From contig DCFQ01000103.1 in NCBI GenBank assembly GCA_002319915.1, forward strand, positions 12,653 through 76,652: DNA of 64,000 nucleotides. The letters run 5' to 3'. The DNA comes from Bacteroidales bacterium UBA1800 (GTDB lineage: Bacteria > Bacteroidota > Bacteroidia > Bacteroidales > VadinHA17). Positions 1 to 64,000 of the stretch are shown piece by piece (position 1 is the stretch's first letter; the number at the start of each line of letters is the position of its first letter). Under the pieces are notes generated by a model. The model saw nothing but the letters and a program-made list of their open reading frames with translations, had not been told where the DNA came from and made no database searches. Both the position numbers and the translations under genes were made by a program.

Positions 1-58
1 TGAGGTATGAATTCCGGTACAAGGTGAGCGCCGCAAATCCGAGATATTTTTGATTTTA

Positions 59-1492
59 ATGGAGAAGAAGGCAAAAATATTGACATTGATCTGCCTGGCG
101 GCTGTTTCCCTGACCATGTTGAACGGACAGGAGTCGTCCGGGATTAGGATCACCCGGCTGCCCTTTAACAATGCCTCTTCAAGCGAGATATCACCGGTCA
201 TTTACGGCGACGGCCTCATATTCTGTTCCGACAGGAGGATGAGCGGCCTGGTTGAGAGGACATCATTCGATAACAGGAATCTATACAATCTCTTTAACGC
301 AGCCAGGAAAGACACTGTGTGGTTGAAGCCGGCTGAGATCAAAACCGACCGGAACGGGCTCTTCAATAACGGCCCGCTCTGCGTTTCAGCCGACGGCAAA
401 ACAGTTTATTTTACCAGCGAGAACGAAACAGGCGCCCCTTCGAAAAGCAGGAAATTCCGGAACCGCAGCGGGATCTTTACCGGTGATATTTCAGGCAGCG
501 AAATTGTTTCAATCCGGCCTTTTAAATACAATAACCCAGCCTGGAATTTGGGTCAACCCTCTTTAAGCCGTGACGGGAAATACCTCTATTTCACCTCCGA
601 CATGCCGGGGGGATCCGGAGGTTCGGATATTTACTATTGTGAATTAATTAACAATGACTGGAGCGAACCGGTGAACCTGGGAAGCGTCATAAATTCAGCA
701 GCAGCGGATAATTACCCTTTCATGCATAAGTCGGGCAGGCTCTATTTCTCAAGCAACCGCCAGGGCGGCACCGGAGGGCTCGATATTTACTATTCGGCCA
801 GGACTAAGGAGGGCTCATGGGAAAAGCCCGTCAGGCTCCCGGCACCGATAAACTCGACTGCGGATGATTTTGCTTATGCTGCACAGGATGATCCCGTTAG
901 GGGATTTTTCGCTTCGAACAGGAGAAGGAACGATGATATTTATGAGTTTGAAGTCACTATTATCCGAAAGGAATCCTGTGATTCAATCCAGCAGAATAAT
1001 TACTGCTATGAATTTGTTGAGGAAAATGCAGTAAAATATGATTCAATACCTTTCCGTTATACCTGGAAATTCGGGGACGGGGAAGAGGCAACCGGAAGCC
1101 AGGTGATCCATTGCTTTGCCGGGCCGGGTAAATATCTTGTCGAGCTCGATGTTGTCAATCTTGTCACAAAAGAGGTGAAAGCAAGGGAAAAATCGAGCCT
1201 TCTCGAAGTGCAGGCTATTGAACAACCCTACATTTCGTGTCCCGACAGGGCATTTGCCGGCGAGATGCTGAACTTCAGCGCCGATAGCACCAATCTTCCC
1301 GGCTGGGACGTATCACGTTTTTACTGGAATTTCCAGGATGAGACGGTCGCGACAGGGAAAAATGTTAATAAATCATACAATAAGCCAGGGGCATACAATA
1401 TCCAGCTTATTGTCACTTCAAAGCCTGACGCCGCGGGAAGCGTGAAAGAAACCTGCGTGTCGAGGGACATCACGATCTTAAAAAGGCCATGA
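59..1492 (+). CDS. Secreted TolB-like (PD40 beta-propeller repeat) protein with two C-terminal PKD-like domains
   Basis: ORF track 50..1492 starts at TTG. The first ATG at 59 gives MEKKAKILTLICLAAVSL, which looks like a signal peptide. Repeated S.DGK.LYF.S...GG.GG.DIYY units resemble PD40 repeats. The blocks YTWKFGDGEEATG...GKYLVELDV and FYWNFQDETVATG...GAYNIQLIV resemble PKD domains. Confidence 0.75.
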   Translation: MEKKAKILTLICLAAVSLTMLNGQESSGIRITRLPFNNASSSEISPVIYGDGLIFCSDRRMSGLVERTSFDNRNLYNLFNAARKDTVWLKPAEIKTDRNGLFNNGPLCVSADGKTVYFTSENETGAPSKSRKFRNRSGIFTGDISGSEIVSIRPFKYNNPAWNLGQPSLSRDGKYLYFTSDMPGGSGGSDIYYCELINNDWSEPVNLGSVINSAAADNYPFMHKSGRLYFSSNRQGGTGGLDIYYSARTKEGSWEKPVRLPAPINSTADDFAYAAQDDPVRGFFASNRRRNDDIYEFEVTIIRKESCDSIQQNNYCYEFVEENAVKYDSIPFRYTWKFGDGEEATGSQVIHCFAGPGKYLVELDVVNLVTKEVKAREKSSLLEVQAIEQPYISCPDRAFAGEMLNFSADSTNLPGWDVSRFYWNFQDETVATGKNVNKSYNKPGAYNIQLIVTSKPDAAGSVKETCVSRDITILKRP

Positions 1493-1515
1493 GAGACAAA
1501 ATATACCAGATCTGA

Positions 1516-2517
1516 ATGAAACTGAAAAACACAATACTGAGGATCCTCCTCCTGATTACCATATCAGGATTTCTGCCGCACGGTGAAGCGAGGGGACAGG
1601 CAGTCCCGGGGAAGGATGAGAATATCCCGTTCCTGGTCACCTTTGGCAAAGAGGGTCAGACTTCATGGGGAGATGCAAATTTCTACTCAATATTCTTCTT
1701 TACGATACCAAAGGATTTCAACAGGCAGTTTTACATCAAGGTGTTTGACCCGGATGTCGGAGGCGAGAATGATGAGATCCAGGGTGTTTTTGACTCTAAG
1801 ACCAGGTTCTCGGTTTACGGGGGAAAAGGGATAGATCCGGATAAACATATAGAATCGAGGGGGCTGAAGAAGACCGACAACCTGAGGCTGGGCAACCTTC
1901 TGGCTTCGAAGGTTTTCGGGATCGAGCCAAAGTATGACAATAAGTACTATGCTTTCGGGCCTTTCAATCCCACTGAAGGAGAGTACAATGAGAAGTGGAA
2001 AAGCTATATCTTCAAAATTGTCTGTGAGGGCATATCCGGTGACGACGGGAACATGTACCGCTATTTCCTGAGCCGGGATGCAAATAATGATCTGGCAATC
2101 GAGGGAGCCAATGGATTTACATATTCCTATACCCTCAGGCTGTGGAACGACATAAAGAGCGTTTCCCACATTTATCCGTATGTCGACACCGGGATCGTAT
2201 CCATCAAGCTCAGGAACTTTGACTGGGATGATGACGGATCGATTCTCGTGGTCTCGACATATAAGCAGGGTATCCCTGTTCCCATATCAAATGAGGATGA
2301 CTGGAAGGAGGCTGTAATCCTGATACAGCCTGAAGAAATAGGAAAATCCCTTGATTTTCAGTTTCATAAGAAGCAGGATTACCTTGTCAGGAATAATAAC
2401 GTGGTAGTGACGATAGAAAACCAGCGGGGTGATGCCCTCCAGTTCTTCAGCTCACCGATCGGTGGTGTACCGGTCTACCAGCCTGCAGTCATGATCAGGA
2501 AAGTTCAGAAAAAATAA
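1516..2517 (+). CDS. Hypothetical secreted protein (no family recognised)
   Basis: 333-aa ORF with an ATG start and a hydrophobic N-terminus (ILRILLLITISGF). It lies 23 nt after the upstream gene and 11 nt before the downstream gene, so co-transcription is likely. Confidence 0.6.
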   Translation: MKLKNTILRILLLITISGFLPHGEARGQAVPGKDENIPFLVTFGKEGQTSWGDANFYSIFFFTIPKDFNRQFYIKVFDPDVGGENDEIQGVFDSKTRFSVYGGKGIDPDKHIESRGLKKTDNLRLGNLLASKVFGIEPKYDNKYYAFGPFNPTEGEYNEKWKSYIFKIVCEGISGDDGNMYRYFLSRDANNDLAIEGANGFTYSYTLRLWNDIKSVSHIYPYVDTGIVSIKLRNFDWDDDGSILVVSTYKQGIPVPISNEDDWKEAVILIQPEEIGKSLDFQFHKKQDYLVRNNNVVVTIENQRGDALQFFSSPIGGVPVYQPAVMIRKVQKK

Positions 2518-2528
2518 GTTAAGAATAA

Positions 2529-5500
2529 ATGAATCTCAATTGCTTCAGAAGGCTCCGTTTCTGCACAATATTCTTTTTGTGCCTTTTAGCCCCGATCGTT
2601 TCGGGTCAGTCGTTCAGGTTCAGCACATGGAACACCGGAAACAAGCTGCCCGGTGATGTGGTGTATTCACTCAACCAGGATGCCAGCGGCTACTTGTGGG
2701 TCGGAACAGCCTCCGGGCTCTCGAGGTTCGACGGCTTCGATTTTTACCGAGTCGCCTTTCCCGATTCAGCCTCCGACCGCTACCCCACGGCAACCCTTCG
2801 GGACAAGAAAGGAGTGCTGTGGTTTGGTTTCAACGACGGTACGGTTTTTTATGCCTCCGGCAGGTCACTTCAGCAGGTCAGGCTGCCTGGTTCCTCCGGG
2901 TCGGGCATCAGCTCGCTGATGCAGGATAAGGACGGGTTCATCTGGGCGGCGGCACAGAAGAAGCCGATCTTCAGGATAGATCCCGCCAATCCATCTGACG
3001 GGAGGAGGATAGGCCTTGACAAGGATCCGGTGATATTCTCGGCATGCCTCGGGCCGACAGGGGAGATCCTGCTGGGTACCCAGGAGAATATGCTGGTGTG
3101 CAAGCCGGAACGGGATTCCCTTGCTGTCGCCGGGACCGTTGAAGGGTTTGAATTTTCCGCAGTCACTTCGATCATCAGGCTGAATAACGGCCGGTACATG
3201 GCGGGAACCGATGGAAACGGCCTGTTCATGTTGTCGGACCGGAGCGGGGCTCTTGTACCGTCGAGGCTTTCAGGGTATCCCGGGCTTGGATCGCTGACCG
3301 TAAAGGCCCTGACTGAAGATGCGGGAAGGAACCTTTGGGTATCTACTTCCGGAGAAGGGATATTTAAACTAGAGTTCGGGCAATCGGGAGATTCGCTTAA
3401 GAGCGTGCAGCAAATGACAAAACTATCCGGCCTTCCTGGAGATAATGCAAACCTGGTGTTTCCGGATTCCCAGGGTAATATCTGGATAGGGTTCAACGGA
3501 TCGGGCCTTTCTGTCCTCAGGACGGATGCTTTCCGGTTCCTGGCCCCCGGCAGGGACGGATTGCCGAATAACATACTTTTTGCTGGAAAGCTGAAAAACG
3601 ATTATATCCTGGGAACTCCATCCGGATTTTACCTTTTTGACCTGCAGAGCGGGAAGACCCGGTCATTTGTTTCTCTCCTGAAGGAGACCGGGCGAAGTGA
3701 AGCAAACTCCTATTATATTGACAATGAAGGTAATCTATGGATCGGCACCAAAGGAGACGGTCTTTTCGTCAGAACCCCCGGAGGGAGCGTCAGCCGGTTT
3801 TACAGGTCAGGTGATACTGGTTCTGATTTCATAAATGATATTAAATCCGACGGGGTCAACATCTGGCTGGCAACGCTGAACGGGGTCAACATCCTTTCCC
3901 TCAGGACAAGAGCCCTCAGGGTAAGGTACAATATGGACAACGGCCTGCCTCACAACAGCATCAATCAGATCCTCATAGGGTCTGACGGGTCGGGCTATGC
4001 AGCCACCGAATGCGACCGGCTTTACAGGATAGTTCCCGATTCGGGCATATCGTCATCGCAGGGGATAATGTACGGCACGGTGTTAAACAAGGTACTTGAC
4101 CTTGCCCGGACAAGTGACGGAACGATTTGGGCAGCAACCCAGGGAAACGGAATTTTCGGATGCAGGGGTGATTCCGTGAAAGCAGTCACCACCTCAAACG
4201 GACTATTGTCAAACTATACCTACAGCATCCTCGCCGACAGGGAGGACAATATCTGGATAGGGCATGAAAGGGGAATTTCGAGGTACAATCCTGCGACAGG
4301 AGTGGTAAAAGTCTACCAGAGTGATTTTGCCAACGGCGGCTCATGCAACCTGCACGCAATATCCGAATCGCCTGACGGCAAGGTTCTTATCGGCACACAT
4401 GAAGGGCTGATAGTTTATGACAGGACAAGGGACAGGAAAAGCCTGTCAGCGCCTGTCAACAATATCAATTCCGTCATAATCAATGACGTGGTGTATCCAT
4501 ATCAGGTTTCATACACTCTTCCTTACAGGAAGCACTATACAGTCAGGATAAATTATACAGGGATAGACCTGGCAAACCCTGAAAAGGTCTATTACACCAC
4601 CATGCTGAGCAATTATGACAATGACTGGACCAAGCCCGGCTTTTCCCGTGAGGTTACCTACAGCCTCCGCGACGGGAAATACAGGTTCAGCCTTCTGTCG
4701 GTGAATGAGGAAGGGCTGACCCAGGATAATCCGCTGTCGTTTGAGATAATGATAGCCAGGCCTGTCTGGCGGACATGGTGGTTCATCGTCTGCATGGCAG
4801 CCGCTGCAGTCGGGGCAGTTGTCCTGATAATCAGGGTGAGGGAAAGGGCGCTCAGGAAAAGGGAGGAATACCTTGAACAGGAACTGGATGCAAGGACCGC
4901 TGTGGTCAGGAAACAGAAAAATGAAATTGAACTTCAGAACCTCGAAATCACCGACAGCATCAATTACGCCAAAAGGATCCAGTCAAGCATCCTTCCAGGC
5001 ATCGACGTGCTGAAGGAGCATTTCCGGGACGCCTTTGTCATGTTCCACCCGCGTGATATCGTAAGCGGTGACTTTTACTGGTTCGAAAAGGTCGAAGACG
5101 ACAGGTTCATCCTGGTTTGTGCCGATTCGACAGGGCATGGTGTCCCCGGGGCATTCATGTCGATGATAGGTTCGACATTGCTTCAGGATATAGTTTCGCG
5201 GCAGCGTATATTCAAACCTTCCGAAATATTGTCGCTGCTCGATAAACAAATCTTCTCAACGCTGAATCAGAACCTTGAGGTAGGCGTTTCCAACGACGGC
5301 ATGGATATAATTGTATGTGAGTTCACAAACAACAACAAGCATATCCGGTTCGCCTCCGCCATGAGGCCCGTTATAATAGTAATGGGAGGCGAGACATATT
5401 ACATCAAGGGAAACAGGGCATCAGTCGGCGGACAGTCAGTAATCGAGAAGTATTTTGATGACCAGGAGTACTACCTCAATGAAGGTGATGCCATCTATAT

Positions 5501-5699
5501 GTTTTCCGACGGGCTTCCCGACCAGTTTGGCGGCCCCGACGGCAAGAAGATGAAGATCTCGCGTCTTAAGAACTTCATATCGCAGATATCATCATTCGAG
5601 ATAAAGCGCCAGGAAGAGGAGATCTCAAGGTTCTATTTTGAATGGAAGGGTGATTATGAGCAGGTTGATGATATCCTGCTGATGGGAGTAAAGGTGTGA
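2529..5699 (+). CDS. Membrane sensor with periplasmic two-component-regulator propeller/Y_Y_Y region, one TM helix, a coiled coil and a cytoplasmic SpoIIE/PP2C phosphatase domain
   Basis: Repeated G.LWVGT..GL..(F/Y) propeller units and a Y_Y_Y-like block (YTVRINYTGIDL...YYTTMLSNYDNDW). TM segment WWFIVCMAAAAVGAVVLII. PP2C motifs SGDFYWF, CADSTGHGVPGA, NDGMDI, FSDGLPDQ and VDDILLMGVKV. Confidence 0.8.
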   Translation: MNLNCFRRLRFCTIFFLCLLAPIVSGQSFRFSTWNTGNKLPGDVVYSLNQDASGYLWVGTASGLSRFDGFDFYRVAFPDSASDRYPTATLRDKKGVLWFGFNDGTVFYASGRSLQQVRLPGSSGSGISSLMQDKDGFIWAAAQKKPIFRIDPANPSDGRRIGLDKDPVIFSACLGPTGEILLGTQENMLVCKPERDSLAVAGTVEGFEFSAVTSIIRLNNGRYMAGTDGNGLFMLSDRSGALVPSRLSGYPGLGSLTVKALTEDAGRNLWVSTSGEGIFKLEFGQSGDSLKSVQQMTKLSGLPGDNANLVFPDSQGNIWIGFNGSGLSVLRTDAFRFLAPGRDGLPNNILFAGKLKNDYILGTPSGFYLFDLQSGKTRSFVSLLKETGRSEANSYYIDNEGNLWIGTKGDGLFVRTPGGSVSRFYRSGDTGSDFINDIKSDGVNIWLATLNGVNILSLRTRALRVRYNMDNGLPHNSINQILIGSDGSGYAATECDRLYRIVPDSGISSSQGIMYGTVLNKVLDLARTSDGTIWAATQGNGIFGCRGDSVKAVTTSNGLLSNYTYSILADREDNIWIGHERGISRYNPATGVVKVYQSDFANGGSCNLHAISESPDGKVLIGTHEGLIVYDRTRDRKSLSAPVNNINSVIINDVVYPYQVSYTLPYRKHYTVRINYTGIDLANPEKVYYTTMLSNYDNDWTKPGFSREVTYSLRDGKYRFSLLSVNEEGLTQDNPLSFEIMIARPVWRTWWFIVCMAAAAVGAVVLIIRVRERALRKREEYLEQELDARTAVVRKQKNEIELQNLEITDSINYAKRIQSSILPGIDVLKEHFRDAFVMFHPRDIVSGDFYWFEKVEDDRFILVCADSTGHGVPGAFMSMIGSTLLQDIVSRQRIFKPSEILSLLDKQIFSTLNQNLEVGVSNDGMDIIVCEFTNNNKHIRFASAMRPVIIVMGGETYYIKGNRASVGGQSVIEKYFDDQEYYLNEGDAIYMFSDGLPDQFGGPDGKKMKISRLKNFISQISSFEIKRQEEEISRFYFEWKGDYEQVDDILLMGVKV

Positions 5700-5703
5700 T
5701 CAG

Positions 5704-6222
5704 CTATCGTTTGTAGGTCCCATCGACCGCTACCGGGATCAGGCTTGTGGAGTCAGTATTGCTGACATGCCCTGCCCTGTCCTTGATAAAGAAGTTGTAT
5801 TTGATCGTGTCCTGGTCGGAATAAAAAAGGTAGGTAAAATCAACTTCAATTGTGCCCTTCAGGATCTTATTCTGGCCCGGCCGTTCCATGTAGGGAATCC
5901 TGAAACCGGTAGGCTTGAACGGATCGTTAACCGGGGCAGGCGACACGGTGCCGTTCCGCTGCCTGTACAGGGTCATGAAAAGATTAATCGAATCAGTCTG
6001 TGAAGTAGTGGGGGGCTGAAGCCCGATGTCGCCGTCACCGTCCTCAAATCTGAAATTAAGCGTCCCGCCCTTCACTGAATTTCCAAGCATATCAATGGTG
6101 TCGTAGATCCTGAAATCGGTAAAAGTGATATGCGGCACCACAGGCAATACCTGAACCTTAGTGCAGGACGCTGCAAGCAGGATAAGCAAACCAGGTAAAA
6201 CACTCCGGAACTTTGATTTCAT
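5704..6222 (-). CDS. Hypothetical lipoprotein
   Basis: 172-aa ORF with an ATG start and a lipobox-like LLAASC after a basic N-terminus. It sits downstream of der on the same strand. Confidence 0.6.
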   Translation of the reverse strand: MKSKFRSVLPGLLILLAASCTKVQVLPVVPHITFTDFRIYDTIDMLGNSVKGGTLNFRFEDGDGDIGLQPPTTSQTDSINLFMTLYRQRNGTVSPAPVNDPFKPTGFRIPYMERPGQNKILKGTIEVDFTYLFYSDQDTIKYNFFIKDRAGHVSNTDSTSLIPVAVDGTYKR

Positions 6223-6270
6223 TTATAATCCTTGACAAGCTTCTTACATCAAAAAGCACACCAAAGTAAA

Positions 6271-7575
6271 CTATTTTTTTCGGAAAAAGATCCTTATTGG
6301 CACACCGGAAAAATCAAATTTTTCCCTCATCCTGTTCTCAATGTACCTTTTGTAAGGTTCCTTGATATACTGTGGAAAATTGCAGAAGAATGCAAATGAC
6401 GGCGAATAGGTTGGCAGCTGTGTTACGTATTTGATCTTTATGTACTTGCCTTTTGAAGCAGGCGGCGGGTAGTCCGCCACAATTCCCAGCATTATCTCAT
6501 TCAGCTCCGACGTGGGGATCTTCCTCCTCCTGTTGTCATTTACCCTGTCGATGAGTTCAAGGATATTGTGGATCCTCTGTTTTGTGATCGCGGAGATGAA
6601 GAGTACAGGGTAATCGGTGAAGGGGGCAGTCTTGGCTTTGATCTCCTTCTCAATCAGAAGGGTAGTGTTGTTCTCCTTCTGTATCAGGTCCCACTTGTTT
6701 ACCAGGACGATCATCCCCTTGTTGTTCTTTTGAATGAGCGAGGTTATGTTAAGATCCTGGGACTCTATTCCCCTTGTTGCATCGATCATGAGGAGGCATA
6801 TGTCAGACTTTTCAATGGTCCGCACAGCACGCATAACAGAGTAGAATTCCACATCTTCCGACACCTTCCCTTTTTTTCTCAGCCCGGCAGTATCGACGAG
6901 AAAGAAATCATGGTCGAATTTATTGTACCTGGTGTAGATCGAATCTCGGGTTGTCCCTGCAAGAGGTGTCACTATGTTCCTTTCTTCGCCCAGGAGTGAG
7001 TTGGCCAGGGATGATTTACCGACATTAGGTCTTCCGACTATCGCCACCCTGGGAATCTCCGGGAACTCCTCCTCTTTCTGGACAGGCAGGCCGGCTACCA
7101 CCTTATCCAGGAGATCTCCCGTCCCGCTGCCGTTTATCGAGCTGAGCGCAAAATAGTCCCCAAGCCCCAGCTTGTAGAACTCCGTCGCGTCGGCGAGACG
7201 CTCCCCGTTGTCAACCTTGTTCACCACAAGAATGACAGGCTTGCCGGATCTTCTCAGCAGATCGGCCACCGATGTATCGAGTTCGTGTATCCCTGCCGTC
7301 ACATCGACCATGAAGAGGATGAGATCAGCCTCCGCTATTGCGAGAAGGACCTGCTTGTTAATCTCCCCTTCAAATATGTCATCGGAATTCTTCACATATC
7401 CGCCGGTGTCGATAAGCGAAAAATTGACTCCGTTCCAGAGAACGGTACCGTAATTACGGTCACGCGTCACCCCGCTCGATTCATCAACAATTGCCTCCCG
7501 CGATTCCGTAAGCCGGTTGAAGAGGGTCGATTTCCCTACATTTGGTCTTCCAACTATTGCTACAATGCTTCCCAT
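6271..7575 (-). CDS. der: Ribosome-biogenesis GTPase Der (EngA), two tandem GTPase domains plus a KH-like C-terminus
   Basis: Two G1 motifs, [16 protein letters not shown] and [16 protein letters not shown], with DTGG/DTAG and NKVD/NKWD boxes. The track start 7587 is TTG. The ATG at 7575 gives the typical [16 protein letters not shown] start. Confidence 0.95.
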
Positions 7576-7587
7576 CGGTATGTTCAA

Positions 7588-8466
7588 TTATCTGTATCCG
7601 AACCTCTTAAGAATATTCGGCTTGTCCCTCCAATCTTTTGTCACTCTGACATGGAGCTCAAGAAATATCTTCCGGCCAAAAAAATCCTCCATGTCGATGC
7701 GTGCCTCGGTTCCGGTTTTCTTCAGCATTTCCCCCTTGTGCCCGATGATTATGCCTTTCTGGCTGTCGCGGACAACATGTATTGTTGCACTGATCCTTGT
7801 CAGATTCCCTTCATCCCGGAAGCTCTCGATCCCGACCTCGACAGAATAGGGGATCTCCTTCTGGTAGTTCTTCAGAATCTTCTCACGTATGATCTCGGAT
7901 GCAAAGAACCGTTCCTGCCTGTCGGTAAGCTGATCCTTGGGAAAGTATGGCTCCCCTTCTGGAAGCTTTTCGAGTATCGTTTCAAGCAGCTTGTCAAGGT
8001 TGAAACCCTTAAGGGCTGAAACCGGGATCACCAGGGAACCCGGCATTCTTCCTTCCCACTCACTGATCAGGGCGGTTACGGCATCCTGCGTGCTCAGGTC
8101 GATCTTGTTCAGTACGACGATCACCGGAACCCCGGTCTTCCTGATCTTGCCGAGATAGACGTCATCAGGCGTTTCCCTGTCGGTAACATCAAGGACATAA
8201 ACAAAGACATCGGCGTCCGTCAGGGCCATGTTAACCGAATTCATCATCGTTTCCTGGAGCTTGTACCTGGGCTTCAGGATGCCCGGAGTGTCGGAGTAGA
8301 CAATCTGGAAATCGTCACCATTGACGATCCCCATTATCCTGTGCCTCGTTGTCTGTGCCTTGGGGGTTATTATGGACAGTTTCTCCCCCACGAGCGAATT
8401 CATGATGGTCGATTTCCCTGCATTGGGGCTACCGAGAATGTTGACGAATCCTGACCTGTGAATCAT
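7588..8466 (-). CDS. era: GTPase Era
   Basis: GSPNAGKST (G1), DTPG and NKID boxes. The C-terminal KH domain has GKGG-like IIIGHKGEMLKKTG. The gene lies directly upstream of der. Confidence 0.95.
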   Translation of the reverse strand: MIHRSGFVNILGSPNAGKSTIMNSLVGEKLSIITPKAQTTRHRIMGIVNGDDFQIVYSDTPGILKPRYKLQETMMNSVNMALTDADVFVYVLDVTDRETPDDVYLGKIRKTGVPVIVVLNKIDLSTQDAVTALISEWEGRMPGSLVIPVSALKGFNLDKLLETILEKLPEGEPYFPKDQLTDRQERFFASEIIREKILKNYQKEIPYSVEVGIESFRDEGNLTRISATIHVVRDSQKGIIIGHKGEMLKKTGTEARIDMEDFFGRKIFLELHVRVTKDWRDKPNILKRFGYR

Positions 8467-8478
8467 AGGCTATGAAGG

Positions 8479-9270
8479 CTAAAACATTCCTCTTTTAAGC
8501 ATAGATATTTCCTTTTCCGAAAGGTATCTCCATTTCCCGCGCTGAAGGTTCTTTTTTGTGAGTCCGGCAAAGTAGACCCTGTCGAGCTTCCTGACATCGT
8601 AACCAAGCTTTTCGAAGAGCCTTCTTACAACCCTGTTCTGACCCGAATGAAGTTCAATCCCGATCTGAGTCTTATCTTCCGGATCTGCAAATGAAACTGC
8701 GTCAGCAACAATCGTTTCACCTTCAAGCTCTATCCCCTCTGTCAGCCGCTCAAGATCATTCTTGATGACGGGTTTGTCGAGGAAGACGTGATATATCTTT
8801 CTTCTCTGGTACCTCGGATGTGTAAGGCGGCCTGTCAGCTCGCCGTCATTGGTCAGCAGCAGGACCCCGGTTGTCGATTTGTCGAGCCTTCCGACCGGGT
8901 AAACCCTTTCGGGGCAGGCGTCACCGATAATTTCGAGAACTGTATGGTCGGCATGCGGATCTTCGACCGTCGTGACATAGCCTTTCGGCTTGTTCATCAG
9001 AATGTAGACCTTTTTCTCCGACTTAAGCTTTTTCCCCCTGAACCTGATATCATCCCCGGCCGATACCTTTGTGCCCAGCTCTTTAACGGTCTTCCCGTTC
9101 ACACTTATTAAACCCCTGGTGATAAGGTCATCTGCTTCCCTCCTTGAACAGACGCCGCAGTTCGCAATAAACCTGTTCAGCCTTACGGGCGGATCAACTT
9201 TTTGTTTTTCCGGGTTTACGGTCCTGCTCTTTCCCGGTTTGGTATTCCGCCTTACTGGTCTCTTCTCCAT
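8479..9270 (-). CDS. S4-domain pseudouridine synthase (RsuA/RluB/RluE/RluF family)
   Basis: Basic N-terminal tail and an S4 motif (RLNRFIANCGVCSRREADDLI). Catalytic block YPVGRLDKSTTGVLLLTNDGEL. Confidence 0.85.
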   Translation of the reverse strand: MEKRPVRRNTKPGKSRTVNPEKQKVDPPVRLNRFIANCGVCSRREADDLITRGLISVNGKTVKELGTKVSAGDDIRFRGKKLKSEKKVYILMNKPKGYVTTVEDPHADHTVLEIIGDACPERVYPVGRLDKSTTGVLLLTNDGELTGRLTHPRYQRRKIYHVFLDKPVIKNDLERLTEGIELEGETIVADAVSFADPEDKTQIGIELHSGQNRVVRRLFEKLGYDVRKLDRVYFAGLTKKNLQRGKWRYLSEKEISMLKRGMF

Positions 9271-9289
9271 GCTTTCCTGAATCAGGGTG

Positions 9290-9297
9290 CAAAGTTA
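9290..9297 (-). promoter_or_regulatory. Candidate Bacteroidota -7 box (TAACTTTG on the minus strand) for the pseudouridine synthase-era-der transcription unit
   Basis: Plus-strand caaagtta reads TAnnTTTG on the minus strand, 20-27 nt upstream of the ATG at 9270. I saw no well-spaced -33 TTTG. Confidence 0.3.
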
Positions 9298-9303
9298 CAA
9301 TTA

Positions 9304-9335
9304 TTTGACAATATTACGATTTCAGCTTATTTTTG
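9304..9335 (+). promoter_or_regulatory. Candidate Bacteroidota sigma-A promoter for glmM (TTTG-N20-TATTTTTG)
   Basis: tttg at 9304-9307 and tatttttg at 9328-9335 match the -33 TTTG and -7 TAnnTTTG consensus with 20-nt spacing. They end 28 nt upstream of the ATG at 9363. Confidence 0.45.
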
Positions 9336-9362
9336 CTTCCTTAAAACTTAAAACTGCCTACA

Positions 9363-10745
9363 ATGACATTAGTAAAATCTATTTCAGGGATCCGCGGTAC
9401 TATTGGAGGGACTCCGGGTGATAATCTTACTCCGCTGGATATTGTGAAGTTCACAGCAGCCTATGGCACATGGCTGGGCAGGAGGCACGGAAGCGGCAGG
9501 ATCAGTGTGGTTGTGGGCCGCGATGCCAGGCGGTCGGGAGAGATGGTCAACAGGATGGTTGTTTACACCCTACGCAGCCTTGGAATAGACGTTACTGACC
9601 TGGGGCTTGCCACCACGCCGACAGTGGAACTGGCCGTTACCGGTACAGCTTCTGCTGGCGGGATCATAATTACAGCCAGTCATAACCCGGCCGAATGGAA
9701 TGCACTGAAGCTGCTCAACAGCGATGGTGAATTCCTTTCATCGGCTGACGGGGTTGAAGTTCTGGCAATTGCCGGGTCGGAGAGCTTCACGTTTGCCCCG
9801 CTCGACGGGTTCGGATCATTCGCTTCAGACAGCTCCTGGAACAGCAGGCATATTGAAATGGTAAAAGGATTAAAGCTGGTGGATCCCGAAGCCATTGAGG
9901 CAGCTGGCTTTTCCGTGGCGATCGATTGCGTGAATTCGGTGGGAGGAATCATAGTCCCAGACCTGCTGCGGGCACTGGGTGTCAGGAAGATAATAGAGCT
10001 CAACACCATTCCTAACGGGTACTTTGCCCATAATCCGGAGCCATTGCCGAAAAACCTCACCGAGATTTCGGGACTGGTAGTAAAGGAAAAAGCTGACCTC
10101 GGGCTTGTGGTCGATCCCGATGTGGACCGCCTTGCAATTGTTTGTGAAGACGGAACGATGTTTGGCGAAGAATATACACTCGTTTCGGTGGCGGATTATG
10201 TCCTCAGGAATACCCCGGGAAACACCGTGTCGAACCTCTCTTCGACAAGGGCCCTGATGGATGTAACGGTACAATACGGGTACAGGTACTTTACTGCTGC
10301 TGTCGGGGAGGTCAATGTGGTTGAAGAAATGAAAAAACGGAACGCAGTGATCGGTGGGGAAGGCAATGGCGGAGTGATCTATCCTGAGATCCACTATGGG
10401 CGCGATGCACTGGTGGGAATTGGCTTGTTCCTCACGCACCTTGCAAAAAGCAGGAAGAAATGCTCGGAACTGAGAAGGCTCTACCCGGATTACTTCATAG
10501 CCAAAAAACGCATGGATGTCGCTGAGGGGACAGACTTCAGCCAGGTGCTCGGTAGGATTCGAAATGCATTTAAGGGATCCGAGATCGATGAGAGGGATGG
10601 TATGAGGATTGAGCAGAAGGACGGATGGGTCCAGATCCGCAAATCCAATACCGAGCCGATCATAAGGATCTATGCGGAAGCGGCAACCGAAGACGAGGCG
10701 GAAAAGCTTGCCGAAAATGTCATAAAAATTGTTAAAAACGCCTGA
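9363..10745 (+). CDS. glmM: Phosphoglucosamine mutase (alpha-D-phosphohexomutase superfamily)
   Basis: Active-site loop TASHNPAEWNALK, metal loop VDPDVDRL, and sugar loop GGEGNGG. Length is 460 aa. Confidence 0.85.
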   Translation: MTLVKSISGIRGTIGGTPGDNLTPLDIVKFTAAYGTWLGRRHGSGRISVVVGRDARRSGEMVNRMVVYTLRSLGIDVTDLGLATTPTVELAVTGTASAGGIIITASHNPAEWNALKLLNSDGEFLSSADGVEVLAIAGSESFTFAPLDGFGSFASDSSWNSRHIEMVKGLKLVDPEAIEAAGFSVAIDCVNSVGGIIVPDLLRALGVRKIIELNTIPNGYFAHNPEPLPKNLTEISGLVVKEKADLGLVVDPDVDRLAIVCEDGTMFGEEYTLVSVADYVLRNTPGNTVSNLSSTRALMDVTVQYGYRYFTAAVGEVNVVEEMKKRNAVIGGEGNGGVIYPEIHYGRDALVGIGLFLTHLAKSRKKCSELRRLYPDYFIAKKRMDVAEGTDFSQVLGRIRNAFKGSEIDERDGMRIEQKDGWVQIRKSNTEPIIRIYAEAATEDEAEKLAENVIKIVKNA

Positions 10746-10918
10746 TGACCCTGTTTTTCTGCCTTTAGGCAGGAATAAATGCCTGTTGTGGGATGTCTTA
10801 AAGCCGGGACCTGATCATATTAAGTTAAAAGTTGTTAAGAAAGGATTCCCGAGCCCAAATTTAGTAAATTTGTGGCCTGTTTATGAAGATGCATTTAAAA
10901 CCAATAAGTTAAATCTAA

Positions 10919-12511
10919 ATGAAACGCACGCTTATTATCACTGGTATTGTCGTAATTGCAGCTATTGCAATTCTTATAGTTATCGGCAAGTTGACCAAAA
11001 AGAAGGAAGTTGCCAACCTGTATGTTCAGGCACAAAAGGGGCAGTTTCAGATTGTCGTCTCGACTACCGGTGAACTGCAGGCCGAGAAATCAACCGACAT
11101 CATCGGTCCCGACTTTACTATGAGCAGAAATATCAGGGCGATGGATATTAAAATAACCGACCTGGTCCCGGAAGGAACGGAGGTTAAAAAAGGTGATTAT
11201 GTGGCAACGCTCGACAGAACCTCGTTCGACAACAGCCTGAAGGATGAAAATGACAAGCTGATAACCGCCGAGAACAATGTCGAGGTCAAAATGCTCGATA
11301 CTGCAGTTACCTTGAGTGAGCTGAGGGACAATATCAAGAACCTGAGATATTCTGTTGAAGAGGCTGCCATAACCGTCCAGGAATCGAAGTACGAACCCCC
11401 GACAACCATCCGGCAGGCTGAGATCTCCCTCGACAAGGCAAAGCGTAACCTCGACCAGTCAATTAAAACCTACGGACTGAAAACCCAGCAGGCCAGGACC
11501 GATATGAGGACCCTTAAGAAAACTCTTTCGGACCAGCGCCAGAGAGTAAATGATTTTGCAGCCATACTTGAAAGATTTCTCATTAAGGCGCCAGCCGACG
11601 GCATGGTCATTTACAAAAGGGACAGGATGAATGCAAAAAGGAAGGTCGGTTCGTCAATATCGCCATGGGACAACGTGGTAGCTACACTACCCGATATGTC
11701 AGTAATGATCTCCAAAACATATGTCAATGAAATTGATGTGAGCAAAGTCAAGTCCGGCCAGAAGGTCGAGATCGTCGTGGATGCATTTCCCGAGAAATCC
11801 TACACAGGCGAGGTGGTCAGCGTGGCCAACATCGGTGAACAGCTTCCGAATGCCGATGCAAAGGTGTTTGAAGTTCAGATCCAGGTCGACGGTTCGGACC
11901 CGATCCTGAGGCCATCGATGACGACAGGTAACAAGATCATCACAAAGACCATCAAGGATGTGACGTATATTCCGCTTGAATGCGTACAGACCGGTACAGA
12001 CAGCATCCCGTTCGTTTACACCAGGAACGGCAACAAGCAGATTGTGCTTCTGGGGGAATCAAATGAAAACAACGTGATTGTCGAACAGGGAGTGAAGCCG
12101 GGGGAATCACTTTACCTCAGCACCCCTGCTAAACCTTCAGGATTCAGGACTTCAGGCCAGGACCTTATCGCCCTTAACCGGCAGCGTGCGAAAGAGAAGC
12201 AGGCTGAAGAGGTAAGGGTCAGGGAGGAAGCCGCCAAGGCAGCGGCTAACAGGCAGCAGATGCCCATGGGCGGGCCGATGAATCCCGAAATGATGGGAAG
12301 GTTCAGCAACATGAGAGGCGGGACCATGCCGACTGGCCAGGCCGGCGGAGTCAGGGATACGGCCAGGATGAGGCGTTTCATGCAGATGCGCAATGGCCAG
12401 CAGGGCATACAGCAGGGAGCAGGAAAGGACACTTCGGCAAGGAGAAACCGTAATATCCAGGGGACTACCCAGCAAGGCGACCGGCAGCAGGGACCGGACT
12501 CCAAACGATAG
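10919..12511 (+). CDS. HlyD/MacA-type periplasmic adaptor with a long Met/Gln/Arg/Gly-rich C-terminal tail
   Basis: N-terminal TM anchor (IITGIVVIAAIAILIVI), a coiled-coil hairpin region, and barrel-like segments (GQKVEIVVDAFPEKSYTGEVVSVA). The last 125 aa or so are low complexity. Confidence 0.8.
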   Translation: MKRTLIITGIVVIAAIAILIVIGKLTKKKEVANLYVQAQKGQFQIVVSTTGELQAEKSTDIIGPDFTMSRNIRAMDIKITDLVPEGTEVKKGDYVATLDRTSFDNSLKDENDKLITAENNVEVKMLDTAVTLSELRDNIKNLRYSVEEAAITVQESKYEPPTTIRQAEISLDKAKRNLDQSIKTYGLKTQQARTDMRTLKKTLSDQRQRVNDFAAILERFLIKAPADGMVIYKRDRMNAKRKVGSSISPWDNVVATLPDMSVMISKTYVNEIDVSKVKSGQKVEIVVDAFPEKSYTGEVVSVANIGEQLPNADAKVFEVQIQVDGSDPILRPSMTTGNKIITKTIKDVTYIPLECVQTGTDSIPFVYTRNGNKQIVLLGESNENNVIVEQGVKPGESLYLSTPAKPSGFRTSGQDLIALNRQRAKEKQAEEVRVREEAAKAAANRQQMPMGGPMNPEMMGRFSNMRGGTMPTGQAGGVRDTARMRRFMQMRNGQQGIQQGAGKDTSARRNRNIQGTTQQGDRQQGPDSKR

Positions 12512-12541
12512 ATCAAACAAAAACTTAAAACCTTTACCGGT

Positions 12542-13921
12542 ATGTTAAAGTTCTTCTTCAGGTATTTCCATGATATGGAAATAGCGGTCGAATCAATCAT
12601 TTCGAACAAGCTCAAGTCTATGCTTACCGCACTTGGGATAATCTTCGGCGTTGCTGCCGTAATTGCGATGCTGGCAATAGGAAAAGGTGCAAAGCAGGAG
12701 ATCATGGAACAAATGAAGATGGTCGGGGTGAACAATATCCTGATCAATCCCATAATCCCTGAAAAGAGCTCCTCAAGTGAAAGCGGTGAAGAAAAAGAGC
12801 AGAAGAAATTTTCCCGGGGACTGAGCATGCAGGATGTCGAGTCAATCAGGCAGACCCTTCCTTCGGTTAAGAGAATAAGCCCTGAGATCTCCTTTAACTC
12901 CATTGCAATGCTGAACGGGGTGAAGTACACTGCCAAGCTGGTCGGGGTTTCAAACGATTATTTCCATCTTTACAATCTTCCTCTCATTGAAGGATCATTC
13001 TTCAATAAGTTCCAGGAATACAACGGGATACAGGTATGTATCATAGGAGCGAATATCAGGGCGAAGTTTTTCAGCCAGATCGAGCCGATTGGGCAGTATA
13101 TCAAGTTCAACGGCATATGGCTCAAGGTTATAGGGGTACTTCAGAAGACAAATGTCAACCTGACTGGTTTCGAGGAAAAAGGCGTCAATGTTTACAACGA
13201 TAATATTTACATCCCAATACAGACAATGCTCCTGAGATATGAGAACAGGGGACTCGTCAACACCAAGCTGGTTTCGGAAGCATCTTCAAATGCCATGATC
13301 TTTGGCGGCCCGGGGTTTATGAGTATCGTCGCAGGAAGCAGCACTTCAGCCAGCAGTGCAGAGACAAACTACAACCAGCTCGACAGGATCGTTGTCCAGG
13401 TAAGCGAAACCGAACAGCTCAAGCCGACAACCGAGATCCTCAGCAGGATGTTTACGCGCCGCCATTCAGGAGTGAAGGATTTCGAGATAACTGTTCCGGA
13501 GCTTCTCCTTAAGCAGCAACAAAGGACAAAGGACATTTTCAATATAGTACTGGGAGCCATTGCAAGTATTTCACTCATTGTCGGGGGGATCGGCATTATG
13601 AATATCATGTTTGCCTCGGTGATGGAAAGGATAAAGGAAATTGGCACCAGGATGGCAATCGGGGCAAAAAAGATGGATATTGTCGTTCAGTTCCTTTCCG
13701 AGGCAGTGCTGATAAGCGTTTCAGGCGGCTTCATAGGGATCTTCCTCGGAGTGATAATGGCAAAGCTGATCCAGCAGATCGCGGGAATTATGACCATAGT
13801 CTCCTTTTTCTCGGTCTTCATTGCCTTCGGGGTATCGGCGGCTGTAGGGGTCGTGTTCGGATATTCCCCGGCAAAAAGAGCATCGGAAAAGGACCCGATC
13901 GAATCATTGAGATACGAATAA
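12542..13921 (+). CDS. MacB/FtsX-type ABC transporter permease (no fused ATPase)
   Basis: N-terminal TM, a large periplasmic domain, and the C-terminal FtsX 3-TM module with ERIKEIGTRMAIGAKKMDIVVQFLSEA. The stop overlaps the next ATG (TAATG). Confidence 0.85.
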   Translation: MLKFFFRYFHDMEIAVESIISNKLKSMLTALGIIFGVAAVIAMLAIGKGAKQEIMEQMKMVGVNNILINPIIPEKSSSSESGEEKEQKKFSRGLSMQDVESIRQTLPSVKRISPEISFNSIAMLNGVKYTAKLVGVSNDYFHLYNLPLIEGSFFNKFQEYNGIQVCIIGANIRAKFFSQIEPIGQYIKFNGIWLKVIGVLQKTNVNLTGFEEKGVNVYNDNIYIPIQTMLLRYENRGLVNTKLVSEASSNAMIFGGPGFMSIVAGSSTSASSAETNYNQLDRIVVQVSETEQLKPTTEILSRMFTRRHSGVKDFEITVPELLLKQQQRTKDIFNIVLGAIASISLIVGGIGIMNIMFASVMERIKEIGTRMAIGAKKMDIVVQFLSEAVLISVSGGFIGIFLGVIMAKLIQQIAGIMTIVSFFSVFIAFGVSAAVGVVFGYSPAKRASEKDPIESLRYE

Positions 13922-15423
13922 TGTTTTTAGATATGAAAAAGTTGTTTTTGCTGCCGGCTGTTGCAGTACTTATGTTTGTATTCCAGCGGGCGGAAGCCCA
14001 GGAGATCAAGAGGCTCAAGTTCAATGAGGTCATTGACCTGTCCGAGGGACAATCGCCCCAGGCGCTGATCGCCAAACACAGGTTCCGCGCCAGTTACTGG
14101 CAATACAGGACATTTATCGCCCAGTACAGGCCGTCACTTACGCTTACCGGAACCACTCCCCAGTACAGCACCGCATATGAGAGGGTGTGGAATTCTGCGA
14201 CCAATACCTGGGATTATGTGTCATCAAATACCCTTACCGACATCGGGTCACTTTCGCTGGCGCAGAACATCGGCCTTACGGGAGGTTCCATATTCCTCAA
14301 TTCAAGCCTTACCTTGTTCAACGATTTTGAAAAGGACGCCTTCATTCCTAGGAACTACATTACAGTCCCGCTGGGGATCGGAATTAACCAGCCGATCTTC
14401 AGGTATAACTCACTGAAGTGGCAGAAAAAAACGGAGCCTCTTAAATACGAAGCAGCAAAAAAGACCTTCCTTTACAATATAGAAACTGTTCATCTTCAGG
14501 CGGTCCAGTACTTTTTCGGGCTTGCACTGGCGCAGATCAACAAGCAGATTGCCGATATGAATTATTCTAATGCCGACACTCTCTACCGTATCGCCCAGGG
14601 TCGCTACCAGCTCGGAACGATCGCCGAGAACGAGCTGCTGGAACTGCAGCTTCAATGGCTGAACACTAAAACAAATGTCCAGGCTGCTGAGATGAACCTG
14701 AGGGACAGGGAAATACGACTCAGATCTTTCCTTGGATTCAATGACAACATCAGGCTCGAGCTGGATATTCCTTCCGGGATCCCGGATCTGCAGGTGAGCC
14801 CACAGGAGGTGCTCAACCTGGCGATGGCTAACAACCCTGAGATATTCAACCAGCAGCTGACGGTGCTTACAGCCCAGTCGAACGTGGCACAGGCAAAGGC
14901 AGAGAAGGGACTGAACGCTAACCTGTCACTCTCTTACGGATTACGCAATCAAAACCCCGATTTCTCAATGGCCTATGAAAAGCCGGCGAAACAACAGGTG
15001 GTAAACCTTGCATTTACATTGCCGATCGTTGACTGGGGCCTGGGCAGGGGAAAGTACAAGGTTGCCAAATCGAGCCTTGAGCTTGCCCAGGTGCAGTCGC
15101 AGCAGGCGATCATCGATTTCCAGGCAAACCTGCTTCTGGATGTGGAGCAGTTCAACCTCCAGGCGGCACAGGTTGCCGTTGCCGCCAAATCCGACACGGT
15201 AGCCAGGAAGATGTTCGAAGTTACAAAGCAGAGGTTCCTTATTGGAAAGATCCAGGTGCTGGAGCTGAACAATGCCGATACTAAAAAGGACCAGAACCGC
15301 AGGGCATGGGTCCAGTCGCTTCAGGATTACTGGAACTATTTCTTCACAGTCAGGAGCCTGGCACTCTACGACTTTGTGGCAAGGAAACCGCTTGAATCCG
15401 ACTACGAGAACCTGGTCAGGTAA
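13921..15423 (+). CDS. TolC-family outer membrane efflux protein
   Basis: Signal peptide (KKLFLLPAVAVLMFVFQRAEA) and two repeats of long helical and beta segments typical of OEP/TolC. An alternative start lies at 13933. Confidence 0.85.
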   Translation: MFLDMKKLFLLPAVAVLMFVFQRAEAQEIKRLKFNEVIDLSEGQSPQALIAKHRFRASYWQYRTFIAQYRPSLTLTGTTPQYSTAYERVWNSATNTWDYVSSNTLTDIGSLSLAQNIGLTGGSIFLNSSLTLFNDFEKDAFIPRNYITVPLGIGINQPIFRYNSLKWQKKTEPLKYEAAKKTFLYNIETVHLQAVQYFFGLALAQINKQIADMNYSNADTLYRIAQGRYQLGTIAENELLELQLQWLNTKTNVQAAEMNLRDREIRLRSFLGFNDNIRLELDIPSGIPDLQVSPQEVLNLAMANNPEIFNQQLTVLTAQSNVAQAKAEKGLNANLSLSYGLRNQNPDFSMAYEKPAKQQVVNLAFTLPIVDWGLGRGKYKVAKSSLELAQVQSQQAIIDFQANLLLDVEQFNLQAAQVAVAAKSDTVARKMFEVTKQRFLIGKIQVLELNNADTKKDQNRRAWVQSLQDYWNYFFTVRSLALYDFVARKPLESDYENLVR

Positions 15424-15496
15424 AGCTTTCTTAAGAACTTACACCGAAGGCCGCGGGGTCGGTTATCTGATCTCAGTGAGCCTCAGTGCATTCTCA

Positions 15497-15515
15497 GTGT
15501 AACCCCGTGTTACAC
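15497..15515 (+). terminator. Hairpin gtgtaac-N5-gttacac downstream of the TolC gene, preceded by three ctcagtg direct repeats
   Basis: Perfect 7-bp stem with a 5-nt loop, 74 nt after the stop codon. There is no U-tract, so terminator function is uncertain. Confidence 0.3.
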
Positions 15516-15579
15516 CGCCGGAGCACAATGGTTAACTGCACTTTTGAGCCAACCGTCTTTTTTTTTCTAATACTTTTCT

Positions 15580-15587
15580 TAACTTTG
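15580..15587 (+). promoter_or_regulatory. Candidate -7 box (TAACTTTG) for secDF
   Basis: Exact TAnnTTTG match 52 nt upstream of the ATG at 15639. I saw no correctly spaced -33 element. Confidence 0.35.
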
Positions 15588-15638
15588 CGCCTCAATAAAG
15601 CAGCATCCACGTAAATCTGAACAAACAAAATAGACCAA

Positions 15639-18600
15639 ATGCAAAACAAAGTAGCCATCATCATTCTTTCGGTAGCATTGTTCCTGGTATCAGCCTACCA
15701 GCTTTCATTCACGGGTGCGACTTACAAAGTGAACAGTGACGCCAAAAAATATGCCAAGGGAGACCTCGTCAAACAACGCAATTATATCGATTCAATTTCA
15801 GCGCTTCCAAAGGAAAAGTGGAGTTTCCTTGGCTACACCTTCAAGGAGTGCGAAAGGAAGCAGCTGAATCTCGGACTTGACCTCAAAGGCGGAATGAACG
15901 TCATTCTCGAGGTATCCATCGAGGACGTCCTGAAATCACTTTCAAACTACAGCACCGACAAGACCTTCCATGATGCGCTTGCACGGGCCAGGCAAATGCA
16001 GAAACAAAGCCAGGCTGATTTTCTGACGCTGTTCGGAAGAGCATTCCAGGAAATTGACCCGAACGCACGGCTTGCTGCTATATTCGGAACACCTGCCCTC
16101 CGTGACAAGATCAACTTCAACTCTACTAACGAACAGGTGATGAACGTCCTCAGCGACGAAGTAAATGTTGCGATCGACAATGCATTCAATATTCTTCGTA
16201 CCAGGATCGACCGGTTCGGGGTTGTTCAGCCAAATATTACAAAGCTATCCACCAAGGGAAGGATACTGATCGAACTTCCCGGTCAGGAAAATCCGAAACG
16301 TGTCCGTGAGCTTTTGCAGGGAACGGCAAATCTCGAATTCTGGGAAACCTACCAGAACAGTGAGATCCTTCCTTACCTTTCCGAAGCCAATAAGATGCTG
16401 AAGGAGATCCGGACAAGCACTGCTGCGAAAGATACAACTGCATCTGCCGCTTCAAAGAGTGTCGCAGCAGCCGATACCACCAAAAAGGAGGAAGCTCTTC
16501 TTGACCTGATCAAAAAGGACACCACCAAAGCTTCAAAAGCTGAGACTGAATCACGGGCAGAGTTCAACCGCCAGAATCCACTGTTCGGAGTCCTCAACCC
16601 GCGTGTCGATGGACAGGGGCAGCCGCTTCCGTCGTGTATGATCGGACTGGCAGCGGTAAATGACACTGCAACGGTTGATAATTTACTGAAGATGCCGCAG
16701 ATAAAGGCGATCTTCCCGCGTGATCTTAAGCTTTACTGGAGCCAGAACCCTTACAAATATGATCCTACAAAAACATTCTATGAGCTTCATGCCATCAAGG
16801 TCACTACCCGCGACGGAAGGGCTCCTCTGAGCGGAGACGTCATTACGTCTGCAAGACCTACCTCAGGTGTGACAGGCTCCGAAGTAAAGGTTGATTTCAG
16901 CATGAATGCCGATGGTGCAAAGACCTGGGCAAGAATGACAAGAGATAATATCGGAAGGTGTATTGCAGTGGTGCTCGACGGATATGTACGCTCTTATCCT
17001 AATGTTGTCAATGAGATTACAGGCGGAAATACCGAAATAACAGGGGATTTTACCATCGATGAGGCAACCGACCTTGCCAATATCCTGAAATCAGGCAAGA
17101 TGCCGGCTCCGGCAAAGATCGTTTCCGATACTGTTGTCGGTCCGACACTTGGCAAGGAGGCAATCAGTTCCGGTTTCGCTTCATTCATCATAGCATTTGT
17201 CCTGGTTCTTGCATTCATGATCTTCTATTACAGCAAGAGCGCCGGTACAATTGCAGATATTGCACTGTTTACTAACGTCTTTCTGCTGTTCGGAGTCCTG
17301 GCATCCCTTAATGCAGTACTCACGCTGCCCGGTATTGCCGGTATCGTGCTTACCATGGGTATGGCGGTTGATGCAAACGTGCTTATTTATGAACGAATAC
17401 GTGAGGAACTTCGTGCAGGCAAAGGGATCAAGCTCGCTATTGCTGACGGCTACAGGCGTGCATATTCCGCCATCATCGACTCCAACGTTACCACAATACT
17501 GACCGGTATAGTTCTCTACCTGTTCGGACAGGGACCGATCAAAGGATTTGCAACAACCCTTGTGATCGGGATCCTTACATCAATGTTCACATCGATCTTC
17601 ATTACCAGGCTTATTTATGAATACCTGCTCAAGAGAAATGCGAACCTTACTTTCTCGATCAAGATCACTGCAAATCTTTTCAAACATACCCATATCGATT
17701 TCATCGGGATGAGGAAGTATTTTTATATCGGCTCCGCAGTGATACTTCTGGCAGGCATAATCTCCCTGTTTGTAAGAGGCCTTAACCCGGGAATCGACTT
17801 TACCGGAGGAAGGACCTATGTGGTGAAATTTGACAAGCCGGTAAGGACCGAAGATATTGCAAGCAGTCTTAATGTGGCATTCGGCGAGCTCCCGCAGGTG
17901 GTTACATTCGGAAGCACCGACCAGGTGAAGATTACCACCAAATACAAAATCAATGAAGCCGCAGCGGAAGATGAAGTGCAGACAAAGCTGTATGACGGGC
18001 TCAAGTCATTCCTGCCACAGGGCGAAACAAAAGACCAGTTCACATCACAGAATATAAGACAGAGTGAAACCGTGGGACCGGTAGTCGCTGCCGACATCAA
18101 GATCAATGCCTATTACGCAGTTGCCATTGCACTTGTCCTGATATTCTTCTACATCTTCATGAGGTTCAGGTACTGGCAATATGGCTTCGGAGCCGTTATG
18201 TCGCTTGTTCATGATACCTTGCTGGTAATAGGTGTATACTCACTGCTATGGGGGATAATGCCATTCTCAATGGAGATCGACCAGGCATTTATTGCAGCGG
18301 TCCTGACAGTGATAGGGTTCTCGGTGAACGATACGGTGATCGTCTTTGACAGGCTCAGGGAGTATATCCCGATCTACCGCAAACGTCCCCTCAAAGAGGT
18401 CCTGAATATGGCCATGAATGCAACCCTGAGCCGTACCATCAATACCACCCTGACAGTTATGCTCACCATCTTTGCGATGTTCTTCTTCGGCGGTGCAGTG
18501 ATCAGGGGATTCATGTTCGCACTTATGATCGGTATCGGTACAGGCGTTTATTCATCAGTGTTCATTGCTGCGATGCTCATGTACGACACTATCAAAAAGG

Positions 18601-18659
18601 ACACAAAGGAGATCGAAGCAAAAGTCCCGGCAAAATCGAGCGCTGACGTGGTTAAGTAA
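15639..18659 (+). CDS. secDF: Fused protein translocase subunit SecDF
   Basis: 1006 aa. The SecD periplasmic domain is followed by two 6-TM modules with GMAVDANVLIYERIREE and GFSVNDTVIVFDRLRE. The fusion is typical of Bacteroidota. Confidence 0.95.
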   Translation: MQNKVAIIILSVALFLVSAYQLSFTGATYKVNSDAKKYAKGDLVKQRNYIDSISALPKEKWSFLGYTFKECERKQLNLGLDLKGGMNVILEVSIEDVLKSLSNYSTDKTFHDALARARQMQKQSQADFLTLFGRAFQEIDPNARLAAIFGTPALRDKINFNSTNEQVMNVLSDEVNVAIDNAFNILRTRIDRFGVVQPNITKLSTKGRILIELPGQENPKRVRELLQGTANLEFWETYQNSEILPYLSEANKMLKEIRTSTAAKDTTASAASKSVAAADTTKKEEALLDLIKKDTTKASKAETESRAEFNRQNPLFGVLNPRVDGQGQPLPSCMIGLAAVNDTATVDNLLKMPQIKAIFPRDLKLYWSQNPYKYDPTKTFYELHAIKVTTRDGRAPLSGDVITSARPTSGVTGSEVKVDFSMNADGAKTWARMTRDNIGRCIAVVLDGYVRSYPNVVNEITGGNTEITGDFTIDEATDLANILKSGKMPAPAKIVSDTVVGPTLGKEAISSGFASFIIAFVLVLAFMIFYYSKSAGTIADIALFTNVFLLFGVLASLNAVLTLPGIAGIVLTMGMAVDANVLIYERIREELRAGKGIKLAIADGYRRAYSAIIDSNVTTILTGIVLYLFGQGPIKGFATTLVIGILTSMFTSIFITRLIYEYLLKRNANLTFSIKITANLFKHTHIDFIGMRKYFYIGSAVILLAGIISLFVRGLNPGIDFTGGRTYVVKFDKPVRTEDIASSLNVAFGELPQVVTFGSTDQVKITTKYKINEAAAEDEVQTKLYDGLKSFLPQGETKDQFTSQNIRQSETVGPVVAADIKINAYYAVAIALVLIFFYIFMRFRYWQYGFGAVMSLVHDTLLVIGVYSLLWGIMPFSMEIDQAFIAAVLTVIGFSVNDTVIVFDRLREYIPIYRKRPLKEVLNMAMNATLSRTINTTLTVMLTIFAMFFFGGAVIRGFMFALMIGIGTGVYSSVFIAAMLMYDTIKKDTKEIEAKVPAKSSADVVK

Positions 18660-18689
18660 GAAGCAGGTTAACTGACAAATATTTTGTTT

Positions 18690-18756
18690 CACGGAGATCA
18701 CAGAGAATTTGCCACCGGCCCCCTAAAGGGGGTATGAGTACTCTGTGATCTCTGTG
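18690..18756. repeat. Palindromic intergenic element (cacggagatcacagag ... ctctgtgatctctgtg) with an inner ccccc-taaa-ggggg hairpin
   Basis: 16-nt inverted arms with one mismatch at 18690-18705 and 18741-18756. The inner hairpin is at 18719-18732. It lies just after the secDF stop. Confidence 0.6.
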
Positions 18757-18886
18757 TCTCCTCCTGGGTTCCTCTGTGAAATTTTCAAATCCACAGTTGT
18801 TGACAATCTTTGTTACCGGATTAAATTTCATATTATTTTAATAACTTTACACTCCTAATATTTAGTCAGAAAGACAAGAGGGGTAT

Positions 18887-19342
18887 ATGAGCGGACAGGA
18901 GATATTTGTCATTATAATTGTTGCCCTGCTTTTGTTCGGGGCAGACAAATTGCCGGAGATCGCACGGGGGCTCGCAAAGGGCATGAGGGATTTCAAGAAG
19001 GCTACAGACGATCTTAAGCGTGAATTTGAGGAGAGCACCAGCGATCTGAGGCGCGATCTTACCGAGGTTTCTGGTTCAATCAGCAGTGATGTCCAGGACA
19101 TTACCAATAATATCAGGACCAATGTCAACGAGGTATCGGGGGACCTGAGGCAGGAGATTCACAACTTCAAGTCGGATGTCCAGGGCAATGTCGATGAGGT
19201 AAAGGAGAACATAGATAAACAGATTGCTGATATAAATGATGTCAATAAGGAGCCGCAGGGCCAGGCAGAGCCTGCAAAGGAGCCAGAACCGGCGCCGGGG
19301 CAGCCGGCAGGTACTGAAACTCCTTCAGGAACCGCCAGTTGA
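18887..19342 (+). CDS. tatA: Twin-arginine translocase TatA/TatE-family subunit with a long acidic, Pro-rich C-terminal tail
   Basis: N-terminus IFVIIIVALLLFGADKLPEIARGLAKGMRDFKKA is the TatA TM plus amphipathic helix signature. No tatC is adjacent. Confidence 0.8.
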   Translation: MSGQEIFVIIIVALLLFGADKLPEIARGLAKGMRDFKKATDDLKREFEESTSDLRRDLTEVSGSISSDVQDITNNIRTNVNEVSGDLRQEIHNFKSDVQGNVDEVKENIDKQIADINDVNKEPQGQAEPAKEPEPAPGQPAGTETPSGTAS

Positions 19343-19399
19343 GGGCAAAGACTGCACTGCACAGCCTGCTGAACTGTTCCGGAACATCCGCCTGATCTC

Positions 19400-20059
19400 A
19401 TGATTATAACTGAAGGCATTACAAAATCGTTCGGAGACCTTAAGGTCCTTAAGGGGATAAATCTTGAAATAAAAGACAGGGAAGTCGTTTCCATCGTCGG
19501 TGCTTCCGGCGCAGGCAAGACCACCCTCCTTCAGATAATCGGGACTCTCGACAAGCCCGACGACGGTATCGTTAAATATAACGGCACCGACACCCGGCGT
19601 CTCAAGGGAAAATCACTCTCATCTTTCAGGAACAGGAACATCGGATTCGTATTCCAGTTCCATCAGCTCCTGCCCGAATTTACCGCCCTCGAAAATGTTT
19701 GCATTCCTGCATATATTGCCGGAAAGGGTAAATCTGAAGCAGAGGCCCGTGCTGCAGAGATCCTGGGATTCCTTAATCTCAGTGAGAGGCTTGAACATAA
19801 GCCGTCAGAGCTCAGCGGGGGTGAACAGCAAAGAGTTGCCGTGGCAAGGGCATTGATAAATAACCCGTCGGTAATTCTTGCTGACGAACCTTCCGGAAAC
19901 CTTGATTCCGAAAACAAGAACGAGCTTCATAAGCTTTTCTTCAGGCTCAGGGACACATTCGGCCAGACAATAGTGATTGTTACGCACGACAGGCAGCTGG
20001 CCAACATGTCGGACCGTGTCCTTGAGATGAAGGACGGGCTGATTGTGAACGGAGCTTGA
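19400..20059 (+). CDS. ABC transporter ATP-binding protein (LolD/MacB-type)
   Basis: Walker [10 protein letters not shown], signature [15 protein letters not shown], Walker [12 protein letters not shown], and H-loop VTHD. Confidence 0.9.
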
Positions 20060-20168
20060 TCTGCTCTCGCTGGCTTCATGATCAGCACCCGGTATCCAGG
20101 CCGGGACAGTACACCAGGTTAAAAATCTTTCATTAGACGGGGACTGCATATGGGGCTTTGAAAGTCTC

Positions 20169-20924
20169 TCACCTTATCCCCAGCAAGTCCATGAGACCAT
20201 TGATAAAGGTAAGCGGATGAGCCGGATTCCCGGGGACATAAAGATCAACCGGGTGATTGTTAAGGAAGCTCCTGTCGAGGGCAGGACTTCCGTTGAAAAT
20301 ACCGCCGCTGATGGCATCCGTTCCGGCAAGGACAATGATCTTCGGAAATGGGACGGCGTCATAGGTGAGCCTGAGCGCTTCCGCCATGTTCGCGGTGAAA
20401 GGGCCCGTGATCACGATCCCGTCGGCGTGCCGGGGTGATGCAACGAATTCGATCCCGAACCTCCCCATATCAAAATTCACATTCCCCGAAGCGCCCAGCT
20501 CCATTTCGCACGAATTGTCTCCCCCGGCCGATACCTGCCGCAATTTGAGCGACCCCCTGAAAAGTTCCCTGATCTCCTTCCTTACCTTTGTTTCATCGAG
20601 CCTGATCCTGGCATCCGCACCGGGCTTCACGATGAGCCCGCCACGATCATTGACGGCAATCCTGTAATCATTGGTAAACTTTATGGCGCCGGGTTTCAGG
20701 AATGAACACTCGCCGCAGAAGAGGCACCTTCCGAGGTCGATGGCCCCCGAATCATTATTGATCGCACTGACCGGGCACACTGCCGCTGCTTCGCGAATAT
20801 CCCTGGTTGTTATTCCTTCCGCGATCACCGGGCGTCCCCTGAAGAGTGGCGAGACCGGCTGAGTGCGAAGGTCCTTTACCGACTGGTGGCCGTGTCGTGC
20901 CAGAATTGCCAATTCACGTATCAT
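20169..20924 (-). CDS. Hydrogenase-related small subunit: a HycF-like ferredoxin remnant fused to a HycG/NuoB-like domain with degenerate Fe-S ligands
   Basis: The C-terminal two thirds resemble HycG/NuoB (RFGIEFVASPRHADGIVITGP, SGGIF, VDLYVPGNP). The N-terminus carries CP...CLFCGEC. Cysteine positions are detailed in the findings. Confidence 0.8.
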   Translation of the reverse strand: MIRELAILARHGHQSVKDLRTQPVSPLFRGRPVIAEGITTRDIREAAAVCPVSAINNDSGAIDLGRCLFCGECSFLKPGAIKFTNDYRIAVNDRGGLIVKPGADARIRLDETKVRKEIRELFRGSLKLRQVSAGGDNSCEMELGASGNVNFDMGRFGIEFVASPRHADGIVITGPFTANMAEALRLTYDAVPFPKIIVLAGTDAISGGIFNGSPALDRSFLNNHPVDLYVPGNPAHPLTFINGLMDLLGIR

Positions 20925-20948
20925 ACTAATCAGCTTTTGTTAATCAGG

Positions 20949-22469
20949 TTACAGATCATGACCGCAATAGCTCAGGTTAAAGCTTTTATTGCAAACAGGG
21001 AAATCTGAGATCTCCTGGCTCCTTACCGCAAGCGCAAGGGCCATCCAGTTATGCACCGAAGGATCTTTTACTTTATAATGTACAAGGTTTCCCTTTGCAT
21101 CAGTTTCACATGAATGGACGATCTCTCCCCTCCATCCCTCGACGACCGAAACCGAAAAAGCACCCGGCTTCAATTTATATGAATAGTCAGGCTTCCCGGT
21201 ATCTTTATCCTTGCCTGCCCATACCTCGAGAAGCTCCCTGATGATCCTCAATGATTCCCTTACTTCCAGCTTCCGGATCATTCCCCGTGCCAGAACGTCC
21301 CCGGTTTCGAGTATTGCCGGGTTAACGGCAAAGTTCCTGAAGTACTGAAAAGGATGTGTTTTCCGTACATCCCGGGCCATCCCGCACGTTCGGGCCGCGA
21401 TTCCCACGGCCCCGATCTGCCTTGCCTGCGTGCCGGTGACAGTTCCTATATCCTCGAATCTTGCCAGAACGCTGGGGGAGGAATAGATGCACTCTGTTAT
21501 TCCTGAAAATTGCCTGTCAACAAAATCTGTCATTTTAATGATCTCCGCTGCCGTTTCCTCTGAGAGCGGAAAGTTGCTGCCGCCCGACCTGATCAAGCCT
21601 TTGCCGAACCTGTTACCGCACCACAGCTGGGTGGTATTTATCACCCTGGTCCTTATGGCTTCGCAAACCACCTGGCCGAGCTGATAGGCCACGTCACCGC
21701 AAAGGGCAGCGGTATCGCCGATATGGACTGCGATCCTTTCCATTTCGAGAGCGACGCATCTTTCGATCTGAAGTGCTTCGCCTGGTTCCAGCCCCGTAAG
21801 TGATTCAATAAGCTGGGTATGGGCCAGTGAATGTCCCACTGCCGTATCACCGGCAATTGACTCCGCAAGGATGCACCTCTGCAGGGGAGTGTTTTTCGAA
21901 AGGAACAGATCTTCGGTCCCGCGATGCTGGTAACCCAGCTGGATCTCCAGGTGGAGCACTTTTTCGCCGTTGCAGATGAACCTGAAATGGCCGGGCTCAA
22001 TCACCCCGGCATGCACCGGACCGACACCGACCTCGTGAAGCTCTTCGCTTTCTATCCCGTAGAACGGGTAATTCTCCATGGTCTTTGACTTATCCCGGCG
22101 GTTGTGGGGAAATCTTACGCCTTTCATCCACGGATGCCCCTCAAATACGACACCGAAATTTTCATTTATCTCCCGTTCGAAGACGGAGAGCTGAGGAAAG
22201 AGATCTGCTGCTGACCTGAGCACCGGATTCAGAGTGCCGGTCTCATATGCAGCGACTTCAATATTGCCGGAGGGATCATCTGCCAGAAAGCAGTAAAGCT
22301 TTAAGCTATCCTGGGTTTTAATGCCGTAGTATGCCAGGCAGTGCCTGGCTTCATCCTTTAACCCATCGGTGACAAAGCTGTAAAAATCATCATAACCGGA
22401 GATGGGTATTTCCCTGACCCCCCCTGCAGGATAATTGTTTTTCAGTTTGAAATGAGATGGTTGGTCCAT
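20949..22469 (-). CDS. Hydrogenase-related large subunit (NuoC-like plus NuoD/HycE/HyfG-like) lacking the [NiFe] cysteine motifs
   Basis: GPVHAGVIEPGHFRF and LGYQHRG match group 4 large subunit and NuoD signatures. The L1 and L2 motif positions read SIAGDTAVGH and SFNLSYCGHDL. Confidence 0.85.
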   Translation of the reverse strand: MDQPSHFKLKNNYPAGGVREIPISGYDDFYSFVTDGLKDEARHCLAYYGIKTQDSLKLYCFLADDPSGNIEVAAYETGTLNPVLRSAADLFPQLSVFEREINENFGVVFEGHPWMKGVRFPHNRRDKSKTMENYPFYGIESEELHEVGVGPVHAGVIEPGHFRFICNGEKVLHLEIQLGYQHRGTEDLFLSKNTPLQRCILAESIAGDTAVGHSLAHTQLIESLTGLEPGEALQIERCVALEMERIAVHIGDTAALCGDVAYQLGQVVCEAIRTRVINTTQLWCGNRFGKGLIRSGGSNFPLSEETAAEIIKMTDFVDRQFSGITECIYSSPSVLARFEDIGTVTGTQARQIGAVGIAARTCGMARDVRKTHPFQYFRNFAVNPAILETGDVLARGMIRKLEVRESLRIIRELLEVWAGKDKDTGKPDYSYKLKPGAFSVSVVEGWRGEIVHSCETDAKGNLVHYKVKDPSVHNWMALALAVRSQEISDFPVCNKSFNLSYCGHDL

Positions 22470-22475
22470 AATGGT

Positions 22476-23906
22476 TCAGAATGATCCCAGGGTGAGAATG
22501 TTGCTTTTGATAATATCGGTCAGGAAAGGTGGCTGGTAAAAGCATAATATCACTACCAGCCCCAGCAGGATGAACTGGGAGACGGTCTCCACCGCCCTCA
22601 CGGAGGTCACCTGGGGCTGGTCAGGTATCGAACGGGGATCCGAAAAAACTATGTGCATGGTCCGGGTGGTCATAGCGTAAATAACGAAACAAAGGAGGAA
22701 GAAAGTGATGATAAGGACAGCCCAGTTGCTGCCGGTAACCATTGCCCTGAATATCATTATTTCGCTGATGAACAGCCCTGAGGGCGGAATTCCCAGGATG
22801 CAGATAACCCCTGTTATGAGCACGAGTGATCCGGCCGGATAGAGCGCCATATACCTGCCGCAATCATCGAGCTTGAATGTGTGCAGGACCCGTGACAGCT
22901 GCCCCATCTGGTAGAAAAGGCTCGACTTTATCAGTGAGTGGAGGACAATTATCAGGAATGCAGCGTAATAGCCTTCCCCGCCGATCCCGGTGGCGATCGC
23001 GACAAGACCCATGTTCTCAAGGCTCGAATAGGCAAGCATTCGCTTCAGATGCTTCGCTTTCAGCATGTATCCAGCTGCAATAAGCAGGGAAAGGATGCCT
23101 GCCAGGATGAGCACATTATTCATGAAGCTGCGGATGGGCGAGGAGGCAAAAAGTGAATAGACCCTGAAGATCGACAGGAACCCAACGTTCATCAGTGTGG
23201 TCGAGATCAGTGCGCTCACGGGAGGAGGTGAAACCGAGTGTGCATCAATGGTCACCGTGTGCATCGGAAAGAGCCCCATTTTTGTACTGAATCCGACCAG
23301 GACAAAAAGGAACGCGATCTTCAGATAGAGGGGGTTTGCCTTGTCTATTATGACCGACAGATTCTCAAATGTCAGGTTTGCAGCATCGCCCCGGCCGTAG
23401 ATGAAACCGAGGAAAAGGATCCCAAGGTATGCAAGGGCAATGCCGGTGGAACAGATGAAAACATATTTCCAGGTCGCCTCCAGGGCCATTTCGGTCCGGT
23501 CGTGATAGATAAGTGCAGCAACAGCAAGAGTGGTGGCTTCGACAAAGATCCAGAGGACCGTCATTCCATTTGCCAGGTACGCTCCCGACATGAAAGTCAT
23601 CAGCAGGATCAGGGAAGCATGGTAAATGTTGTATTTCCTGATGTCATCCTTCGCCGTATATACAAATCCATGGTAAAACGTAGGGATGGTGAGAAGTGAA
23701 AGGATCGCGAGGAGAAGCACGCCCGAGCTGCTGAAGGTGAAATAGATGAGTTCGGTGGAATTCAGATTCATCCAGGAATGGATGGTGAGCCCGATATGGA
23801 TCAGGGCATAAAGCAGTGATATAAGCCTGGTTACCAGCTTATTCCTGAAAAGGAAAACTGAAAGGCTCAATAGAAATGCCGAAGAAAAGAAAATCAAAAC
23901 TGCCAT
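22476..23906 (-). CDS. HyfF/NuoN/MrpD-like antiporter-type membrane subunit
   Basis: 476-aa polytopic protein with STKMGLFPMHTVTIDAHSVSPPPVSALIS, a proton-conducting membrane transporter signature. Confidence 0.85.
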   Translation of the reverse strand: MAVLIFFSSAFLLSLSVFLFRNKLVTRLISLLYALIHIGLTIHSWMNLNSTELIYFTFSSSGVLLLAILSLLTIPTFYHGFVYTAKDDIRKYNIYHASLILLMTFMSGAYLANGMTVLWIFVEATTLAVAALIYHDRTEMALEATWKYVFICSTGIALAYLGILFLGFIYGRGDAANLTFENLSVIIDKANPLYLKIAFLFVLVGFSTKMGLFPMHTVTIDAHSVSPPPVSALISTTLMNVGFLSIFRVYSLFASSPIRSFMNNVLILAGILSLLIAAGYMLKAKHLKRMLAYSSLENMGLVAIATGIGGEGYYAAFLIIVLHSLIKSSLFYQMGQLSRVLHTFKLDDCGRYMALYPAGSLVLITGVICILGIPPSGLFISEIMIFRAMVTGSNWAVLIITFFLLCFVIYAMTTRTMHIVFSDPRSIPDQPQVTSVRAVETVSQFILLGLVVILCFYQPPFLTDIIKSNILTLGSF

Positions 23907-23909
23907 CCC

Positions 23910-24524
23910 TCAGTCTTTTAGCATTGTAAGTTCGTTGGTATGTGGCTTGAGACGCAATCCAAAAAAGCCCAGGATAAGAACCCCCACGAATATGTCGAGC
24001 AGGATCCCGATGTTTATCAGCGCCGGCATCCTGCTGCCTATTGCAAGGGAGAACATGAACACGGCATTTTCCACGATCAGAAAGCCTATCAGGTGCGAAA
24101 TGATCAGCTTATGGGTAATTATCAGGAGCAGCCCCGTCAATAACGTGTAGAGTGCGACGGCCATGTAAATGACGTTGATATACTGGTTGATCATTGCGCC
24201 CGCGAGAATGACGCTCACAAGCAGCGACAGGATGGAGAGAAGCAGAAGGTAAAATCCCGGCGTTGCCTGCCGGTGTACCTTGGAGACCCCGGAACGGCTG
24301 ATAATCCTGGAAAGAAGATAAGGAATGAGCAGTGTTTTAATTATAAGTGTTTCCGTCACGATGAACAGCAGGTTAACAGTATTTATCTCATTCAGCTCGA
24401 AAACTGCTATTCCGCACAGCAGCAAACCCTGTATTGCAAGCAGCCTGATATATATTATCAGCCTTTCTGCCGCGGCGAAATAAACCAAAGTAACCGAAAA
24501 TAAAACTATAAGATAGTTAACCAT
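23910..24524 (-). CDS. HyfE-like small membrane subunit (NuoK-related)
   Basis: 204-aa protein with multiple TM helices and a membrane-embedded Glu in IVENAVFMFSL. It sits between the HycD-like and HyfF-like genes, as in hyf operons. Confidence 0.7.
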   Translation of the reverse strand: MVNYLIVLFSVTLVYFAAAERLIIYIRLLAIQGLLLCGIAVFELNEINTVNLLFIVTETLIIKTLLIPYLLSRIISRSGVSKVHRQATPGFYLLLLSILSLLVSVILAGAMINQYINVIYMAVALYTLLTGLLLIITHKLIISHLIGFLIVENAVFMFSLAIGSRMPALINIGILLDIFVGVLILGFFGLRLKPHTNELTMLKD

Positions 24525-24530
24525 TGAAAA

Positions 24531-25445
24531 TCAGACTGTTAATTTATTTGTAAGTATAAGGACGATCACAAATGAGATCCAGGCAATCGCTGATATAGTG
24601 AGCAGATACTTCGGGTTCTTGTTCATTTTATTCCTGGCCCTGAATGATTCAAGCAGGCCGATGGCAACTGCAAACAGCAGCTGTACGGCAAGGAACAATA
24701 TGACATGAAGGAAAATATTCCATCCGGAGGGAACGATAATATTATACATCAGGGAGCCGTAAACTGCAAATTTCAGGTAGGATGTGATATGGATCAGGGC
24801 TTTGTCGAAGCCGCTGTTATCCAGGATCATTACCTCGTGGATCATGGTGAGCTCAAGATGTGTCCTGGGATCATCCACAGGGACACGACTGTTCTCTACC
24901 ATGGCGATCTGGGTAAACAGGAAAATACCGATTATGCTGAATATCAGCACATAATCATTTCCGGTGAGGAAGAAGTGATTGAAAATGCCTGAAAAAGAGG
25001 TGTGACCGGTGAACATGGCAAAAGTAGCCATCAGGATGAAAAAGGCAGGTTCAATGAGCATTGAGAAGAATGCTTCCCGGTTGGCTCCCATTCCTTCAAA
25101 GCTGCTGCCTGTGTCGAGAGCGGCAATTATAGAGAAGAACTTCCCGAGCCCGATAAGGTACGCGAAAAAGATAAAGTCGCCTCCGAATGAGATCAGCGAT
25201 CGCTGGTTTGCGAACGGAAGCAGCAGTGAAGCGCATACCAGGGTTGACAATGCAATTACCGGCGCGATCTGGAAGATAATGCCTGTCGTCCCGCTGAATA
25301 CGCTGCCTTTCCTCAGGAGGACAGCAATATCCTTCAGCGGCTGGAAAATCCCAGGCCCCTTGCGTCCCGATGCAATACTTTTTGTCCGCAGGATGATCCC
25401 GGGGAAAAACAGTGCCGATATGAATATCAGAATAACTCCCGGCAT
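24531..25445 (-). CDS. HycD/HyfC/NuoH-like membrane subunit
   Basis: 304-aa polytopic protein. The N-terminal loop GRKGPGIFQPLKDIAVLLRKG matches the NuoH/HycD signature. Confidence 0.85.
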   Translation of the reverse strand: MPGVILIFISALFFPGIILRTKSIASGRKGPGIFQPLKDIAVLLRKGSVFSGTTGIIFQIAPVIALSTLVCASLLLPFANQRSLISFGGDFIFFAYLIGLGKFFSIIAALDTGSSFEGMGANREAFFSMLIEPAFFILMATFAMFTGHTSFSGIFNHFFLTGNDYVLIFSIIGIFLFTQIAMVENSRVPVDDPRTHLELTMIHEVMILDNSGFDKALIHITSYLKFAVYGSLMYNIIVPSGWNIFLHVILFLAVQLLFAVAIGLLESFRARNKMNKNPKYLLTISAIAWISFVIVLILTNKLTV

Positions 25446-25446
25446 C

Positions 25447-27441
25447 TCAGATCAGTTTGAGGCAGGTTAATAAAAAGATCACCAGCATGAAGATGAAGGC
25501 GTATAATATATAGTGGCGGATCTGCCCCGTCTGCATGACAGCAATTTTCTTAAGCAGGGCCGAGATCCAATCGACCGGGATATCGATCAGGATCTTCTTC
25601 AGAATATCTTCGCTGCGCGATTTGAAGGCCCGTTTCCCGGGAAATATTTCTTCTTCCCCTATCTCCTTCATTACCTTCCTGGTCTGAAGCAATGGTTTTG
25701 CAAGGTGATTATAGTTATACGAATATGAAGTGGCTGTATACTGCTGCCTGGCATTGACGGCAGTGTACCCGCATCCCCATGTCGGGCCGGTCGTGACCAT
25801 GCGGCTCTTCAGGTGATAGCGCCTGTAAACCAGCAATGCAACGGTGATCAGGACAAAAATGCCCCCGAGCAGGCTTATCCCGGCAAGGTTTGTGAGGTAA
25901 CCACTCCCCGCAAGGTCGGTACCCGGCAGGTTGAATGAGACTCTTACGGTCTCAAAAAGAGGTTTTACGACCAGGAATGATCCAAACCCGATCAGCAGGA
26001 TAAAGAAGAGGGTCAGTAACTGCGGAACGAGCATCGATCTGCTGACCTCTCCTGCCGATTCCGCTTCCCCTGTGCGAGGCTGGCCTAGGAACACTATGCC
26101 GAAGGCTTTTGTAAAGCAGAAAATTGCCAGCCCTCCGATCAGCACAAGGCCCGTGATCACCAACAGGAACATAATCGAGTGGATAAGGTCAGCTGATGGG
26201 AGGCTGGTAAATATGCCGGCATAGATCAGGTACTCCGAGATAAAGCCGTTAAATGGCGGCAAGCCGCAAATAGCAAGCGAGCCGATAAGAAAGAGGCCGG
26301 CGGTATATGGCATCTTCTTCATCAGGCCCCCGAGCTTTTCTATATTCCGGGTATGGGTGACTGTGTATACCGATCCGGCATTGAAAAACAGCATCGACTT
26401 GAAAAGGGAATGGTTCATGACATGCAGAAGACCGCCGCCAAATCCGAGGAGGCTCAGCACCGTATTCCCCGTTGAAAGGCCGATAACCCCGAGCCCGAGG
26501 CCTATCCCTATAATTCCAATATTCTCGATGCTGTGGTATGCAAGCAGCCTTTTGATGTCGTGCTGCATTATCGCCATCATCACTCCGAAAAGTCCTGAGA
26601 TGACCGAAACGGCAAGGATGAAAATGCCGGTGATCAGCAGGTCGCTTTGCAGTGCGGCGAGGACCCTGATTATCCCGTATATTCCCATTTTTATCATTAC
26701 TCCCGACATCACTCCGGAAACATGTGACGGGGCTGCGGGATGGGCATCAGGAAGCCACGTGTGCAAGGGGATGAACCCGGCCTTTATCCCGAACCCTGCA
26801 AAGAACAGGAGAAAGAGCGGAAAATTTGGATTTCCGGAGAAATAATCCTTCAACGCATCAAAGCTCATCTGGCCGGTGTACCTGCTTACCAGGAGGAACC
26901 CTGTCAGGATGAAAAACATTCCGGCATGCATCTGGATGAGGTAATTGATGCCGGTCTTCAGGATCACCCTTTCTTCCGCCTCGAAGATGACCAGGAGAAA
27001 TGACGATACAGCCATCAGCTCCCAGGCGATCAGGAAGAAAAGTCCGTCGCGGATTGTAACCACGAAGATCATGGAAAGGTAGAGCCACAGATATGAGAAA
27101 TAATGAATCGAAAAGCGAAGCGCATTTTTCTCATGATAGTACGGCTTCAGGTATCCTTTAGCGTAAAGGAATCCGACAAGTGACGTGATGTTGATGACAA
27201 GAATGAAGAATGCTGAGAGCCTGTCGATCACAAGGGGGAAGCTCCTTTGAAGCAGCGGGATTGCGATCCTGATGTCATCTGCCCCGGAATCCTGCACGTA
27301 CAGGAGGATGGCCCAGTATGTGGTCGCGGCAATTCCTGCCCCGAGTATTGCAAGGGTGAAATAATATTTAAGGGATTTCGGGATGAAAAATACCCCGAAT
27401 GATAAAATAACAGAGATCAGAAGAATATATGTCAAGACCAT
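25447..27441 (-). CDS. HyfB/HycC/NuoL-like antiporter-type membrane subunit
   Basis: 664 aa with WELMAVSSFLLV (TM Glu) and GIKAGFIPLHTWLPDAHPAAPSHVSGVMSGVMIKMG. It is the first gene of the operon. Confidence 0.85.
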   Translation of the reverse strand: MVLTYILLISVILSFGVFFIPKSLKYYFTLAILGAGIAATTYWAILLYVQDSGADDIRIAIPLLQRSFPLVIDRLSAFFILVINITSLVGFLYAKGYLKPYYHEKNALRFSIHYFSYLWLYLSMIFVVTIRDGLFFLIAWELMAVSSFLLVIFEAEERVILKTGINYLIQMHAGMFFILTGFLLVSRYTGQMSFDALKDYFSGNPNFPLFLLFFAGFGIKAGFIPLHTWLPDAHPAAPSHVSGVMSGVMIKMGIYGIIRVLAALQSDLLITGIFILAVSVISGLFGVMMAIMQHDIKRLLAYHSIENIGIIGIGLGLGVIGLSTGNTVLSLLGFGGGLLHVMNHSLFKSMLFFNAGSVYTVTHTRNIEKLGGLMKKMPYTAGLFLIGSLAICGLPPFNGFISEYLIYAGIFTSLPSADLIHSIMFLLVITGLVLIGGLAIFCFTKAFGIVFLGQPRTGEAESAGEVSRSMLVPQLLTLFFILLIGFGSFLVVKPLFETVRVSFNLPGTDLAGSGYLTNLAGISLLGGIFVLITVALLVYRRYHLKSRMVTTGPTWGCGYTAVNARQQYTATSYSYNYNHLAKPLLQTRKVMKEIGEEEIFPGKRAFKSRSEDILKKILIDIPVDWISALLKKIAVMQTGQIRHYILYAFIFMLVIFLLTCLKLI

Positions 27442-27565
27442 GCCGGTATGAAAAATACTTTAAGATACGACTGACAATATTTTCCAGGGCTTTTAAGCCC
27501 CTGCTGCCAGGTTTCGATTCAGGATGGTTTTATTGAATGAGAGAGACCATCGGTTTTTTCGAGCC

Positions 27566-27573
27566 CAAAAGTA
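27566..27573 (-). promoter_or_regulatory. Candidate -7 box (TACTTTTG on the minus strand) upstream of the hyf-like operon
   Basis: Plus-strand caaaagta reads TAnnTTTG on the minus strand, about 125 nt upstream of the ATG at 27441. The nearest -33-like TTTG is poorly spaced. Confidence 0.25.
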
Positions 27574-27691
27574 TAAAAATATCCGTTAGTTTTTATTCAA
27601 TGCAAAATATCATCTGTTTGTTCTCCCAAGGACAAATGAAATGTTACGGTTAAACCAATTTCTTTAATTTTACGGAGCGGATTAAGGAATT

Positions 27692-28462
27692 ATGGAATTA
27701 TCACGATCTGAACTTAAGGAGTTTCTGGATGAAAAGGTCGAGCTGTTTAACCGGCCTGCCTTCATTGAATCTGATCCTGTCAGTATTCCGCATCGTTATT
27801 CTGGCAAAGGCGATATTGAAATAGCTGGCTTTCTTGCAGCCACAATCGCCTGGGGAAACCGCAAGATGATCCTGAAAAGCTCGGCAAGGATGATGGAGAT
27901 CCTTGAGGACTCACCTTTTGAATTCATAGTGAATTCGAGTGATTGCGAACTGGATCAGGCCATTCGATTTGTTCACAGGACTTTCAATTTAGCTGATCTT
28001 TCATATTTTTTGAAAGCTCTCCGGCACATATACAGGAATGAGGGGGGGCTTGAGACAATTTTTGGGATCCATAAGACTTCCGATTCTCTCCAGCCTGCAA
28101 TTCATGAATTGCATAACATATTCTTTGAGCTGCCGCATGAAAAAAGGACCGAAAGGCATGTTTCAGATCCGTTCAAGGGGTCGGCAGCGAAAAAGATCAA
28201 TATGTTCCTGAGGTGGATGGTCCGCAAGGACAATAAAGGAGTGGATTTCGGGATCTGGGATTCAATATCTCCTGCGATTTTATCATGCCCGCTGGATGTT
28301 CACTCGGGAAATGTCGCAAGAAAGCTCGGATTGCTTAACCGGAAACAAAATGATGCAAAAGCGGTCAGGGAGCTGGATGAAGTTCTGCGCAGCCTTGACA
28401 GAGAGGACCCTGTAAGGTACGATTTTGCACTGTTTGGACTGGGTGCCCTGGAAAGGTTTTAA
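27692..28462 (+). CDS. TIGR02757/DUF2400-family protein (function unknown)
   Basis: 256 aa. The N-terminus ELFNRPAFIESDPVSIPHRY...DIEIAGFLAATIAWGNRKMI resembles that family as I recall it. Confidence 0.6.
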   Translation: MELSRSELKEFLDEKVELFNRPAFIESDPVSIPHRYSGKGDIEIAGFLAATIAWGNRKMILKSSARMMEILEDSPFEFIVNSSDCELDQAIRFVHRTFNLADLSYFLKALRHIYRNEGGLETIFGIHKTSDSLQPAIHELHNIFFELPHEKRTERHVSDPFKGSAAKKINMFLRWMVRKDNKGVDFGIWDSISPAILSCPLDVHSGNVARKLGLLNRKQNDAKAVRELDEVLRSLDREDPVRYDFALFGLGALERF

Positions 28463-28534
28463 CAGACGGCCCCCGCAACGCCCCCGGTCTGGTATTGATA
28501 CGCTGATCAGAAATGACTAAACAATAACCAAAAA

Positions 28535-31270
28535 ATGACAAGGGAATCATTCAGATCATTCATCGGGGCATTTTGTCTTTCGGTACTGCTTGGCGGGGTA
28601 CCGGGAAAATTATTCTCTCAGTCAAGGGAAATAAAAATTGAAATCGACGGCTCGGAGAAGTACCAGACTATGGATGGATTCGGGGTGAATATCAACCCTG
28701 CATGGTGGTATGACGGGGCCTATACCGATGCTGCCATCGTGCAGCCGGCTATAGATCTTCTTATCGATTCGCTGGGGGCGTCAGTCTTCAGGGTTGTCAT
28801 TGAGGAGATCGACTGGGAGGCTGTAAATGACGATAATGATCCGGATCATTTTAACTGGGACTATTACAATAAAATATTCTCAGGCATAAGGTTTAAAGGT
28901 ATATGGAATACCCTTCATTACCTTAACAAAAGGGGCGTTACAGACAGGATGTGCATCAGCTTCATGGGGGCGCCTCCGTCTGCGCCGCCGCTCTCGAAGC
29001 CTGATCAGCACCTCAGCTGGATGGGCGATAAACCATATTCCATCAGGGAGAATATGGAAGAAGAGCTGGCTGAAACTGAAGCAGCATTCCTGTACTACAT
29101 GCGGAATACCGAGAAGATAAGCTTCAGTCTCGTATCCCCCATGAATGAAACAGACATTATATCGATGACAAGAAATGCCGAGCACCCTGACGGAATCGCA
29201 GAAGGACCGGATGTCCCTGATGCCGCACAGTGGGTGAGAATAATGCATAAGCTGGCATTAAAGCTTGACAAGATCGGAATGAACAATATCAGGTTCGTGG
29301 CCCCCGATGCCGGGGGAGAAAAGCTCTTTTCGGAGGTTATTGATGAAATGGCAAAGGACCAGTACCTGATGGGGAAGATCGTCAGCTGGGGTGTTCATTG
29401 TTATGGCAATGATGCGCGTTCATACTTTGACAGGATAAGGATGTCTCCTTACCCGGTTAAGCCTTACTGGATAACTGAGACTGCACGCATCAGCCATCTC
29501 TTCGGGCAGCTCGACGATAATGCCACATCGTATATTTTCTGGGATGGCTATGACTGCGTTTACCAGCATGGGAGGAGAAATGGATACGGAAGCGTCCCTC
29601 CTAATGACTGGGTCTTTTGGTTCCCCGGGGAGGGCAAGCCCCTGGTTGAATATATCCCTTCATCCCAAAGCTGGAAGCCGCGAAAGACTTTCTGGCAATA
29701 TGCACAGGTCATGAAATTTGTCAGGCCCGGTTCGGTGCGTATCCGGGTTACCGGACAGGACAGCACTTTTTCAGCTTATGCCTTCTGCAATCCCGACGGA
29801 AGCATGGCCATTACAGGTCTGAACACCGGGATCAGGCCTGTCGAACTGACCGGAGTCCTGCAAAACCTGCCTGCCCTCGGAAATATGAAGCTTGTCTATA
29901 CGGATTCTGTCTCCGATATGAAAACGGGAGCGGCAGTCACTTTCCAGGGAAAAAGCTTCAAAGCTTCCGTACCCGCCGGATCTGTTTTTACAATTACCGG
30001 ATATTCGGATAAGCTGCCCGCAGCAATTGGTGCAATAAGGCCTGAACCATCAGGCTGGTATGCCGGGGATATACATGTACACCGCAATTGCGGAGAAGGA
30101 ACACCGGTGCTTGCGGAGAATGAATTTGTTCCCATGATGGAACCAAATGACCTGGCTGTGATATCAGTGCTGGCCGATATGGGAGACGGGGAGGTAAAGT
30201 ACAGCCAGGCCGATCTTCCGAAAATAAACGGGAAGGATGCGATACAATCAAAACCCGGACATATCGTGCACTGGGATGCTGAATGGCATTTTGATCCCTT
30301 TGGAACTACTTTTGAGCATAAGGCCCTCGGAGGCCACATCGTTCTCCTTGGCCTGAATGAAGCTCACACTATATGGGATGAATCGGCTTACAAGGTTGCA
30401 GAATGGGGGAAGAAACAGGATGCCATTACAGGCTTCTGCCATCTCCAGTACCTGAATGATTCAATTCAGAATAACCTCGATTGCTGCATACCAGTCGACT
30501 ATCCTGTGGAGACAGCACTCGGGACAATTGACTTTCTTTCCGAGGATGTCTGGCTCAATGATGCCGCAATCAATGCATACTATAAGATCCTTAACTGTGG
30601 ATTCCGGCCCGGCTTGGCAGCAGGGACAGATTTCCCGTGCAACAACAGCAGGCCATTCGGATCACTTCTTACATACGTTCAGGTTATAGACCAGCCCATG
30701 ACTTACAGGAAATGGATCGAAGGCATCAGGGCCGGAAGGACAGTCGTTTCGACAAATGGCCATGCTGAATTCCTTGAACTTCGCGTGAACGGGTCCGCAT
30801 CACCCGGGGATGAGATAAAATTGGGCAAACGGGGAGTTGTTTCAGCCAATGTTACCTGGACGACGGCGAAAGAGCTTTCAGGGAAGATCGAAATTGTGTG
30901 CAACGGCAAGGTTGTTGCATCAGTAGATGGCACGTCCGGACCCGGTGAGCCGGTGCATTTCAGTAGCCCGATCAGGATCAGTGAAAGCAGTTGGATCTGT
31001 GCAAGAAGAATGGATGCAAACGGTCACCGGACCCACACAGCCCCGGTTTACATCTCATGCAAGGGAAAACCTGTGAGGGCAAGTGAATCAGACGCCAGGT
31101 ACTTTGAAGCCTGGATTGATAATATCCTTAAGAACATCGGACCGGGAGGACCCTGGAGTATCTATTTCACCCACGACCTGGAAACCGTAAGAGCAAGGTA
31201 TCTGAAGGCCAAAGATATATACGAGAGTATAGCTGCAGAGGCGGCAAAAACAAATAAAAACAATAACTGA
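28535..31270 (+). CDS. Secreted fusion of an N-terminal GH30-like glycoside hydrolase region and a C-terminal PHP/CehA-McbA-type metallohydrolase region
   Basis: Signal peptide. The KYQTMDGFGVNINPAWW block is typical of O-glycosyl hydrolase family 30-like proteins. The C-terminal half begins GWYAGDIHVHRNCGEG (PHP-type HxH) with later His/Asp clusters. Confidence 0.6.
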   Translation: MTRESFRSFIGAFCLSVLLGGVPGKLFSQSREIKIEIDGSEKYQTMDGFGVNINPAWWYDGAYTDAAIVQPAIDLLIDSLGASVFRVVIEEIDWEAVNDDNDPDHFNWDYYNKIFSGIRFKGIWNTLHYLNKRGVTDRMCISFMGAPPSAPPLSKPDQHLSWMGDKPYSIRENMEEELAETEAAFLYYMRNTEKISFSLVSPMNETDIISMTRNAEHPDGIAEGPDVPDAAQWVRIMHKLALKLDKIGMNNIRFVAPDAGGEKLFSEVIDEMAKDQYLMGKIVSWGVHCYGNDARSYFDRIRMSPYPVKPYWITETARISHLFGQLDDNATSYIFWDGYDCVYQHGRRNGYGSVPPNDWVFWFPGEGKPLVEYIPSSQSWKPRKTFWQYAQVMKFVRPGSVRIRVTGQDSTFSAYAFCNPDGSMAITGLNTGIRPVELTGVLQNLPALGNMKLVYTDSVSDMKTGAAVTFQGKSFKASVPAGSVFTITGYSDKLPAAIGAIRPEPSGWYAGDIHVHRNCGEGTPVLAENEFVPMMEPNDLAVISVLADMGDGEVKYSQADLPKINGKDAIQSKPGHIVHWDAEWHFDPFGTTFEHKALGGHIVLLGLNEAHTIWDESAYKVAEWGKKQDAITGFCHLQYLNDSIQNNLDCCIPVDYPVETALGTIDFLSEDVWLNDAAINAYYKILNCGFRPGLAAGTDFPCNNSRPFGSLLTYVQVIDQPMTYRKWIEGIRAGRTVVSTNGHAEFLELRVNGSASPGDEIKLGKRGVVSANVTWTTAKELSGKIEIVCNGKVVASVDGTSGPGEPVHFSSPIRISESSWICARRMDANGHRTHTAPVYISCKGKPVRASESDARYFEAWIDNILKNIGPGGPWSIYFTHDLETVRARYLKAKDIYESIAAEAAKTNKNNN

Positions 31271-31280
31271 TATATACGGC

Positions 31281-33131
31281 ATGCCAGTGATGAAAGGCCG
31301 CCTGCCGCTGGTTATATTTTCATTGTTTTTTCTTGCTGTCCAGGGCTTTCATCATGCAGGGAAAAAAGAAAAGCTGCTTGTAATTTGCAGCAGGAGCGAT
31401 TTCGGTATGTATACCCCTGAGATACTCAGGGCAGAGGGCATCACCTGCTTTGACACTGTTTCGCTTTTGAATGCCGGAACCGTTCTAAACCGCTATCATG
31501 CTGTTATACTGTCGTCGGCCCGGGGTGATAAAGCTCTTTATGAAAGTCTGTACAAGTATGTCAGAAAGGGCGGGAAACTGATAGCAGTCATAACACCTTA
31601 CGATGCACCGGAAGAGCTCTTCGGTCGTCTGATGCCCTACAGCACCCGCAGGCATTCTTATGTGAGCATCGATACTGCGTCAGAAACGGGCAAACACCTT
31701 TCAGGGCACCCACTTCAAGTCCATTCCGAAAGTGCATTAAGACTGCCGTATGATTGCATGGTACTGGCCTGGTTTGTAAATCATGCCGGTAAGGAAAAGA
31801 GCGGTCCGGCAGTCATAACAAAAAGGATAGGGAAAGGCACTCTTACTGCCTTCCTGTACAACCTGCCGGCCAATATAGCCCTTACACGGCAGGGTAATCC
31901 GACAGTAGCAGGGATCGAAGAGGACGGCATCCCCGGGTTGCGGGCTATGGACCTCTTCACCGGGGGCTGGGTGGATACTGACTGTAATACCATTAACCAG
32001 GCAGATGAACAGATGCATCTCCTTTCGCAGATAATTGAAAGCACGGCATTTCCCGATCTGCCTCTTCCCCGTATCGGTTACTTTCCCGACACGCTGAAAT
32101 GTCTCGTTACCCTGACAAACGACGGCGAATTCAGAAATGAAAACGATTTTGAAGCCCAGTTCAGGGATATCGATTCAGCTGGAGCAACAATGTCCCTGTA
32201 TGTGATGGAGACAGGCGGTGTATCGCGTGAATGGGCCCGGCGATGGACCGGCAGGGGTTTCGAAATTGCAGGCCATCCCGATAATACCAAAGAGGCCGGA
32301 GCTCCCGTATGGGCACACGCTGACAGTGTGCTGGCATGCAAAATTAAGGATATTTCAGCCCTTTACGGGCTTGACATGAAGACCGTTGTCAATCACTGGT
32401 TTGTATGGTGCGGAACAGATGCCACCGGGAAACAGGAATTCTCCGCCCAGGCACAAATCGAGGCAAAACGCGGAATACTTCTGGATGCAAACTATGCGCA
32501 CTACGATAACAATTCATCGTCGGGTCATTTTCTTGGAATCATGGGCGCCGGGCAGGGGAATTTTACCGGAAGCGGACTCCCGATGAGGTTCATTTCCTCA
32601 ACCGGCCAGGTGGCAGGTATTTGGCAGCACCTGAACAATGTCTACGATCAGCAGTATAATGAAAACCACGATCCCGACGGTTTTTTTATGGCCTTCAGGG
32701 GACTCATGGACAGAAGCATCGATAATGATATCTGGTCGTACATAAGCATTAAATCGCACAATGATGAGTATTACTTTACAAGGACACATTTATTGAAAAT
32801 GATCTCTTATGCAAAAAGCAGGGGTACACCTGTATGGACTGCCGCCCGGCTTGCGGATTTCCTTGTTAGACGTAACAGCGCCGTGATCTCCGGCCTGAGG
32901 TTTCGCAACGATAAGCTGTCATTCTCTTTTGAAACGGTCCCCCATTCCCGCGATAATCCCAGCATTATGATCCCCTCTGCTTTTAATGGTAAGCTTATTA
33001 AGCAGATAAAAGTCAATGGCAGGGCAGAACGGCTTGTCGGAAAAAATCTCAGGGGGAGGAATTTTGTCTTCCTTGTATTTCCTGAAGGCGGAAGAGCAGT
33101 CGTATCTGCTGATTACGTTAAACCGGACTGA
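31281..33131 (+). CDS. Hypothetical secreted protein with a weakly polysaccharide-deacetylase-like central region
   Basis: 616 aa with a signal-like N-terminus, 10 nt after the preceding gene. The blocks LVTLTNDGEF and GFEIAGHPD faintly resemble CE4/NodB motifs. The assignment is tentative. Confidence 0.45.
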   Translation: MPVMKGRLPLVIFSLFFLAVQGFHHAGKKEKLLVICSRSDFGMYTPEILRAEGITCFDTVSLLNAGTVLNRYHAVILSSARGDKALYESLYKYVRKGGKLIAVITPYDAPEELFGRLMPYSTRRHSYVSIDTASETGKHLSGHPLQVHSESALRLPYDCMVLAWFVNHAGKEKSGPAVITKRIGKGTLTAFLYNLPANIALTRQGNPTVAGIEEDGIPGLRAMDLFTGGWVDTDCNTINQADEQMHLLSQIIESTAFPDLPLPRIGYFPDTLKCLVTLTNDGEFRNENDFEAQFRDIDSAGATMSLYVMETGGVSREWARRWTGRGFEIAGHPDNTKEAGAPVWAHADSVLACKIKDISALYGLDMKTVVNHWFVWCGTDATGKQEFSAQAQIEAKRGILLDANYAHYDNNSSSGHFLGIMGAGQGNFTGSGLPMRFISSTGQVAGIWQHLNNVYDQQYNENHDPDGFFMAFRGLMDRSIDNDIWSYISIKSHNDEYYFTRTHLLKMISYAKSRGTPVWTAARLADFLVRRNSAVISGLRFRNDKLSFSFETVPHSRDNPSIMIPSAFNGKLIKQIKVNGRAERLVGKNLRGRNFVFLVFPEGGRAVVSADYVKPD

Positions 33132-33144
33132 TCCCTGTACACCA

Positions 33145-33163
33145 CTGTATCAAAACGATACAG
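33145..33163. promoter_or_regulatory. Perfect palindrome ctgtatc-N5-gatacag, either an enhancer-binding-protein site (UAS) or a terminator hairpin
   Basis: 7-bp arms. It lies 14 nt after the upstream stop codon and about 57 nt upstream of the sigma54-type -24 element. Confidence 0.35.
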
Positions 33164-33218
33164 CTTTACGCATACTCTGGTTCGTGTAAACGTTTTATTA
33201 TCTGCTTTATACCAAAAG

Positions 33219-33233
33219 CGGCATAACTCTTGC
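33219..33233 (+). promoter_or_regulatory. Sigma54-type -24/-12 promoter (cGGCAT-N5-TTGCc) for the HlyD/ABC/FtsX operon
   Basis: The sequence cggcataactcttgc matches TGGCAC-N5-TTGC, with GG and GC in canonical register. It is 37 nt upstream of the ATG at 33270. A sigma54-dependent activator is encoded at the 3' end of the same gene string. Confidence 0.55.
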
Positions 33234-33269
33234 CTGTAAATTGCCAAAAGAAAAAACAGGAAAATCCGC

Positions 33270-34517
33270 ATGGACCGTCCGGTATCAAAAGAACATAAAA
33301 GGAAGCTGTTGATAAGGCAATATTCAATACTCGCTGTTGTAATTGCCGTACCGCTTCTGACAATTGTTTTTGCCAGGAATTTATTCACGCCAGGTGTTGC
33401 CCTGGCAAAGGTGACGACAGCAACAGCTGACTCAGGGAGCATCCAGATAACAGTGCAGGGTTCAGGTGTAGTAATCCCTTCGTACGAAGAGATAGTGACT
33501 TCCCCTTTCAGGAGCAGCGTGGTAAAGATCCTGAAAAAGCCGGGAGAGAAGCTGTCGAGCAAGGATACTATCCTGATCCTGAATAATAAGCTCGCAGATA
33601 ATGATCTGAATATGCTAGTAAATGAAGCCGAGCTGCAATATATCCGGATCGAGAAGCTCAGGATAGAGCTTCAGCAGCTGAAGGAAGACTTTGAGTTCAG
33701 CAGAAAAATCAAGGATATTAAAGTTGAGAGTGCCCGGTTAGCTTATGAAGCTGAATCAACTCTCAATAAGATGGGCGGAAGTCCTGCTTATGATGTGAAG
33801 AAGGCAAAAACAAGCTGGGATATTGAGGGGCTTGAAAACAGCCAGGCCCAATATAATTTCAATAACCAGGTGCATGCCAAGGAGAACGGCATACGTGAGC
33901 TTCAGACTGAGATAAATATCCAGAAAAACAAAATCGTAAAAGCCAGGGACCTTGTGGATCAGGCCTTTGTGAAGGCTCCGTTCAGCGGGGATCTCAGCTG
34001 GGTGATCGATCAGCCGGGAGCATCCGTTTCGGAAGGACAACAGATAGCCCGTATTGCGGATCTATCAAGCTATAAGCTCAAGGGAACGATCAGTAATTCT
34101 TGGTCGGGCCGGGTCATTACGGGTCAAAAGGTGGATATCAGGAACCAGGGAAAAGACCTCACAGGGACAATTGAGAACATAATGCCTGCTGTGGTACAGG
34201 GAATGATGGAATGCCTGATCCGGATCGATTCGGGGGATATCGTCAACCTGAGGCCTGCCCAGCAACTGGAGATAAGGGTGATAATTTCAGGGAAGAACAA
34301 GGTTCTGCGTATTCCGAACGGCACCTATTATAAGGACCGTGGGTATAAAGAGATGTATGTACTAAGGGGGAACAGGGCAATCCGGAAAAAGGTCCTCCTG
34401 GGGGATGCGAATTTTGATTATGTGGAGGTACTGGACGGCATAAAACAGGGTGAGCAGGTAATTCTTACAGATATTGCAGATAAGTATACGAGGGAGGAGA
34501 TAAGGGTGAAGAGGTAA
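33270..34517 (+). CDS. HlyD-family periplasmic adaptor subunit
   Basis: N-terminal TM (YSILAVVIAVPLLTIVF), a coiled-coil hairpin, and barrel segments (GQKVDIRNQGKDLTGTIENI). Confidence 0.8.
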   Translation: MDRPVSKEHKRKLLIRQYSILAVVIAVPLLTIVFARNLFTPGVALAKVTTATADSGSIQITVQGSGVVIPSYEEIVTSPFRSSVVKILKKPGEKLSSKDTILILNNKLADNDLNMLVNEAELQYIRIEKLRIELQQLKEDFEFSRKIKDIKVESARLAYEAESTLNKMGGSPAYDVKKAKTSWDIEGLENSQAQYNFNNQVHAKENGIRELQTEINIQKNKIVKARDLVDQAFVKAPFSGDLSWVIDQPGASVSEGQQIARIADLSSYKLKGTISNSWSGRVITGQKVDIRNQGKDLTGTIENIMPAVVQGMMECLIRIDSGDIVNLRPAQQLEIRVIISGKNKVLRIPNGTYYKDRGYKEMYVLRGNRAIRKKVLLGDANFDYVEVLDGIKQGEQVILTDIADKYTREEIRVKR

Positions 34518-34634
34518 TTTGAATATGAAGAGGTTACACAGAAGAGATCCTTAGTACCACATGGGACCATAGAGATGAAAAGGCGATGGAGCTATAGAGA
34601 GAGTGGGGCAAACGGGAAAAAGAAAGGAGAAGCG

Positions 34635-34676
34635 AGAAACCGTAAAATATAAACCATAAACCATAAACTATAAACA
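34635..34676 (+). repeat. Heptamer tandem array (agaaacc gtaaaat ataaacc ataaacc ataaact ataaaca) ending 6 nt before the ABC ATPase start codon
   Basis: Six 7-nt units read directly from the sequence. Two are identical and the outer ones are degenerate. Confidence 0.7.
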
Positions 34677-34682
34677 CTGTCT

Positions 34683-35345
34683 ATGATAAAACTCGAAAAC
34701 ATCAGTAAAGTCTACAGGACAAAAGAGATAGAGACCCTGGCCCTCGACAACATCAACTGCGATGTAAGTGAGGGTGAATTTGTGTCGGTGATGGGCCCGT
34801 CGGGATGCGGCAAAAGCACATTGCTCAATATAATCGGGCTGCTCGACGAGCCAGACGAAGGGAAGATAGCTCTCAATAAGGAGTTGATAATGTCGTACGA
34901 AGACAAAAAGACGGCAAAGATGAGGAACCAGCTCGTCGGGTTCATCTTTCAGAGTTTTCACCTTATAAAAGAGCTTAACGTTTATGATAATGTTGAACTT
35001 CCTCTTATCTACCGCAAAATGCCTGCATCTGAACGGAAGCAGCGTGTAACGGAAGCGCTTGAAAAGGTTGGCCTTACAAACAGGATGCAGCACTATCCTT
35101 CGCAGCTGTCAGGCGGACAGTGTCAGCGAACTGCCATCGCAAGAGCAATCGCCGGCGAACCAAAAATTATCCTGGCTGATGAGCCCACAGGAAATCTCGA
35201 TAGTAAAATAGGCCATGAGGTTGTGGACATACTGGCAGGCCTGAATGATAACGGGACAACGATCGTTATGGTTACACACGATGAGGCCATTGCAAAATCT
35301 ACACACCGGATTGTGAGACTATTCGATGGAAGGCTGGTGGGATGA
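34683..35345 (+). CDS. ABC transporter ATP-binding protein (MacB/LolD-type)
   Basis: Walker A GPSGCGKST, signature LSGGQCQRTAIARAI, Walker B ILADEPTGNLD, and VTHD. Confidence 0.9.
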   Translation: MIKLENISKVYRTKEIETLALDNINCDVSEGEFVSVMGPSGCGKSTLLNIIGLLDEPDEGKIALNKELIMSYEDKKTAKMRNQLVGFIFQSFHLIKELNVYDNVELPLIYRKMPASERKQRVTEALEKVGLTNRMQHYPSQLSGGQCQRTAIARAIAGEPKIILADEPTGNLDSKIGHEVVDILAGLNDNGTTIVMVTHDEAIAKSTHRIVRLFDGRLVG

Positions 35346-35436
35346 GAATTCGACAAGCCCTTAGTCCGTCTGAAAGGATTGCTTCGTCGCTGGAGCCCTC
35401 GCAATGACAACAGAATAAGTAGAGGCAGCACCCCCC

Positions 35437-35471
35437 GAGAAACGATAAACGAAGAACGTGTAATGATAAAA
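35437..35471 (+). repeat. Heptamer tandem array (gagaaac gataaac gaagaac gtgtaat gataaaa) ending 2 nt before the permease start codon
   Basis: Five 7-nt units with the period read directly. The gaNaaac core decays toward the 3' end. Confidence 0.6.
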
Positions 35472-35473
35472 CT

Positions 35474-36745
35474 ATGCTAAAAAACTATTTCAAAATATTC
35501 CTGAAGGTGGCTGCGCAGAATAAGCTCTTCACATTCCTGAGTTTGTTCGGAATAAGCCTGACCATTATGTTTGTCATGATCTTCAGCATGACACTCTCAA
35601 AAATCACCTCGGGATCGGGCCCCGAAAATGACCTGAAACAGATAATCTTTTGCCAGAGAGTAAAGACTGCTGAAACTCATAACGGAAAAAGGTGGGGCAA
35701 TGGTTACAGTGTAGCTTCAGTCGGGAAGAAATTTTCCGAGGATTATCTGAAGAAAGTTAAAAGTGCTGATTTAATATCGATGTATACCGGGCCCTCTCCA
35801 TGGGAATTCATTTTCAATGGAAATTATCAGAAAAAACTTCAGAACCAGACTGATGCCGAATACTGGAAAGTCTTCAACTATGAATTTCTCGAAGGCAGGC
35901 CATATACCGCTGAGGAGGTGACAAATGGCGCCAATCTTGCTGTGATATCACAATCATTAAAGGAACTGCTCTTCGGAAATGAAAAGAGCGTACTTGGAAA
36001 AACTATTCACTATACCTCGATGAATCTTATAGTGACCGGTGTTGTGACTGATCCGCCCAAGCCTGATCAGAATGCAATCGGCGACCTGTATTTCCCATAT
36101 ACATTGCTGAAAGGGTATGATTTTGATGATTATATCGGTAATTACAAAGTTGCTTTTAAAAGCCGGGGAAAGAAATTCGATATGATAAGGAATGAAGTGC
36201 AGGCAATAGTGTCGCGTGCTGACGCAGCTGATACCACAAGAGCAATATTCCTGTCCGGGCCCTTCACGCAGATGGAAAAAATGATGGTTGGTTATGGCGA
36301 TCCTGAAGATTATTCCATTGGGTTAAGCATTTTCAAGTATTTGATGATGGCTCTTGCCTTTATTCTTCTTCCGGCTGTTAACCTGATGTCCCTTAACTTT
36401 GCCCGTATCCATGAACGGGGTGAGGAGATAGCAGTCAGAAAATCTTTCGGAGCCGCAAGCGGTATTTTAAGGGGACAGTTCCTGTTTGAAAACATTCTCA
36501 TGACCATTTCAGGCGGGATACTGGGTATAATCTTATCTTACGTTGTGGTAGGTTTGCTCGGAAATTCTCTTTCAATGAGTTTTGGTTTTTGGAACAATGT
36601 TCCATTTTCGTTTTCATTCGATTTTAAAGTATTTGCTGTGGCTTTGACGGCATGTCTGATCTTCGGTCTTATGTCCGGCTTTTTGCCTGCAGTGAGACTA
36701 TCACGCATGAAACCTGCTGCTTATCTGAAAGGAGGTGAAATATGA
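35474..36745 (+). CDS. FtsX/MacB-type ABC transporter permease
   Basis: N-terminal TM, a large extracytoplasmic domain, and a C-terminal 3-TM module with ERGEEIAVRKSFGAASGILRGQFLFEN. Confidence 0.85.
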   Translation: MLKNYFKIFLKVAAQNKLFTFLSLFGISLTIMFVMIFSMTLSKITSGSGPENDLKQIIFCQRVKTAETHNGKRWGNGYSVASVGKKFSEDYLKKVKSADLISMYTGPSPWEFIFNGNYQKKLQNQTDAEYWKVFNYEFLEGRPYTAEEVTNGANLAVISQSLKELLFGNEKSVLGKTIHYTSMNLIVTGVVTDPPKPDQNAIGDLYFPYTLLKGYDFDDYIGNYKVAFKSRGKKFDMIRNEVQAIVSRADAADTTRAIFLSGPFTQMEKMMVGYGDPEDYSIGLSIFKYLMMALAFILLPAVNLMSLNFARIHERGEEIAVRKSFGAASGILRGQFLFENILMTISGGILGIILSYVVVGLLGNSLSMSFGFWNNVPFSFSFDFKVFAVALTACLIFGLMSGFLPAVRLSRMKPAAYLKGGEI

Positions 36746-37938
36746 TGCGGTTATTCTTTAAATCATTATGGAACAACAGAAGACGCAATATTCTGGTTTT
36801 CATTGAATTGTTCATGATCTCGTTTGTGATGGTCAACCTGATCATTTACCTTGCCAACATACTGGCAATTTACCGTATCAGGACCATGTACCATTCCCGT
36901 GATGTTGTTCTGGTCAATATATCCAATAAGATTCCTGAGCCCGCTGCAACTGCTGAACAGGCCTTCCTTAATCTGAAGAAGGTATTTGCTTCAAATCCTT
37001 TCGTCGAATCGGTGTCAATAAGCAAGAACGCAATTCCCTATAATTATAACATCAGCACAAGTGAATATACACATGGCAGTGACCGATTTGGCATGTCAAT
37101 GAGATATGTGGATATTGAGTATGGAAAAGTAATGAAAATAGTGCCGGTAAGCGGGAGATGGTTTAATGAGACTGACCGGGGAAAGTCAGTCCGCCCGGTG
37201 ATGATCACAAAAGATATAGATCAGAAATATTTCAAGGGAAATGGGGTAGGACAAAGATTTACAAACGGAGGGGAAGGTATCAATAAAGAGGAATATGAAA
37301 TAGCCGGTGTGGTTGAAAGCTTCAAGAGAAGCGATATTGAAAAGCCATATCCCGCAGTCCTGATTTTGCTGGATTCAATCAAGCCTCAGTCAATGTGGGA
37401 AACTTCATACCTTATAAGGACCGGGGAAAATAAAACAAGCGCTATGCTGGCAGTTGCTGAAAGCCAGGTGTATTCAACACTGAATCCTGAAAACTGGACC
37501 ATCAGCAGCCTGAACACACTTGAGAATATGCATTCGGAGCAGAATAACGAGAATTACCAGAGGAATTATCTTTCAGTGATTATAGCATTGTTTGTGCTCA
37601 TTAATATACTTCTCGGAACGATCGGTATCCTGTGGTATAACACAAACCTCCGGATACATGAGATCGGGATAAAGCGAGCGCTCGGGTCTACCGGCAGAGG
37701 AATAAGGCGCCTCCTCATCGCGGAAAACCTTGTAATTGCAGGAATCGGCCTGCTGATCGTTCTGGTCATAGTATTGCAGGTTCCCATAACAGGACAGAAG
37801 GAGCTCGAACCCGGGGTGATGGTGCAATCTATAATCATAAGTTACGTGTCAATGACATTACTTGTTCTTTTAAGCACCTGGATTCCCTCTTCCATTGCAT
37901 CAAAAATACGTCCTGCCGTAGCACTCAAGACGGAATAG
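36742..37938 (+). CDS. FtsX/MacB-type ABC transporter permease (second paralog)
   Basis: Same architecture, with IHEIGIKRALGSTGRGIRRLLIAENL. Its start overlaps the previous stop (ATGATG/TGA). Confidence 0.85.
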   Translation: MMRLFFKSLWNNRRRNILVFIELFMISFVMVNLIIYLANILAIYRIRTMYHSRDVVLVNISNKIPEPAATAEQAFLNLKKVFASNPFVESVSISKNAIPYNYNISTSEYTHGSDRFGMSMRYVDIEYGKVMKIVPVSGRWFNETDRGKSVRPVMITKDIDQKYFKGNGVGQRFTNGGEGINKEEYEIAGVVESFKRSDIEKPYPAVLILLDSIKPQSMWETSYLIRTGENKTSAMLAVAESQVYSTLNPENWTISSLNTLENMHSEQNNENYQRNYLSVIIALFVLINILLGTIGILWYNTNLRIHEIGIKRALGSTGRGIRRLLIAENLVIAGIGLLIVLVIVLQVPITGQKELEPGVMVQSIIISYVSMTLLVLLSTWIPSSIASKIRPAVALKTE

Positions 37939-37957
37939 ATTAGTAATTTCGTCAGCA

Positions 37958-39337
37958 ATGACAACATCACGCCGTATACTGATCTGTGATGATGATGATG
38001 CAGTGAGAAGCTCACTGGGTTTCCTGCTGTCAAAGGCGGGCTACTTACCCAATTTTGCCTCGAAACCCGATGACATTATCAGGCATGTGGGCGAGACAAC
38101 GTTCGACCTCATACTGCTCGACATGAACTTTTCGATGTCGATCAGCGGGGAAGAAGGGATTGCTCTTCTTAAGCATATAATATCATTGAAGCCTGATGTT
38201 CCGGTCGTTCTTATCACAGCCTGGGGTTCCGTGGAGCTGGCTGTCAGGGGGATGAAGCTCGGCGCTTCGGATTTTGTAACCAAACCATGGAACAATGTCC
38301 AGCTTCTGAAGATAATCGAAACGTCCATAGCATTGTCCGGGAAGAGAGATGCACACACCAGGGTTTCGGCAGTAAGGACCAGGTCACAGGATTTTCCGGG
38401 AATAATAGGGGAGGACCACAAGCTTCTGGAAGTGCTTGAGGTCATAAAACGTGTCTCTCCGACACATGCCCCGGTGCTCATCACAGGTGAAAGCGGAACG
38501 GGCAAAGAGCTGATAGCATCAGCTATTCACAGGTTCAGCGGCAGGAAGGATAATCCTTTCGTCAAGGTCAATCTCGGAGGCATTCCGGCAAGCCTGTTTG
38601 AATCGGAGATGTTCGGTTATAAAAAGGGAGCATTCACCGATGCAAAAAGCGATCATAGGGGAAGATTTGAACGGGCGAACAGGGGTACGATCTTCCTTGA
38701 TGAGATAGGCGATCTACACCTTGCTTCACAGGTGAAATTATTGCGGGTTTTACAGGATCAGACATTCGAAAGGCTTGGAGACCAGCACAGCTTGACAGTT
38801 GATGTCAGAGCAATTTCAGCCACAAACCGTGACCTCTATTCGCTTGCATGTGCCGGATCGTTCAGGGAGGACCTGCTTTACAGGATCAACCTTATACATA
38901 TTGAGGTGCCTCCCCTTCGTCAGCGCGTGGGAGATATCCCGCTGCTTGCAGGGTATTTCATTGACCAGGCCACGACAACCTATTCAATAGCCACGAAGAC
39001 TCTTACCGGCGAAGCAACCGAATGGTTGTGTTCGCAGTCATGGCCCGGGAATGTGAGGGAACTTAGGAATATCATCGAAAGGACATTGTTGCTTGCAAAG
39101 TCCGATGTTATAAGGTCATCAGATTTTATTACCGCGCTGCCGGCCGGAAAAATGGCCGATATGCAACAGACAGCCGCCGCCGGGACGCTGGATGAGATGG
39201 AAAAACACCTGATACTGGAGACCCTGAGGGAATTCGGAGGGAATTTTTCAAAATCAGCCGAAAAGCTTGGAATAAGCCGCGCTACCTTGTACAGGAAACT
39301 GGAGAAACACGGTATTCAAATCAGCAGGAATGAGTAA
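37958..39337 (+). CDS. Sigma54-dependent response regulator (NtrC family: REC plus AAA+ plus Fis-type HTH)
   Basis: The REC domain has LLDMNF. The AAA+ domain has GESGTGKE, GAFTDA (a GAFTGA-loop variant) and WPGNVREL. The C-terminal HTH is AEKLGISRATLYRKL. Confidence 0.9.
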   Translation: MTTSRRILICDDDDAVRSSLGFLLSKAGYLPNFASKPDDIIRHVGETTFDLILLDMNFSMSISGEEGIALLKHIISLKPDVPVVLITAWGSVELAVRGMKLGASDFVTKPWNNVQLLKIIETSIALSGKRDAHTRVSAVRTRSQDFPGIIGEDHKLLEVLEVIKRVSPTHAPVLITGESGTGKELIASAIHRFSGRKDNPFVKVNLGGIPASLFESEMFGYKKGAFTDAKSDHRGRFERANRGTIFLDEIGDLHLASQVKLLRVLQDQTFERLGDQHSLTVDVRAISATNRDLYSLACAGSFREDLLYRINLIHIEVPPLRQRVGDIPLLAGYFIDQATTTYSIATKTLTGEATEWLCSQSWPGNVRELRNIIERTLLLAKSDVIRSSDFITALPAGKMADMQQTAAAGTLDEMEKHLILETLREFGGNFSKSAEKLGISRATLYRKLEKHGIQISRNE

Positions 39338-40679
39338 ACGATGGATTATTGCCTGGATAACATTCATTTTTGCGATTTTTCTTGCTCTCGCTATTTATAG
39401 TTTCCGCATTAGCAAACCGTTAATACTTGTAATTGCAGAGTTCGTGATCCCTGCGCTGTATGCAGTCACCGTGTGGTTTGTGATGAAATCCCTCAAACCA
39501 ATAACCAATCTGAGCAGGAGCATGAGCCTCCTTAAGGAGGGTGAATTCAGCATAACCATGGTGAAGACAGGCAATAAAGAGGTGGATAATATCATAGATA
39601 TCTATAATTCAATGATATTCAGTTTGCGCGAAGAACGGCTGACAGTGAGGGAAAAGAATCATTTTCTCGACCTCCTGATCGAATCCTCGCCCCTTGGCAT
39701 CATTGTTCTCGATTTCGATGAAAAGATACTTAGCATCAATAACGCAGGCGCCCGGTGTCTGGGCATATCACAACCCGGCTTTGAAGGCAAAACGCTTCCG
39801 GAACTTCAAGGGAGCCTTGTGACGGAGCTCGGGAAGATCAGCTTCGGCGAAAAAAAACTTGTTATGCCGGCTGACGGAAAGAAATACCTGTGCAGGAAAC
39901 TCTTCTTCATGGATCATGGGTTCAGGCATCCCTTTTACATAATAGAAGAATTCACCCAGGAGATAAGGATAGCCGAGCGCGAGGCATATGGCAAGCTGAT
40001 CCGCATGATGGCGCATGAAGTGAATAATACTATAGGCTCGGTAAACTCGATAATGTCGAGTATACAATCGAACCCCGGCTCATTCGTCGAAACAGAGAAG
40101 GAGGATATTGTCAGGATACTTGGGATTGCCATACAGAGGAACTACCAGATGAACAAGTTCATGCAGAATTTTTCGAATGTCGTTAAGCTGCCGGCTCCCG
40201 AGAAAGAAAAAATGGACCTCAATGAATCGGTGCGGAATTTGCTGGAATCCTACAGTGCGGAACTGAAGGAAAAAAACATCTCGCTCCACACGGATCTCGA
40301 TGAATCAAATCCTGTTATATTTGCCGACCGCAGCCAGGTGGAACAGGTCTTTCTGAATATAGTCAAGAACTCGAAGGAGGCTGTCAGCGGTCATGGGCAA
40401 ATAAATGTGGCTACCAAGGTAAATCCAACCATCATCATTTTTGAGGATGACGGACCCGGACTGTCAGAAGCAGCTTCGGAGAAGCTGTTTTCACCCTTCT
40501 TCTCCACCAAACCGGGAGGACAGGGAATCGGACTTACACTCGTTCAGGAGATCCTGTCAAACCATGGATTTCCCTTCAGCCTGAAAAATAAGCCGGGGAG
40601 AGGGACTATATTTGTGATATACCTGCAGGAGGTGAAAACATCAAAAAAAGCCAGCCAGCTTACAGAGTCAGGCAATTGA
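39330..40679 (+). CDS. Sensor histidine kinase (2 TM, HAMP-like, PAS-like, HisKA, HATPase_c)
   Basis: H-box MAHEVNNTIGS, N-box IVKNSKEA, and G-boxes EDDGPGL and GGQGIGL. It overlaps the regulator gene by 8 nt. Confidence 0.85.
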   Translation: MSKRWIIAWITFIFAIFLALAIYSFRISKPLILVIAEFVIPALYAVTVWFVMKSLKPITNLSRSMSLLKEGEFSITMVKTGNKEVDNIIDIYNSMIFSLREERLTVREKNHFLDLLIESSPLGIIVLDFDEKILSINNAGARCLGISQPGFEGKTLPELQGSLVTELGKISFGEKKLVMPADGKKYLCRKLFFMDHGFRHPFYIIEEFTQEIRIAEREAYGKLIRMMAHEVNNTIGSVNSIMSSIQSNPGSFVETEKEDIVRILGIAIQRNYQMNKFMQNFSNVVKLPAPEKEKMDLNESVRNLLESYSAELKEKNISLHTDLDESNPVIFADRSQVEQVFLNIVKNSKEAVSGHGQINVATKVNPTIIIFEDDGPGLSEAASEKLFSPFFSTKPGGQGIGLTLVQEILSNHGFPFSLKNKPGRGTIFVIYLQEVKTSKKASQLTESGN

Positions 40680-40720
40680 TACAACTGCACTTCCCGGATA
40701 ATTTTACCCGTTTGCCCGGA

Positions 40721-40942
40721 TTATTTGCTTTCGACCGGCTTTTCCTTCGGCCTGGTGCTTAACCCGAGCACATAATAAATCGGACAAAAATTAATAACGG
40801 CTGTAAGACCCAAAACAACTCCTGCTGCCAGGATCACAATTCCCAGTGTTCCTGAAATTACATGAGTGAAGAACAGGATAATTGCAGCTACCGCAACAAG
40901 GATCCTGATCACTTTGTCGATTATGCCCAGATTGCTTTTCAT
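40721..40942 (-). CDS. DUF2892 (YgaP-like) small membrane protein
   Basis: 73 aa. IDKVIRILVAVAAIILF...LTAVINFCPIYYVLGLST matches the DUF2892 pattern. Confidence 0.7.
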   Translation of the reverse strand: MKSNLGIIDKVIRILVAVAAIILFFTHVISGTLGIVILAAGVVLGLTAVINFCPIYYVLGLSTRPKEKPVESK

Positions 40943-41057
40943 TTGTGAGTTATATTAAGTTTAAAAGTTTTATACCTGTTTGTTTCTGAAATTCAGTACC
41001 TGTTTTTGTTACATTTCTCAGATCTTACATGTATGACAAATCAGTCCACCAATTGTG

Positions 41058-41519
41058 CTATCTGACTGACAAAACATCGTTGATCACTTTGACAAGGCTT
41101 TCTCTGGGAAGGGCGCCGATCGTTACCTGCGGCTTGCCGCTTGCCGGGATAAAGAGAAGGGTCGGCAACTGTGAAATTCCCAGTGCCTGCGCCAGGGCTC
41201 TTTCCTTATCAGTGTTGACCTTGTACACGTTTATCTTCCCGGAATATTCCCTGGCAATATCCTCTACTAACGGCGACAATACCTTGCAGGGAGGACACCA
41301 GTCAGCGTAAAAGTCGATTATTGCCGGTTTGCTTCCTTCATATTTCCAATCCTTATTAACCTCATAATTGAAGATAAGCTTCTTGAACGCATCATTGCTG
41401 AGCTGCACCACTGCTTCCGTTCCGGATGCCCTGGCCCCGTCGGTCGAAGAAGTTCCCGCATGACAATCGAATAGAAGGAACGGCAGGATTGCTGTCAGCA
41501 GGATGAGATGTCTTTTCAT
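41058..41519 (-). CDS. Secreted or lipoprotein thioredoxin-family protein
   Basis: Signal peptide with LFDC and active site DFYADWCPPCKVLSP. Confidence 0.85.
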   Translation of the reverse strand: MKRHLILLTAILPFLLFDCHAGTSSTDGARASGTEAVVQLSNDAFKKLIFNYEVNKDWKYEGSKPAIIDFYADWCPPCKVLSPLVEDIAREYSGKINVYKVNTDKERALAQALGISQLPTLLFIPASGKPQVTIGALPRESLVKVINDVLSVR

Positions 41520-41551
41520 TTTATTTCTGATTAATTGATTAAATCAACTTA

Positions 41552-41797
41552 TTATTTATCGGTTTTTTTATCAAACATGCCTGACACCAGGTAGCCGAGT
41601 AAGCCTCCCATTAAAACGCTCCCCCAGGGATTGCCGGTAATGGGACAGGTTCCCGATTTGCAGCCAACGAAATGATAATACAGGAACCCGCCGGATGCGC
41701 CTGCCACTATCCCGATGAAAGGCTTCCAGAATTGCCATGATTTAAAAAAACCTGCTGTTGTAACCCGGTTTGTACCATTGTTGCTGCCTGTGTCCAT
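41552..41797 (-). CDS. Small membrane protein with a CKSGTC motif (DUF6132-like)
   Basis: The track start 41818 is GTG and the ATG is at 41797. Two hydrophobic helices flank GCKSGTCPITGNPWG. Confidence 0.5.
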   Translation of the reverse strand: MDTGSNNGTNRVTTAGFFKSWQFWKPFIGIVAGASGGFLYYHFVGCKSGTCPITGNPWGSVLMGGLLGYLVSGMFDKKTDK

Positions 41798-41947
41798 TGC
41801 GATTAAAAATAAATTCACTGCAAAGATATAAAATTAAATCTTTAAATCGCAATAGTATCACCTAAATCTTTTTAATATCACTCGCTGGCGGATATTCATC
41901 TTGCAAAACCTGCATAACATGCTTAACTTGCAGGAGAAATCTTTTAA

Positions 41948-42658
41948 ATGCCCGACAGCTATTTCCGGTTTAAGCAGTTCACCATCAGGCAGGACAGGTC
42001 GCCATTTAAGGTTGGTACCGACGGGGTACTGCTGGGTGCATGCGCAGGAATTGGGGAGGCAGGAAGTATACTTGACATAGGCACCGGCACCGGCCTTGTT
42101 GCCCTGATGCTCGCCCAGCGGAGCAATGCGGATATATCCGCCATAGAGCCTGATCAAGGTTCATACCTGCAGGCCTGTGAGAATATCGAAGCAAGCCCCT
42201 GGAGTGACCGGATACGGGTCCATTACTGCAGGCTTCAGGAGTTCTTCCCGGCGGGCCGCAGGTTTGACCTGATTGTATCCAATCCGCCCTATTTCATAGA
42301 TTCCCTGAAGAATCCCGACAGCGGCATTGCAGCTGCCAGGCACGATATCAGCCTCACACAGGATGACCTGCTCGAAGGAGCCACGCGACTCCTTGAAGAT
42401 GACGGACGGTTTGAGGTGATCATGCCTTATGCGGAAGGCACGATCCTGATCAGGGACGCAGGGAAATGTGGCCTTTATTGCAACTCGATGATCAGGATCA
42501 AGCCTTTGCCGTCATCGGATATAAAGCGCCTGGTACTCTCATTCTCAAGGCAAAGCACCCCTGTTTCGGAAAAGTCGGTTACAATTGAGAAGGGAAGGAG
42601 GCACGACTTCACCGATGAATATATTGATCTGACGAGGGAGTTTTATCTGAAGTTTTGA
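41948..42658 (+). CDS. tRNA1(Val) (adenine37-N6)-methyltransferase-like (YfiC/TrmN6 family)
   Basis: FRFKQFTIRQDRSPFKVGTDGVLLGA N-terminus, SAM motif ILDIGTGTGLVALMLAQR, and catalytic NPPY. Confidence 0.8.
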   Translation: MPDSYFRFKQFTIRQDRSPFKVGTDGVLLGACAGIGEAGSILDIGTGTGLVALMLAQRSNADISAIEPDQGSYLQACENIEASPWSDRIRVHYCRLQEFFPAGRRFDLIVSNPPYFIDSLKNPDSGIAAARHDISLTQDDLLEGATRLLEDDGRFEVIMPYAEGTILIRDAGKCGLYCNSMIRIKPLPSSDIKRLVLSFSRQSTPVSEKSVTIEKGRRHDFTDEYIDLTREFYLKF

Positions 42659-42674
42659 AGATTGTCACACAGAT

Positions 42675-42740
42675 CCCGATAGCTATCGGGACACTGAGAA
42701 GACACGGAGGATCAAGGAGAAATATCTCGAAACTCCGTGT
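42675..42740. terminator. Two hairpins between convergent genes: the perfect 16-nt palindrome cccgatagctatcggg, and acacggag-N23-ctccgtgt
   Basis: Palindrome at 42675-42690. An 8-bp stem lies at 42702-42709 and 42733-42740. The word cacggag(g)atca is shared with the element at 18690. Confidence 0.35.
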
Positions 42741-42746
42741 AACCAT

Positions 42747-44090
42747 TTACTTATCAGCTACCCCCATCGCGCTCTCCGGAAGCCCGTACTCTTCCTTCAT
42801 TTCTATTCCCAGCCTAGCGAGCTCATCGAGCACCTGGTTGTAGATCACAGGCATCACGGGCCTGTAAACGCCTTTAAGGTCTATTTTCTTTTCAAGGATC
42901 AGCTTAACGGCTGCAGCTGCAGGCAGTGCGACAGTCCGTGCAATTGCGGTGTTGGTTGCGGGGGTCCCGAAATCGAGCATCGATGACTTTATGACCTCCT
43001 TCCTGCCGTCGGGCCACTTCGCCAGGAAAATATGCTGCATTACGACCATATCACGCTCATTGTCAGATATCATCATCTTGCTTATCATCCTGTCAGAAGT
43101 TATATCGAATGGGGAAGCCTCCGTGTAATTTAATTTCTCGTCGCTGAAGAAGCCAAGGAAATCCAATGCCCTCACCGCTGCCGAGTCAACGGAGATCCCC
43201 AGCTTGAAGGCCACTGACGACTTCAGTCCGGCTTTGCCGGTACCGGCCCTTTCAGCAAGGAACTCGGAACAGGTCATTCCTGTACGGTCCGAAGTTCCGT
43301 CGTCGAGCATCCCCAGCTGCTTCATTGCATCCAGTGCCTCGCACCAGCCCGGAAACCGGAAGGTGCCGCGGTACATTGTCGAAACCCCCGGGATGCCGTA
43401 AATGTCGATGTAGCTCAGGGAATCGCGGTTTGGATAAACCTCGAGCCTGCCGGTTCCCGGGAAGTCGTAACTGAACCTGTCCCTGAAAAGACTGACGGGA
43501 TCGACTGTAACTGTCCGCCCCTTCCTGAGGTACTGCGCCCCGTTCCTGCTGGCAAGCACAACACCCTTAGGGCTCCAGGTGAATTTGTATCCCATGGGAT
43601 TATCTGTTACCTCAGGGGCCGGAAGCGCCCCGCAGAGCGACCAGAACTCCTCGACTTTCCCCCCTCTGCCATGAATATGATCGATGATCCTCATGGCTGA
43701 CATGTGATCGATCCCGGGATCGAGTCCGGTCTCGTTCAGGATCAGAACCCCTGCGTTTTCCGCATCCGCTGCGATCTTCAGCATTTCGGGCTGGACATAC
43801 GATGTGGTTACAAGCGATCTGTGACGTGAGATGCAGATCCTGGCAACTTCAGTATGGAACTTGTATGGCAGAAGTGAAACCGTCAGATCTGTGGCCGTGA
43901 TCATTTTCTTAAGTGATGCCGGATCATCCATTGACCAGTCGACGGCATCACCAAGCGGGTTGCCGGCGATCATCTGCTGCGCACGTTCCGGCATGGGAGA
44001 GGCAACTGTAACACCGATCCTTCTCTCAAGCAGGTACTCGATTATGGGTTTTGCGACCATTCCGGCACCGAGGATCAAAACCTTTTTCAT
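42747..44090 (-). CDS. Saccharopine dehydrogenase family oxidoreductase
   Basis: The track start 44129 is TTG. The ATG at 44090 gives MKKVLILGAGMVAKP (Rossmann GxGxxA). The GLDPGIDHM motif is typical of the family. Confidence 0.8.
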   Translation of the reverse strand: MKKVLILGAGMVAKPIIEYLLERRIGVTVASPMPERAQQMIAGNPLGDAVDWSMDDPASLKKMITATDLTVSLLPYKFHTEVARICISRHRSLVTTSYVQPEMLKIAADAENAGVLILNETGLDPGIDHMSAMRIIDHIHGRGGKVEEFWSLCGALPAPEVTDNPMGYKFTWSPKGVVLASRNGAQYLRKGRTVTVDPVSLFRDRFSYDFPGTGRLEVYPNRDSLSYIDIYGIPGVSTMYRGTFRFPGWCEALDAMKQLGMLDDGTSDRTGMTCSEFLAERAGTGKAGLKSSVAFKLGISVDSAAVRALDFLGFFSDEKLNYTEASPFDITSDRMISKMMISDNERDMVVMQHIFLAKWPDGRKEVIKSSMLDFGTPATNTAIARTVALPAAAAVKLILEKKIDLKGVYRPVMPVIYNQVLDELARLGIEMKEEYGLPESAMGVADK

Positions 44091-44162
44091 GGCAGGCGAG
44101 TTAATTGAGTTTACAAGGTAAAAATTCAATACAACAATATTTATGACACTGCATAATATTAT

Positions 44163-44306
44163 TTAACCGCAAAGAACGCCAAGTTTAAGCAAAGAACGCA
44201 AAGAGGCCCCTAAATCCCCTGAAGGGGACTTCATTAACCCCTATATTTAGGGGAAGGGGGCCTACTTCACGGACTTTGTGCAAGCCTTTGTTTCCTTTGC
44301 GGTTAA
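44163..44306. repeat. Composite palindromic intergenic element bounded by perfect 12-nt inverted repeats ttaaccgcaaag / ctttgcggttaa
   Basis: Arms at 44163-44174 and 44295-44306. The interior contains (a/t)(a/c)cgcaaag direct repeats and the C-run/G-run hairpins cccctgaagggg and ggcccctaaat...atttagggg. It shares exact cores with 50414-50511 and 56807-56874. Confidence 0.7.
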
Positions 44307-44368
44307 TAAAATTGTTATTCAAATGTCTTTCAAACCGGTTCCGGGATAGCTGCAAATTTTATTTGCTT

Positions 44369-44376
44369 TATCTTTG
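44369..44376 (+). promoter_or_regulatory. Candidate -7 box (TATCTTTG) for mutS
   Basis: Exact TAnnTTTG match. Its position argues that the mutS start is the ATG at 44418, not the TTG at 44379. Confidence 0.3.
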
Positions 44377-44417
44377 TTTTGATTCAAAAGAAAATAAAAT
44401 TCCCAACCAGATCTGCA

Positions 44418-47027
44418 ATGCAGGAGGATCAGAAATATGTCGAGACGCCGCTGATGAAGCAGTACTACAGCGTCAAGTCGAAACACCCTGACGCGATACT
44501 GCTCTTCCGGGTGGGGGATTTTTACGAGACATTCGGGGAAGACGCCATAAGGGCATCTGAGATACTGGGAATAACCCTGACCCGCAGGGCCAACGGATCA
44601 GCATCATTCGTCGAACTGGCAGGGTTCCCTTACCATGCTCTCGATACCTATCTTCCCAGGCTCGTCAGGGCCGGCCAGAGGGTCGCAATATGTGAGCAGC
44701 TGGAGGATCCGAAGCTTACAAAGAAAATAGTCAAGAGGGGGATCATTGAATTGATTACCCCGGGTTTATCACTTAATGAGAATGTCCTTAACCACAAGGA
44801 AAACAACTTTCTCGCTGCCGTGCATTTTGACAGGGGTATCGCCGGAGTTTCATTCCTGGATATTTCCACCGGAGAGTTCCTTGTCTCGGAAGGTACCTTG
44901 GAGTACATAGATCAGATGCTCAATAATCTCCAACCCAAGGAGGTGCTCTTTGAAAAGGGTAAAAGCGAGCTTTTCAGGGATAATTTCGGATCGAAATTCT
45001 ATACCTACAAGCTGGATGACTGGATCTTCACAACCGAGGCTGCCAACGATAGGCTACTGAAGCAGTTTGAAACGGTTTCCCTTAAAGGGTTCGGCATTCA
45101 GAGCCTGAATGCGGGGATCATTGCTGCCGGTGCGATCCTTTATTATCTTGATATCACCCAGCATTCCCAGCTTGGTCACATTACAAACCTGTCGAGGATC
45201 GAAAAGGACAGGTATGTATGGCTTGATAAATTCACGATCAGGAACCTTGAGCTTTTCCAGTCGCCATATGAAGGGGCGAAGACTCTTATCGATGTCATCG
45301 ACCGGACTATCTCGCCGATGGGAGGGAGGCTTCTGAAGAGGTGGATCGCACTTCCGCTGAAGGACATACAGCCGGTAAACGAGCGACTCGATATTGTCCA
45401 GTTCCTGGTTGACAATCCTCTTTTCAGAAAGGAAACCGCTGCCCTTATCCGCCAGATCGGCGATCTTGAACGGCTTGTCTCAAAAGTCGCTGTAGGGAGG
45501 ATCAACCCGAGGGAAGTGGTCCAGCTGAAAAAGGCGCTGATGGCGATAGAACCAATGAAGGAATTATGCAACGGCTCTGGGTGCCGTCCGCTTGGACTCC
45601 TCGGGGAACAGCTGAATCCCTGCAGGTCAATTGCTGACAGGATCGACAGGGAGCTGAACAACGATCCGCCTGTCCAGCTTTCAAGGGGGGAAGTTATCTC
45701 CCAGGGAGTTTCCCCTGAGCTCGATGAGTTGCGAAATGTGCTTTATCACGGGAAGGATTACATTGCGGACCTCCAGGCACGGGAGAGCCTGAGAACGGGG
45801 ATCCCTTCCCTCAAGGTAAGCTTCAACAATGTTTTCGGATACTATATTGAAGTCCGGAACACGCACCGCGACAAGGTCCCGCCCGACTGGATCAGGAAAC
45901 AGACCCTGGTAAGTGCCGAGCGGTACATAACGGAGGAACTGAAGGAATACGAGAACAAGATATTTGGAGCGGAGGAGAAGATCAATGCGCTTGAAGCAAA
46001 GCTGTTCAATGATATTGTCCTTGCGATAGTCGAATATATCCCGCCGGTCCAGGTCAACTCGTCGCTCGTTGCAAGGTTCGATTGCCTTCATTCCTTTGCC
46101 GTTGCGTCCGATGAGAACAAATATACGAGGCCGCAGCTGAACGACTCAAAAGTCATTGATATCAGGGACGGCAGGCATCCCGTGATAGAGAAGCAGCTTC
46201 CGCCCGGGGAAGCCTATGTGCCAAACGATGTTCTGCTCGACACGGATGACCAGCAGATAATTATCCTCACAGGTCCCAATATGTCAGGAAAGTCGGCCCT
46301 GCTAAGGCAGACCGCCCTGATTGTGCTCCTTGCCCAGACCGGCTGTTTTGTGCCGGCCGGTTCCGCATCGATCGGTGTGGTGGACAAGATCTTCACAAGG
46401 GTCGGCGCATCGGATAACATCAGCCTTGGAGAGTCGACATTCATGGTTGAAATGAACGAGACGGCAAGCATTCTTAATAACCTGTCGGACAGGAGCCTGA
46501 TACTTCTCGATGAGATAGGCAGGGGAACGAGTACTTACGACGGGATCTCGATTGCATGGGCAATGGTCGAATACCTCCACGAGAACCGGTTCAGGGCTAA
46601 GACACTGTTTGCCACTCATTACCATGAACTTAATGAGATGGAAAATTCCTTCCCCAGGGTTCATAACTACAGCGTTTCCATAAAAGAGTTCAACAACAAG
46701 GTCATCTTCCTGAGAAAGCTGAAGAGGGGAGGAAGTGAGCACAGTTTCGGGATCCATGTCGCAAAGATGGCCGGGATGCCAAAGAGCGTCGTCAGGCGCG
46801 CCGATGAGATCCTGAAAGAACTTGAGCAGAGCCATGAGAAGAAAGAACTGACAAAGCCAATCGCCGACCTTGCCGACCACAGGGAGGGAATGCAGCTCAG
46901 CTTTTTCCAGCTCGATGACCCTGTACTGAAACAGATCAGGGATGAAATATTGTACCTCGACATCGATAACCTGACCCCGGTGGAAGCGCTCAATAAGCTT
47001 TACAGCATTAAGAAAGTGCTCAAATAG
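44418..47027 (+). CDS. mutS: DNA mismatch repair protein MutS
   Basis: [35 protein letters not shown]-terminus, Walker [21 protein letters not shown] and THYHEL. Confidence 0.95.
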
Positions 47028-47161
47028 TCCTGATCAGGATATATCTTATTTATTCAGGGAAATTCCTGAGATTTTATTCTAAAAGCCCCACTGATCTAAA
47101 ATATTGGTTTAAATTTACTTAGCTCTTTCTCATTCTGATCAACCCTAAATTGCATACTGCT

Positions 47162-48985
47162 ATGGAAAGACATTTTTTAATGGATATTTCCAACGGAGGT
47201 GTAATCTACCAGGTATTTTATATGCTCGCATTTCTAACAGTGTATTTGATACTTGTTTATGAAGGCTACAGGAGAAAATTCCCTTTGCTGACCTGGGTCC
47301 TGATCCTTGCCAGCGTACAGTTTGCGTCTATAATAGGTACAAAGCTTTTTTCCTATTCCTGGGAGGAGTGGGGAATGATGATCCGGACCCATTCCATCAT
47401 TCCCAACAGGGAAAAGTCATTGCTCGGATGCGCAATCTCAGCTTCAGTTATCTTTCTGGCGGTCAGGAGCCTGTTCAGGTTCAGGCATGATGTCTGGGAT
47501 TCATGTGCGGTTGCCTTCCCGGTTGGGGTCTCGCTTATGACCACTGGATGCTTTTTTTACGGCTGCTGTTATGGGACAGAGTCGCATTTGCCCTGGGCAG
47601 TTCAGTATCCCGTAATGTCCCTTGCTCACTATCACCAGTTTAAATCGGGCCTTATCACTTACGGGGATGCTTTTTCCCTCCCTGTCCACCCCGTTCAGCT
47701 GTATGCCACCCTGGGCGGCATTGCGGTGACATGTGTTGTCCTGCTTTTCCGCCGGAAATGGAAAGCATCCGGGAATCTCCTTCTGTTTTCCGCAATACTT
47801 TTCCTCGTGATGAGGTTTGTGGTTGATTTTTTCAGGGATCCCGGCACAAACAAAATCGGGGGAGCAATGCTTGGGATATTCAAAGAGGTTCAATGGGCCT
47901 ACCTGCTGAGCGCTTCTCTTCTTACAGTAATTTTGATCATCCGTGAAAGGAATTTCAGGGAACAGCCTGTCATTGCCGGCGGAAACATGCCTTCACTAAG
48001 TTTCCAGATAATTTACCTGCTTGTGCTGGTCTCGGTGTTCGCATCTTTGAGAAACTGGTTCAGGCTGCCTGAGATCATTGCCGTCAACTTTGCATTGCTG
48101 CCTGCAGTTTTCCTTTCAGGGAAAGAGGTTGTCACGACCTTTGCAGCCTCGAAATATAAATGGGCATACGCTTCAATCCTGATCCTCCCGGTGTTCCTCA
48201 TGAGTCAGACCATTCCAGGGATCGACACCACGCAGTCAAAGAAAGCAAGGACTTACCATTCGATTGGCGCCGGGTTTGCCACCGGCCATTACCAGGATGA
48301 AAGAATGACCTTTCGCGGGTCGGGGTGCGATATGACCAGCGATTACAGGTATTTCAACCATAAATATACGGCTGAGGCAATAGGCTACAGCTTTACCAGG
48401 GAGGATCCGGAGCAATTTAAGGCCACAACCTTCGGTGCGGATATTTTCTTTGGAAGGTACAGCCAGCTGAGCCTGTCAGACAACGTAGTCACTGACATTA
48501 ATCTCTTTGGGATCAGTCCATACATACGCTACGATTCTAAATGGATAGGCATCGGGGGAGGCTTTAATACAGGCAATCTCGTATATACAACAGGTGATAC
48601 GAGGAAGGAAACTTCAGAGGTGCCTCCAGGGGCCGGATATTTTAAAACGGTGATATTTCCCCGTTTTTATTTGAGAGTCGGGCCCAGGAACATCCTGTTT
48701 GCAGATTTTCATATTGCAGACCAGTTCCCGGCATCTTCGCCCGGATTGGGGTTCCAGACGGGCTTCGGAACAGGGTTGGGCCTTAAGAACGGTTTCAGCC
48801 TGCGATACGGCTTTTCATTCCTCGATAGGGGTTCATATTATATATCCTCCTTCATCCCCATCAAAGACCGGATAGTCCTGGAACCCTTGTTCCTGTGGAA
48901 GGGAGGAAATTCAACTTCCAGTTATCCCGGTGTTCCTGAAAAGCAGTTTTCAGTTGGCCTGTCATACCGCTTTGATAAAAAGTGA
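47162..48985 (+). CDS. Lgt-family (prolipoprotein diacylglyceryl transferase-like) membrane domain fused to extra TM helices and a roughly 250-aa beta-rich C-terminal domain
   Basis: The track start 47150 is TTG and the ATG is at 47162. Lgt-like motifs are GCFFYGCCYGTES..PWAV, VHPVQLYA and MRFVVDFFRD. The C-terminal third is Gly/Tyr/Phe-rich with an alternating pattern. Confidence 0.6.
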   Translation: MERHFLMDISNGGVIYQVFYMLAFLTVYLILVYEGYRRKFPLLTWVLILASVQFASIIGTKLFSYSWEEWGMMIRTHSIIPNREKSLLGCAISASVIFLAVRSLFRFRHDVWDSCAVAFPVGVSLMTTGCFFYGCCYGTESHLPWAVQYPVMSLAHYHQFKSGLITYGDAFSLPVHPVQLYATLGGIAVTCVVLLFRRKWKASGNLLLFSAILFLVMRFVVDFFRDPGTNKIGGAMLGIFKEVQWAYLLSASLLTVILIIRERNFREQPVIAGGNMPSLSFQIIYLLVLVSVFASLRNWFRLPEIIAVNFALLPAVFLSGKEVVTTFAASKYKWAYASILILPVFLMSQTIPGIDTTQSKKARTYHSIGAGFATGHYQDERMTFRGSGCDMTSDYRYFNHKYTAEAIGYSFTREDPEQFKATTFGADIFFGRYSQLSLSDNVVTDINLFGISPYIRYDSKWIGIGGGFNTGNLVYTTGDTRKETSEVPPGAGYFKTVIFPRFYLRVGPRNILFADFHIADQFPASSPGLGFQTGFGTGLGLKNGFSLRYGFSFLDRGSYYISSFIPIKDRIVLEPLFLWKGGNSTSSYPGVPEKQFSVGLSYRFDKK

Positions 48986-49006
48986 CAGGATAACCACTAT
49001 TTGAAT

Positions 49007-49014
49007 TATATTTG
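49007..49014 (+). promoter_or_regulatory. Candidate -7 box (TATATTTG) for the SPOR-domain gene
   Basis: Exact TAnnTTTG match 33 nt upstream of the ATG at 49047. There is no well-spaced -33. Confidence 0.3.
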
Positions 49015-49046
49015 TCCGGTATTCATCTTAAATAACCATTACGGCT

Positions 49047-49457
49047 ATGAGGATATTTGTGTACATGCTGGCTGGTGCCTTCCTGCTTACATCATCGTGC
49101 GCAACAGTCAACAAAAGGACCCGGAATACGGAGACTCCCGCAAAAACGCTGCTTATGCCGGCAGGACCGGTCAAAGAGGTCAGGGAGCGGTTGGTATCTA
49201 ACAATGATAAGGCTCCTGACAATCATAATTACTTTGTTATTATCGGCAGCTTCAGAAGCTATGGGAATGCTCTCAAGCATAAAACCATGGTCGCCAGGGA
49301 CGGTTTTATCCCCGAGATACTTAAGAATGCTGCCGGTTTGTACAGGGTATCGGTAAAAGCGACCGATGACCCGGATGAGGCCAGGGCGGAAGTCAGGCGG
49401 ATCTGGACAAAGTTCCCCGGTTATTCTGACACCTGGATGCTTATCCAGATAAAATAA
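49047..49457 (+). CDS. SPOR-domain (peptidoglycan-binding) lipoprotein or secreted protein
   Basis: Signal peptide with SSC. The C-terminal YFVIIGSFRSYGNALKHK...GLYRVSV...EARAEV block resembles a SPOR domain. Confidence 0.7.
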   Translation: MRIFVYMLAGAFLLTSSCATVNKRTRNTETPAKTLLMPAGPVKEVRERLVSNNDKAPDNHNYFVIIGSFRSYGNALKHKTMVARDGFIPEILKNAAGLYRVSVKATDDPDEARAEVRRIWTKFPGYSDTWMLIQIK

Positions 49458-49490
49458 GAACTGAAGCCAGGTTGATTTGTTAATCCTGTT

Positions 49491-50420
49491 ATGATCAGGT
49501 TTCCTTCCTCACCCATTATCCCGGAAAAAATTCTCTCCGGACGGTATCTTAAATCCGCACTTACTCTTTGCCTCTTGCTAATGACAATTTTTGATGTCAA
49601 CAGCGTGGGGAAGAGTAAAACTACTCCATATCGCGACCTGGAAAAGACTATAAGGGAAAAGTACGATTCCCGTGCAGTATTTACGTGGGACCAGTACAAA
49701 GAATTGCTGAAGGAGCTGAAAGATCCCAAATTCAGGGTGCTGCCCCTGCACGAAATGGCAGATACCTACGACTCCACCAGGGTTATTGTCGGCCTCAGGC
49801 ACGATGTGGACTTTAATCCCTTCAAGGCCCTCGAGATGGCCAGGATCGAACATCTTTACGGAATAAGGGCCACCTATTTCCTCCTGGCAACAGCGGAGTA
49901 CAGCGGGGTGTTCATGGGTTCAAAACTGGTCCGGTCCAAAGGGTTGAAAGCCCTTTACAGGGACCTGTATGAGACCGGGGCCGAGATCGGAATACATAAC
50001 GACATGCTTACGGTTATGATACTTTACGATATCGACCCGTACAAGTTCAACCACGACGAACTGGCATTTTATAATTCTATCAGGATACCTGTTTACGGCT
50101 CAGCTGCCCATGGATCGGAGATCGCAAAGAAGACTGTTCCCAATTTCCAGATATTTTCGGACTTTTCCGCGAAGGACTCGGTTTCATACCTCGGCAGGAA
50201 GTACCCTCTCGGAAAACAGAGCCTGAAGGAATGCGGATACCAGTATGAGGCATATTTCATTAAGCATAACATTTATTTGTCAGATTCAGGCGGAAAGTGG
50301 CACAATGCCGAGGGTGTTTCGGGAGTCCTGCAGCGACTGAGGGAAAGTGTCCCTGGTGACCGGATCGAAATTCTTATGCATCCCGAATGGTGGGGCAAGA
50401 CTGAACAAAAAACCCCCTGA
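49491..50420 (+). CDS. Hypothetical protein with divergent polysaccharide-deacetylase-like motifs
   Basis: VGLRHDVDFNP, ATYFLL, GAEIGIHND and AAHGSE resemble the CE4-like deacetylase fold. The assignment is tentative. Confidence 0.45.
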   Translation: MIRFPSSPIIPEKILSGRYLKSALTLCLLLMTIFDVNSVGKSKTTPYRDLEKTIREKYDSRAVFTWDQYKELLKELKDPKFRVLPLHEMADTYDSTRVIVGLRHDVDFNPFKALEMARIEHLYGIRATYFLLATAEYSGVFMGSKLVRSKGLKALYRDLYETGAEIGIHNDMLTVMILYDIDPYKFNHDELAFYNSIRIPVYGSAAHGSEIAKKTVPNFQIFSDFSAKDSVSYLGRKYPLGKQSLKECGYQYEAYFIKHNIYLSDSGGKWHNAEGVSGVLQRLRESVPGDRIEILMHPEWWGKTEQKTP

Positions 50421-50511
50421 ATCCCCTGAAGGGGACTTACCTGACCCCCTTTTGGAGGTTGGGGGTAATCCTTTACGGGCTTTGCTAATACTTAGCGCAC
50501 TTTGCGGATAA
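50414..50511. repeat. Half-copy of the palindromic intergenic element family, abutting the stop codon of the upstream gene
   Basis: The 18-mer atcccctgaaggggactt at 50421-50438 is identical to 44214-44231, and the match extends to 25 nt with one mismatch. A hairpin accccc-N11-gggggt follows. The right arm ctttgcggataa is at 50500-50511. Confidence 0.65.
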
Positions 50512-50584
50512 AAGAGCGAAGGTGATAATTCTATTCTGATCGATTCTTTAAAATTTACTATCTTCCGATCTTAACAATAAACCC

Positions 50585-53383
50585 ATGAAACGAAAGGCAA
50601 ACATCCTTATTTCGACTTGCTTTATCCTGATCGTCAGCGTTTTCACAACCGTGGCCCAGGTAAAACAGGTGAAGCTGACCAGCTTCAGCCTTCAGTCGTC
50701 TTCGCTTATCAAGTCGACCGGTGAAGAGATCTCAACTCCCGGATACAATTCAAAAGTTTACTGGTTTCCGGTAAAAGTCCCGTCAACTGTCCTGTCGGGG
50801 CTGGTGGCAAACGGAATCTATCCCGATCCCAATTACGGGCTTAATAATATGCTGATCCCGGATGCATCAGATGAGTTCAACAAAACCTACAAGCTTGAAC
50901 AGTACAGCTTCCTTCCCAATGATCCAAATCCATGGAAGAAACCGTACTGGTACAGGACCGAATTCATGGTTCCTGCCTCTGATAACGGGAAATGTTTTCA
51001 GCTGATATTCAAGGGGATCAATTACAGGGCAGGGCTTTGGGTCAATGGCAGCCAGGTATGCGATTCCACAGTCATGGCTGGCATGTTTGCCCAGTACAGC
51101 TTCGACATCACCAAATATATCAAGGCAGGGCAAAAGAACGCTGTCGCTGTCAGGATCTATCCTCTGGATTACCCTGGTCTTCCTTCGACTGAACAGCTTG
51201 AGGCCCTTGGTGATTTCTATCCCAACGGCGGTCCCACCGGCGATATCGGTAAAAATGTTACGATGCTTTGCTCAGTAGGGTGGGACTGGGTTCCTCCGGT
51301 CCGTGACAGGAATATCGGATTATGGCTACCGGTTTATCTCAGGACAACGGGAAGCGTTACAATCGGGAATCCCAGGGTTACTACGGTTTTCAGGTCCGAA
51401 ACCGACACAGCAGCTGCAAAGCTATCGCTCGACCTCACCCTCTTCAACCACTCGGGCAAGGATGAGGCCGGCAGCCTTACGGTTACCATCACACCGCAGA
51501 ATTCTCCGGGAACCCCGGTGCGTATAGTCAGGAAGGCCACGGTACAGCAGAACGGCACTGCACGGATCGGACTGAATACTGAAAATACAAAAGAGCTTCT
51601 GATCAGCAATCCTGCGATATGGTGGCCAAATGGTTACGGGAAACCCAACCTGTACCGGATGAGGCTGCAGTTCAGCAACAATTCTGGTGTGACCGACGAT
51701 ACCGCTTTTCTCTTTGGGATCCGGACCGTGTCGACCAAAGCGGTGAATGTCAATGGGAGCTGGCGGCGTGATTTCTACATGAACGGCAGGCGGCTTCACA
51801 TTACTGGCGGAGCCTGGGTGCCTGATTTTATGGTTAACCGCGATTCGCTCAGATATGATTATGAGATGAGGCTTTGCCGCAATGCCAATATTAATCTCGT
51901 CAGGATATGGGGCGGCGGGGTGACGCCATGCGACGAGTTCTTTGAAGCAGCTGACAGGTACGGGCTGATGGTATGGTCCGACTTCTGGATCACCGGCGAT
52001 ACTCAGGGTGAGTTCAAAGGGTCTCCTGACTGGCCCTTCGAGGGTGAAGTATTCAAGAAGAACGTTACCAGCACGATCCTGCGGATCAGGAATCATCCCA
52101 GCCTAATGGTATGGACAGGAGGAAATGAAGGCCATGCCCGCAAGGAATTGTACGACTTCATGAGGAGCAGTATTATCGACCTTGACGGAACAAGGCCTTT
52201 CATACCCTGCTCGTCAGGATTCGCAAATCTCCCGGCAGGCTGGCCCGCGTCATGGCCCGATAATCTTCCCGGTGGGGTCTACAGCGGCGGCCCTTATACC
52301 TGGCAGGATCCGAAAGCTTCATATGGCCGTGCAATGGCTGGAAGGGACTGGGTCTTCAAGGATGAGACAGGCCTTCCGTCACAACCGCCATACAATATTA
52401 TGCCTAAGATAGTGACCGACCTGGTATGGGATAAAACCCTGCCTTTCCCGCTCAACAATTCGTGGGGATACCACGACGCCTGTTCGGGCAACGGACACTG
52501 GGAGCTTTATTACAAGGAAATGGTAAACCGCTACGGGGAACCGGAGAGTATGGAGAACTTCTGTGATAAAATGCAGCTTATGAACGCAATAGGCTACCAG
52601 GGTATTTTCGAAGCCGCAGGGCATAAGCTGAATGATATCGGCGGGGTTATGCTCTGGAAACTCAACGCGGCATTCCCCAGCGTGGTATGGCAGGTCTACG
52701 ACTGGTTCCTCATGCCTAATGCCGGATACTATTTCATGCAGAATGCCTGCGAACCGGTACATATCCAGCTGAACTTGATTAGCAACAAGGTCACGGTCCT
52801 GAATCGGACTTACAAGCCGGTCCCAAACCTGACATCCCAGGTCGATATCTATGGGCTTGATTCAAAGCGCCTGTATCACGATCAGGCCGCCGTTTCGCCC
52901 GGAGCCACCGATGTAAAGGAAACTTCAGCCATTGCCGACGCACTGAAGTCAACGAAGGGCATTGTGTTCGTAGTACTGAACCTGAAAAACGCATCAGGGA
53001 AGGTTGTCTCGCGGAATATTTACTGGATATCATCCGACGGCAACTACAGGCCCATGAACAGCATGGCAAAGACTGACGTTTCAGTGGTCTTCAGTCCTGC
53101 CCCTTCAGGCAGGAACGACAAAAAATGGACTGTGCGGGTAACGAACAAGTCAGATAAACTTGCATTCTTTATCAGGCCCCAGCTTATGAACAATGGCGAG
53201 GAGGTGCTGCCAGCCTACTGGTCAGGGAATTATTTCTCGCTTGCGCCCGGTGAAAGCATCACAGTTGCTGTAACCTGCCCGGCTGCAGCCGTAAAGGGGG
53301 TGCAACCTGTGCTGAAGGTTTCCGGCTGGAACGTGACGGCAAAAGAGGTGAGTGAGAGCGGAAATGTTAAGGTATCTAAATAG
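50585..53383 (+). CDS. Secreted glycoside hydrolase family 2 enzyme (beta-mannosidase / exo-beta-D-glucosaminidase-like)
   Basis: Signal peptide, the GH2 sugar-binding block FKGINYRAGLWVNG, the TIM-barrel blocks NINLVRIWGGG and MVWTGGNEG, and C-terminal Ig-like domains. Confidence 0.8.
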   Translation: MKRKANILISTCFILIVSVFTTVAQVKQVKLTSFSLQSSSLIKSTGEEISTPGYNSKVYWFPVKVPSTVLSGLVANGIYPDPNYGLNNMLIPDASDEFNKTYKLEQYSFLPNDPNPWKKPYWYRTEFMVPASDNGKCFQLIFKGINYRAGLWVNGSQVCDSTVMAGMFAQYSFDITKYIKAGQKNAVAVRIYPLDYPGLPSTEQLEALGDFYPNGGPTGDIGKNVTMLCSVGWDWVPPVRDRNIGLWLPVYLRTTGSVTIGNPRVTTVFRSETDTAAAKLSLDLTLFNHSGKDEAGSLTVTITPQNSPGTPVRIVRKATVQQNGTARIGLNTENTKELLISNPAIWWPNGYGKPNLYRMRLQFSNNSGVTDDTAFLFGIRTVSTKAVNVNGSWRRDFYMNGRRLHITGGAWVPDFMVNRDSLRYDYEMRLCRNANINLVRIWGGGVTPCDEFFEAADRYGLMVWSDFWITGDTQGEFKGSPDWPFEGEVFKKNVTSTILRIRNHPSLMVWTGGNEGHARKELYDFMRSSIIDLDGTRPFIPCSSGFANLPAGWPASWPDNLPGGVYSGGPYTWQDPKASYGRAMAGRDWVFKDETGLPSQPPYNIMPKIVTDLVWDKTLPFPLNNSWGYHDACSGNGHWELYYKEMVNRYGEPESMENFCDKMQLMNAIGYQGIFEAAGHKLNDIGGVMLWKLNAAFPSVVWQVYDWFLMPNAGYYFMQNACEPVHIQLNLISNKVTVLNRTYKPVPNLTSQVDIYGLDSKRLYHDQAAVSPGATDVKETSAIADALKSTKGIVFVVLNLKNASGKVVSRNIYWISSDGNYRPMNSMAKTDVSVVFSPAPSGRNDKKWTVRVTNKSDKLAFFIRPQLMNNGEEVLPAYWSGNYFSLAPGESITVAVTCPAAAVKGVQPVLKVSGWNVTAKEVSESGNVKVSK

Positions 53384-53400
53384 CTGAAATTTAATAAAGT

Positions 53401-53433
53401 AAGTTTTCCCTCCTTGAAAAGGAGGGAAAACTT
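53401..53433 (+). terminator. Strong hairpin (13-bp perfect stem aagttttccctcc / ggagggaaaactt, 7-nt loop) after the GH2 gene
   Basis: Read directly from the sequence, 18 nt after the stop. There is no clear U-tract. It could be an intrinsic terminator, an RNA-stabilising hairpin, or another repeat-family member. Confidence 0.5.
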
Positions 53434-53492
53434 ATATCATACCGGCTCTGTGGCAATTGGGGAAAAAGGTGGTTAAAAAGAAGACTATTAAT

Positions 53493-54608
53493 ATGCTGAA
53501 GGCTTTTAGAAACGCTGTCATCTTTACCGGAAAAGAAAAGATTACCGGCAAGGCAATAATTGTTAAAGACGGGTATATTACAGAACTTATTGATCCTATT
53601 AGCATTCCGGAAAATGCTGAAGTCATTGACTGCCATGGTACAAACCTGGCTCCCGGACCAATCGACCTCCAGATAGCAGGCGGCGGCGGGTACCTCATTT
53701 CTGCCCATCCTACAGCCGATGCCGTTGAAGCGATGATATCCAGCCTGGTTTCAGAAGGTACTACCGGGTTTCTCATTGTGCTGCCAACCAATACATTCGA
53801 AGTTTACAGGGCGGTCATTGAAACAGTAAAGAAGAATACGCACCCTGCACTTCTCGGGCTCCATCTCGAGGGCCCCTATATAAGCCATCACCAGAGGGGA
53901 GCCCATATGCGCGAACTGATACGCACACCCGAGGTCGGCGAGCTGAAGGAGTTGATTTCAGGCGCGGAAGGTGTGATCAAGATGATGACTGTCGCTCCGG
54001 AGGTTTGTTCTCCTGATGTGATCAGGCTGCTGAACGACAGCGGAATAGTCGTGGCAGCCGGTCACAGCAATGCAACTTTCAGGGAAGCAGCAGAAGGTTT
54101 TCGCCGGGGTATCCGGACCACCACCCACCTTTTCAACGCGATGTCGCAGCTTCATCACCGTGACCCGGGACTGCCGGGGGCGGCCTTCCTTACAGCGGAT
54201 GCACATGCGAGCATCATTGCCGATGGCATTCATGTTGACTACAATGTCGTAAGGATCGCAAAGAAGCTGATGAATGAGAGGCTGTTCCTTGTCTCAGATG
54301 CCGTGGAGGAGTGTTTTACGGGCCCGTACAGGCATGTTAAAAAGGAGGACAGGTTCACCTTGCCCGACGGCACACTGTCGGGTTCAAAGCTTTCGATGCT
54401 GAAGGCTCTGGCTAACTGTGTGAAACATGCCGGAATTGCTCCCGATGAAGCAGTCAGGATGGCAACCGCATACCCGGCTGAAGTGCTTGGGATCCCTGAC
54501 AGGGGCCGAATTGCTCCCGGCTGCAGGGCTGACCTGGTAGGCTTTTCCGATGATTTCAGGCTGAAGCTTGTCTGCCTTGGAGGCAACATTACTATGTCTG
54601 GCTTTTAA
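53493..54608 (+). CDS. nagA: N-acetylglucosamine-6-phosphate deacetylase
   Basis: The track start 53457 is TTG and the ATG is at 53493. Motifs are PGPIDLQIAGGGG, HLEGPYIS, AGHSNAT and THLFNAMS. Confidence 0.9.
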   Translation: MLKAFRNAVIFTGKEKITGKAIIVKDGYITELIDPISIPENAEVIDCHGTNLAPGPIDLQIAGGGGYLISAHPTADAVEAMISSLVSEGTTGFLIVLPTNTFEVYRAVIETVKKNTHPALLGLHLEGPYISHHQRGAHMRELIRTPEVGELKELISGAEGVIKMMTVAPEVCSPDVIRLLNDSGIVVAAGHSNATFREAAEGFRRGIRTTTHLFNAMSQLHHRDPGLPGAAFLTADAHASIIADGIHVDYNVVRIAKKLMNERLFLVSDAVEECFTGPYRHVKKEDRFTLPDGTLSGSKLSMLKALANCVKHAGIAPDEAVRMATAYPAEVLGIPDRGRIAPGCRADLVGFSDDFRLKLVCLGGNITMSGF

Positions 54609-54662
54609 CCAGCAACCAGCAACCAGTAACCAGAAACCAGTAACCAGTAACCAACAACCAGC
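54607..54662 (+). repeat. Eight tandem heptamers (aaccagc x2, aaccagt, aaccaga, aaccagt x2, aaccaac, aaccagc) filling the nagA-ROK intergenic gap
   Basis: The array starts inside the nagA stop codon (taa at 54606-54608) and ends 2 nt before the ATG at 54665. It is 8 x 7 = 56 nt, read directly. Confidence 0.85.
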
Positions 54663-54664
54663 CT

Positions 54665-55624
54665 ATGCCCGTCTTAGGAGTAGATATTGGGGGAACAAAG
54701 CTTGCCGCCGCACTGATCTGCGAAGACGGAACTATCATACGGAAAGAATACTGGGAGCTGGGCGGAAGGAAAGGAACTGAGGTTGGGAGTTTTGTGACAG
54801 ATATGATCCGGATGTTCAATTCCGGGGAAAGCCAAACCGGTGCAGTCGAATCGATTGGGATATCAGTTCCCGGCATCAGCTACCCGCAGACAGGCAGGGT
54901 CTGGGTCCCGAACATCGAGGGTTGGACTGATTACCCGCTCATGGATGAGGTCAGAATGGCGGTCGGCAAGATTCCGGTGACGATCGACAACGACCGGGCC
55001 TGCTATATTCTTGGAGAAGCCTGGAAAGGCAAAGCTGTTGGTTGCAGGGACGCAATCTTTATCGGTGTCGGAACAGGTATCGGTGCCGGTATCCTGGTTA
55101 ACGGGAGCGTTCTGAGGGGAAGTTCCGGCATAGCCGGAGCCATCGGCTGGCTGGCGCTTGAACCGCATTTCCTGGAAAAGTATATAGCCTGTGGCTGTTT
55201 TGAATATAATGCTTCGGGGGAGGGAATAGCACGCGTGGCGCGGGAAATGCTCAAGGAGAACATATCTTATTCCGGGATCTTAAGGGAGACCGGGCCGGAA
55301 AGGATTTCTGCCCGCACCGTATTCGAGGCCTTTGAAAAGCACGACTGGCTGGCTGAAAAGGTGTTGCTGCACTGCGTGGAATTCTGGGGAATGGCTGCTG
55401 CCAACCTGGTAAGCCTTTTTAACCCCCGGATGATAATTTTCGGCGGAGGGATCTTCGGACCAGCCGGGAAACTTTTGGCCAAAATAAAGGAAGAAGCTGA
55501 AAAATGGGCGCAGCCTGTCAGCATGAAGGAGGTCGGGTTTGAAGTTTCAGGTCTTGGCGGAGATGCCGGAATTTACGGTGCAGGTTACCTGGCTTTAAAG
55601 CGTCTTGCAGACGAAATCCAATGA
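54665..55624 (+). CDS. ROK-family sugar kinase with a degenerate zinc motif
   Basis: VLGVDIGGTKLAAAL (phosphate-1), DNDRACYILGE and GVGTGIGAGI. The ExGH / CxCGxxGC region reads GAIGW...ACGCFE. Confidence 0.8.
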   Translation: MPVLGVDIGGTKLAAALICEDGTIIRKEYWELGGRKGTEVGSFVTDMIRMFNSGESQTGAVESIGISVPGISYPQTGRVWVPNIEGWTDYPLMDEVRMAVGKIPVTIDNDRACYILGEAWKGKAVGCRDAIFIGVGTGIGAGILVNGSVLRGSSGIAGAIGWLALEPHFLEKYIACGCFEYNASGEGIARVAREMLKENISYSGILRETGPERISARTVFEAFEKHDWLAEKVLLHCVEFWGMAAANLVSLFNPRMIIFGGGIFGPAGKLLAKIKEEAEKWAQPVSMKEVGFEVSGLGGDAGIYGAGYLALKRLADEIQ

Positions 55625-56799
55625 CAGATCAGAACTACAGAAAAAGTACCGTCTTTATTTCTGCCTGCGCGGGCATGCTTCTTTTCGGCATCTGCCTCAT
55701 ATCCCTGGGTTCGCTGGCACCCGGGCTGAGGGAGAAATTCAATCTTTCCGACCTTGGATCCGGCGCTCTTTTCTCGATCCTGCCGTTCGGGATCCTCATC
55801 GGATCGCTGGTTTTCGGGCCGATAGCTGACAGCAGGGGCTACAGGTTACTGATCTCTTCCTCCTGCATTATCCTGGGTGCCGGATTTGAGGGCATTGCTT
55901 TCGCTGCAACCCCGGGCATCCTCAAATTGTTCATTTTTCTCATTGGCATAAGCGGCGGGGCAATTAACGGTGCGACAAATGCCCTGGTATCGGATATAAG
56001 CGAAAGCGGCAAAGGAGCAAACCTGAGCCTTCTCGGAGTCTTTTTCGGAATTGGTGCCCTGGGAATGCCCCTCCTTCTGGGCGCACTGGAAAGCAGCCTG
56101 AACTTTGAATCGATCACCGCTGCGATAGGTATCCTCTCGGTAATGACCGGACTGGCATTCCTGCTCATCAGGCTGCCTGCACCGAAGGCGAAGCAGGGAT
56201 TTCCAATTAAAAACGTACTGAAACTCCTTAAGGATAAAGCATTGCTTCTTATTGCGCTCTTCCTGTTCTTCCAGAGCAGCATCGAGGGTATCCTCAACAA
56301 CTGGACAACCTCATTCATGATCAAGCATGTCAGCCTGCCTGGTAATATCGCCCTGTTCACACTTTCCCTGTTTGTGACAGGCATGACGGTGATGAGACTT
56401 CTTACCGGCACAATCCTGAGAAATTATCCGGTAAAGAATCTTATGATTATATCTTTTGCATTGATCCTGGCCGGGATCATCGCAGCCGGATCAGGCATGT
56501 CGCAGGCAGTCGTAATGACGGCATTCATGGCAATAGGGGCCGGCGTGGCAAGCGGCTTCCCGGTAATGCTGGGGATGGTAGGAGAACGATATGCCGCCGT
56601 TTCAGGTACAGCATTCAGCTTTGTCCTCTTTATCGCCCTTATTGGGAATACCTCTCTTAATTATGCCATGGGACTGATCTCACAAAGATTCGGGATCCGT
56701 CATTTCACAACATTGATCTTTATCATTGCAGTTATCCTGATAATGCTTTTCTTTATCATTGTTAAAAACTTTAAAAGAGAAAATTCAAATTCAGTGTAA
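55621..56799 (+). CDS. MFS transporter
   Basis: 392 aa with about 12 predicted TM segments and an MFS loop GPIADSRGYR. It overlaps the ROK stop (ATGA). Confidence 0.85.
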   Translation: MTDQNYRKSTVFISACAGMLLFGICLISLGSLAPGLREKFNLSDLGSGALFSILPFGILIGSLVFGPIADSRGYRLLISSSCIILGAGFEGIAFAATPGILKLFIFLIGISGGAINGATNALVSDISESGKGANLSLLGVFFGIGALGMPLLLGALESSLNFESITAAIGILSVMTGLAFLLIRLPAPKAKQGFPIKNVLKLLKDKALLLIALFLFFQSSIEGILNNWTTSFMIKHVSLPGNIALFTLSLFVTGMTVMRLLTGTILRNYPVKNLMIISFALILAGIIAAGSGMSQAVVMTAFMAIGAGVASGFPVMLGMVGERYAAVSGTAFSFVLFIALIGNTSLNYAMGLISQRFGIRHFTTLIFIIAVILIMLFFIIVKNFKRENSNSV

Positions 56800-56806
56800 G
56801 TCATAT

Positions 56807-56874
56807 TTAACCGCAAAGTCCGCAAAGTTTGTCCCTTTTGTTCTTCGTGTGTACTTAGTGTGCTTTGCGGTTAA
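56807..56874. repeat. Short copy of the palindromic element with the same perfect 12-nt arms ttaaccgcaaag / ctttgcggttaa
   Basis: Arms at 56807-56818 and 56863-56874, identical to those at 44163 and 44295. The interior tacttagtgtgctttgcgg resembles 50490-50507. Confidence 0.7.
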
Positions 56875-56894
56875 AAATTTCAAAAAAAGAAACT

Positions 56895-57656
56895 ATGCTG
56901 GCAAAACAATGGCTTGAGAATGCCCGCGGCATAATGACGCGGATCGAGGAGACTCAGATGGAGAACATAGGGAAAGCAGCTGAGATGATGGCCGCCACTA
57001 TCGAACAAAAAAGGTGGGTACACACCTTCGGATGCGGACATGCAACCCTTCCGATCGAGGAAATGTATCCCCGCATCGGGGGGTTTGTAGGGTTCCATCC
57101 TATGGTAGAACTGCCGCTGACATTCTTTACCAGGATCACCGGGGAGATGGGAGTCCGTCAGTTCGTATTCCTTGAACGTATTGAGGGCTACGGCAATGAG
57201 ATTATGAAAAGCTATGACTTTGATCCGAGGGATATCATGTGGCTCTTTTCCCATTCGGGGATCAACAATGTCAATATCGATGTGGCGCTTGAAGCCAAAA
57301 AGAGAGGGATGAAAGTGATTGTTTTCGGCTCTGCCGAAGCTGCAAAGGGAAGAAAAACCAGGCACTCGAGCGGGAAAACAATATTCGACATAGCCGATGT
57401 GATCGTTGATACCTGTGCACCGCTTGAAGATGCATCAGTGGTCCTGAAAAACCATCGTGACAAGATCGGGCCGGTATCGACCATGGCGTTCGTGACATGT
57501 GTCTGGATGACAATTACCACGGTTGCCGAGATCCTTGCTGACAGGGGTGTAAAGCTCTATATTCATCCTTCACACAATGTTCCGGGTGATGAAACTGCCC
57601 GCGAACGGCTCGATGAGGCGCTCACCGAATACAAAAACAGGATCGCGGGGGTCTGA
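56895..57656 (+). CDS. Single SIS-domain protein (UPF0309-like sugar-phosphate isomerase/binding fold)
   Basis: The track start 56865 is TTG and lies inside the repeat. The ATG is at 56895. The blocks VHTFGCGHA..., LFSHSGINNVNIDVALEAKKRGMKVIVF and the C-terminal half are consistent with a SIS domain. Confidence 0.65.
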   Translation: MLAKQWLENARGIMTRIEETQMENIGKAAEMMAATIEQKRWVHTFGCGHATLPIEEMYPRIGGFVGFHPMVELPLTFFTRITGEMGVRQFVFLERIEGYGNEIMKSYDFDPRDIMWLFSHSGINNVNIDVALEAKKRGMKVIVFGSAEAAKGRKTRHSSGKTIFDIADVIVDTCAPLEDASVVLKNHRDKIGPVSTMAFVTCVWMTITTVAEILADRGVKLYIHPSHNVPGDETARERLDEALTEYKNRIAGV

Positions 57657-57697
57657 CGTAAAGTAGGCGGATGGAAGTGCAGTGCAGGCCGGATAAC

Positions 57698-58960
57698 TCA
57701 GTGCCTCTCCGTGCCTTCTCCTGATCTCCCCTGTGTAAGTTTCTCCTTTATCCATTCCTCGCTGAAGGCCGAATGCATTATTGTCTCATGCTGCTTTACG
57801 CTCCAGGAGTACGTCACGTGGATGAGCCCGTCCCTGCCCTGGATTATTGTCGGGTAGGAAAATGAACCTTCGCCCATGTTCTTTTCCTCGAGATATCTGG
57901 TCCATTTCCAGGTTCTGCCTTCATCATCCGAAAGACTGACGGCAAGGCGGTACCTGTCCTCCTCAAGGTCGTTGTATGCCATTATCCAGTCGCCGTTACA
58001 GAGCGCGATGGCATAAACGCTCGATCCGGGATTGGGGATCCCGGATTTCCGTGCATAGCTCCAGGAATAACCTTCATCGGTTGATTCGCTGAGCATTATC
58101 CTGCCGGGGAAATCGCCGTTGTCCCTCATGAATGCCACGATCGTCCCGTCTTTTTTCCTTATGAGGGCAGGCTGAATATTTCCCCTTCCGACTATCGGCC
58201 GGCATGCTTTCCATGTATTACCGCCGTCTTCAGAAACGGCAACCAGAGAGAGGCTGAATCCGTCAGAATAGAGGGGCAGAAGAAGCTTACCGTCCGGCAG
58301 CAGCAATGGCTGCACCCTCGTCATCCACCCGGTTTGCCGTTTCGCCGGATCCCCGGCAGCCGCAGCTATCATCTGCTCATATCTGGGGGCATAGGAGGCA
58401 GTCACTACATCAGGGTACTTTATCTCGTTAAATTGCCTGGTGATCGTTTCCTGGAATTCCTTCCCGGGTTTAAGGATGATATCATCCTGCCAGCTCCAGA
58501 CCGGCGGCCCGGAATTCAGATAATCGACAGATATCCTGGTCCTCAGAAGCGAGTTTTCCCATCTGCCGGCAAGTGTGGCTATCCAGACCAAATGCAGGCT
58601 GTGAAGTGGATCGATGAACAGGACCGGATTAAGATCCGGAAATTCGGGGGTGTCGGCAAGAATAAAGGGCTCGCTCCACCCCGGGGCGCCCTTTTTCAGC
58701 CTCGATCCCATGATCACCACATTATCCGCTTCCCGTTCGCCGGAGCCCTGGTACCAGCAGCACAGCAAGTCTCCGTTACCCAGTTCGACAACAGAGCTGC
58801 TATGAACATGAAGGGCAATCGCCGGGAATATTGCCTCAGATTTGAATTCAGCCTTCACCTTATTTGCTTCCTGCGCGGAGACATTTACCGTACCGGCAGA
58901 TATTGCCAGGACGGACAGGATCATACCGGCTGACGCTGATGTCAGGTTTTTATTGGACAT
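57698..58960 (-). CDS. Secreted BNR/Asp-box sialidase-like protein (BNR_2-type six-bladed propeller)
   Basis: The track start 59008 is GTG. The ATG at 58960 gives a signal peptide (MSNKNLTSASAGMILSVLAISA). Three Asp-boxes are SEDGGNTW, STDEGYSW and SDDEGRTW. The HVHSSSVVELGNGDLLCCWYQGSGERE block is also present. Confidence 0.7.
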   Translation of the reverse strand: MSNKNLTSASAGMILSVLAISAGTVNVSAQEANKVKAEFKSEAIFPAIALHVHSSSVVELGNGDLLCCWYQGSGEREADNVVIMGSRLKKGAPGWSEPFILADTPEFPDLNPVLFIDPLHSLHLVWIATLAGRWENSLLRTRISVDYLNSGPPVWSWQDDIILKPGKEFQETITRQFNEIKYPDVVTASYAPRYEQMIAAAAGDPAKRQTGWMTRVQPLLLPDGKLLLPLYSDGFSLSLVAVSEDGGNTWKACRPIVGRGNIQPALIRKKDGTIVAFMRDNGDFPGRIMLSESTDEGYSWSYARKSGIPNPGSSVYAIALCNGDWIMAYNDLEEDRYRLAVSLSDDEGRTWKWTRYLEEKNMGEGSFSYPTIIQGRDGLIHVTYSWSVKQHETIMHSAFSEEWIKEKLTQGRSGEGTERH

Positions 58961-59020
58961 AATGAACAAATGTAGCAAACATGGATCAATAACCAACTCC
59001 GGGTTCACGAAAGCCTGGCA

Positions 59021-60634
59021 TCATGTCAGCCAGATGTAAATGAGCAGGGTTATGATTGCCAGGATCCCGAGGTGCAGCCTCCAGTCGCGGATCCCCTCAA
59101 ACCGGGCAACCCGTCCGCTGTAATTGATCGTTGTCCTCTCAAGTTTGTCAGGGTCGCTCTTTTCAGTGAAGAATGATACAATGAACAGCACTGCGGTGAT
59201 GGCGATCTCCGCCCACAAACCCCTGTACCCGAAATTCAGGGTAAGCTTGTGGTGGAGGAATGGGAACATAGATCTTCCTGCCTCGGGCCCCGCAAGCTGA
59301 TCGGTCACAAAGACCGTTGCAAGAACGATACCAGCAATAACCGACCAGGCGGCGCCTTTTAGCGTGACCTTTTTGCTGAGGATCCCGAAAAAAATTGCCG
59401 GAAAGACCGGTAATACGAGGTATGCCGTGATGGTTTGAAGGTATTTGTACAATCCTTCTTCATTGAGGTACACCAGCCATGCTGCACCGATCCCCAGCAA
59501 GGTTGCGGCCATTATGATATAACGGCCGAGAGTTACCTGTTTCTTCTCCGGAAGTCCAGGGCGGAATTCAACAATAAAATCCCTGACAACAAGTGTCGAA
59601 ATAGAGTTCAGCACGGCTATCAGCGAAGTTATCAGTGCCGCCATCAGGGATGCCAGAAGTAATCCTCTCAGTCCGGCCGGCAGAAGCTTGTTAAGCAGCA
59701 GGACAAAAGTCTGTTTGGTGGCGTCGCCGGTCAGCTCCCCGGGGTAGAGGGCATATGCAATTACCCCCGGCAGGGCGAAGATGAAGATCGGGAATAGCTT
59801 CAGGAAGGTGGCGAACATTGCGCCCCACCTTGCATTCTTAAGGTCAGGTGCAGCCAGAGCCCGCTGAACGTTCACCTGGTCGATTCCCCAGTAGAAGATG
59901 CCTGCATAGAAAGCCGTTGCCAGTATCCCCCAGAACGGGTAGACCGGATCATCGTATGGTTTTGCAATGGTAACCATCTGGGGTGCTTTGGCAACCAGGC
60001 CCTCCCAGCCTCCAACCTTATGAAGGCCGATCATCAGCATGATCGCGGATCCTCCTATCATGATTATTGCCTGTATCGCATCGGTATATGCCACCGCGGT
60101 GAATCCGCCTATAATGGTGAACATTGCGACTGCAACAGCAATTGTAAAGACCGTTGTCATTATGTTCCACCCGAGTATGCTGTGAAGGACGAGTGCTCCG
60201 GCAAATAGGGTAAATGCTAGCTTGGTCATGATGCTGATTATCAGCATCAGCCCCGAGAAGAATGTCCTGGCCCTGCGGTTATACCTTATCTCCAGGAACT
60301 CGGGAATAGTATAGATCCTGTTTTTAATGTAATAGGGAAACAGGACCGAGCAGGCGACTCCCAGGGTTATCACGGTTGTCAGCTCAACCGAGCCGGCCGA
60401 CAGGCCATAGCGGTATGAATCGCCTGACAATCCGACCAGGTGCTCAGCGCCAATGTTTGTGGCAAAGATTGAGGCTCCCACGATGGGCCAGATGATCTTT
60501 CTTCCGCCGAGGAAGAAATTGGTGCTGTTCTGGGAAGCTTTCTTCCGGTAGGCCATATAGAGTCCATAGGAGAGGCTGCCTCCCATTGTAACGGCAAGGA
60601 CCATCCAGTCGAGGAAGGATAATGAAAGACTCAT
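59021..60634 (-). CDS. Sodium:solute symporter (SSS/SLC5 family)
   Basis: The track start 60664 is TTG and the ATG is at 60634. The protein has about 13-14 TM segments and typical SSS blocks (FFLGGRKIIWPIVGASIFATNIGAEHLVGLSG). Confidence 0.9.
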   Translation of the reverse strand: MSLSLSFLDWMVLAVTMGGSLSYGLYMAYRKKASQNSTNFFLGGRKIIWPIVGASIFATNIGAEHLVGLSGDSYRYGLSAGSVELTTVITLGVACSVLFPYYIKNRIYTIPEFLEIRYNRRARTFFSGLMLIISIMTKLAFTLFAGALVLHSILGWNIMTTVFTIAVAVAMFTIIGGFTAVAYTDAIQAIIMIGGSAIMLMIGLHKVGGWEGLVAKAPQMVTIAKPYDDPVYPFWGILATAFYAGIFYWGIDQVNVQRALAAPDLKNARWGAMFATFLKLFPIFIFALPGVIAYALYPGELTGDATKQTFVLLLNKLLPAGLRGLLLASLMAALITSLIAVLNSISTLVVRDFIVEFRPGLPEKKQVTLGRYIIMAATLLGIGAAWLVYLNEEGLYKYLQTITAYLVLPVFPAIFFGILSKKVTLKGAAWSVIAGIVLATVFVTDQLAGPEAGRSMFPFLHHKLTLNFGYRGLWAEIAITAVLFIVSFFTEKSDPDKLERTTINYSGRVARFEGIRDWRLHLGILAIITLLIYIWLT

Positions 60635-60641
60635 ATGAGGA

Positions 60642-61919
60642 TCAGTGGTTGAGATTGGCTGCAATCATGTCAAGACGCCGGATACTCTGGATCATTGATC
60701 TTACAGTATGGTAGTTGATCTTCCACGAATGACCCATGTGCGTCCAGATTGGATCACCACGGCGTGACATCAGCGGGAACCACTCACCGATACCCCTGTT
60801 TATCATTTTGTCGAAAACGAACCTGTGGACGTTTTTATAAGCGTTCCAGTATTTCTCATCACCGAACAGAAGCACCGCATCCAGGAGACCGGTCAGGACC
60901 TCGGCCTGCTGCCAGAATTCCTTCTCCCTGTCGTAGACACCTCCGGAGTGGGGGCCTTCAACATAGACCCCGCCAAATTCATAATCAATCCCGTTATCGA
61001 CGGTATGGTCGAAGATTGTCCTGAAGAGCCCGGCATTATCCGCCGGATCGATCTTAAGGATGTCGCAGGCATGGATAAGCAACCAGGCAAATTCTGCATT
61101 ATGTCCGAAACAAGTGTTATCCGTAGCGTTCCCTTTCTGCCCTTCTGCTGAAAACCTGTCCCAGCCCCAGATAACGTCGAATTTTATCTGCGGAGCGACC
61201 TCCCAGTTCTTAAAGAACTGCGGGATCCCGGTCTTATAAACCGGGTGGATTATCCTGTACATGAGCAGGTCAATGTCCTCGAGCAGCTTTCGCCTGTGGA
61301 CCTCTCTTCCGGAACATTCATAGAGGGCAGTGAAGGCTTCCATGAGGTGCATATGAACATCGAGGGTTTTCCTGTCGCCGCCCTTGCCTCCGGGACCTTT
61401 GATCGTCCAGTCCCGGTGAAACATCTCCCAGTATCCCCCGTACATCGAATCGACGCAGTACTTCTGAATGAGGTCGAATACCTTCTCAGCATATTCGATC
61501 CCCCTCGGATCACCGGTTGCAAGGGTGTATTCACTCAGTGCATAGATCGCGAAGCTTTGCCCGTAAATGATCTTCTCGTCGATCTTTACATTCCCTTTCC
61601 GGTCCATCATCCAGAAGAAGCCCCCATGCATTCTGTCCCACATCTTATTGATCAGGAAATCTGCACCATGCCTGGCATGCGGTTCGCACTCGCCATTTCC
61701 GTAACCGGCCCGGTGTGCCGACGACATTGTGTAAAGACATCTGGTCTGAGCAATCAGCGACTTTTCATCCTCGCCGGAGTCATTTCCGTCTTTGTCAAAA
61801 TGCGTCAGGTAGCCGCCGTTAGGAACATCCTTCATCCGGGTAGTCCAGAAGGGGAGGAGCTCATTTACAAGATGATGTTCTGCCTCATTTCTTAATTGAA
61901 GTACTTCAGTCCTGTTCAT
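60642..61919 (-). CDS. AGE-family epimerase/isomerase (N-acylglucosamine 2-epimerase superfamily)
   Basis: 425 aa. LLPFWTTRMKDVPNGGYLTHFDKDG, IYGQSFAIYALSEY, DVHMHLMEAFTALYE and GHSWKINYH are typical (alpha/alpha)6-barrel AGE blocks. Confidence 0.85.
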   Translation of the reverse strand: MNRTEVLQLRNEAEHHLVNELLPFWTTRMKDVPNGGYLTHFDKDGNDSGEDEKSLIAQTRCLYTMSSAHRAGYGNGECEPHARHGADFLINKMWDRMHGGFFWMMDRKGNVKIDEKIIYGQSFAIYALSEYTLATGDPRGIEYAEKVFDLIQKYCVDSMYGGYWEMFHRDWTIKGPGGKGGDRKTLDVHMHLMEAFTALYECSGREVHRRKLLEDIDLLMYRIIHPVYKTGIPQFFKNWEVAPQIKFDVIWGWDRFSAEGQKGNATDNTCFGHNAEFAWLLIHACDILKIDPADNAGLFRTIFDHTVDNGIDYEFGGVYVEGPHSGGVYDREKEFWQQAEVLTGLLDAVLLFGDEKYWNAYKNVHRFVFDKMINRGIGEWFPLMSRRGDPIWTHMGHSWKINYHTVRSMIQSIRRLDMIAANLNH

Positions 61920-61964
61920 GACAATCTGGTTGAATTATTAATAGTCTGGGTTTATGATCGGGAT

Positions 61965-63083
61965 TCAGGGATTTTGATTTGATGCAAGAAGCTGATATAA
62001 TGTCAGGAGGAAATCCCTGTTGTCTGCTGAAAGATAATGGGTTTCTCCTCCCATCCTGCTGAAGGTCTTGCAGTAACGCAGGAAATAGGCTGGATTATCA
62101 GCCGGCGGCTCCCCGGCTTTTTGCCAGTCCCATTCTGAACGTGCAAGATCGACAACAAGGATAAAGTGGCCATCTATGCGGCTGCCATGCTGAAGCCTGA
62201 TATTCTGCGCCATTGAAAGGGATTTTTCAAAGATCATCGGGGACATCACTGCTGATCCCACGGACATATACACCCCATCATCAAGACCGGCGATGCTTCC
62301 CGCAAAAGTCAGGAAGTCTCTCAAGGCTGTCTGTCCTACTGCGGAACCGTTATTCAGGGGGTGACAGTAAATAATATCGTGACCGATCATGGGGTGGCCA
62401 GTGAAGGGGATTCCCAGCTCGAATGCCCTGGCCTGGACCGAATATTTCCTGAAAGGGTGAGGGATGCTCATGGATCCCGGGATAAGGCCGAATGTTTTGA
62501 TTATCCCTGCCAGCTGAATGGCTGAAGATGCAGTATCAGGATCTCTCCTCATGATCTTTTCAGCCTCCTGATAAAGAAAGTCAGGCTGAGGGAGCTGCAA
62601 TCCCTCACGGGATATCATCTTCCCAACAGATTCACCGTAGCCGAGGCCTTCATAGGCGCCGACAGCAAGCGCAAGATTTATAAAAAAACCTGTCTCTTCC
62701 CAGATCCCGAACCGCCCAAGGGGGACATTCTCCCTCACATCCTCGCTTGTTTTGCCGTGAAATGCGATCTCCCAGTCATGGATAATGGCAGCCCCGTTTG
62801 TTGCAATATGGGTCAGGTAACCTTCTTCCATAAGCGCTATGAGGGCCGGCGCCATCCCGTTCTTTATGGCATGGGCCCCAAAGGCAAGCATGACCGGTTT
62901 GCTCATTGCGATGGCTCTCCTGATCCGGTCTGAAGTTTTTTTAACAAGCGAAGCTTCCGGGTCGGGGAATAGAGCCGGCTTTTGAGTTAGCGAGACCATG
63001 TCCCGCTCCACGAGGAATTTGCTTTTCCTCTCGTTCAGCTTTATGAAGGAAAGACTGGCCCGGTCGAATTTTTGGTTTGCCAT
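61965..63083 (-). CDS. Hypothetical protein, possibly deoxyhypusine-synthase-like NAD-binding fold
   Basis: 372 aa. By eye, AFGAHAIKNGMAPALIALMEEGYLTHIATNGAAIIHDWE and HPMIGHDIIYCHP resemble DHS-family blocks. This was not verified by search. Confidence 0.4.
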   Translation of the reverse strand: MANQKFDRASLSFIKLNERKSKFLVERDMVSLTQKPALFPDPEASLVKKTSDRIRRAIAMSKPVMLAFGAHAIKNGMAPALIALMEEGYLTHIATNGAAIIHDWEIAFHGKTSEDVRENVPLGRFGIWEETGFFINLALAVGAYEGLGYGESVGKMISREGLQLPQPDFLYQEAEKIMRRDPDTASSAIQLAGIIKTFGLIPGSMSIPHPFRKYSVQARAFELGIPFTGHPMIGHDIIYCHPLNNGSAVGQTALRDFLTFAGSIAGLDDGVYMSVGSAVMSPMIFEKSLSMAQNIRLQHGSRIDGHFILVVDLARSEWDWQKAGEPPADNPAYFLRYCKTFSRMGGETHYLSADNRDFLLTLYQLLASNQNP

Positions 63084-63084
63084 T

Positions 63085-64000
63085 CTATTGGATATTAAGA
63101 AGCTCCGAAAGAATTATCATTTGTGAGAAATCTGGGACGACGAGATCTGCACCCGCCTTGATTAGCCTCGAACGCTTATGTCCGTTGAGTCCGAAACGCT
63201 TCACTTCATCACTCGCAATACCGACAGCAAGGCCGCCACGTTTGCGGGTTTCCCGTATCTCGACGGGACCGTCGCCAAACGTCACGACAGAGCAATGATC
63301 GCTACTCTCCAGGGAGTCGAGGATGCCATCCAGGATCTCTTTCTTCGCTTCTTTCCGCACATCACCGACAGCTCCGAATATCCGGCCTTCGAATAACCCG
63401 TCATAGCCCAGAACCGCAGCTTCTTTCACGACATCGCCTGTATCCGTCCCGCTGACCAGGTAAAGTCTGATACCGGCATGATACATCATATTAAGGAACG
63501 GCACCGCATTCCTGATCGTAAGGTCTTCAACCGAAAGTTCACCATTTTTTAGTTTTCCAATTCTCTGTTGAACCATTTCGAGCAGTTCCCGGTTGTATAT
63601 CTTCTTGTATTCAAATTCATTAAGTATCTTATCTTCAGGGATAAATCCGAAATCCCTGATAAGTTCAGCAAGCCCTTTCATCTGGACAAGAGTCTGGATG
63701 CCGGTTGTATTATCTATGAATTCTTCAACCTGAACCTTGACTTTATTGAAAACCGGTTCTGCAATTTCGTTGTATCTGTCACCAAGTATGCTTTTAATCA
63801 TCATGGGGGCCATGATCTTCTCCCATCCTTCACGCAGGGTCGAGACGGTTCCGTCGTGGTCGAAAATTGCATGCCGGATCCGCGGCTTGCCAATACTGTG
63901 ATTGATGATCTCTATTTCGCTGCCAGAGTGATACACGGCTTTCCGGGAATTTCCGGCAAGGTCGCTGTTATAGACGTAGTCAGGATCGGAACCAATAGCA
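63085..64000 (-). CDS. HAD-superfamily hydrolase domain protein, 5'-incomplete because the reading frame stays open to the window edge
   Basis: HAD motif I is AIFDHDGTVS and the C-terminal motif is TFGDGPVE. The track start 63936 is GTG, but my manual translation finds no in-frame stop from 63937 to 64000, so a longer N-terminal domain is likely. Confidence 0.7.
   Translation of the reverse strand, partial: AIGSDPDYVYNSDLAGNSRKAVYHSGSEIEIINHSIGKPRIRHAIFDHDGTVSTLREGWEKIMAPMMIKSILGDRYNEIAEPVFNKVKVQVEEFIDNTTGIQTLVQMKGLAELIRDFGFIPEDKILNEFEYKKIYNRELLEMVQQRIGKLKNGELSVEDLTIRNAVPFLNMMYHAGIRLYLVSGTDTGDVVKEAAVLGYDGLFEGRIFGAVGDVRKEAKKEILDGILDSLESSDHCSVVTFGDGPVEIRETRKRGGLAVGIASDEVKRFGLNGHKRSRLIKAGADLVVPDFSQMIILSELLNIQ

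Follow-up and report, generated by a model that had tools for sequence, protein, structure and literature searches.

A probable energy-converting hydrogenase-related (Ehr) complex of Bacteroidota with a single predicted medial [4Fe-4S] cluster

Background

Complexes of the Ehr (energy-converting hydrogenase-related) type were first described in Geobacter sulfurreducens (GSU0739-0745: EhrA-1 ... EhrC, EhrL, EhrS) and have also been reported in Desulfotomaculum, Nitrospira, Margulisbacteria, CPR bacteria and ammonia-oxidising archaea. They consist of NuoL/HyfB-, NuoH-, HyfE- and HyfF-like subunits, a large subunit without the NiFe cysteines and a small subunit (PMC7894505, PMC3569383, PMC6349859, PMC10284858). 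The window (the whole 64-kb stretch of Bacteroidales DNA that was analysed) carries a six-gene operon with the same membrane subunit set and a small subunit, its group-4-type large subunit likewise being devoid of the NiFe cysteines; the Geobacter proteins were compared by description. An earlier sequence-only reading had placed the operon in this class and held that no role had been demonstrated for it; the assignment fits, and the literature calls Ehr function unknown (PMC10284858, PMC7894505, PMC6349859, PMC5037454). The operon very probably encodes an Ehr-type complex belonging to a Bacteroidota-wide subclade in which the electron wire has been cut at both ends and the medial cluster left; this clade lacks the N2-type and distal clusters, whereas most relatives outside it keep three. 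In the literature searched (Coppi 2005 and Marreiros 2013 excluded), no description of an Ehr state lacking both N2 and the distal cluster was found.

For five of the six subunits the top sequence and fold matches are to E. coli FHL-1 (Hyc; PDB 7Z0S) and hydrogenase 4 (Hyf), counting HycC, HycD, HycE and HycG and the HyfB, HyfE and HyfF profiles. The gene order B-C-E-F-G-(H+I) and the NuoC-NuoD fusion of the large subunit, as in HycE, are shared as well, but identity to the Hyc/Hyf subunits is only about 22-34%, the NiFe site and the proximal cluster are absent, HycF is cut to one cluster and fused to HycG, and no HycB/HyfA, FdhF, HycI or Hyp genes lie near the operon. The MBH and MBS/Mbx complexes of Pyrococcus furiosus keep three [4Fe-4S] clusters, the proximal one being the catalytic centre in MBS. 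Their modular plan of NuoB-, NuoD- and NuoH-like subunits with Mrp-like ones (PDB 6CFW, 6U8Y) is shared by the window's complex, and MBS provides a precedent for a group-4 relative in which the NiFe site was lost and the chemistry changed; the proximal cluster, however, is gone from the window's complex. Complex I/NDH-1 (Nuo, Ndh) has homologues of its NuoB, C, D and H and NuoL/M/N subunits in the window, which differs in lacking N2, the quinone-ligating His/Tyr, NuoEFG and separate NuoA, NuoJ and NuoI. Mrp antiporters (PDB 6Z16, 7QRU) have homologous MrpA/MrpD-type subunits, in which the pattern of Glu in TM5 and Lys in TM7/TM8/TM12 recurs, and work without redox chemistry, as is proposed below for the window's complex; they have MrpB/C/E/F/G and no NuoB, NuoD or NuoH homologues, whereas in the window's complex the hydrophilic adaptor module is complete and an Fe-S cluster remains.

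Operon organization and family matches

The six co-directional minus-strand genes, 1-24 nt apart, that had been read from the sequence alone were recovered exactly as ORFs spanning 20169-27441 of the window, with intergenic gaps of 1, 6, 3, 6 and 24 nt (Table 1). Profile and structure matches agree with the order proposed for them: HyfB-like, HycD/NuoH-like, HyfE-like, HyfF-like, NuoC+HycE-like and ferredoxin-remnant+HycG/NuoB-like. For the HyfB-like product of 25447-27441, the top NCBIfam model was hydrogenase 4 subunit B (1e-159, below cut-off) and the top solved structure was HycC (7z0s_C, 1e-62), with the Mrp structures 6z16 and 7qru also among the structure matches. Among solved structures the HyfF-like subunit matched MbsH (6u8y_H, 1e-29), and searches of Pfam and the PDB with the HyfE-like subunit returned no match in either. 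Profile classification of the large subunit gave the two Pfam families listed in Table 1. The NCBIfam matches of all six proteins, the large subunit included, scored below the curated cut-offs, and therefore none of the six is an equivalog of a named enzyme. The -7 box listed in Table 1 may be the promoter box of the operon; its motif is not enriched across the window (33 found, 31 expected).

The flanks are unrelated, as had been said of them: an ABC ATPase gene that converges on the operon and a DUF2400 gene that diverges from it. A Pfam scan of the ~40 other ORFs of the window (seven of which had no Pfam match) found no hyp, fdh, hycB/hyfA, hycI or nuo gene, in line with the earlier claim that the 64 kb holds no input or maturation genes. 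Over +/-10 kb around 80 genome loci and +/-9 kb around 35 metagenome loci, the six were the only conserved genes.

Table 1. Features of the six-gene operon and its surroundings (positions in the window)
Feature	Position	Strand	Remarks
EhrA/HyfB/HycC-like antiporter-type subunit	25447..27441	-	664 aa; PF00361 1e-53
EhrB/HycD/NuoH-like subunit	24531..25445	-	304 aa; PF00146 9e-27; HycD 7z0s_D 7e-21
EhrC/HyfE-like small membrane subunit	23910..24524	-	204 aa; NCBIfam PRK11492 (hydrogenase 4 membrane subunit) 3e-11
EhrD/HyfF-like antiporter-type subunit	22476..23906	-	476 aa; PF00361 1e-40; HyfF models 3e-69
EhrL, NuoC-like + HycE/NuoD-like fused large subunit	20949..22469	-	506 aa; PF00329 and PF00346; HycE 7z0s_E 1e-32
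Fused ferredoxin remnant + HycG/NuoB-like small subunit	20169..20924	-	PF01058; MbhJ, HycG; weak HycF/HyfH matches, residues 1-100
HycF/NuoI-type ferredoxin remnant, residues 1-115	20580..20924	-	NCBIfam PRK12387 and PRK08222 match residues 1-100
HycG/MbhJ/NuoB-like domain, residues 126-251	20172..20549	-	PF01058; MbhJ 3e-22; HycG 1e-18
Former L1 NiFe motif, residues 203-213	21831..21863	-	ESIAGDTAVGH replaces RxCGxCxxxH (versus HycE, Nqo4)
Former L2 NiFe motif, residues 495-506	20952..20987	-	KSFNLSYCGHDL replaces DPCxxCxxR
Possible Bacteroidetes-type -7 promoter box TACTTTTG	27566..27573	-	125 nt upstream of first gene

Former catalytic sites and Fe-S clusters

The large subunit was aligned residue by residue to HycE, MbhL and Nqo4, and the small subunit to MbhJ and HycG. 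EhrL was found to lack both NiFe and quinone ligands. L1 reads SIAGDT in place of RVCGIC and L2 reads NLSYCG in place of DPCYSC; none of the four NiFe cysteines is present at its aligned position, and only Cys502 is left in the L2 region, one position ahead of the second L2 Cys. Of the quinone-site residues of Nqo4, Tyr87 aligns with G207 and His38 with I157. In the HycG/NuoB-like domain (AF2 model pLDDT 95; rmsd 1.7 A on MbhJ), the proximal (N2) ligands C..C / C / C are replaced by D136..C139 / D203 / N233, with loss of three of the four cysteines. Among 77 genome-derived small subunits, D136 occurs in 72, C139 in 57, D203 in 74 and N233 in 75, and Cys was never seen at an N2 position besides 139. 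Both catalytic signatures are thus lost, as the sequence-only reading had it: at the L1/L2 and proximal positions, where it had named cysteines as evidence to the contrary, alignment to HycE, MbhL, Nqo4, MbhJ and HycG shows only C139.

From the top structure and sequence matches, which are to E. coli FHL HycE, HycG, HycC and HycD and to MbhL/MbhJ, one could read a true [NiFe]-hydrogenase of group 4 (Hyf/Hyc type), or else a quinone reductase of the NDH-1 type whose ligands are unusual. The probability of either is close to nil given that every clade member examined shares the absence of all aligned NiFe cysteines, the retention of one proximal Cys in four and the lack of a His38/Tyr87 equivalent, and that the NCBIfam equivalog scores are all far below cut-offs.

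One ferredoxin-type cluster motif is left, also as claimed earlier. The ferredoxin remnant has lost the first motif's three cysteines and the second motif's last Cys and keeps one [4Fe-4S] motif (C50-P ... C67-x2-C70-x2-C73) whose four cysteines are invariant in 77/77 and 124/124 relatives; this single CP...CxxCxxC motif is predicted to be enough for one [4Fe-4S] cluster. The ancestral wire is distal [4Fe-4S], medial [4Fe-4S] and proximal N2-type [4Fe-4S], and by its ligand motif the surviving cluster is the predicted medial one, which we take, from the ligation pattern of Nqo9, to occupy the N2-adjacent (N6b-like) position.

The claim that the antiporter Glu/Lys signatures are kept stands for both antiporter-like subunits except at TM8 of the HyfF-like one, where a conserved Asn240 takes the place of Lys. 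In the HyfB-like subunit E141, K220, K251, K348 and E403 are conserved in at least 90% of the family, and in the HyfF-like subunit E123, K209, K327 and E382 are invariant. The membrane glutamates E58 and E152 of the HyfE-like subunit are conserved, as is the NuoH-type loop E184-x-x-R-x-P-x-D-D-P-x-T-H-L-E-L-T-M-x-H-E-V-M in N2-less and N2-containing relatives.

Distribution and conservation of the one-cluster state

The comparison set comprised 124 related loci, of which 25 contain N2 and 99 (the window among them) do not. All 12 cysteines, and hence three clusters, were present in 18 of the 25 N2-containing relatives; the other seven lack the distal cluster and have two (medial and N2). Every one of the 99 N2-less sequences has lost the distal and proximal clusters and kept the medial one, and together they form one clade, mostly of Bacteroidota, in an NJ tree. 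The one-cluster state therefore runs through the whole clade, a large Bacteroidota lineage in which it is strongly conserved, and is not an oddity of this genome, and the comparison indicates that it arose stepwise from Ehr relatives with three and with two clusters. Ehr itself is a known class; the single-medial-cluster Bacteroidota form is the addition made by comparison with the 124 loci. Small-subunit relatives were found in Nitrospirota, Methanomassiliicoccales, Myxococcota and Cloacimonadota, and relatives represented by metagenome loci have the same large-subunit motifs as the window. A second HyfB-like gene stands in tandem in some Bacteroidota loci, reminiscent of the name EhrA-1.

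The replacements D136, D203 and N233 are conserved at 94-97% in the 77 small subunits and the large subunit has >150 invariant columns in the family, which argues that the loss of N2 was fixed under selection and not by decay. Loss of the canonical active-site ligands and of input and maturation genes could also mean that a hydrogenase or formate hydrogenlyase operon is decaying here and has no function left. This is highly improbable and is effectively refuted by the conservation data: the six ORFs are intact and tightly spaced, nearly all of 80 species-level genomes keep the full set of six in unchanged order, at 48-78% identity and with hundreds of invariant positions, and the identical contig was recovered in three independent sequencing runs.

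Hosts of the clade include MAGs assigned to Bacteroidales, Rikenellaceae, Cytophagales, Chitinophagales, Saprospiraceae and Flavobacteriales. The first two are anaerobic and the other four largely aerobic; the presence of the complex in largely aerobic lineages speaks against linking its role to fermentation based on ferredoxin.

The former NiFe pocket

Residues of the former NiFe pocket (E158, H161, D208, H213, R447, H452, C502 and D505) are equally conserved with or without N2, and E203, G207, D208 and H213 are conserved at 94-100% in 118 relatives. The former L2 motif does not differ between relatives with and without N2. The large-subunit changes that are specific to the clade (Q281, W283, N286, K290) all fall within the TGxRxxxxxxRxGG segment, which faces N2 in complex I (Nqo4 His169; Y. 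lipolytica 49-kDa His226), and this suggests that Asp-Lys contacts occupy the former N2 cavity. The AF2 model of the large subunit has a pTM of 0.81; its top Foldseek match is 7z0s_E (TM 0.75), and it matches E. coli and Aquifex NuoCD at TM 0.72-0.78.

The pocket might have become a new non-hydrogenase catalytic or metal site, formed by D208, H213, H452 and C502 with the clade-specific C257 and C451, where a gradient-coupled, wire-free reaction would take place, e.g. vectorial hydration or hydrolysis like CO2 hydration by CupA (cyanobacterial NDH-1) or DabAB. With or without N2, Ehr complexes show essentially no variation in the motifs IAGD...H, WRGEI(C)H and LSYCGxDL, which suggests a pocket role independent of N2, and four conserved large-subunit cysteines (C44, C60, C257 and C451) were gained exactly in the N2-less clade. 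The proposal is drawn wholly from sequence comparison, though, and we consider it quite unlikely: the confidence of the AF2 model is low exactly over residues 131-181 and 482-506, position 451 is Val in the protein of the window itself, and no accessory or metal-insertion genes are conserved nearby in the 80 genome and 35 metagenome loci.

Proposed mechanism

Our tentative preference is for a redox-uncoupled ion translocator. We infer that the pocket where the large subunit meets the NuoH-like subunit would now be cut off from electrons, and with the pocket out of their reach the complex, as proposed, would no longer be an oxidoreductase. It would instead be an Mrp-like cation/proton translocator coupled to the membrane potential, drawing on the Glu/Lys relay in both antiporter-like subunits, on the glutamates of the HyfE-like subunit and on the channel of the NuoH-like one; both the direction of transport and the ion are inferred. 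The hydrophilic cap would be retained as an assembly or gating module, and the one [4Fe-4S] cluster left would have a structural role or, at most, one in sensing redox state or oxygen; a structural role fits a wire whose entry and exit are lost and whose middle is kept. Counting for this reading are the disappearance of the canonical redox sites, the intact membrane Glu/Lys residues and NuoH-type loop, the lack of any conserved gene beyond the six together with the absence of fdh, hyp and ferredoxin genes from the 64 kb, and the Mrp precedent, published cryo-EM structures of these antiporters having shown that such a membrane architecture runs without redox input. Counting against it, a passive cap would hardly seem to call for such strong conservation of the cluster cysteines (100% in 124 sequences) and the pocket residues, the gained C44, C60, C257 and C451 could build a new site, and we know of no pure antiporter in which a NuoB/NuoD/NuoH module works. 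Beyond the window, the genome could encode a partner, and the medial cluster may, now that the distal one is gone, be solvent-exposed and able to react with ferredoxin.

An alternative is a still redox-driven ion pump, in which the exposed single [4Fe-4S] would take electrons from ferredoxin or flavodoxin and pass them to an adjacent substrate or partner protein; chemistry at the cluster itself, as proposed for the MBS proximal cluster, would change its charge and so drive the NuoH loop and antiporter modules. Such a pump is consistent with the absolute conservation of the four cluster cysteines, the conserved NuoH-type coupling loop and pocket residues and the very high confidence of the small-subunit fold prediction (pLDDT 95), and the two-cluster relatives (medial and N2) indicate that the medial cluster can be an entry point. 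It is nonetheless unlikely, if less so than a new pocket site: without N2, and presuming the geometry of complex I, no acceptor site lies within plausible tunnelling distance, no redox partner gene is conserved nearby among 115 loci, and the complex is found in lineages that we take to be aerobic. On the reading preferred here, redox-uncoupled translocation, the window's complex probably moves ions without known redox chemistry, and this stripped-down form occurs across Bacteroidota.

Operon structure and subunit assignment

The operon consists of six co-directional ORFs separated by gaps of 1, 6, 3, 6 and 24 nt. Subunits were assigned by Pfam, NCBIfam and PDB sequence searches (see the table), and the coordinates, gaps and families agree with the hyf/hyc-like gene order and 1-24 nt spacing described in the sequence-only reading. 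NCBIfam scores of all six proteins lay well under the curated cut-offs, and the proteins are thus equivalogs of no named enzyme. The PDB sequence search with the HyfE-like subunit returned signal peptidase II matches only, at chance level. AlphaFold models were consistent with the sequence assignments of both head subunits: the large-subunit AF2 model (pTM 0.81) was matched best by HycE of E. coli FHL (TM 0.75) and next by NuoCD fusions, and the small-subunit model (pLDDT 95, pTM 0.91) superposed on MbhJ and HycG over ~130-143 residues. The contig is identical in three public sequencing runs. Its composition and nearest homologues point to a bacterium of the Bacteroidales.

Features of the window with the searches on which each assignment is based
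Feature	Window position	Strand	Evidence or content
Ehr-type operon, six ORFs	20169-27441	(-)
HyfB/HycC-like antiporter-type subunit, 664 aa		(-)	PF00361; hydrogenase 4 subunit B model 1e-159; 7z0s_C 1e-62
HycD/NuoH-like subunit, 304 aa		(-)	PF00146; 7z0s_D 7e-21
HyfE-like subunit, 204 aa		(-)	PRK11492 3e-11; no Pfam match
HyfF-like subunit, 476 aa	22476-23906	(-)	PF00361; HyfF models 3e-69; MbsH 1e-29
NuoC+HycE/NuoD-like large subunit, 506 aa	20949-22469	(-)	PF00329 and PF00346; 7z0s_E 1e-32; MbhL 2.5e-30
Small subunit (251 aa), residues 126-251, HycG/MbhJ/NuoB-like		(-)	PF01058; 6cfw_J 3e-22
Small subunit, residues 1-100		(-)	weak HycF/HyfH/NuoI match
Operon 5' untranslated leader, 250 nt	27442-27691
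Perfect palindrome in leader	~27485-27505	(-)
First MacB/FtsX-HlyD-type efflux set	10919-15423		outer-membrane factor next
Second MacB/FtsX-HlyD-type efflux set	33270-40679		own ABC ATPase; sigma-54 response regulator and histidine kinase next
Amino-sugar/sialic-acid utilisation block	50585-63936		GH2 exo-glucosaminidase-like, NagA, ROK kinase, MFS transporter, SIS-domain protein, BNR sialidase-like protein, SSF symporter, GlcNAc 2-epimerase

No known riboswitch was found in the leader, the Rfam scan of the whole window gave no matches, and scans for sigma-70 promoters and terminators stayed at background level. The palindrome GGGCTTaaAAGCCC lies ~50 nt upstream of the operon's start codon, with no T-tract behind it and no Rfam element at the site.

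Former NiFe and quinone pocket of the large subunit

In residue-level alignments, the L1 motif of HycE (RVCGICGFAH) falls on SIAGDTAVGH in the window's large subunit and the L2 motif (DPCYSCTDR) on NLSYCGHDL, leaving none of the four NiFe cysteines at an aligned position; a single Cys, C502, is offset by one residue. Nor are the quinone ligands of T. thermophilus Nqo4 kept: His38 falls on Ile157 and Tyr87 on Gly207, and G207 is invariant across the family. The large subunit is very strongly conserved among relatives, including IAGD...GH at L1 and LSYCGxDL at L2. The motifs E[ST]IAGD[TS]xx[GA]H and KSF[ND]LSYCGxDL were present in every metagenome-locus large subunit found on its contig, and loci with and without the proximal cluster N2 do not differ in their pocket residues. 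These common motifs place both kinds of locus in one family of NiFe-less, Ehr-type complexes.

Ten derived large-subunit residues (C44, C60, C61, C257, Q263, Q281, W283, N286, K290 and C451) are unique to the 99-member clade that lacks N2. Four of them, C44, C60, C257 and C451, are 86-96% conserved in the clade and do not occur in relatives that contain N2; in the window's protein, position 451 is Val and a Cys stands at 454 instead. The conserved pocket could, with these newly gained cysteines, form a new catalytic or metal site coupled to the gradient, the more novel of the readings considered and an improbable one. Q281-K290 fall within the TGxRxxxxxxRxGG segment, which in complex I faces N2; their position, together with Asp for Cys at small-subunit residues 136 and 203, suggests that polar or salt-bridge contacts refilled the former cluster cavity. 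The AF2 model is good overall; its confidence drops at residues 131-181 (beta1-beta2 loop region) and 482-506 (C-terminus), which makes it uninformative on pocket geometry.

Fe-S clusters of the small subunit

The proximal-cluster ligands of MbhJ and HycG (CxxC, GxC, PGCP) align with D136, C139, D203 and N233 of the window's small subunit. Among 77 small subunits, D136 was kept in 72, D203 in 74 and N233 in 75, C139 was variable (57/77), and Cys never occurred at position 136, 203 or 233. Among the 99 clade members the pattern D-x-[DE]-x strongly predominates at the four positions; outside the clade they read CCCC in 24 relatives and CCC- in one truncated protein.

In the ferredoxin remnant, motif 1 has lost its first three Cys and is left with CP (C50); motif 2 is without its last Cys and retains CxxCxxC (C67, C70, C73). 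The four remaining Cys are invariant in the 77 small subunits. As sole ligands in a 2x[4Fe-4S] ferredoxin fold they leave exactly one cluster. By analogy with the ligation pattern of N6b in Nqo9 (Cys63/98/101/104), the survivor would be the medial, N2-adjacent cluster. The sequence-only reading had claimed loss of both the NiFe-site and the proximal-cluster signatures and retention of a single Fe-S cluster, and the alignments bear out all three points.

The main rival to a non-redox role starts from this invariant cluster, which, exposed by the loss of the distal one, could still take electrons from ferredoxin and reduce something bound nearby. This reading is considered less likely than the non-redox one. 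All distance arguments use the geometry of complex I and FHL.

Three representative proteins that seemed to lack the last CxxCxxC as well (P0123, P0140 and P0232) were rejected as 'zero-cluster' variants because they are assembly frameshift artefacts. On the contig of P0123 (locus L164, ENA ERZ25039492 contig_82600) nearly all genes are fragmented, the split genes pointing to an indel-rich assembly; the canonical CPT...CTFCGEC motif lies in another reading frame, and the small subunit is Cys-free only by frameshift. Representative proteins from assemblies of this kind can mimic 'loss' variants. P0144 was set aside as a chimera: its gene call has an IspF-like N-terminus.

Membrane subunits

Relay residues are kept across relatives in the HyfB-like (E141, K220, K251, K348, E403) and HyfF-like (E123, K209, K327, E382) subunits, as are E58 and E152 in the HyfE-like subunit. 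The NuoH-like loop E-x-x-R-x-P-x-DDP-x-THLELTM-x-HEVM is conserved and is the same in N2-containing and N2-less forms. Residue 240 of the HyfF-like subunit, at the TM8 Lys position, is Asn in 92 of 94 one-cluster proteins and in most N2-containing relatives too. A conserved Asn in place of this central Lys means that the second antiporter module is not fully canonical; the earlier claim of preserved membrane Glu/Lys signatures thus stands for the TM5 Glu and the TM7 and TM12 Lys of both antiporter-like subunits, but not for the HyfF-like TM8 Lys. Judged from the alignments, the conservation across all subunits is that of purifying selection, not decay, and the alternative that the operon is a relic is effectively excluded.

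Distribution and cluster census

Large-subunit homologues number in the thousands. The best 120 are 63-69% identical to the window's protein, those with organism names being Bacteroidales MAG proteins, and automatic annotation labels them 'Ni,Fe-hydrogenase III large subunit' or 'NADH-quinone oxidoreductase subunit C'. When one genome per GTDB species was scanned, relatives were confirmed in at least 584 species genomes. The best 80 of these were Bacteroidota MAGs (among them Bacteroidales, Rikenellaceae, Lentimicrobiaceae, Prolixibacteraceae, Cytophagales, Chitinophagales, Saprospiraceae and Flavobacteriales) save for one Ignavibacteriaceae genome and one labelled Alphaproteobacteria. The latter MAG (locus L042, SACF01000041.1) carries a Bacteroidota-type one-cluster operon 53-61% identical to the window's proteins, likely as a mis-binned contig or through lateral transfer. 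Hosts came from anaerobic digesters, sediments, soils and guts, and their lineages presumably include both anaerobes and aerobes. Some of the MAGs are assigned to Ohtaekwangia, Chryseolinea, Ferruginibacter, Rikenella and Acetobacteroides, genera of which strains are in culture.

Gene order was B-C-E-F-G-HI in nearly all complete loci among the 80 genome loci. Six of them (L061, L065, L068, L074, L081 and L083, of Chitinophagales and Flavobacteriales type) carry a tandem second HyfB-like gene of ~675 aa, 44-48% identical to the first, in the ~2 kb that separate B from C; with seven genes, these loci recall the Geobacter cluster, which also has seven and includes a subunit called EhrA-1.

An exhaustive small-subunit search of 1.84 billion cluster representatives gave 116 matches below 1e-30. 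Alignment of the top 150 representatives showed that the ferredoxin-NuoB fusion is widespread and that most have all four N2 cysteines, with named examples from Cloacimonadota, Wallbacteria, Nannocystis, Nitrospirota and Methanomassiliicoccales. A profile of N2-containing small-subunit proteins was used to retrieve 80 metagenome loci, which held these six genes arranged as B-C-E-F-G-HI or G-HI-B-C-E-F. Of the 124 loci in which both head subunits are encoded, 18 had twelve cysteines, enough for three clusters, 7 were without the distal cluster only, and 99 were without the distal and proximal clusters. The 99 N2-less large subunits formed one clade in a neighbour-joining tree with short branches and no support values.

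Gene neighbourhood

Pfam scans of ~40 further ORFs in the window, seven of which had no Pfam match, found SecDF, TatA, a LolD-like ABC ATPase that converges on the operon and a DUF2400 gene divergent from it; glycoside hydrolases, a sigma-54 two-component pair, MutS and Lgt are encoded elsewhere, along with the two efflux sets and the sialic-acid block listed in the table. No hyp, fdh, hycB/hyfA, hycI, nuo or ferredoxin gene was found by these scans in the 64-kb window. The flanks are therefore as first described (a convergent ABC ATPase and a divergent DUF2400 gene), as is the lack of formate dehydrogenase, input ferredoxin, Hyp and endopeptidase genes over the 64 kb.

When flank ORFs were clustered within +/-10 kb of 80 genome loci and +/-9 kb of 35 metagenome loci, neither a hyp or maturation endopeptidase gene nor any other partner beyond the six was conserved. 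Clade-local neighbours (among them a GH109-like oxidoreductase, an M49 peptidase, gamma-glutamyltranspeptidase and PHO4), which are enzymes and transporters, were rejected as partners because they have no evident link to the complex. An HTH_17 plus PTS EIIA-2 (PtsN-like) gene lies inside or adjoining the Ehr cluster in six N2-containing loci, e.g. at L087:9836-10510 (+); no Bacteroidota one-cluster locus has it there. EIIA(Ntr) proteins act as regulators of K+ transport in proteobacteria, and this neighbour may therefore hint at a link to ion homeostasis.

Relation to known systems

It has been proposed that Ehr complexes link complex I to the group 4 hydrogenases. The class was named in Geobacter sulfurreducens (GSU0739-0745; EhrA-1, EhrC, EhrL, EhrS) and comprises clusters of six or seven genes with relatives in complex I and the Ech/Hyf hydrogenases, mostly without NiFe cysteines and with a function described as unknown (PMC7894505, PMC3569383, PMC6349859, PMC10284858, PMC10432482, PMC7304191); HydDB explicitly leaves them out as non-hydrogenases (PMC5037454). 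The Geobacter subunit names and composition match the window's cluster (PMC7894505), whose proteins may be orthologues of the founding EhrA-D/L/S. The window's large subunit is homologous to group 4 [NiFe] enzymes (HycE 1e-32, MbhL 2.5e-30) without L1/L2 Cys, as in all relatives, PF00361 occurs twice and PF00146 once among the six co-directional genes, synteny is kept in 80 genome and 35 metagenome loci, and relatives are also found in phyla reported to carry Ehr. The assignment to Ehr made from the sequence alone thus holds on the class's descriptive features, a NiFe-less large subunit with antiporter-like and NuoH-like genes; as a whole, that reading's observation is confirmed and its interpretation supported by alignments, gene content and comparison of the 124 related loci. 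Ehr relatives outside the clade have a small subunit with an N2-type cluster, whereas the window's has none.

A true hydrogenase or NDH-1 is effectively excluded. Group 4 [NiFe]-hydrogenases (Hyc/Hyf/Ech/Mbh) have four NiFe Cys ligands (RxCGxCxxxH, DPCxxCxxH/R) and four proximal [4Fe-4S] Cys in the small subunit, where the window's large subunit has only C502, one residue out of register, and its small subunit no proximal set. FHL-1 and FHL-2 have an FdhF plus HycB/HyfA input module, which neither the window nor the flanks of related loci contain, and complex I/NDH-1 has N2 in NuoB and His38/Tyr87 in Nqo4, where the window's proteins have lost N2 and carry I157/G207. The TM5 Glu and TM7/TM8/TM12 Lys of MrpA/MrpD are matched by the window's subunits except for N240 at TM8 of the HyfF-like protein. 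Mrp systems have a full MrpA-G set and no NuoB/D/H homologues, whereas the window has NuoB-, NuoC/D- and NuoH-like genes and no MrpB/C/E/F/G-type Pfam match among the six. By analogy, the complex may work like Mrp, though it is not a member.

No description of an N2-less Ehr, or of Ehr in Bacteroidota, was found in a literature search whose scope did not take in the founding papers (Coppi 2005, Marreiros 2013). The window's complex is of a known Ehr kind, but its phylum-wide one-cluster variant has, as far as could be found, not been described before.

Proposed mode of action

The electron wire is cut at both ends, the presumed medial cluster, head pocket and membrane relay are conserved, there is no conserved partner, and the complex occurs in anaerobic as well as presumably aerobic lineages. 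From this combination we infer, tentatively and in preference to the other readings, that the complex is a redox-uncoupled ion translocator. The Mrp-like modules would exchange cation and proton, the head would be kept as an assembly or gating cap, and the remaining [4Fe-4S] cluster would serve as a structural or sensory element. N7 of complex I, a conserved off-pathway cluster, is a precedent for a non-relay cluster. The broader proposition, that a Bacteroidota-wide lineage runs a complex-I-type machine including the NuoB/NuoD/NuoH 'adaptor' head without an electron-transfer chain, is held with more doubt.

Significance

Annotated Ehr complexes occur in many phyla, and the label 'function unknown' recurs for them; the present locus reveals no function and makes the role of the Ehr head a comparative and genetic question. 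Current auto-annotations of these genes ('Ni,Fe-hydrogenase III large subunit', 'NADH-quinone oxidoreductase subunit C/B') would inflate the potential for H2 metabolism or respiration inferred for Bacteroidota MAGs. A large, ecologically important phylum carries an Ehr form without both wire ends, yet under strong purifying selection, and the contrast between three-, two- and one-cluster forms can be used to probe whether Ehr complexes depend at all on electrons reaching the pocket. If the head does operate without an electron chain, this series would be a natural dissection of its role in Ehr complexes, and the coupling apparatus of complex I and group 4 enzymes would be drivable or gateable by non-redox means rather than by N2, quinone or NiFe-site chemistry. 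The driver could then be the ion gradient itself, as in an Mrp-like antiporter with a cap, or else chemistry of a ligand or metal in the conserved pocket where NiFe once sat. The one-cluster Ehr may be the first case of a complex I coupling module running without redox chemistry.

Follow-up and report, generated by a model that had tools for sequence, protein, structure and literature searches.

The energy-converting-hydrogenase-related complex (Ehr) has been termed the missing link between membrane-bound hydrogenases and complex I. For the large subunit of the complex described here, and for both halves of its small subunit, the best structural matches are found in E. coli FHL and hydrogenase-4 (PDB 7Z0S). 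In FHL, HycF and HycG (HyfH and HyfI) are separate proteins, whose three [4Fe-4S] clusters feed a Ni-Fe site, whereas EhrS, the small subunit of the present complex, unites both in a single protein with one predicted cluster, and Ehr has no Ni-Fe site. Complex I contains the same domain folds in NuoI, which carries clusters N6a and N6b, and in NuoB, which carries N2; EhrS shares the N6b ligand set with it but has neither the N2 nor the N6a ligand set. The Pyrococcus MBS/MBX complex (6U8Y) is likewise a descendant of the group 4 hydrogenases that has lost the Ni-Fe site and kept the antiporter-type arm. All three [4Fe-4S] clusters are still present in MBS and take part in catalysis. Finally, the antiporter-type subunits of the Mrp Na+/H+ antiporter are homologs that carry the same conserved Glu and Lys residues, and Mrp may serve as a functional model for a non-redox Ehr; it is without any NuoB/NuoD/NuoH/NuoI-like peripheral module, whereas Ehr keeps this module under strong constraint.

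Ehr was reportedly named in Geobacter sulfurreducens (GSU0739-0745) by Coppi in 2005, and is said to have been surveyed by Marreiros et al. in 2013. In the accessible literature its function is described as unknown, and the open papers that cite Coppi 2005 or Marreiros et al. 2013 make no mention of the small-subunit ligands, while those two papers themselves lay outside the search and may already report their loss. The Geobacter type of Ehr (locus L071, G. argillaceus) and most non-Bacteroidota complexes keep the four cysteines of the proximal cluster, whereas the Bacteroidota complex analyzed here has Asp/Cys/Asp/Asn at these positions and only one predicted ferredoxin cluster.

RESULTS

An ehr operon on a Bacteroidales contig

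The window, which is the whole 64,000-nucleotide stretch analyzed from contig DCFQ01000103.1 of Bacteroidales bacterium UBA1800, contains a six-gene ehrABCDLS operon on the minus strand (27441-20169), based on the window gene map and Pfam and NCBIfam domains. The genes, all on this strand, are ehrA (25447..27441), encoding a HyfB/NuoL-like antiporter-type subunit, ehrB (24531..25445), encoding a NuoH/HycD-like subunit (Pfam NADHdh) with many invariant acidic residues, ehrC (23910..24524), encoding a HyfE-like membrane subunit (NCBIfam 'hydrogenase 4 membrane subunit' 2.7e-11, below the cut-off) in which E152 and D177 are conserved, ehrD (22476..23906), encoding a HyfF/NuoN-like antiporter-type subunit, ehrL (20949..22469), encoding a NuoC-NuoD/HycE-like large subunit, and, as the final gene, ehrS (20169..20924). 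The latter ORF translates into a 251-aa small subunit in which a HycF/NuoI-like ferredoxin domain is fused to a NuoB/HycG-like domain, and the chosen start is supported by the conservation of M1, H11, G12, and Q14 in orthologs.

The succession of NuoL/HyfB-like, NuoH/HycD-like, HyfE-like, NuoN/HyfF-like, large, and small subunits is that of Ehr. Moreover, the large subunit lacks both Ni-Fe CxxC motifs, with A206, T209, S500, and G503 in place of the cysteines, and the small subunit is homologous to NuoB/HycG (Oxidored_q6; Foldseek matches to PSST, NuoB, and MbhJ). The window complex is thus an Ehr complex, with Hyf-like membrane subunits and a large subunit without the Ni-Fe cysteines, and it shares with Ehr the six genes, their order, and the N-terminal ferredoxin-like domain. 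The likeness to hydrogenase-4 is apparent from the membrane subunits, which match the NCBIfam HyfB, HyfE, and HyfF models. An earlier note on this DNA, made without database searches, did not mention the Ehr context; the large subunit of Ehr likewise has no Ni-Fe site.

In a family survey of 80 related genome loci, the gene order A-B-C-D-L-S was clean in 34 loci and present in another 12 with the ehrA ORF split in two, a count that is limited by contig ends interrupting the operon in most of the remaining loci. The flanking regions were searched for a conserved neighbor gene, such as genes for formate dehydrogenase, ferredoxin, or NuoEF, and none emerged: the top flanking family occurs in 7 of the 80 loci, none of them from Bacteroidota. 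The ehr operon is self-contained. The closest orthologs have approximately 70% amino-acid identity, and synonymous sites are saturated. A pseudogene or an assembly artefact was rejected, since the identical protein occurs on independent contigs and in several metagenomes. The DNA runs that contain the sequence come from soil and wetland metagenomes, and no RNA runs contain it.

Proximal-cluster site

The NuoB/HycG-like domain of EhrS (aa 125-248; 20181..20552, minus strand), which ligand mapping and conservation mark as lacking the proximal cluster, matches Pfam Oxidored_q6 over residues 138-247 (3.4e-18, above the cut-off), and its PDB matches are MbhJ and HycG (1.4e-18 for the latter). The match to the NuoB-like MbsJ of MBS is weak (1.3e-9), and EhrS stays below the NuoB NCBIfam cut-offs (85.5 versus 116 bits, and 80.1 versus 142.7). 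The earlier note had proposed that the ligands of the proximal cluster have changed to Asp/Asp/Asn, and the translation of 20169-20924 contains the residues and motifs exactly as it gave them: D136-N-S-C139, G201-T-D203-A-I-S-G-G, and P231-G-N233-P. The codons, on the minus strand, are 20517-20519 for D136, 20511-20513 for S138, 20508-20510 for C139, 20316-20318 for D203, and 20226-20228 for N233. Pairwise HMMER alignments with solved structures place these changes on the ligand positions, where GGDNSCEME, AGTDAISGG, and PGNPA in EhrS correspond to GSCNGCDIE, IGACPTGG, and PGCPP in MbhJ, and to GGCNGCEIE, YGACGNSGG, and PGCPP in HycG. Three of the four cysteines have been replaced, leaving D136/C139/D203/N233, and the four-Cys proximal cluster site of the group 4 [NiFe]-hydrogenases is absent from EhrS.

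These replacements are conserved among the 46 cluster-less sequences (45 loci and the window sequence). Positions 136 and 203 are acidic in all 46, with Asp in 45 and Glu in 1 at the former and Asp in 42 and Glu in 4 at the latter, S138 is present in 46 of 46, and 40 sequences have Asn at position 233, the other 6 having Ala. C139 had been counted as the one surviving ligand, and it is indeed present in the window, but it is not conserved (Cys in 29/46, otherwise A, V, S, I, T, or H). Alistipes and its relatives within the Rikenellaceae carry Ala instead of N233 and Glu instead of D203, which means that a fixed metal site with four ligands is not shared by all. In the cluster-less Bacteroidota clade, the ligand replacement is accompanied by a change from Gly to Ser at position 138, and the ligand positions and S138 are the only ones with a systematic difference from the cluster-bearing relatives. 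Based on this homology, we infer that the NuoB-like domain of EhrS binds no Fe-S cluster.

Ferredoxin domain and retained cluster

The N-terminal ferredoxin domain (aa 22-112, including F28-R-G-R-P32; 20589..20861, minus strand) was delimited by its domain profile, which matches HycF (7z0s_F, 6.7e-16), MbsN (2.8e-14), MbhN (1.7e-11), NuoI (~1e-10), and also NdhI. These matches run from end to end and include the RFRG motif that precedes the first Cys motif, in agreement with the fused HycF/NuoI-type ferredoxin recognized before; residues 21-100 also gave a sub-threshold match to the NCBIfam HycF model. An origin from a single-cluster ferredoxin of the Fer4_15 type was rejected, since the profile fits the two-cluster HycF/NuoI family over its full length. 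EhrS has only five cysteines, C50 (followed by P51), C67, C70, C73, and C139, so that the two complete CxxCxxCxxxCP motifs (eight Cys) are not present: motif 1 is reduced to C50, and motif 2 keeps C67, C70, and C73, followed by K77-P78. Many relatives have all eight cysteines, which supports the view that this is a decayed two-cluster ferredoxin.

The retained set C50/C67/C70/C73 (20706..20777, minus strand) was verified at the codon level (C50 20775-20777, C67 20724-20726, C70 20715-20717, C73 20706-20708). The four cysteines are invariant in all 80 genome loci (43-72% identity, several phyla), and occur in essentially every full-length 50%-cluster representative as well. Chance falls far short of explaining this pattern. 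The spacing of 17 residues from C50 to C67 is the commonest one between a CP-Cys and the next motif (79 of 151 family sequences), and is also that of clostridial 2x[4Fe-4S] ferredoxins. The ligands of the second cluster, which are the three other motif-1 cysteines and a Cys at position 77, co-occur (both present, 47 versus 1; neither present, 73 versus 4), and are lost or kept as a unit, whereas the C50 set is never lost, as expected if the surviving cysteines are the ligand set of one cluster. K77 (20694..20696, minus strand), which co-variation with the motif-1 cysteines places at the lost fourth Cys of motif 2 (the N6a-equivalent ligand), had been regarded as a substitute for that Cys; the Lys is there, but the position is merely variable (F, A, L, C, K, Y, or H). 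In NDUFS8, the Cys beside Ala159, i.e., the CP-Cys of motif 2, ligates N6a (PMC9783039). Because this leaves the CP-Cys of motif 1 and the first three cysteines of motif 2, the retained set would be that of N6b, and by homology the EhrS cluster is expected to correspond to the N6b cluster of complex I, which adjoins N2. The sequence pattern and the invariance support the prediction that the four cysteines ligate a [4Fe-4S] cluster.

The AlphaFold model of EhrS has a mean pLDDT of 73, with values of 85-93 over aa 30-120 and below 50 in the weak stretch of residues 134-161. A Foldseek search with this model recovered the NuoB-like fold alone (PSST, NuoB, and MbhJ), and the fused ferredoxin domain would be placed against the NuoB-like domain as suggested by NuoI and HycF. 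Presumably, the retained cluster lies more than about 20 Å from the EhrL pocket, if the distances in complex I apply.

Large subunit and membrane arm

In EhrL, the L1 (RxCGxCxxxH) and L2 (DPCxxCxxH/R) motifs of the group 4 [NiFe]-hydrogenases are absent, and in the alignment with HycE (9.7e-33) RVCGICGFAHS corresponds to SIAGDTAVGHS, and DPCYSC to NLSYCG. The C-terminal Ni-Fe Cys pair is missing from all 72 aligned large subunits, of which 12 have a Cys at the first position. The pocket residues E203, G207, D208, D259, and R287 are invariant in both cluster-bearing and cluster-less types, and N498 and S500 are nearly or fully invariant in both, so that the role of the pocket appears to be independent of the proximal cluster. 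D259 corresponds to D139 of Nqo4, whereas I157 and G207 stand where Nqo4 has the quinone-site residues His38 and Tyr87. Residues Q281, W283, N286, and K290 of EhrL changed together with the loss of the proximal cluster, with Trp replacing Ile/Leu at position 283. The segment 281-290 aligns with Nqo4 161-170, which carries His169 beside N2.

The membrane arm is intact. The TM5 Glu, TM7 Lys, and TM12 Lys/Glu of antiporter-type subunits are present in EhrD (E123, K209, K327, and E382), whose best PDB match is the MBS chain 6u8y_H (1.3e-29), and in EhrA (E141, K220, K348, and E403), which also keeps K251. For both subunits, the key Glu and Lys residues are shared by at least 93% of 57-65 orthologs. 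Since every canonical antiporter Glu and Lys has been kept, the complex should still be an ion-translocating machine.

Cluster states and convergence in the Ehr family

Judged by ligand sets, both ferredoxin clusters and the proximal cluster are present in 21 of the 80 loci, the retained and the proximal cluster in 10, and the retained cluster only in 44; 1 locus has both ferredoxin clusters without the proximal one, and 4 are ambiguous. Thus, Ehr small subunits occur with three, two, or one predicted cluster. The losses of the ferredoxin and the proximal cluster are independent, because a one-cluster ferredoxin is also found beside an intact proximal cluster in relatives. The window EhrS falls in a clade that covers several orders of Bacteroidota and has one ferredoxin ligand set left of the ligand sets for three ancestral clusters.

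Neighbor-joining and nearest-neighbor identity were used to count conversions, and suggest that the D/S/D/N-type replacement arose independently at least twice, and probably about five times. The NuoB domain encoded at an Isosphaeraceae locus (L068) shares 82% identity with that of a Cys-type relative when the ligand and other masked cluster-site columns are excluded, and at those sites the change is from GGCNAC to GGDNSS, GACA to GADA, and PGCP to PGNP. Conversions of C to D/E, C to D/E/A, and C to D/S are seen in three to four other lineages. The large subunit of L068 was inspected for the Bacteroidota-type residues (K290, W283, and others), but has none of these and keeps the Cys-type residues. 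The large-subunit changes are therefore not a prerequisite for cluster loss, because L068 converted without them.

The mean pairwise identity of the NuoB-like domain in the cluster-less clade is 72%, versus 48-57% in the membrane subunits, and the ORFs are intact over several Bacteroidota orders. Even without the proximal cluster, no other region of the complex is as conserved as the NuoB-like domain, which is not what decay looks like. Together with the conserved and convergent replacements, this favors selective retention over random decay, as was argued in the earlier note.

DISCUSSION

On balance, we lean towards a reading in which the canonical electron relay has been cut and Ehr works as an Mrp-like, non-redox translocator. 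The relay from a donor through the ferredoxin clusters and the proximal cluster to the EhrL pocket would then stop one step short. The two carboxylates (net -2) would substitute electrostatically for an oxidised [Fe4S4(Cys)4]2- cluster, or coordinate a hard cation, and, together with S138, N233, and K290, Q281, N286, and W283 of EhrL, they may preserve the EhrS-EhrL interface, which in turn would couple to the membrane arm. The complex would most likely act as an Mrp-like antiporter without through-going electron transfer, with the single surface [4Fe-4S] cluster as a structural or redox-sensing element. The absolute conservation of this remaining cluster fits electron carrying more easily than a role that is structural only.

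A broader form of this proposal is more tentative. It holds that the proximal [4Fe-4S] cluster has repeatedly and independently been swapped for Asp-x-Ser...Asp...Asn (or Asp...Asp/Glu...Ser/Asp) as a mimic of the charge of the oxidised cluster (-2) or a cation binder, thereby turning an electron-driven pump into an ion translocator that can do without through-going electron transfer, in which the N6b-like cluster is always retained as a redox sensor or gate. If true, this would be a natural experiment in which the NuoB/NuoD/NuoH coupling module runs with a non-redox stand-in for N2.

In MBS, catalysis reportedly takes place at the proximal cluster, and it is possible, though we consider it unlikely, that Ehr is still a redox-driven pump with the catalytic site shifted one step up the chain. 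Electrons that the N6b-like cluster takes up from ferredoxin or flavodoxin would then go directly to a substrate, or to a small cofactor, in the vacated cavity, the walls of which would be D136, S138, D203, N233, and K290, Q281, and N286 of EhrL. An intact membrane arm and a retained cluster that is invariant in every lineage, including all independent converts, agree with this. By homology with complex I and the established spacing of its clusters, the vacated site would also be within electron-transfer distance of the N6b equivalent, and convergence on the polar set of D, S, D, and N points to a dedicated binding site more than to residues that just occupy space. However, such a site is difficult to reconcile with Ala at position 233 in 6 of 46 sequences, Asp or Glu at 203, and a variable position 139, and a conserved gene for a candidate substrate or partner is missing near the operon. 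Moreover, the EhrL pocket is identical in both types, which would not be expected had the chemistry moved.

Less probable still is a redox-active metal in the Asp/Asp/Asn site, either an O-ligated Fe-S cluster or a mononuclear Fe, Mn, or Ni, by which the relay would be kept in altered form. Asp-ligated [4Fe-4S] clusters have a precedent in P. furiosus ferredoxin, in which three Cys and one Asp bind the cluster, and the acidic character of ligand positions 1 and 3 is both conserved and convergent. However, Cys139 is absent in 17 of 46 sequences, so at most one thiolate remains, the Asn at 233 is Ala in Alistipes and related Rikenellaceae, Trp283 of EhrL suggests that protein fills the space, and we know of no [4Fe-4S] cluster that is held by two carboxylates and an amide without an obligatory thiolate. 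Neutral decay, with the peripheral arm as a dispensable relic and a functionless residue pattern, might be read from the loss of the Ni-Fe site along with the proximal cluster in a complex of unknown function, but it is hardly credible and is effectively refuted by the conservation data: intact ORFs across Bacteroidota orders with the operon order kept, a NuoB-like domain that is the most conserved in the complex, systematic differences confined to the ligand positions and S138, and the same replacements arising independently in other lineages.

EhrS matches more than 8000 90%-identity clusters, so that Ehr is widespread, and carriers of Ehr include gut Alistipes, many environmental Bacteroidota, Melainabacteria, Geobacter, and mycobacteria. 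For these proteins the database names, 'NADH:ubiquinone oxidoreductase' or 'Ni,Fe-hydrogenase III small subunit', call for caution, as both the Ni-Fe and the N2 ligands are absent despite the annotation. A graded family with three, two, or one cluster offers a testable hypothesis on how far the coupling machinery depends on its terminal cluster, and natural variants for experiments are at hand in the cultivable Alistipes and in close Cys/Asp pairs such as L068/P0158. The recurring acidic swap in unrelated bacteria suggests that electron transfer through the complex is no longer of the usual kind.

RESULTS

The ehrS gene and its operon

The ehrS reading frame (20169-20924, minus strand; 251 residues, only five of them cysteines) is the last of six co-directional, closely spaced genes on the minus strand (27441-20169). 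The first four encode HyfB/NuoL-like (664 aa), NuoH/HycD-like (304 aa), HyfE-like (204 aa) and HyfF/NuoN-like (476 aa) subunits, and the fifth a fused NuoC-NuoD/HycE-like large subunit, EhrL (20949-22469, minus strand; 506 aa), which in alignment with HycE lacks all four Ni-Fe cysteines (RVCGICGFAHS becomes SIAGDTAVGHS, and DPCYSC becomes NLSYCG). The six genes follow the ehrABCDLS layout of the "Ech/energy-converting-hydrogenase-related" complexes, and the host complex is thus the already known Ehr, described in the accessible literature as having no Ni-Fe site and an unknown function. None of the six proteins reached the curated cut-off of an NCBIfam model.

Housekeeping genes flank the operon (MacAB/TolC-like efflux, SecDF, TatA, ABC ATPase, DUF2400, GH30-like), and the sequence is present in soil and wetland metagenomes. 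The efflux operon (10919-15423) includes an HlyD-type membrane-fusion protein (10919-12511, plus strand) with a Q/G/M/R-rich C-terminal tail of ~100 residues that has no domain match. The TatA/E-family protein (18887-19342, plus strand; 151 aa) has an unusually long acidic tail of ~100 residues, with weak apolipoprotein and coiled-coil matches. In a secreted-looking protein of 911 aa (28535-31270, plus strand), the sole recognised domain is a GH30 beta-sandwich (aa 399-487), and Pfam recognises nothing in the C-terminal 420 residues. No tRNA or tmRNA genes were found within the whole 64-kb window. The G+C content over 20001-22000 (ehrS and ehrL) is 53%, versus 47-50% across the membrane-subunit genes and flanks, which probably reflects the composition of soluble versus membrane proteins rather than foreign origin.

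Distribution of related complexes

EhrS matched more than 8000 database clusters at E <= 0.001, and its closest relatives, ~70% identical, come from Bacteroidales metagenome-assembled genomes. For comparison we used 150 representatives from a search of sequences clustered at 50% identity and 80 loci from a scan with one genome per species. The loci cover Bacteroidota (Bacteroidales, Prolixibacteraceae, Rikenellaceae/Alistipes, Paludibacter, Lentimicrobiaceae, Flavobacteriales, Saprospiraceae, and Roseivirgaceae) as well as Melainabacteria/Gastranaerophilales, Spirochaetota, Ignavibacteria, Myxococcota, Geobacter, Planctomycetota, Aminicenantes, and Omnitrophota. The gene order A-B-C-D-L-S is preserved across this set, and no conserved neighbour gene was found beside the operon in the 80 loci. 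The full Ni-Fe cysteine set was absent from every aligned large subunit, so all sampled loci are Ehr. Public databases name the orthologs "Ni,Fe-hydrogenase III small subunit" or "NADH:ubiquinone oxidoreductase"; since neither a Ni-Fe partner nor the N2 ligands are present, these names are a systematic misannotation.

One ligand set is kept in the fused ferredoxin domain

Translation gave C50-P51, C67, C70, C73, and K77-P78 in the ferredoxin part of EhrS and D136-N-S-C139, G201-T-D203, and P231-G-N233-P in the NuoB part, exactly the positions listed in an earlier note on this sequence. The same note had recognised a HycF/NuoI-type ferredoxin at the N-terminus. Indeed, a profile of residues 22-112, built from 21 diverse members, matched HycF (7z0s_F; 6.7e-16), MbsN (2.8e-14), MbhN (1.7e-11), NdhI and NuoI (about 1e-10 to 1e-11) over the whole profile, with the RFRG motif that precedes the first Cys motif and the stretch beyond the second both covered. 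Since no separate HycF/NuoI gene was seen within the operon, the fused domain provides that subunit.

In 2x[4Fe-4S] ferredoxins, cluster A is bound by cysteines I-III of motif 1 and the CP-cysteine of motif 2, and cluster B by the CP-cysteine of motif 1 and cysteines I-III of motif 2. Both motifs are complete in many relatives, for example in the Isosphaeraceae locus L068 (CPDGCHACALACP ... CLFCTDCVDACP), and the three motif-1 cysteines are missing in others, every Bacteroidota member among them. Among 151 sequences, Cys at position 77 co-occurs with these three cysteines: where all three are present, position 77 is Cys in 47 sequences and another residue in one; where none is present, the numbers are 4 and 73. 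C50, C67, C70, and C73 are invariant in 80/80 loci, with no ortholog locus lacking them. Judged from the sequences, this is the pattern that ferredoxin ligation predicts, with the cluster of motif-1 cysteines I-III and the motif-2 CP-cysteine dispensable as a unit and the C50/C67/C70/C73 cluster never lost among the 80 loci. Both observations support the central claim of the earlier note, that the surviving four cysteines are the ligands of exactly one cluster.

To relate this cluster to complex I, we relied on human NDUFS8, in which we take Cys126 to be Cys160 in precursor numbering and the motif-2 CP-cysteine. Ala159 of NDUFS8 adjoins "Cys126 coordinating cluster N6a", and our numbering agrees with the mutation sites given in the same paper (PMC9783039). 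Cluster N6a then corresponds to motif-1 cysteines I-III plus the motif-2 CP-cysteine, which makes N6b the ligand set kept in EhrS. The electron chain of complex I runs N5-N6a-N6b-N2; thus, by homology, the retained cluster would be N6b-equivalent and adjacent to the proximal site. This placement fits the 10 loci, from Gastranaerophilales, G. argillaceus, and others, in which the retained cluster is accompanied only by a complete proximal cluster.

The proximal-cluster ligands are replaced by a conserved motif

Pfam detected Oxidored_q6 (NuoB-type domain) at residues 138-247 of EhrS (3.4e-18). In alignments to solved structures, EhrS has GGDNSCEME, AGTDAISGG, and PGNPA opposite GSCNGCDIE, IGACPTGG, and PGCPP of MbhJ, and GGCNGCEIE, YGACGNSGG, and PGCPP of HycG. 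Three of the four proximal [4Fe-4S] ligands are therefore substituted, which confirms the ligand loss described before. The AlphaFold model of EhrS (44 orthologs; mean pLDDT 73) matched PSST, NuoB, MbhJ, and HycG in Foldseek; pLDDT was 85-93 in the ferredoxin domain (aa 30-120) and below 50 at the vacated site (residues 134-161), as expected of an interface region modelled on its own.

Classified by ligand residues, both ferredoxin clusters and the proximal cluster are present in 21 of the 80 loci, the retained and proximal clusters in 10, the retained cluster only in 44 (Bacteroidota), and both ferredoxin clusters with no proximal cluster in one (L068); in the remaining 4, motif 1 is ambiguous. 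In 44 of the nearest EhrS orthologs, C50, P51, C67, C70, C73, D136, N137, S138, and N233 are invariant and D203 is at least 90% conserved, and C139 and K77 are unconserved. The cluster-less set (45 loci plus the window's own sequence, n = 46) has an acidic residue at positions 136 (D 45, E 1) and 203 (D 42, E 4) throughout and Asn at 233 in 40, with Ala in the other 6. Position 138 is Ser in all 46, and Gly or Ala in nearly all Cys-type relatives (those with proximal-cluster cysteines); position 139 is Cys in 29, and one of A, V, S, I, T or H in the rest.

Within the small subunit, cluster-less and Cys-type sequences differ systematically only at 136, 138, 203, and 233. In EhrL, the differing positions include H43, Q263, Q281, W283, N286, K290 (Arg in Cys-type relatives), and P301. 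EhrL 281-290 aligns with Nqo4 161-170 of Thermus complex I, a segment containing His169, which contacts N2; both subunits were thus altered together around the vacated site. EhrL residue 451 is Val in the window, Cys in 98% of cluster-less (Bacteroidota-type) orthologs, and mostly Val or Ala in Cys-type relatives, making Cys451 a clade-specific conserved cysteine that is missing from this genome.

Recurrent replacement of the proximal-cluster ligands

After masking of the ligand columns, neighbour joining groups the Bacteroidota cluster-less sequences in a single clade, and L068 (JBEKTN010000182.1, match 9191-9916; an Isosphaeraceae metagenome-assembled genome with proximal ligands D/S/D/N and both ferredoxin clusters) lies outside it, nested in a Cys-type clade. 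The NuoB-like domain of L068 is 82% identical to that of the Cys-type representative P0158 versus 64% to any other cluster-less sequence. Between P0158 and L068, GGCNACE becomes GGDNSSE, GACA becomes GADA, and PGCP becomes PGNP, which gives L068 the D-N-S / D / N pattern of the Bacteroidota sequences. The L068 large subunit still has the Cys-type residues, indicating that this conversion was recent and independent. Being 82% identical outside the ligand sites, L068 and P0158 offer a near-isogenic natural pair for experiments.

Three further pairs of database representatives point the same way: P0225 versus P0238 (SCNGCE to SDNAAE, DCA to DAA, PGC to PGD), P0191 versus P0263 (SCNACE to SENSCD, ACA to DEA, PGC to PGD), and P0160 versus P0189 (SCNGCE to SDGAVE, VCA to ADA, PGC to PGS). 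Distance methods thus suggest about five independent conversions, with Asp or Glu replacing ligand 1 in 5/5 and ligand 3 in 4/5. With Asp plus Glu taken as ~12% of residues, the chance of 5/5 acidic replacements at ligand 1 is roughly of the order of 1e-5, a value that hinges on the event count.

Constraint on the complex

Mean pairwise identity in the cluster-less clade is 72% for the NuoB-like domain, 58% for the NuoD-like part of EhrL, 49% for the ferredoxin domain, and 48-57% for the membrane subunits. The Cys-type group ranks similarly, the NuoB-like domain again being highest (68%), so selection was not relaxed by cluster loss. Neutral decay of EhrS is therefore rejected, and the earlier proposal of selective retention is borne out. 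EhrD (E123, K209, K327, E382) and EhrA (E141, K220, K251, K348, E403) still have the charged residues that are canonical in antiporter-type subunits, and numerous acidic residues of EhrB are invariant.

Cluster-less and Cys-type EhrL sequences share invariant E203, G207, D208, D259 (aligned with Nqo4 D139), and R287; N498 and S500 are likewise invariant or nearly so in the two types. The role of the EhrL pocket seems, from this conservation, to be independent of the proximal cluster. His38 and Tyr87 of the Nqo4 quinone site correspond to I157 and G207. Around the former Ni-Fe site, the signature E203-x2-A/C-G207-D208-T/S209, D259, R287, N498-x-S500-x2-G503 is (near-)invariant across phyla, whatever the small-subunit cluster state, and may mark the real functional site of Ehr complexes.

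DISCUSSION

EhrS is a fusion protein that retains exactly one ferredoxin ligand set, and its proximal ligands have given way to a conserved, convergent acidic/polar motif, with the membrane machinery intact and constraint unrelaxed. We infer that each EhrS carries one [4Fe-4S] cluster, the N6b equivalent, that its NuoB-like domain holds none, and that the canonical relay to the EhrL pocket is cut. In the mechanism that we favour, the two carboxylates would either replace the net -2 charge of an oxidised [Fe4S4(Cys)4] centre or bind a hard cation, and would thereby preserve the EhrS-EhrL interface, the point of coupling to the membrane arm. Such a complex would translocate ions with no through-going electron transfer, its remaining cluster being structural or redox-sensing. 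In the main competing view, this cluster still passes electrons to something that binds in the vacated cavity, for which its absolute conservation is the best argument. A redox centre at that site without cysteine ligation is unlikely, since the fourth cysteine (C139) is unconserved and N233 can be Ala.

The accessible literature, in which the two founding Ehr papers are not included, yielded no account of the small-subunit ligand states, of a series graded from three clusters to two and one, or of recurrent Cys-to-Asp replacement. An Ehr complex with such a small subunit, in which a single cluster would be left next to an emptied proximal site, is of interest for work on the evolution of complex I and hydrogenases.

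Follow-up and report, generated by a model that had tools for sequence, protein, structure and literature searches.

The reverse-strand open reading frame (ORF) at 20949-22469 of the window (the whole 64-kb stretch of DNA that was analysed) was proposed in an initial annotation to encode a HycE-type large subunit in which both [NiFe]-binding CxxC motifs are replaced; the sequence and coordinates given for it (506 aa) were exact. This raises the question whether the protein still belongs to a hydrogenase and, if not, what the complex that contains it may do. Sequence comparison identifies the ORF as EhrL of an Ehr ("energy-converting hydrogenase-related") complex, which evolved from a [NiFe]-hydrogenase of the group-4 membrane type, yet is no hydrogenase itself. 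Complexes of this kind without NiFe ligands already form a named class (PMC6349859, PMC5037454, PMC10284858), which is defined by a large subunit without NiFe-ligating cysteines (PMC6349859, PMC10284858, PMC4378227), and the missing ligands in EhrL are thus not new but the defining trait of Ehr. The function of Ehr was still unsolved as of 2025 (PMC12342949), and the class is excluded from HydDB.

EhrL is encoded in a tightly packed operon of six genes, EhrA-B-C-D-L-S, at 27441-20169(-) (Table 1), and the operon content, comprising large, small, NuoH-like, HyfE-like, and antiporter-like subunits, fits Ehr. This gene order is kept in approximately 80 Bacteroidota species/loci; 57 of 80 PVC/Delta loci share it. 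Beyond the six genes no conserved neighbour was detected in the flanks of approximately 80 loci, where the next gene cluster recurred in at most 15, and neither formate dehydrogenase, NuoEF, nor hyp was found as a conserved partner beside the operon in 80 orthologous loci. Moreover, hyp maturation genes or an endopeptidase were absent among ORFs of at least 200 aa in the window and in the 80 locus flanks, and no hycI was present near the operon. A scan for sigma-70 promoters and terminators gave a number of matches that was not above that in shuffled sequence, and Rfam yielded zero matches across the whole window. Among the best 150 representative clusters of EhrL relatives (down to 33% identity), 147 were Cys-less and the other 3 were true hydrogenases; the Cys-less clusters, some entries of which are fragments or frameshifted, carry GD(S/T) and NLSY.G.DL where the motif regions are present. 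In sequence EhrL is thus continuous with Cys-less large subunits and not with NuoD. In total, 537 clusters at 50% identity from many phyla scored below an E-value of 1e-30, and the Bacteroidota Ehr clade comprises at least 584 species-level genomes.

Table 1. Genes of the Ehr operon, with positions in the window.
Gene	Position	Strand	Description	Length (aa)	Domain or family match
EhrA	25447..27441	-	HyfB/NuoL-like antiporter-like subunit	664	PF00361+PF00662
EhrB	24531..25445	-	NuoH/HycD-like subunit	304	PF00146
EhrC	23910..24524	-	HyfE-like small membrane subunit	204	NCBIfam NF008556
EhrD	22476..23906	-	HyfF/NuoN-like antiporter-like subunit	476	PF00361
EhrL	20949..22469	-	large subunit	506	Pfam PF00329+PF00346
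EhrS	20169..20924	-	small subunit	251	Pfam PF01058

EhrL is a fusion protein, NuoC-like in its N-terminal domain and NuoD/HycE-like in the domain that follows. Its HycE-type likeness, noted in the initial annotation, was borne out by the best PDB sequence matches, HycE (7z0s_E, 1e-32) and MbhL (6cfw_L, 2.5e-30), and by the landmarks GPVHAGVIEPGHFRF, LGYQHRG, and EMERIAVH. The AF2 monomer model has a confident overall fold (pTM 0.81) with 7z0s_E as best Foldseek match (TM 0.72; HycE/NuoCD fold), and pLDDT values fell below 50 in the two segments from which the old active site is built (130-182 and 483-506). Both the L1 motif RxCGxCxxxH and the L2 motif DPCxxCxx(H/R) are missing: L1 reads ESIAGDTAVGH (residues 203-213, nt 21831-21863), and the C-terminus reads SFNLSYCGHDL (residues 496-506, nt 20952-20984) followed by the stop codon, with NLSYCGHDL (residues 498-506) as L2. 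In phmmer searches against PDB, 'laesiagdtavghsla' was placed under 'lsdrvcgicgfahsta' of HycE (7z0s_E) and 'laermcgicsfshn' of MbhL (6cfw_L), and the C-terminal '...nlsy' under '...dpcy' of HycE. The nearest Cys-bearing relatives (P0229, P0247, P0258, and Brocadia and Bacillota loci) carry ER[IV]CG[VA]C..SH and NKSF[EN]LCYSCTD[LR] in the columns where EhrL has ESIAGDTAVGH and NKSFNLSYCGHDL, and NLSYCGHDL was aligned to ELCYSCTDL of the nearest true hydrogenases. The replacements are Cys→Ala (206) and Cys→Thr (209) in L1, and Cys→Ser (500) and Cys→Gly (503) in L2, with one C-terminal Cys (C502) displaced by one position from the canonical site. These are the substitutions that had been read by eye in both motifs, and since the register holds in two comparisons, mis-registration does not explain them. 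That all four NiFe-ligating cysteines are absent in a rigorous alignment supports the earlier reading that the known route to a NiFe centre is closed to this protein.

The replaced motifs are among the best-conserved parts of EhrL in a set of orthologues from 80 Bacteroidota species that are 49-67% identical. In L1, D208 is present in 81/81 and G207 in 79/81 sequences, and a Cys was encountered at position 206 in a single one of 81 and at position 209 in none; in L2, S500, Y501, G503, and D505 are invariant (80/80) and C502 is kept in 76/80. At least 90% conservation was reached by 9 of the 11 L2 positions, versus 32% of positions protein-wide. E158 (80/80) and the beta1-beta2 loop are strongly conserved as well. 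An artefact or decay, whether the motifs contain a sequencing error or the hydrogenase operon has been pseudogenised, would account for the unusual motifs and for nothing else. It was rejected and has a negligible probability, given that the identical EhrL protein was found on contigs from three independent sequencing runs, that the ORFs are intact, that the gene order is maintained across some 80 species at these levels of identity, and that the motifs exceed the rest of the protein in conservation.

The initial annotation had also raised the possibility that the quinone-site His/Tyr of NuoD are present instead, which did not hold: in HMMER alignments Nqo4 Tyr87 aligns to the invariant EhrL Gly207, and His38 to Ile157 (ungapped), or to Pro159 with a gap placed by eye. 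A NuoD-like quinone reductase module that represents an evolutionary intermediate towards complex I would agree with the top named matches of EhrL, which are NCBIfam NuoD models (144.7 bits), and with the proposal that Ehr is a 'missing link' to complex I (cited in PMC4758237). However, this score is far under the cut-off of 360, EhrL is nearer to HycE/MbhL than to Nqo4 (1e-32 versus 2e-22), the N2-equivalent cluster is missing, and no NuoA/J/E/F/G genes are present in the operon. With neither Tyr87 nor His38 equivalents, a NuoD-type quinone site was rejected, and the intermediate is very improbable.

EhrS combines a NuoI/HycF-like ferredoxin domain (approximately residues 1-100, with NCBIfam HycF/NuoI-like matches at the N-terminus) and a NuoB/HycG-like domain (approximately residues 126-251). 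In the latter, D136, C139, D203, and N233 align to the CxxC...C...C ligands of MbhJ and HycG. The Asp or Asn at three of these columns is highly conserved (D136 in 70/75, D203 in 72/75, and N233 in 73/75), Cys was not found at columns 136, 203, or 233 in any of the 75 orthologues, and C139, the sole proximal-cluster Cys that is kept, is variable. EhrS has thus also lost three of the four proximal [4Fe-4S] ligands, and it is this cluster from which a NiFe centre would be fed. A hydrogenase with non-canonical ligands was rejected as a reading, as both the NiFe ligands and these proximal ligands are missing. Alignment to HycF indicated that one of the two NuoI-like clusters is lost too, which leaves a single complete four-Cys [4Fe-4S] site (C50, C67, C70, and C73; 75/75 orthologues). 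On the basis of Nqo9 alignment coordinates and the N6a/N6b ligand numbering, we take this retained cluster to be the putative N6b equivalent.

The other Ehr clades that were compared share these L1/L2 motifs and have kept all proximal and NuoI-like cysteines; they are Sulfurospirillum (one locus, obtained by a genome scan with P0161), PVC/Deltaproteobacteria/Acidobacteria, and a Binatia/Acidobacteria subfamily. The same EhrS ligand losses were detected in five Planctomycetota loci, and the loss is therefore specific to the Bacteroidota clade plus these five loci. The full three-cluster Fe-S chain that is typical of EhrS in other phyla is absent here, a variant trait that lies outside the published definition of the class. 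The point added by this analysis is that the Bacteroidota Ehr clade goes further in predicted Fe-S loss than the other Ehr clades examined.

The membrane arm has kept all charged residues tied to proton or cation translocation in its two antiporter-like subunits, its NuoH-like subunit, and its HyfE-like subunit. Conserved residues in EhrA are E141, K220, K297, H340, H344, K348, and E403, and in EhrD E123, K209, K288, H323, K327, and E382 are invariant or nearly so (78-79 orthologues). In EhrB, E124, E132, E184, R187, D191, D192, E198, E204, D209, and E266 are invariant among 73-74 orthologues, except D191 (72/73), and EhrC E152 is found in 76/76. The operon proteins remained below the cut-offs of all NCBIfam hydrogenase models, including 'hydrogenase 4 subunit B' for EhrA (533 bits, cut-off 667), 'hydrogenase 4 membrane subunit' (NF008556) for EhrC (2.7e-11), and the 'hydrogenase 4 subunit F' models for EhrD, of which the best PDB match is MbsH (6u8y_H, 1e-29).

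The best explanation, which we consider probable, is that of a non-hydrogenase Ehr with a broken Fe-S wire, acting as an ion translocator that is not redox-driven at the old site. The comparisons show that the complex is an Ehr, that its membrane machinery is conserved, and that three sites are gone from the peripheral arm of the Bacteroidota Ehr: the NiFe site, the N2-equivalent proximal [4Fe-4S] cluster, and the NuoI-type cluster in the distal position. The single four-Cys cluster that remains has no wire to the old active site. By inference, the complex would still move ions, without electrons passing to the former pocket as its source of power, and most likely represents an Mrp-like secondary cation/proton translocator. 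Its single cluster may then have a structural or redox-sensing role, and its peripheral arm may have become a conserved module for gating or plugging. Counting against an Mrp-like role, the operon is without MrpB/E/F/G-type subunits, and it contains no further ORFs that could encode candidates for these.

The conserved four-Cys cluster and the polar pocket residues (E158, D208, T/S209, S500, Y501, and D505) could equally be compatible with retained catalysis or redox activity. In such a redox pump, the kind that other Ehr complexes are presumed to represent, the cluster would take electrons from ferredoxin, flavodoxin, or an unlinked oxidoreductase and pass them to an acceptor at or near the remodelled pocket, which we regard as doubtful. 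The invariance of the four cluster cysteines (75/75) agrees with it, as does the full three-cluster wire of sister Ehr clades whose L1/L2 motifs are the same; such a wire suggests that the ancestral function of Ehr was redox. At the same time, three of the four proximal ligands are gone in 75/75 orthologues, the surface-side NuoI cluster is gone too, and no oxidoreductase gene is conserved beside the operon. Moreover, going by the geometry of complex I, the corresponding cluster in homologous complexes lies at too great a distance from the pocket to pass electrons to it directly. A partnership with formate dehydrogenase, as suggested for Ehr complexes elsewhere (PMC6349859, PMC7894505), also favours the redox pump.

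Alternatively, the Bacteroidota Ehr has possibly abandoned electron transfer and reused the pocket (E158, D208, T209, S500, Y501, C502, and D505) together with the D136/C139/D203/N233 site, a tentative reading in which these may serve to sense ions or ligands, or to support non-redox chemistry that is linked to the ion-motive force. That the former NiFe pocket alone now hosts ligand binding or non-redox chemistry with such a link, in the manner of CO2 hydration by cyanobacterial NDH-1/CupA or DAB complexes, is unlikely. The replacements are indeed polar and near-invariant (D208 81/81, T/S209, S500/Y501/D505 80/80, and E158 80/80), and they stay conserved in the Bacteroidota clade despite the lost electron wire. 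However, C502 (S/A) and H504 (N/F/Y) vary across the wider family, so that the sequences reveal no conserved metal site, an accessory gene is absent, no candidate substrate suggests itself, and the AF2 model provides no usable pocket.

Ehr complexes are widespread and routinely noted in metagenome papers. The Bacteroidota clade represents a natural experiment in which the pocket and the ion-translocation apparatus were kept and the Fe-S wire was discarded, which suggests a part in coupling or gating, and not in electron acceptance, for the pocket residues. The clade also offers a tractable test of whether the complex I architecture works without redox chemistry. If the tentative reading of abandoned electron transfer is true, this Ehr would be the first 'redox-free' complex within the complex I superfamily that retains a peripheral arm. 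For annotation, the names 'Ni,Fe-hydrogenase III large subunit' and 'NADH-quinone oxidoreductase subunit C', which are current in public sources, are unsuitable for Ehr genes.

Compared with known systems, the complex shares the A, B, C, D, L, S subunit set and a large subunit without both CxxC motifs with Ehr elsewhere (Geobacter sulfurreducens GSU0739-0745 EhrA-D/L/S; Nitrospira, Margulisbacteria, CPR), a comparison that rests on MAG orthologues. The signature (A/S)GD(T/S)...NKSFNLSY(C/S/A)GxDL is common to Ehr of PVC phyla, Deltaproteobacteria, Acidobacteria, Chloroflexota, and Campylobacterota, whereas EhrS of the other clades examined carries four proximal Cys and both NuoI-type clusters, and here the ligands of one cluster only are present. 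The group 4 [NiFe]-hydrogenases (HycE/HycG/HycF, 7z0s; P. furiosus MBH, 6cfw; Hyf-like enzymes of Brocadia and Bacillota) provide the best sequence and fold matches, and share the HycE-style NuoC-NuoD fusion, Hyf-type membrane subunits, the beta1-beta2 loop GPxHxGxxEPGHFR, and the C-terminal context DFPxxNKSF. Unlike in these enzymes, EhrL and EhrS are without NiFe ligands, proximal cluster, and C-terminal extension, with no hyp/hycI nearby.

The MBS/Mbx membrane-bound sulfane reductase of Pyrococcus (6u8y) likewise derives from group 4 and translocates ions despite having lost the NiFe site, and its MbsH is the subunit that EhrD resembles most. In the published MBS structure three [4Fe-4S] clusters are reportedly kept, with polysulfide reduced at the proximal cluster; the ligands of that cluster are missing here, MBS-type proximal-cluster catalysis was rejected as a reading, and MbsL and MbsJ match more weakly than HycE/MbhL and MbhJ. 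The complex I Q-module (NuoB/C/D/H/I; T. thermophilus Nqo4/6/9) has homologous folds, the same NuoH-like/antiporter-like arrangement, and the membrane-arm Glu/Lys chain, and differs from Ehr in that the latter has Gly207 at Tyr87, no N2 cluster, one of two NuoI clusters, no N-module, and no NuoA/J. Finally, the proposed mechanism resembles that of Mrp-type Na+/H+ antiporters: Ehr has two MrpA/D-like subunits in which the Lys/Glu pathways are intact, and a complete wire for electrons is not evident. Mrp antiporters, however, carry MrpB/E/F/G and no NuoB/C/D/H/I-like peripheral module, and the likeness of Ehr to Mrp is one of function and not of family membership.

Translation of the large-subunit gene placed both motifs exactly where the initial annotation had located them: ESIAGDTAVGH occupies EhrL residues 203-213 (nt 21831-21863), and the C-terminus reads NKSFNLSYCGHDL, ending at nt 20952 with the stop codon immediately after it. 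EhrL combines a PF00329 NuoC-like domain (residues 41-119) with a PF00346 NuoD-like domain. A phmmer search of all PDB chains returned HycE of E. coli (7z0s_E, 9.7e-33) and MbhL of P. furiosus (6cfw_L, 2.5e-30) as best matches, NuoD/Nqo4 ranking below them at 1e-22 or weaker. At the N-terminal [NiFe]-ligating motif (L1) these alignments set 'aesiagdtavgh' of EhrL against 'sdrvcgicgfah' of HycE and 'aermcgicsfsh' of MbhL, and at the C-terminal motif (L2) 'nlsy' against 'dpcy' of HycE. The register was checked independently by exhaustive phmmer against 1.84 billion representatives, in which three of the 150 top relatives (proteins P0229, P0247, and P0258) carry Cys in the L1 and L2 columns, reading ER[IV]CG[VA]C..SH and NKSF[EN]LCYSCTD[LR], respectively. 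The context DFPxxNKSF.L.Y...D, common to EhrL and these Cys-bearing relatives, fixes the register, and the alignment bears out the proposed replacement of the two L2 Cys by Ser500 and Gly503, with Cys502 offset by one position. Sequencing error in the motifs is excluded, since the identical protein is encoded on contigs of three sequencing runs.

Scanning genomes at one per species yielded at least 584 EhrL relatives, nearly all in Bacteroidota (Bacteroidales, including Rikenellaceae, Lentimicrobiaceae, and Prolixibacteraceae; Cytophagales, Chitinophagales, Saprospiraceae, and Flavobacteriales), together with a few Ignavibacteria. Among the 80 sampled for conservation (49-67% identity) the replaced motifs are fixed, not decayed, as E-[SN]-I-A-G-D-[TS]-x-x-G-H for L1 and SDFPxCNKSF[ND]LSYCGxDL for L2. 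D208 is present in 81/81 sequences, S500, Y501, G503, and D505 each in 80/80, and C502 in 76/80; conservation is 90% or higher at 9 of the 11 L2 positions, as compared to 32% of positions across EhrL. The same level is reached at 18 of 20 positions of the beta1-beta2 loop region HEVGVGPxHAGxIEPGHFRF, and E158 is kept in all 80 orthologues. The old pocket may alternatively have been repurposed for non-redox chemistry. The AF2 monomer model (pTM 0.81; best fold match HycE, TM 0.72), though confident overall, is unreliable in precisely the pocket segments.

The quinone-site His and Tyr of NuoD, for which a check had been suggested, are both missing from EhrL. Nqo4 Tyr87 aligns to Gly207, the Gly of the ancestral CGxC (79/81), and His38, in HMMER's ungapped alignment, to Ile157 (Pro159 if a gap is placed by eye). 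With the N2 cluster also absent from the complex, a NuoD-type quinone site was rejected. The complex is neither a hydrogenase nor a NuoD-type quinone reductase.

It is an Ehr (energy-converting, or Ech-, hydrogenase-related) complex, a class reportedly founded on work by Coppi (2005) and Marreiros et al. (2013). The initial annotation was right that a NiFe centre could not form by the known route; this is not new, as the loss of the NiFe ligands defines this already named class. Ehr has been placed near group 4f (PMC10284858), is deliberately left out of HydDB as a homologue without H2 metabolism (PMC5037454), has its subunits designated EhrA, B, C, D, L, and S in Geobacter (PMC7894505), and was still of unknown function as of 2025 (PMC12342949). 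As the NiFe ligands are missing, both public names of EhrL orthologues, 'Ni,Fe-hydrogenase III large subunit' (JGI) and 'NADH-quinone oxidoreductase subunit C' (NCBI), are misleading.

Positions and properties of the Ehr genes and of other features in the window
Feature	Position (nt)	Strand	Description	Conserved charged residues
Ehr operon	27441-20169	-	six genes, tightly packed	
EhrA	 	-	gene 1; HyfB/NuoL-like, 664 aa	E141, K220, K297, H340, H344, K348, E403
EhrB	 	-	gene 2; NuoH/HycD-like, 304 aa	E124, E132, E184, R187, D191, D192, E198, E204, D209, E266
EhrC	 	-	gene 3; HyfE-like, 204 aa	E152
EhrD	 	-	gene 4; HyfF/NuoN-like, 476 aa	E123, K209, K288, H323, K327, E382
EhrL	20949-22469	-	gene 5; large subunit, 506 aa	
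EhrS	 	-	gene 6; NuoI/HycF-like ferredoxin domain fused to NuoB/HycG-like domain, 251 aa	
Candidate promoter	27566-27573	-	TACTTTTG	
Hairpin	~27485-27503	-	CAGGGGC-TTAAAA-GCCCTG, short, GC-rich	
Lgt-like ORF	47150-48985	+	611 aa	
Sugar cluster	53457-63936	 	amino-sugar and sialic-acid utilisation	
ORFs in sugar cluster	61965-63083, 63085-63936	 	no Pfam match	
Large ORFs	28535-33131, 1516-2517, 49491-50420	+	little or no family assignment	

Against the NCBIfam hydrogenase and Nuo models every score of the operon fell under the curated cut-off. The order A-B-C-D-L-S is retained in essentially all of 80 loci. In some Bacteroidota operons (L061, L065, L068, L074, L081, and L083) an extra gene of ~2 kb lies between EhrA and EhrB, probably encoding a third antiporter-like subunit, given ~9 surplus members of the antiporter-like family in ORF clustering. 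Three loci of Veillonellaceae, Sporomusaceae, and Negativicutes (L122, L131, and L160) have two tandem operons, with the family's large and small subunits side by side. The 250-nt leader upstream of EhrA had no Rfam match; it contains the hairpin and an element matching the Bacteroides -7 promoter consensus, TAnnTTTG.

The window outside the operon is ordinary Bacteroidales chromosome (Der, Era, SecDF, TatA, LolD, MutS, Lgt, efflux systems, and sugar/sialic-acid utilisation). The match to Lgt (prolipoprotein diacylglyceryl transferase) is limited to the first 262 residues of its ORF, the C-terminal ~350 residues having no Pfam match. The sugar cluster encodes a NagA-like amidohydrolase, ROK kinase, MFS transporter, SIS-domain protein, BNR sialidase-like protein, sodium:solute symporter, and GlcNAc 2-epimerase. 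Among the large ORFs, that of 911 aa has a weak GH30 C-terminal domain match alone, and those of 616, 333, and 309 aa have no family match.

In EhrS, the columns of the four proximal-cluster Cys (alignment to MbhJ and HycG) are occupied by D136, C139, D203, and N233, conserved in 70, 55, 72, and 73 of 75 Bacteroidota orthologues, respectively; none of these has Cys at columns 136, 203, or 233. The NuoI-like domain retains C50, the 'CP' of ferredoxin motif I, and C67/C70/C73, the CxxCxxC of motif II (each 75/75); motif I is without its first three Cys, and K77 stands at the fourth Cys of motif II. As the two motifs of 2x[4Fe-4S] ferredoxins usually cross-ligate, exactly one complete cluster is left. 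C67/70/73/K77 fall on T. thermophilus Nqo9 98/101/104/108 (query 61-98 versus chain 92-130), presumably ligands of an N6b-type cluster, to which type the retained one would then belong. The Fe-S wire to the old pocket is not continuous. Alternatively, a residual redox function may persist through this single cluster and an unlinked partner. As no further flanking gene family exceeds 15 of the 80 clustered loci, no formate dehydrogenase, NuoEF, or hyp partner is conserved beside the operon, and among the ORFs of at least 200 aa in the 64-kb window no hydrogenase maturation gene was found.

The membrane machinery is intact: the motif-defined charged residues of EhrA, B, C, and D, their positions supported by alignment to MbsH, are invariant or nearly so, indicating strong purifying selection on the ion-translocation machinery. 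Tentatively, and with somewhat less than even confidence, we propose that this complex moves protons or cations in an Mrp-like manner, with no redox reaction at the former site to drive it. The peripheral arm would then have been kept as a gate or plug, and the orphan EhrS cluster would be structural or a redox sensor.

Small subunits were also compared with those of other Ehr clades whose large subunits carry these replacement motifs. In PVC, Deltaproteobacteria, and Acidobacteria (EhrL 39-47% identical to that of the window) all nine scored Cys are kept in 63/76 small subunits, in the arrangement CxxxCxxCxxxCP...CxxCxxCxxxCP...GGCNACE...GACAISGG...PGCPPHP. Unlike Bacteroidota EhrS, a Sulfurospirillum Ehr keeps the four proximal-cluster Cys, its NuoI-like motif I apparently having three Cys, not four (CxxCxxxCP). 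The four are also kept in the more distant SGD[ST]/NLSY[AS]GNDL subfamily (Binatia, Acidobacteria, and Chloroflexota), whose small subunits aligned to the query through the NuoB-like domain alone, so that the score covers the proximal cluster. Five Planctomycetota loci (L176, L192, L193, L200, and L201), with the small-subunit gene directly downstream of the match, have lost the proximal-cluster Cys, apparently independently, and kept the NuoI-like ones. The Isosphaeraceae locus (L192) shares its 'GGDNS' replacement motif with the Bacteroidota clade; convergence or transfer could account for this. No description of a Bacteroidota Ehr variant lacking two of three Fe-S clusters was found in the accessible literature. 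The large Bacteroidota Ehr variant to which this locus belongs has lost the catalytic metal, the adjoining cluster, and the surface-side cluster.
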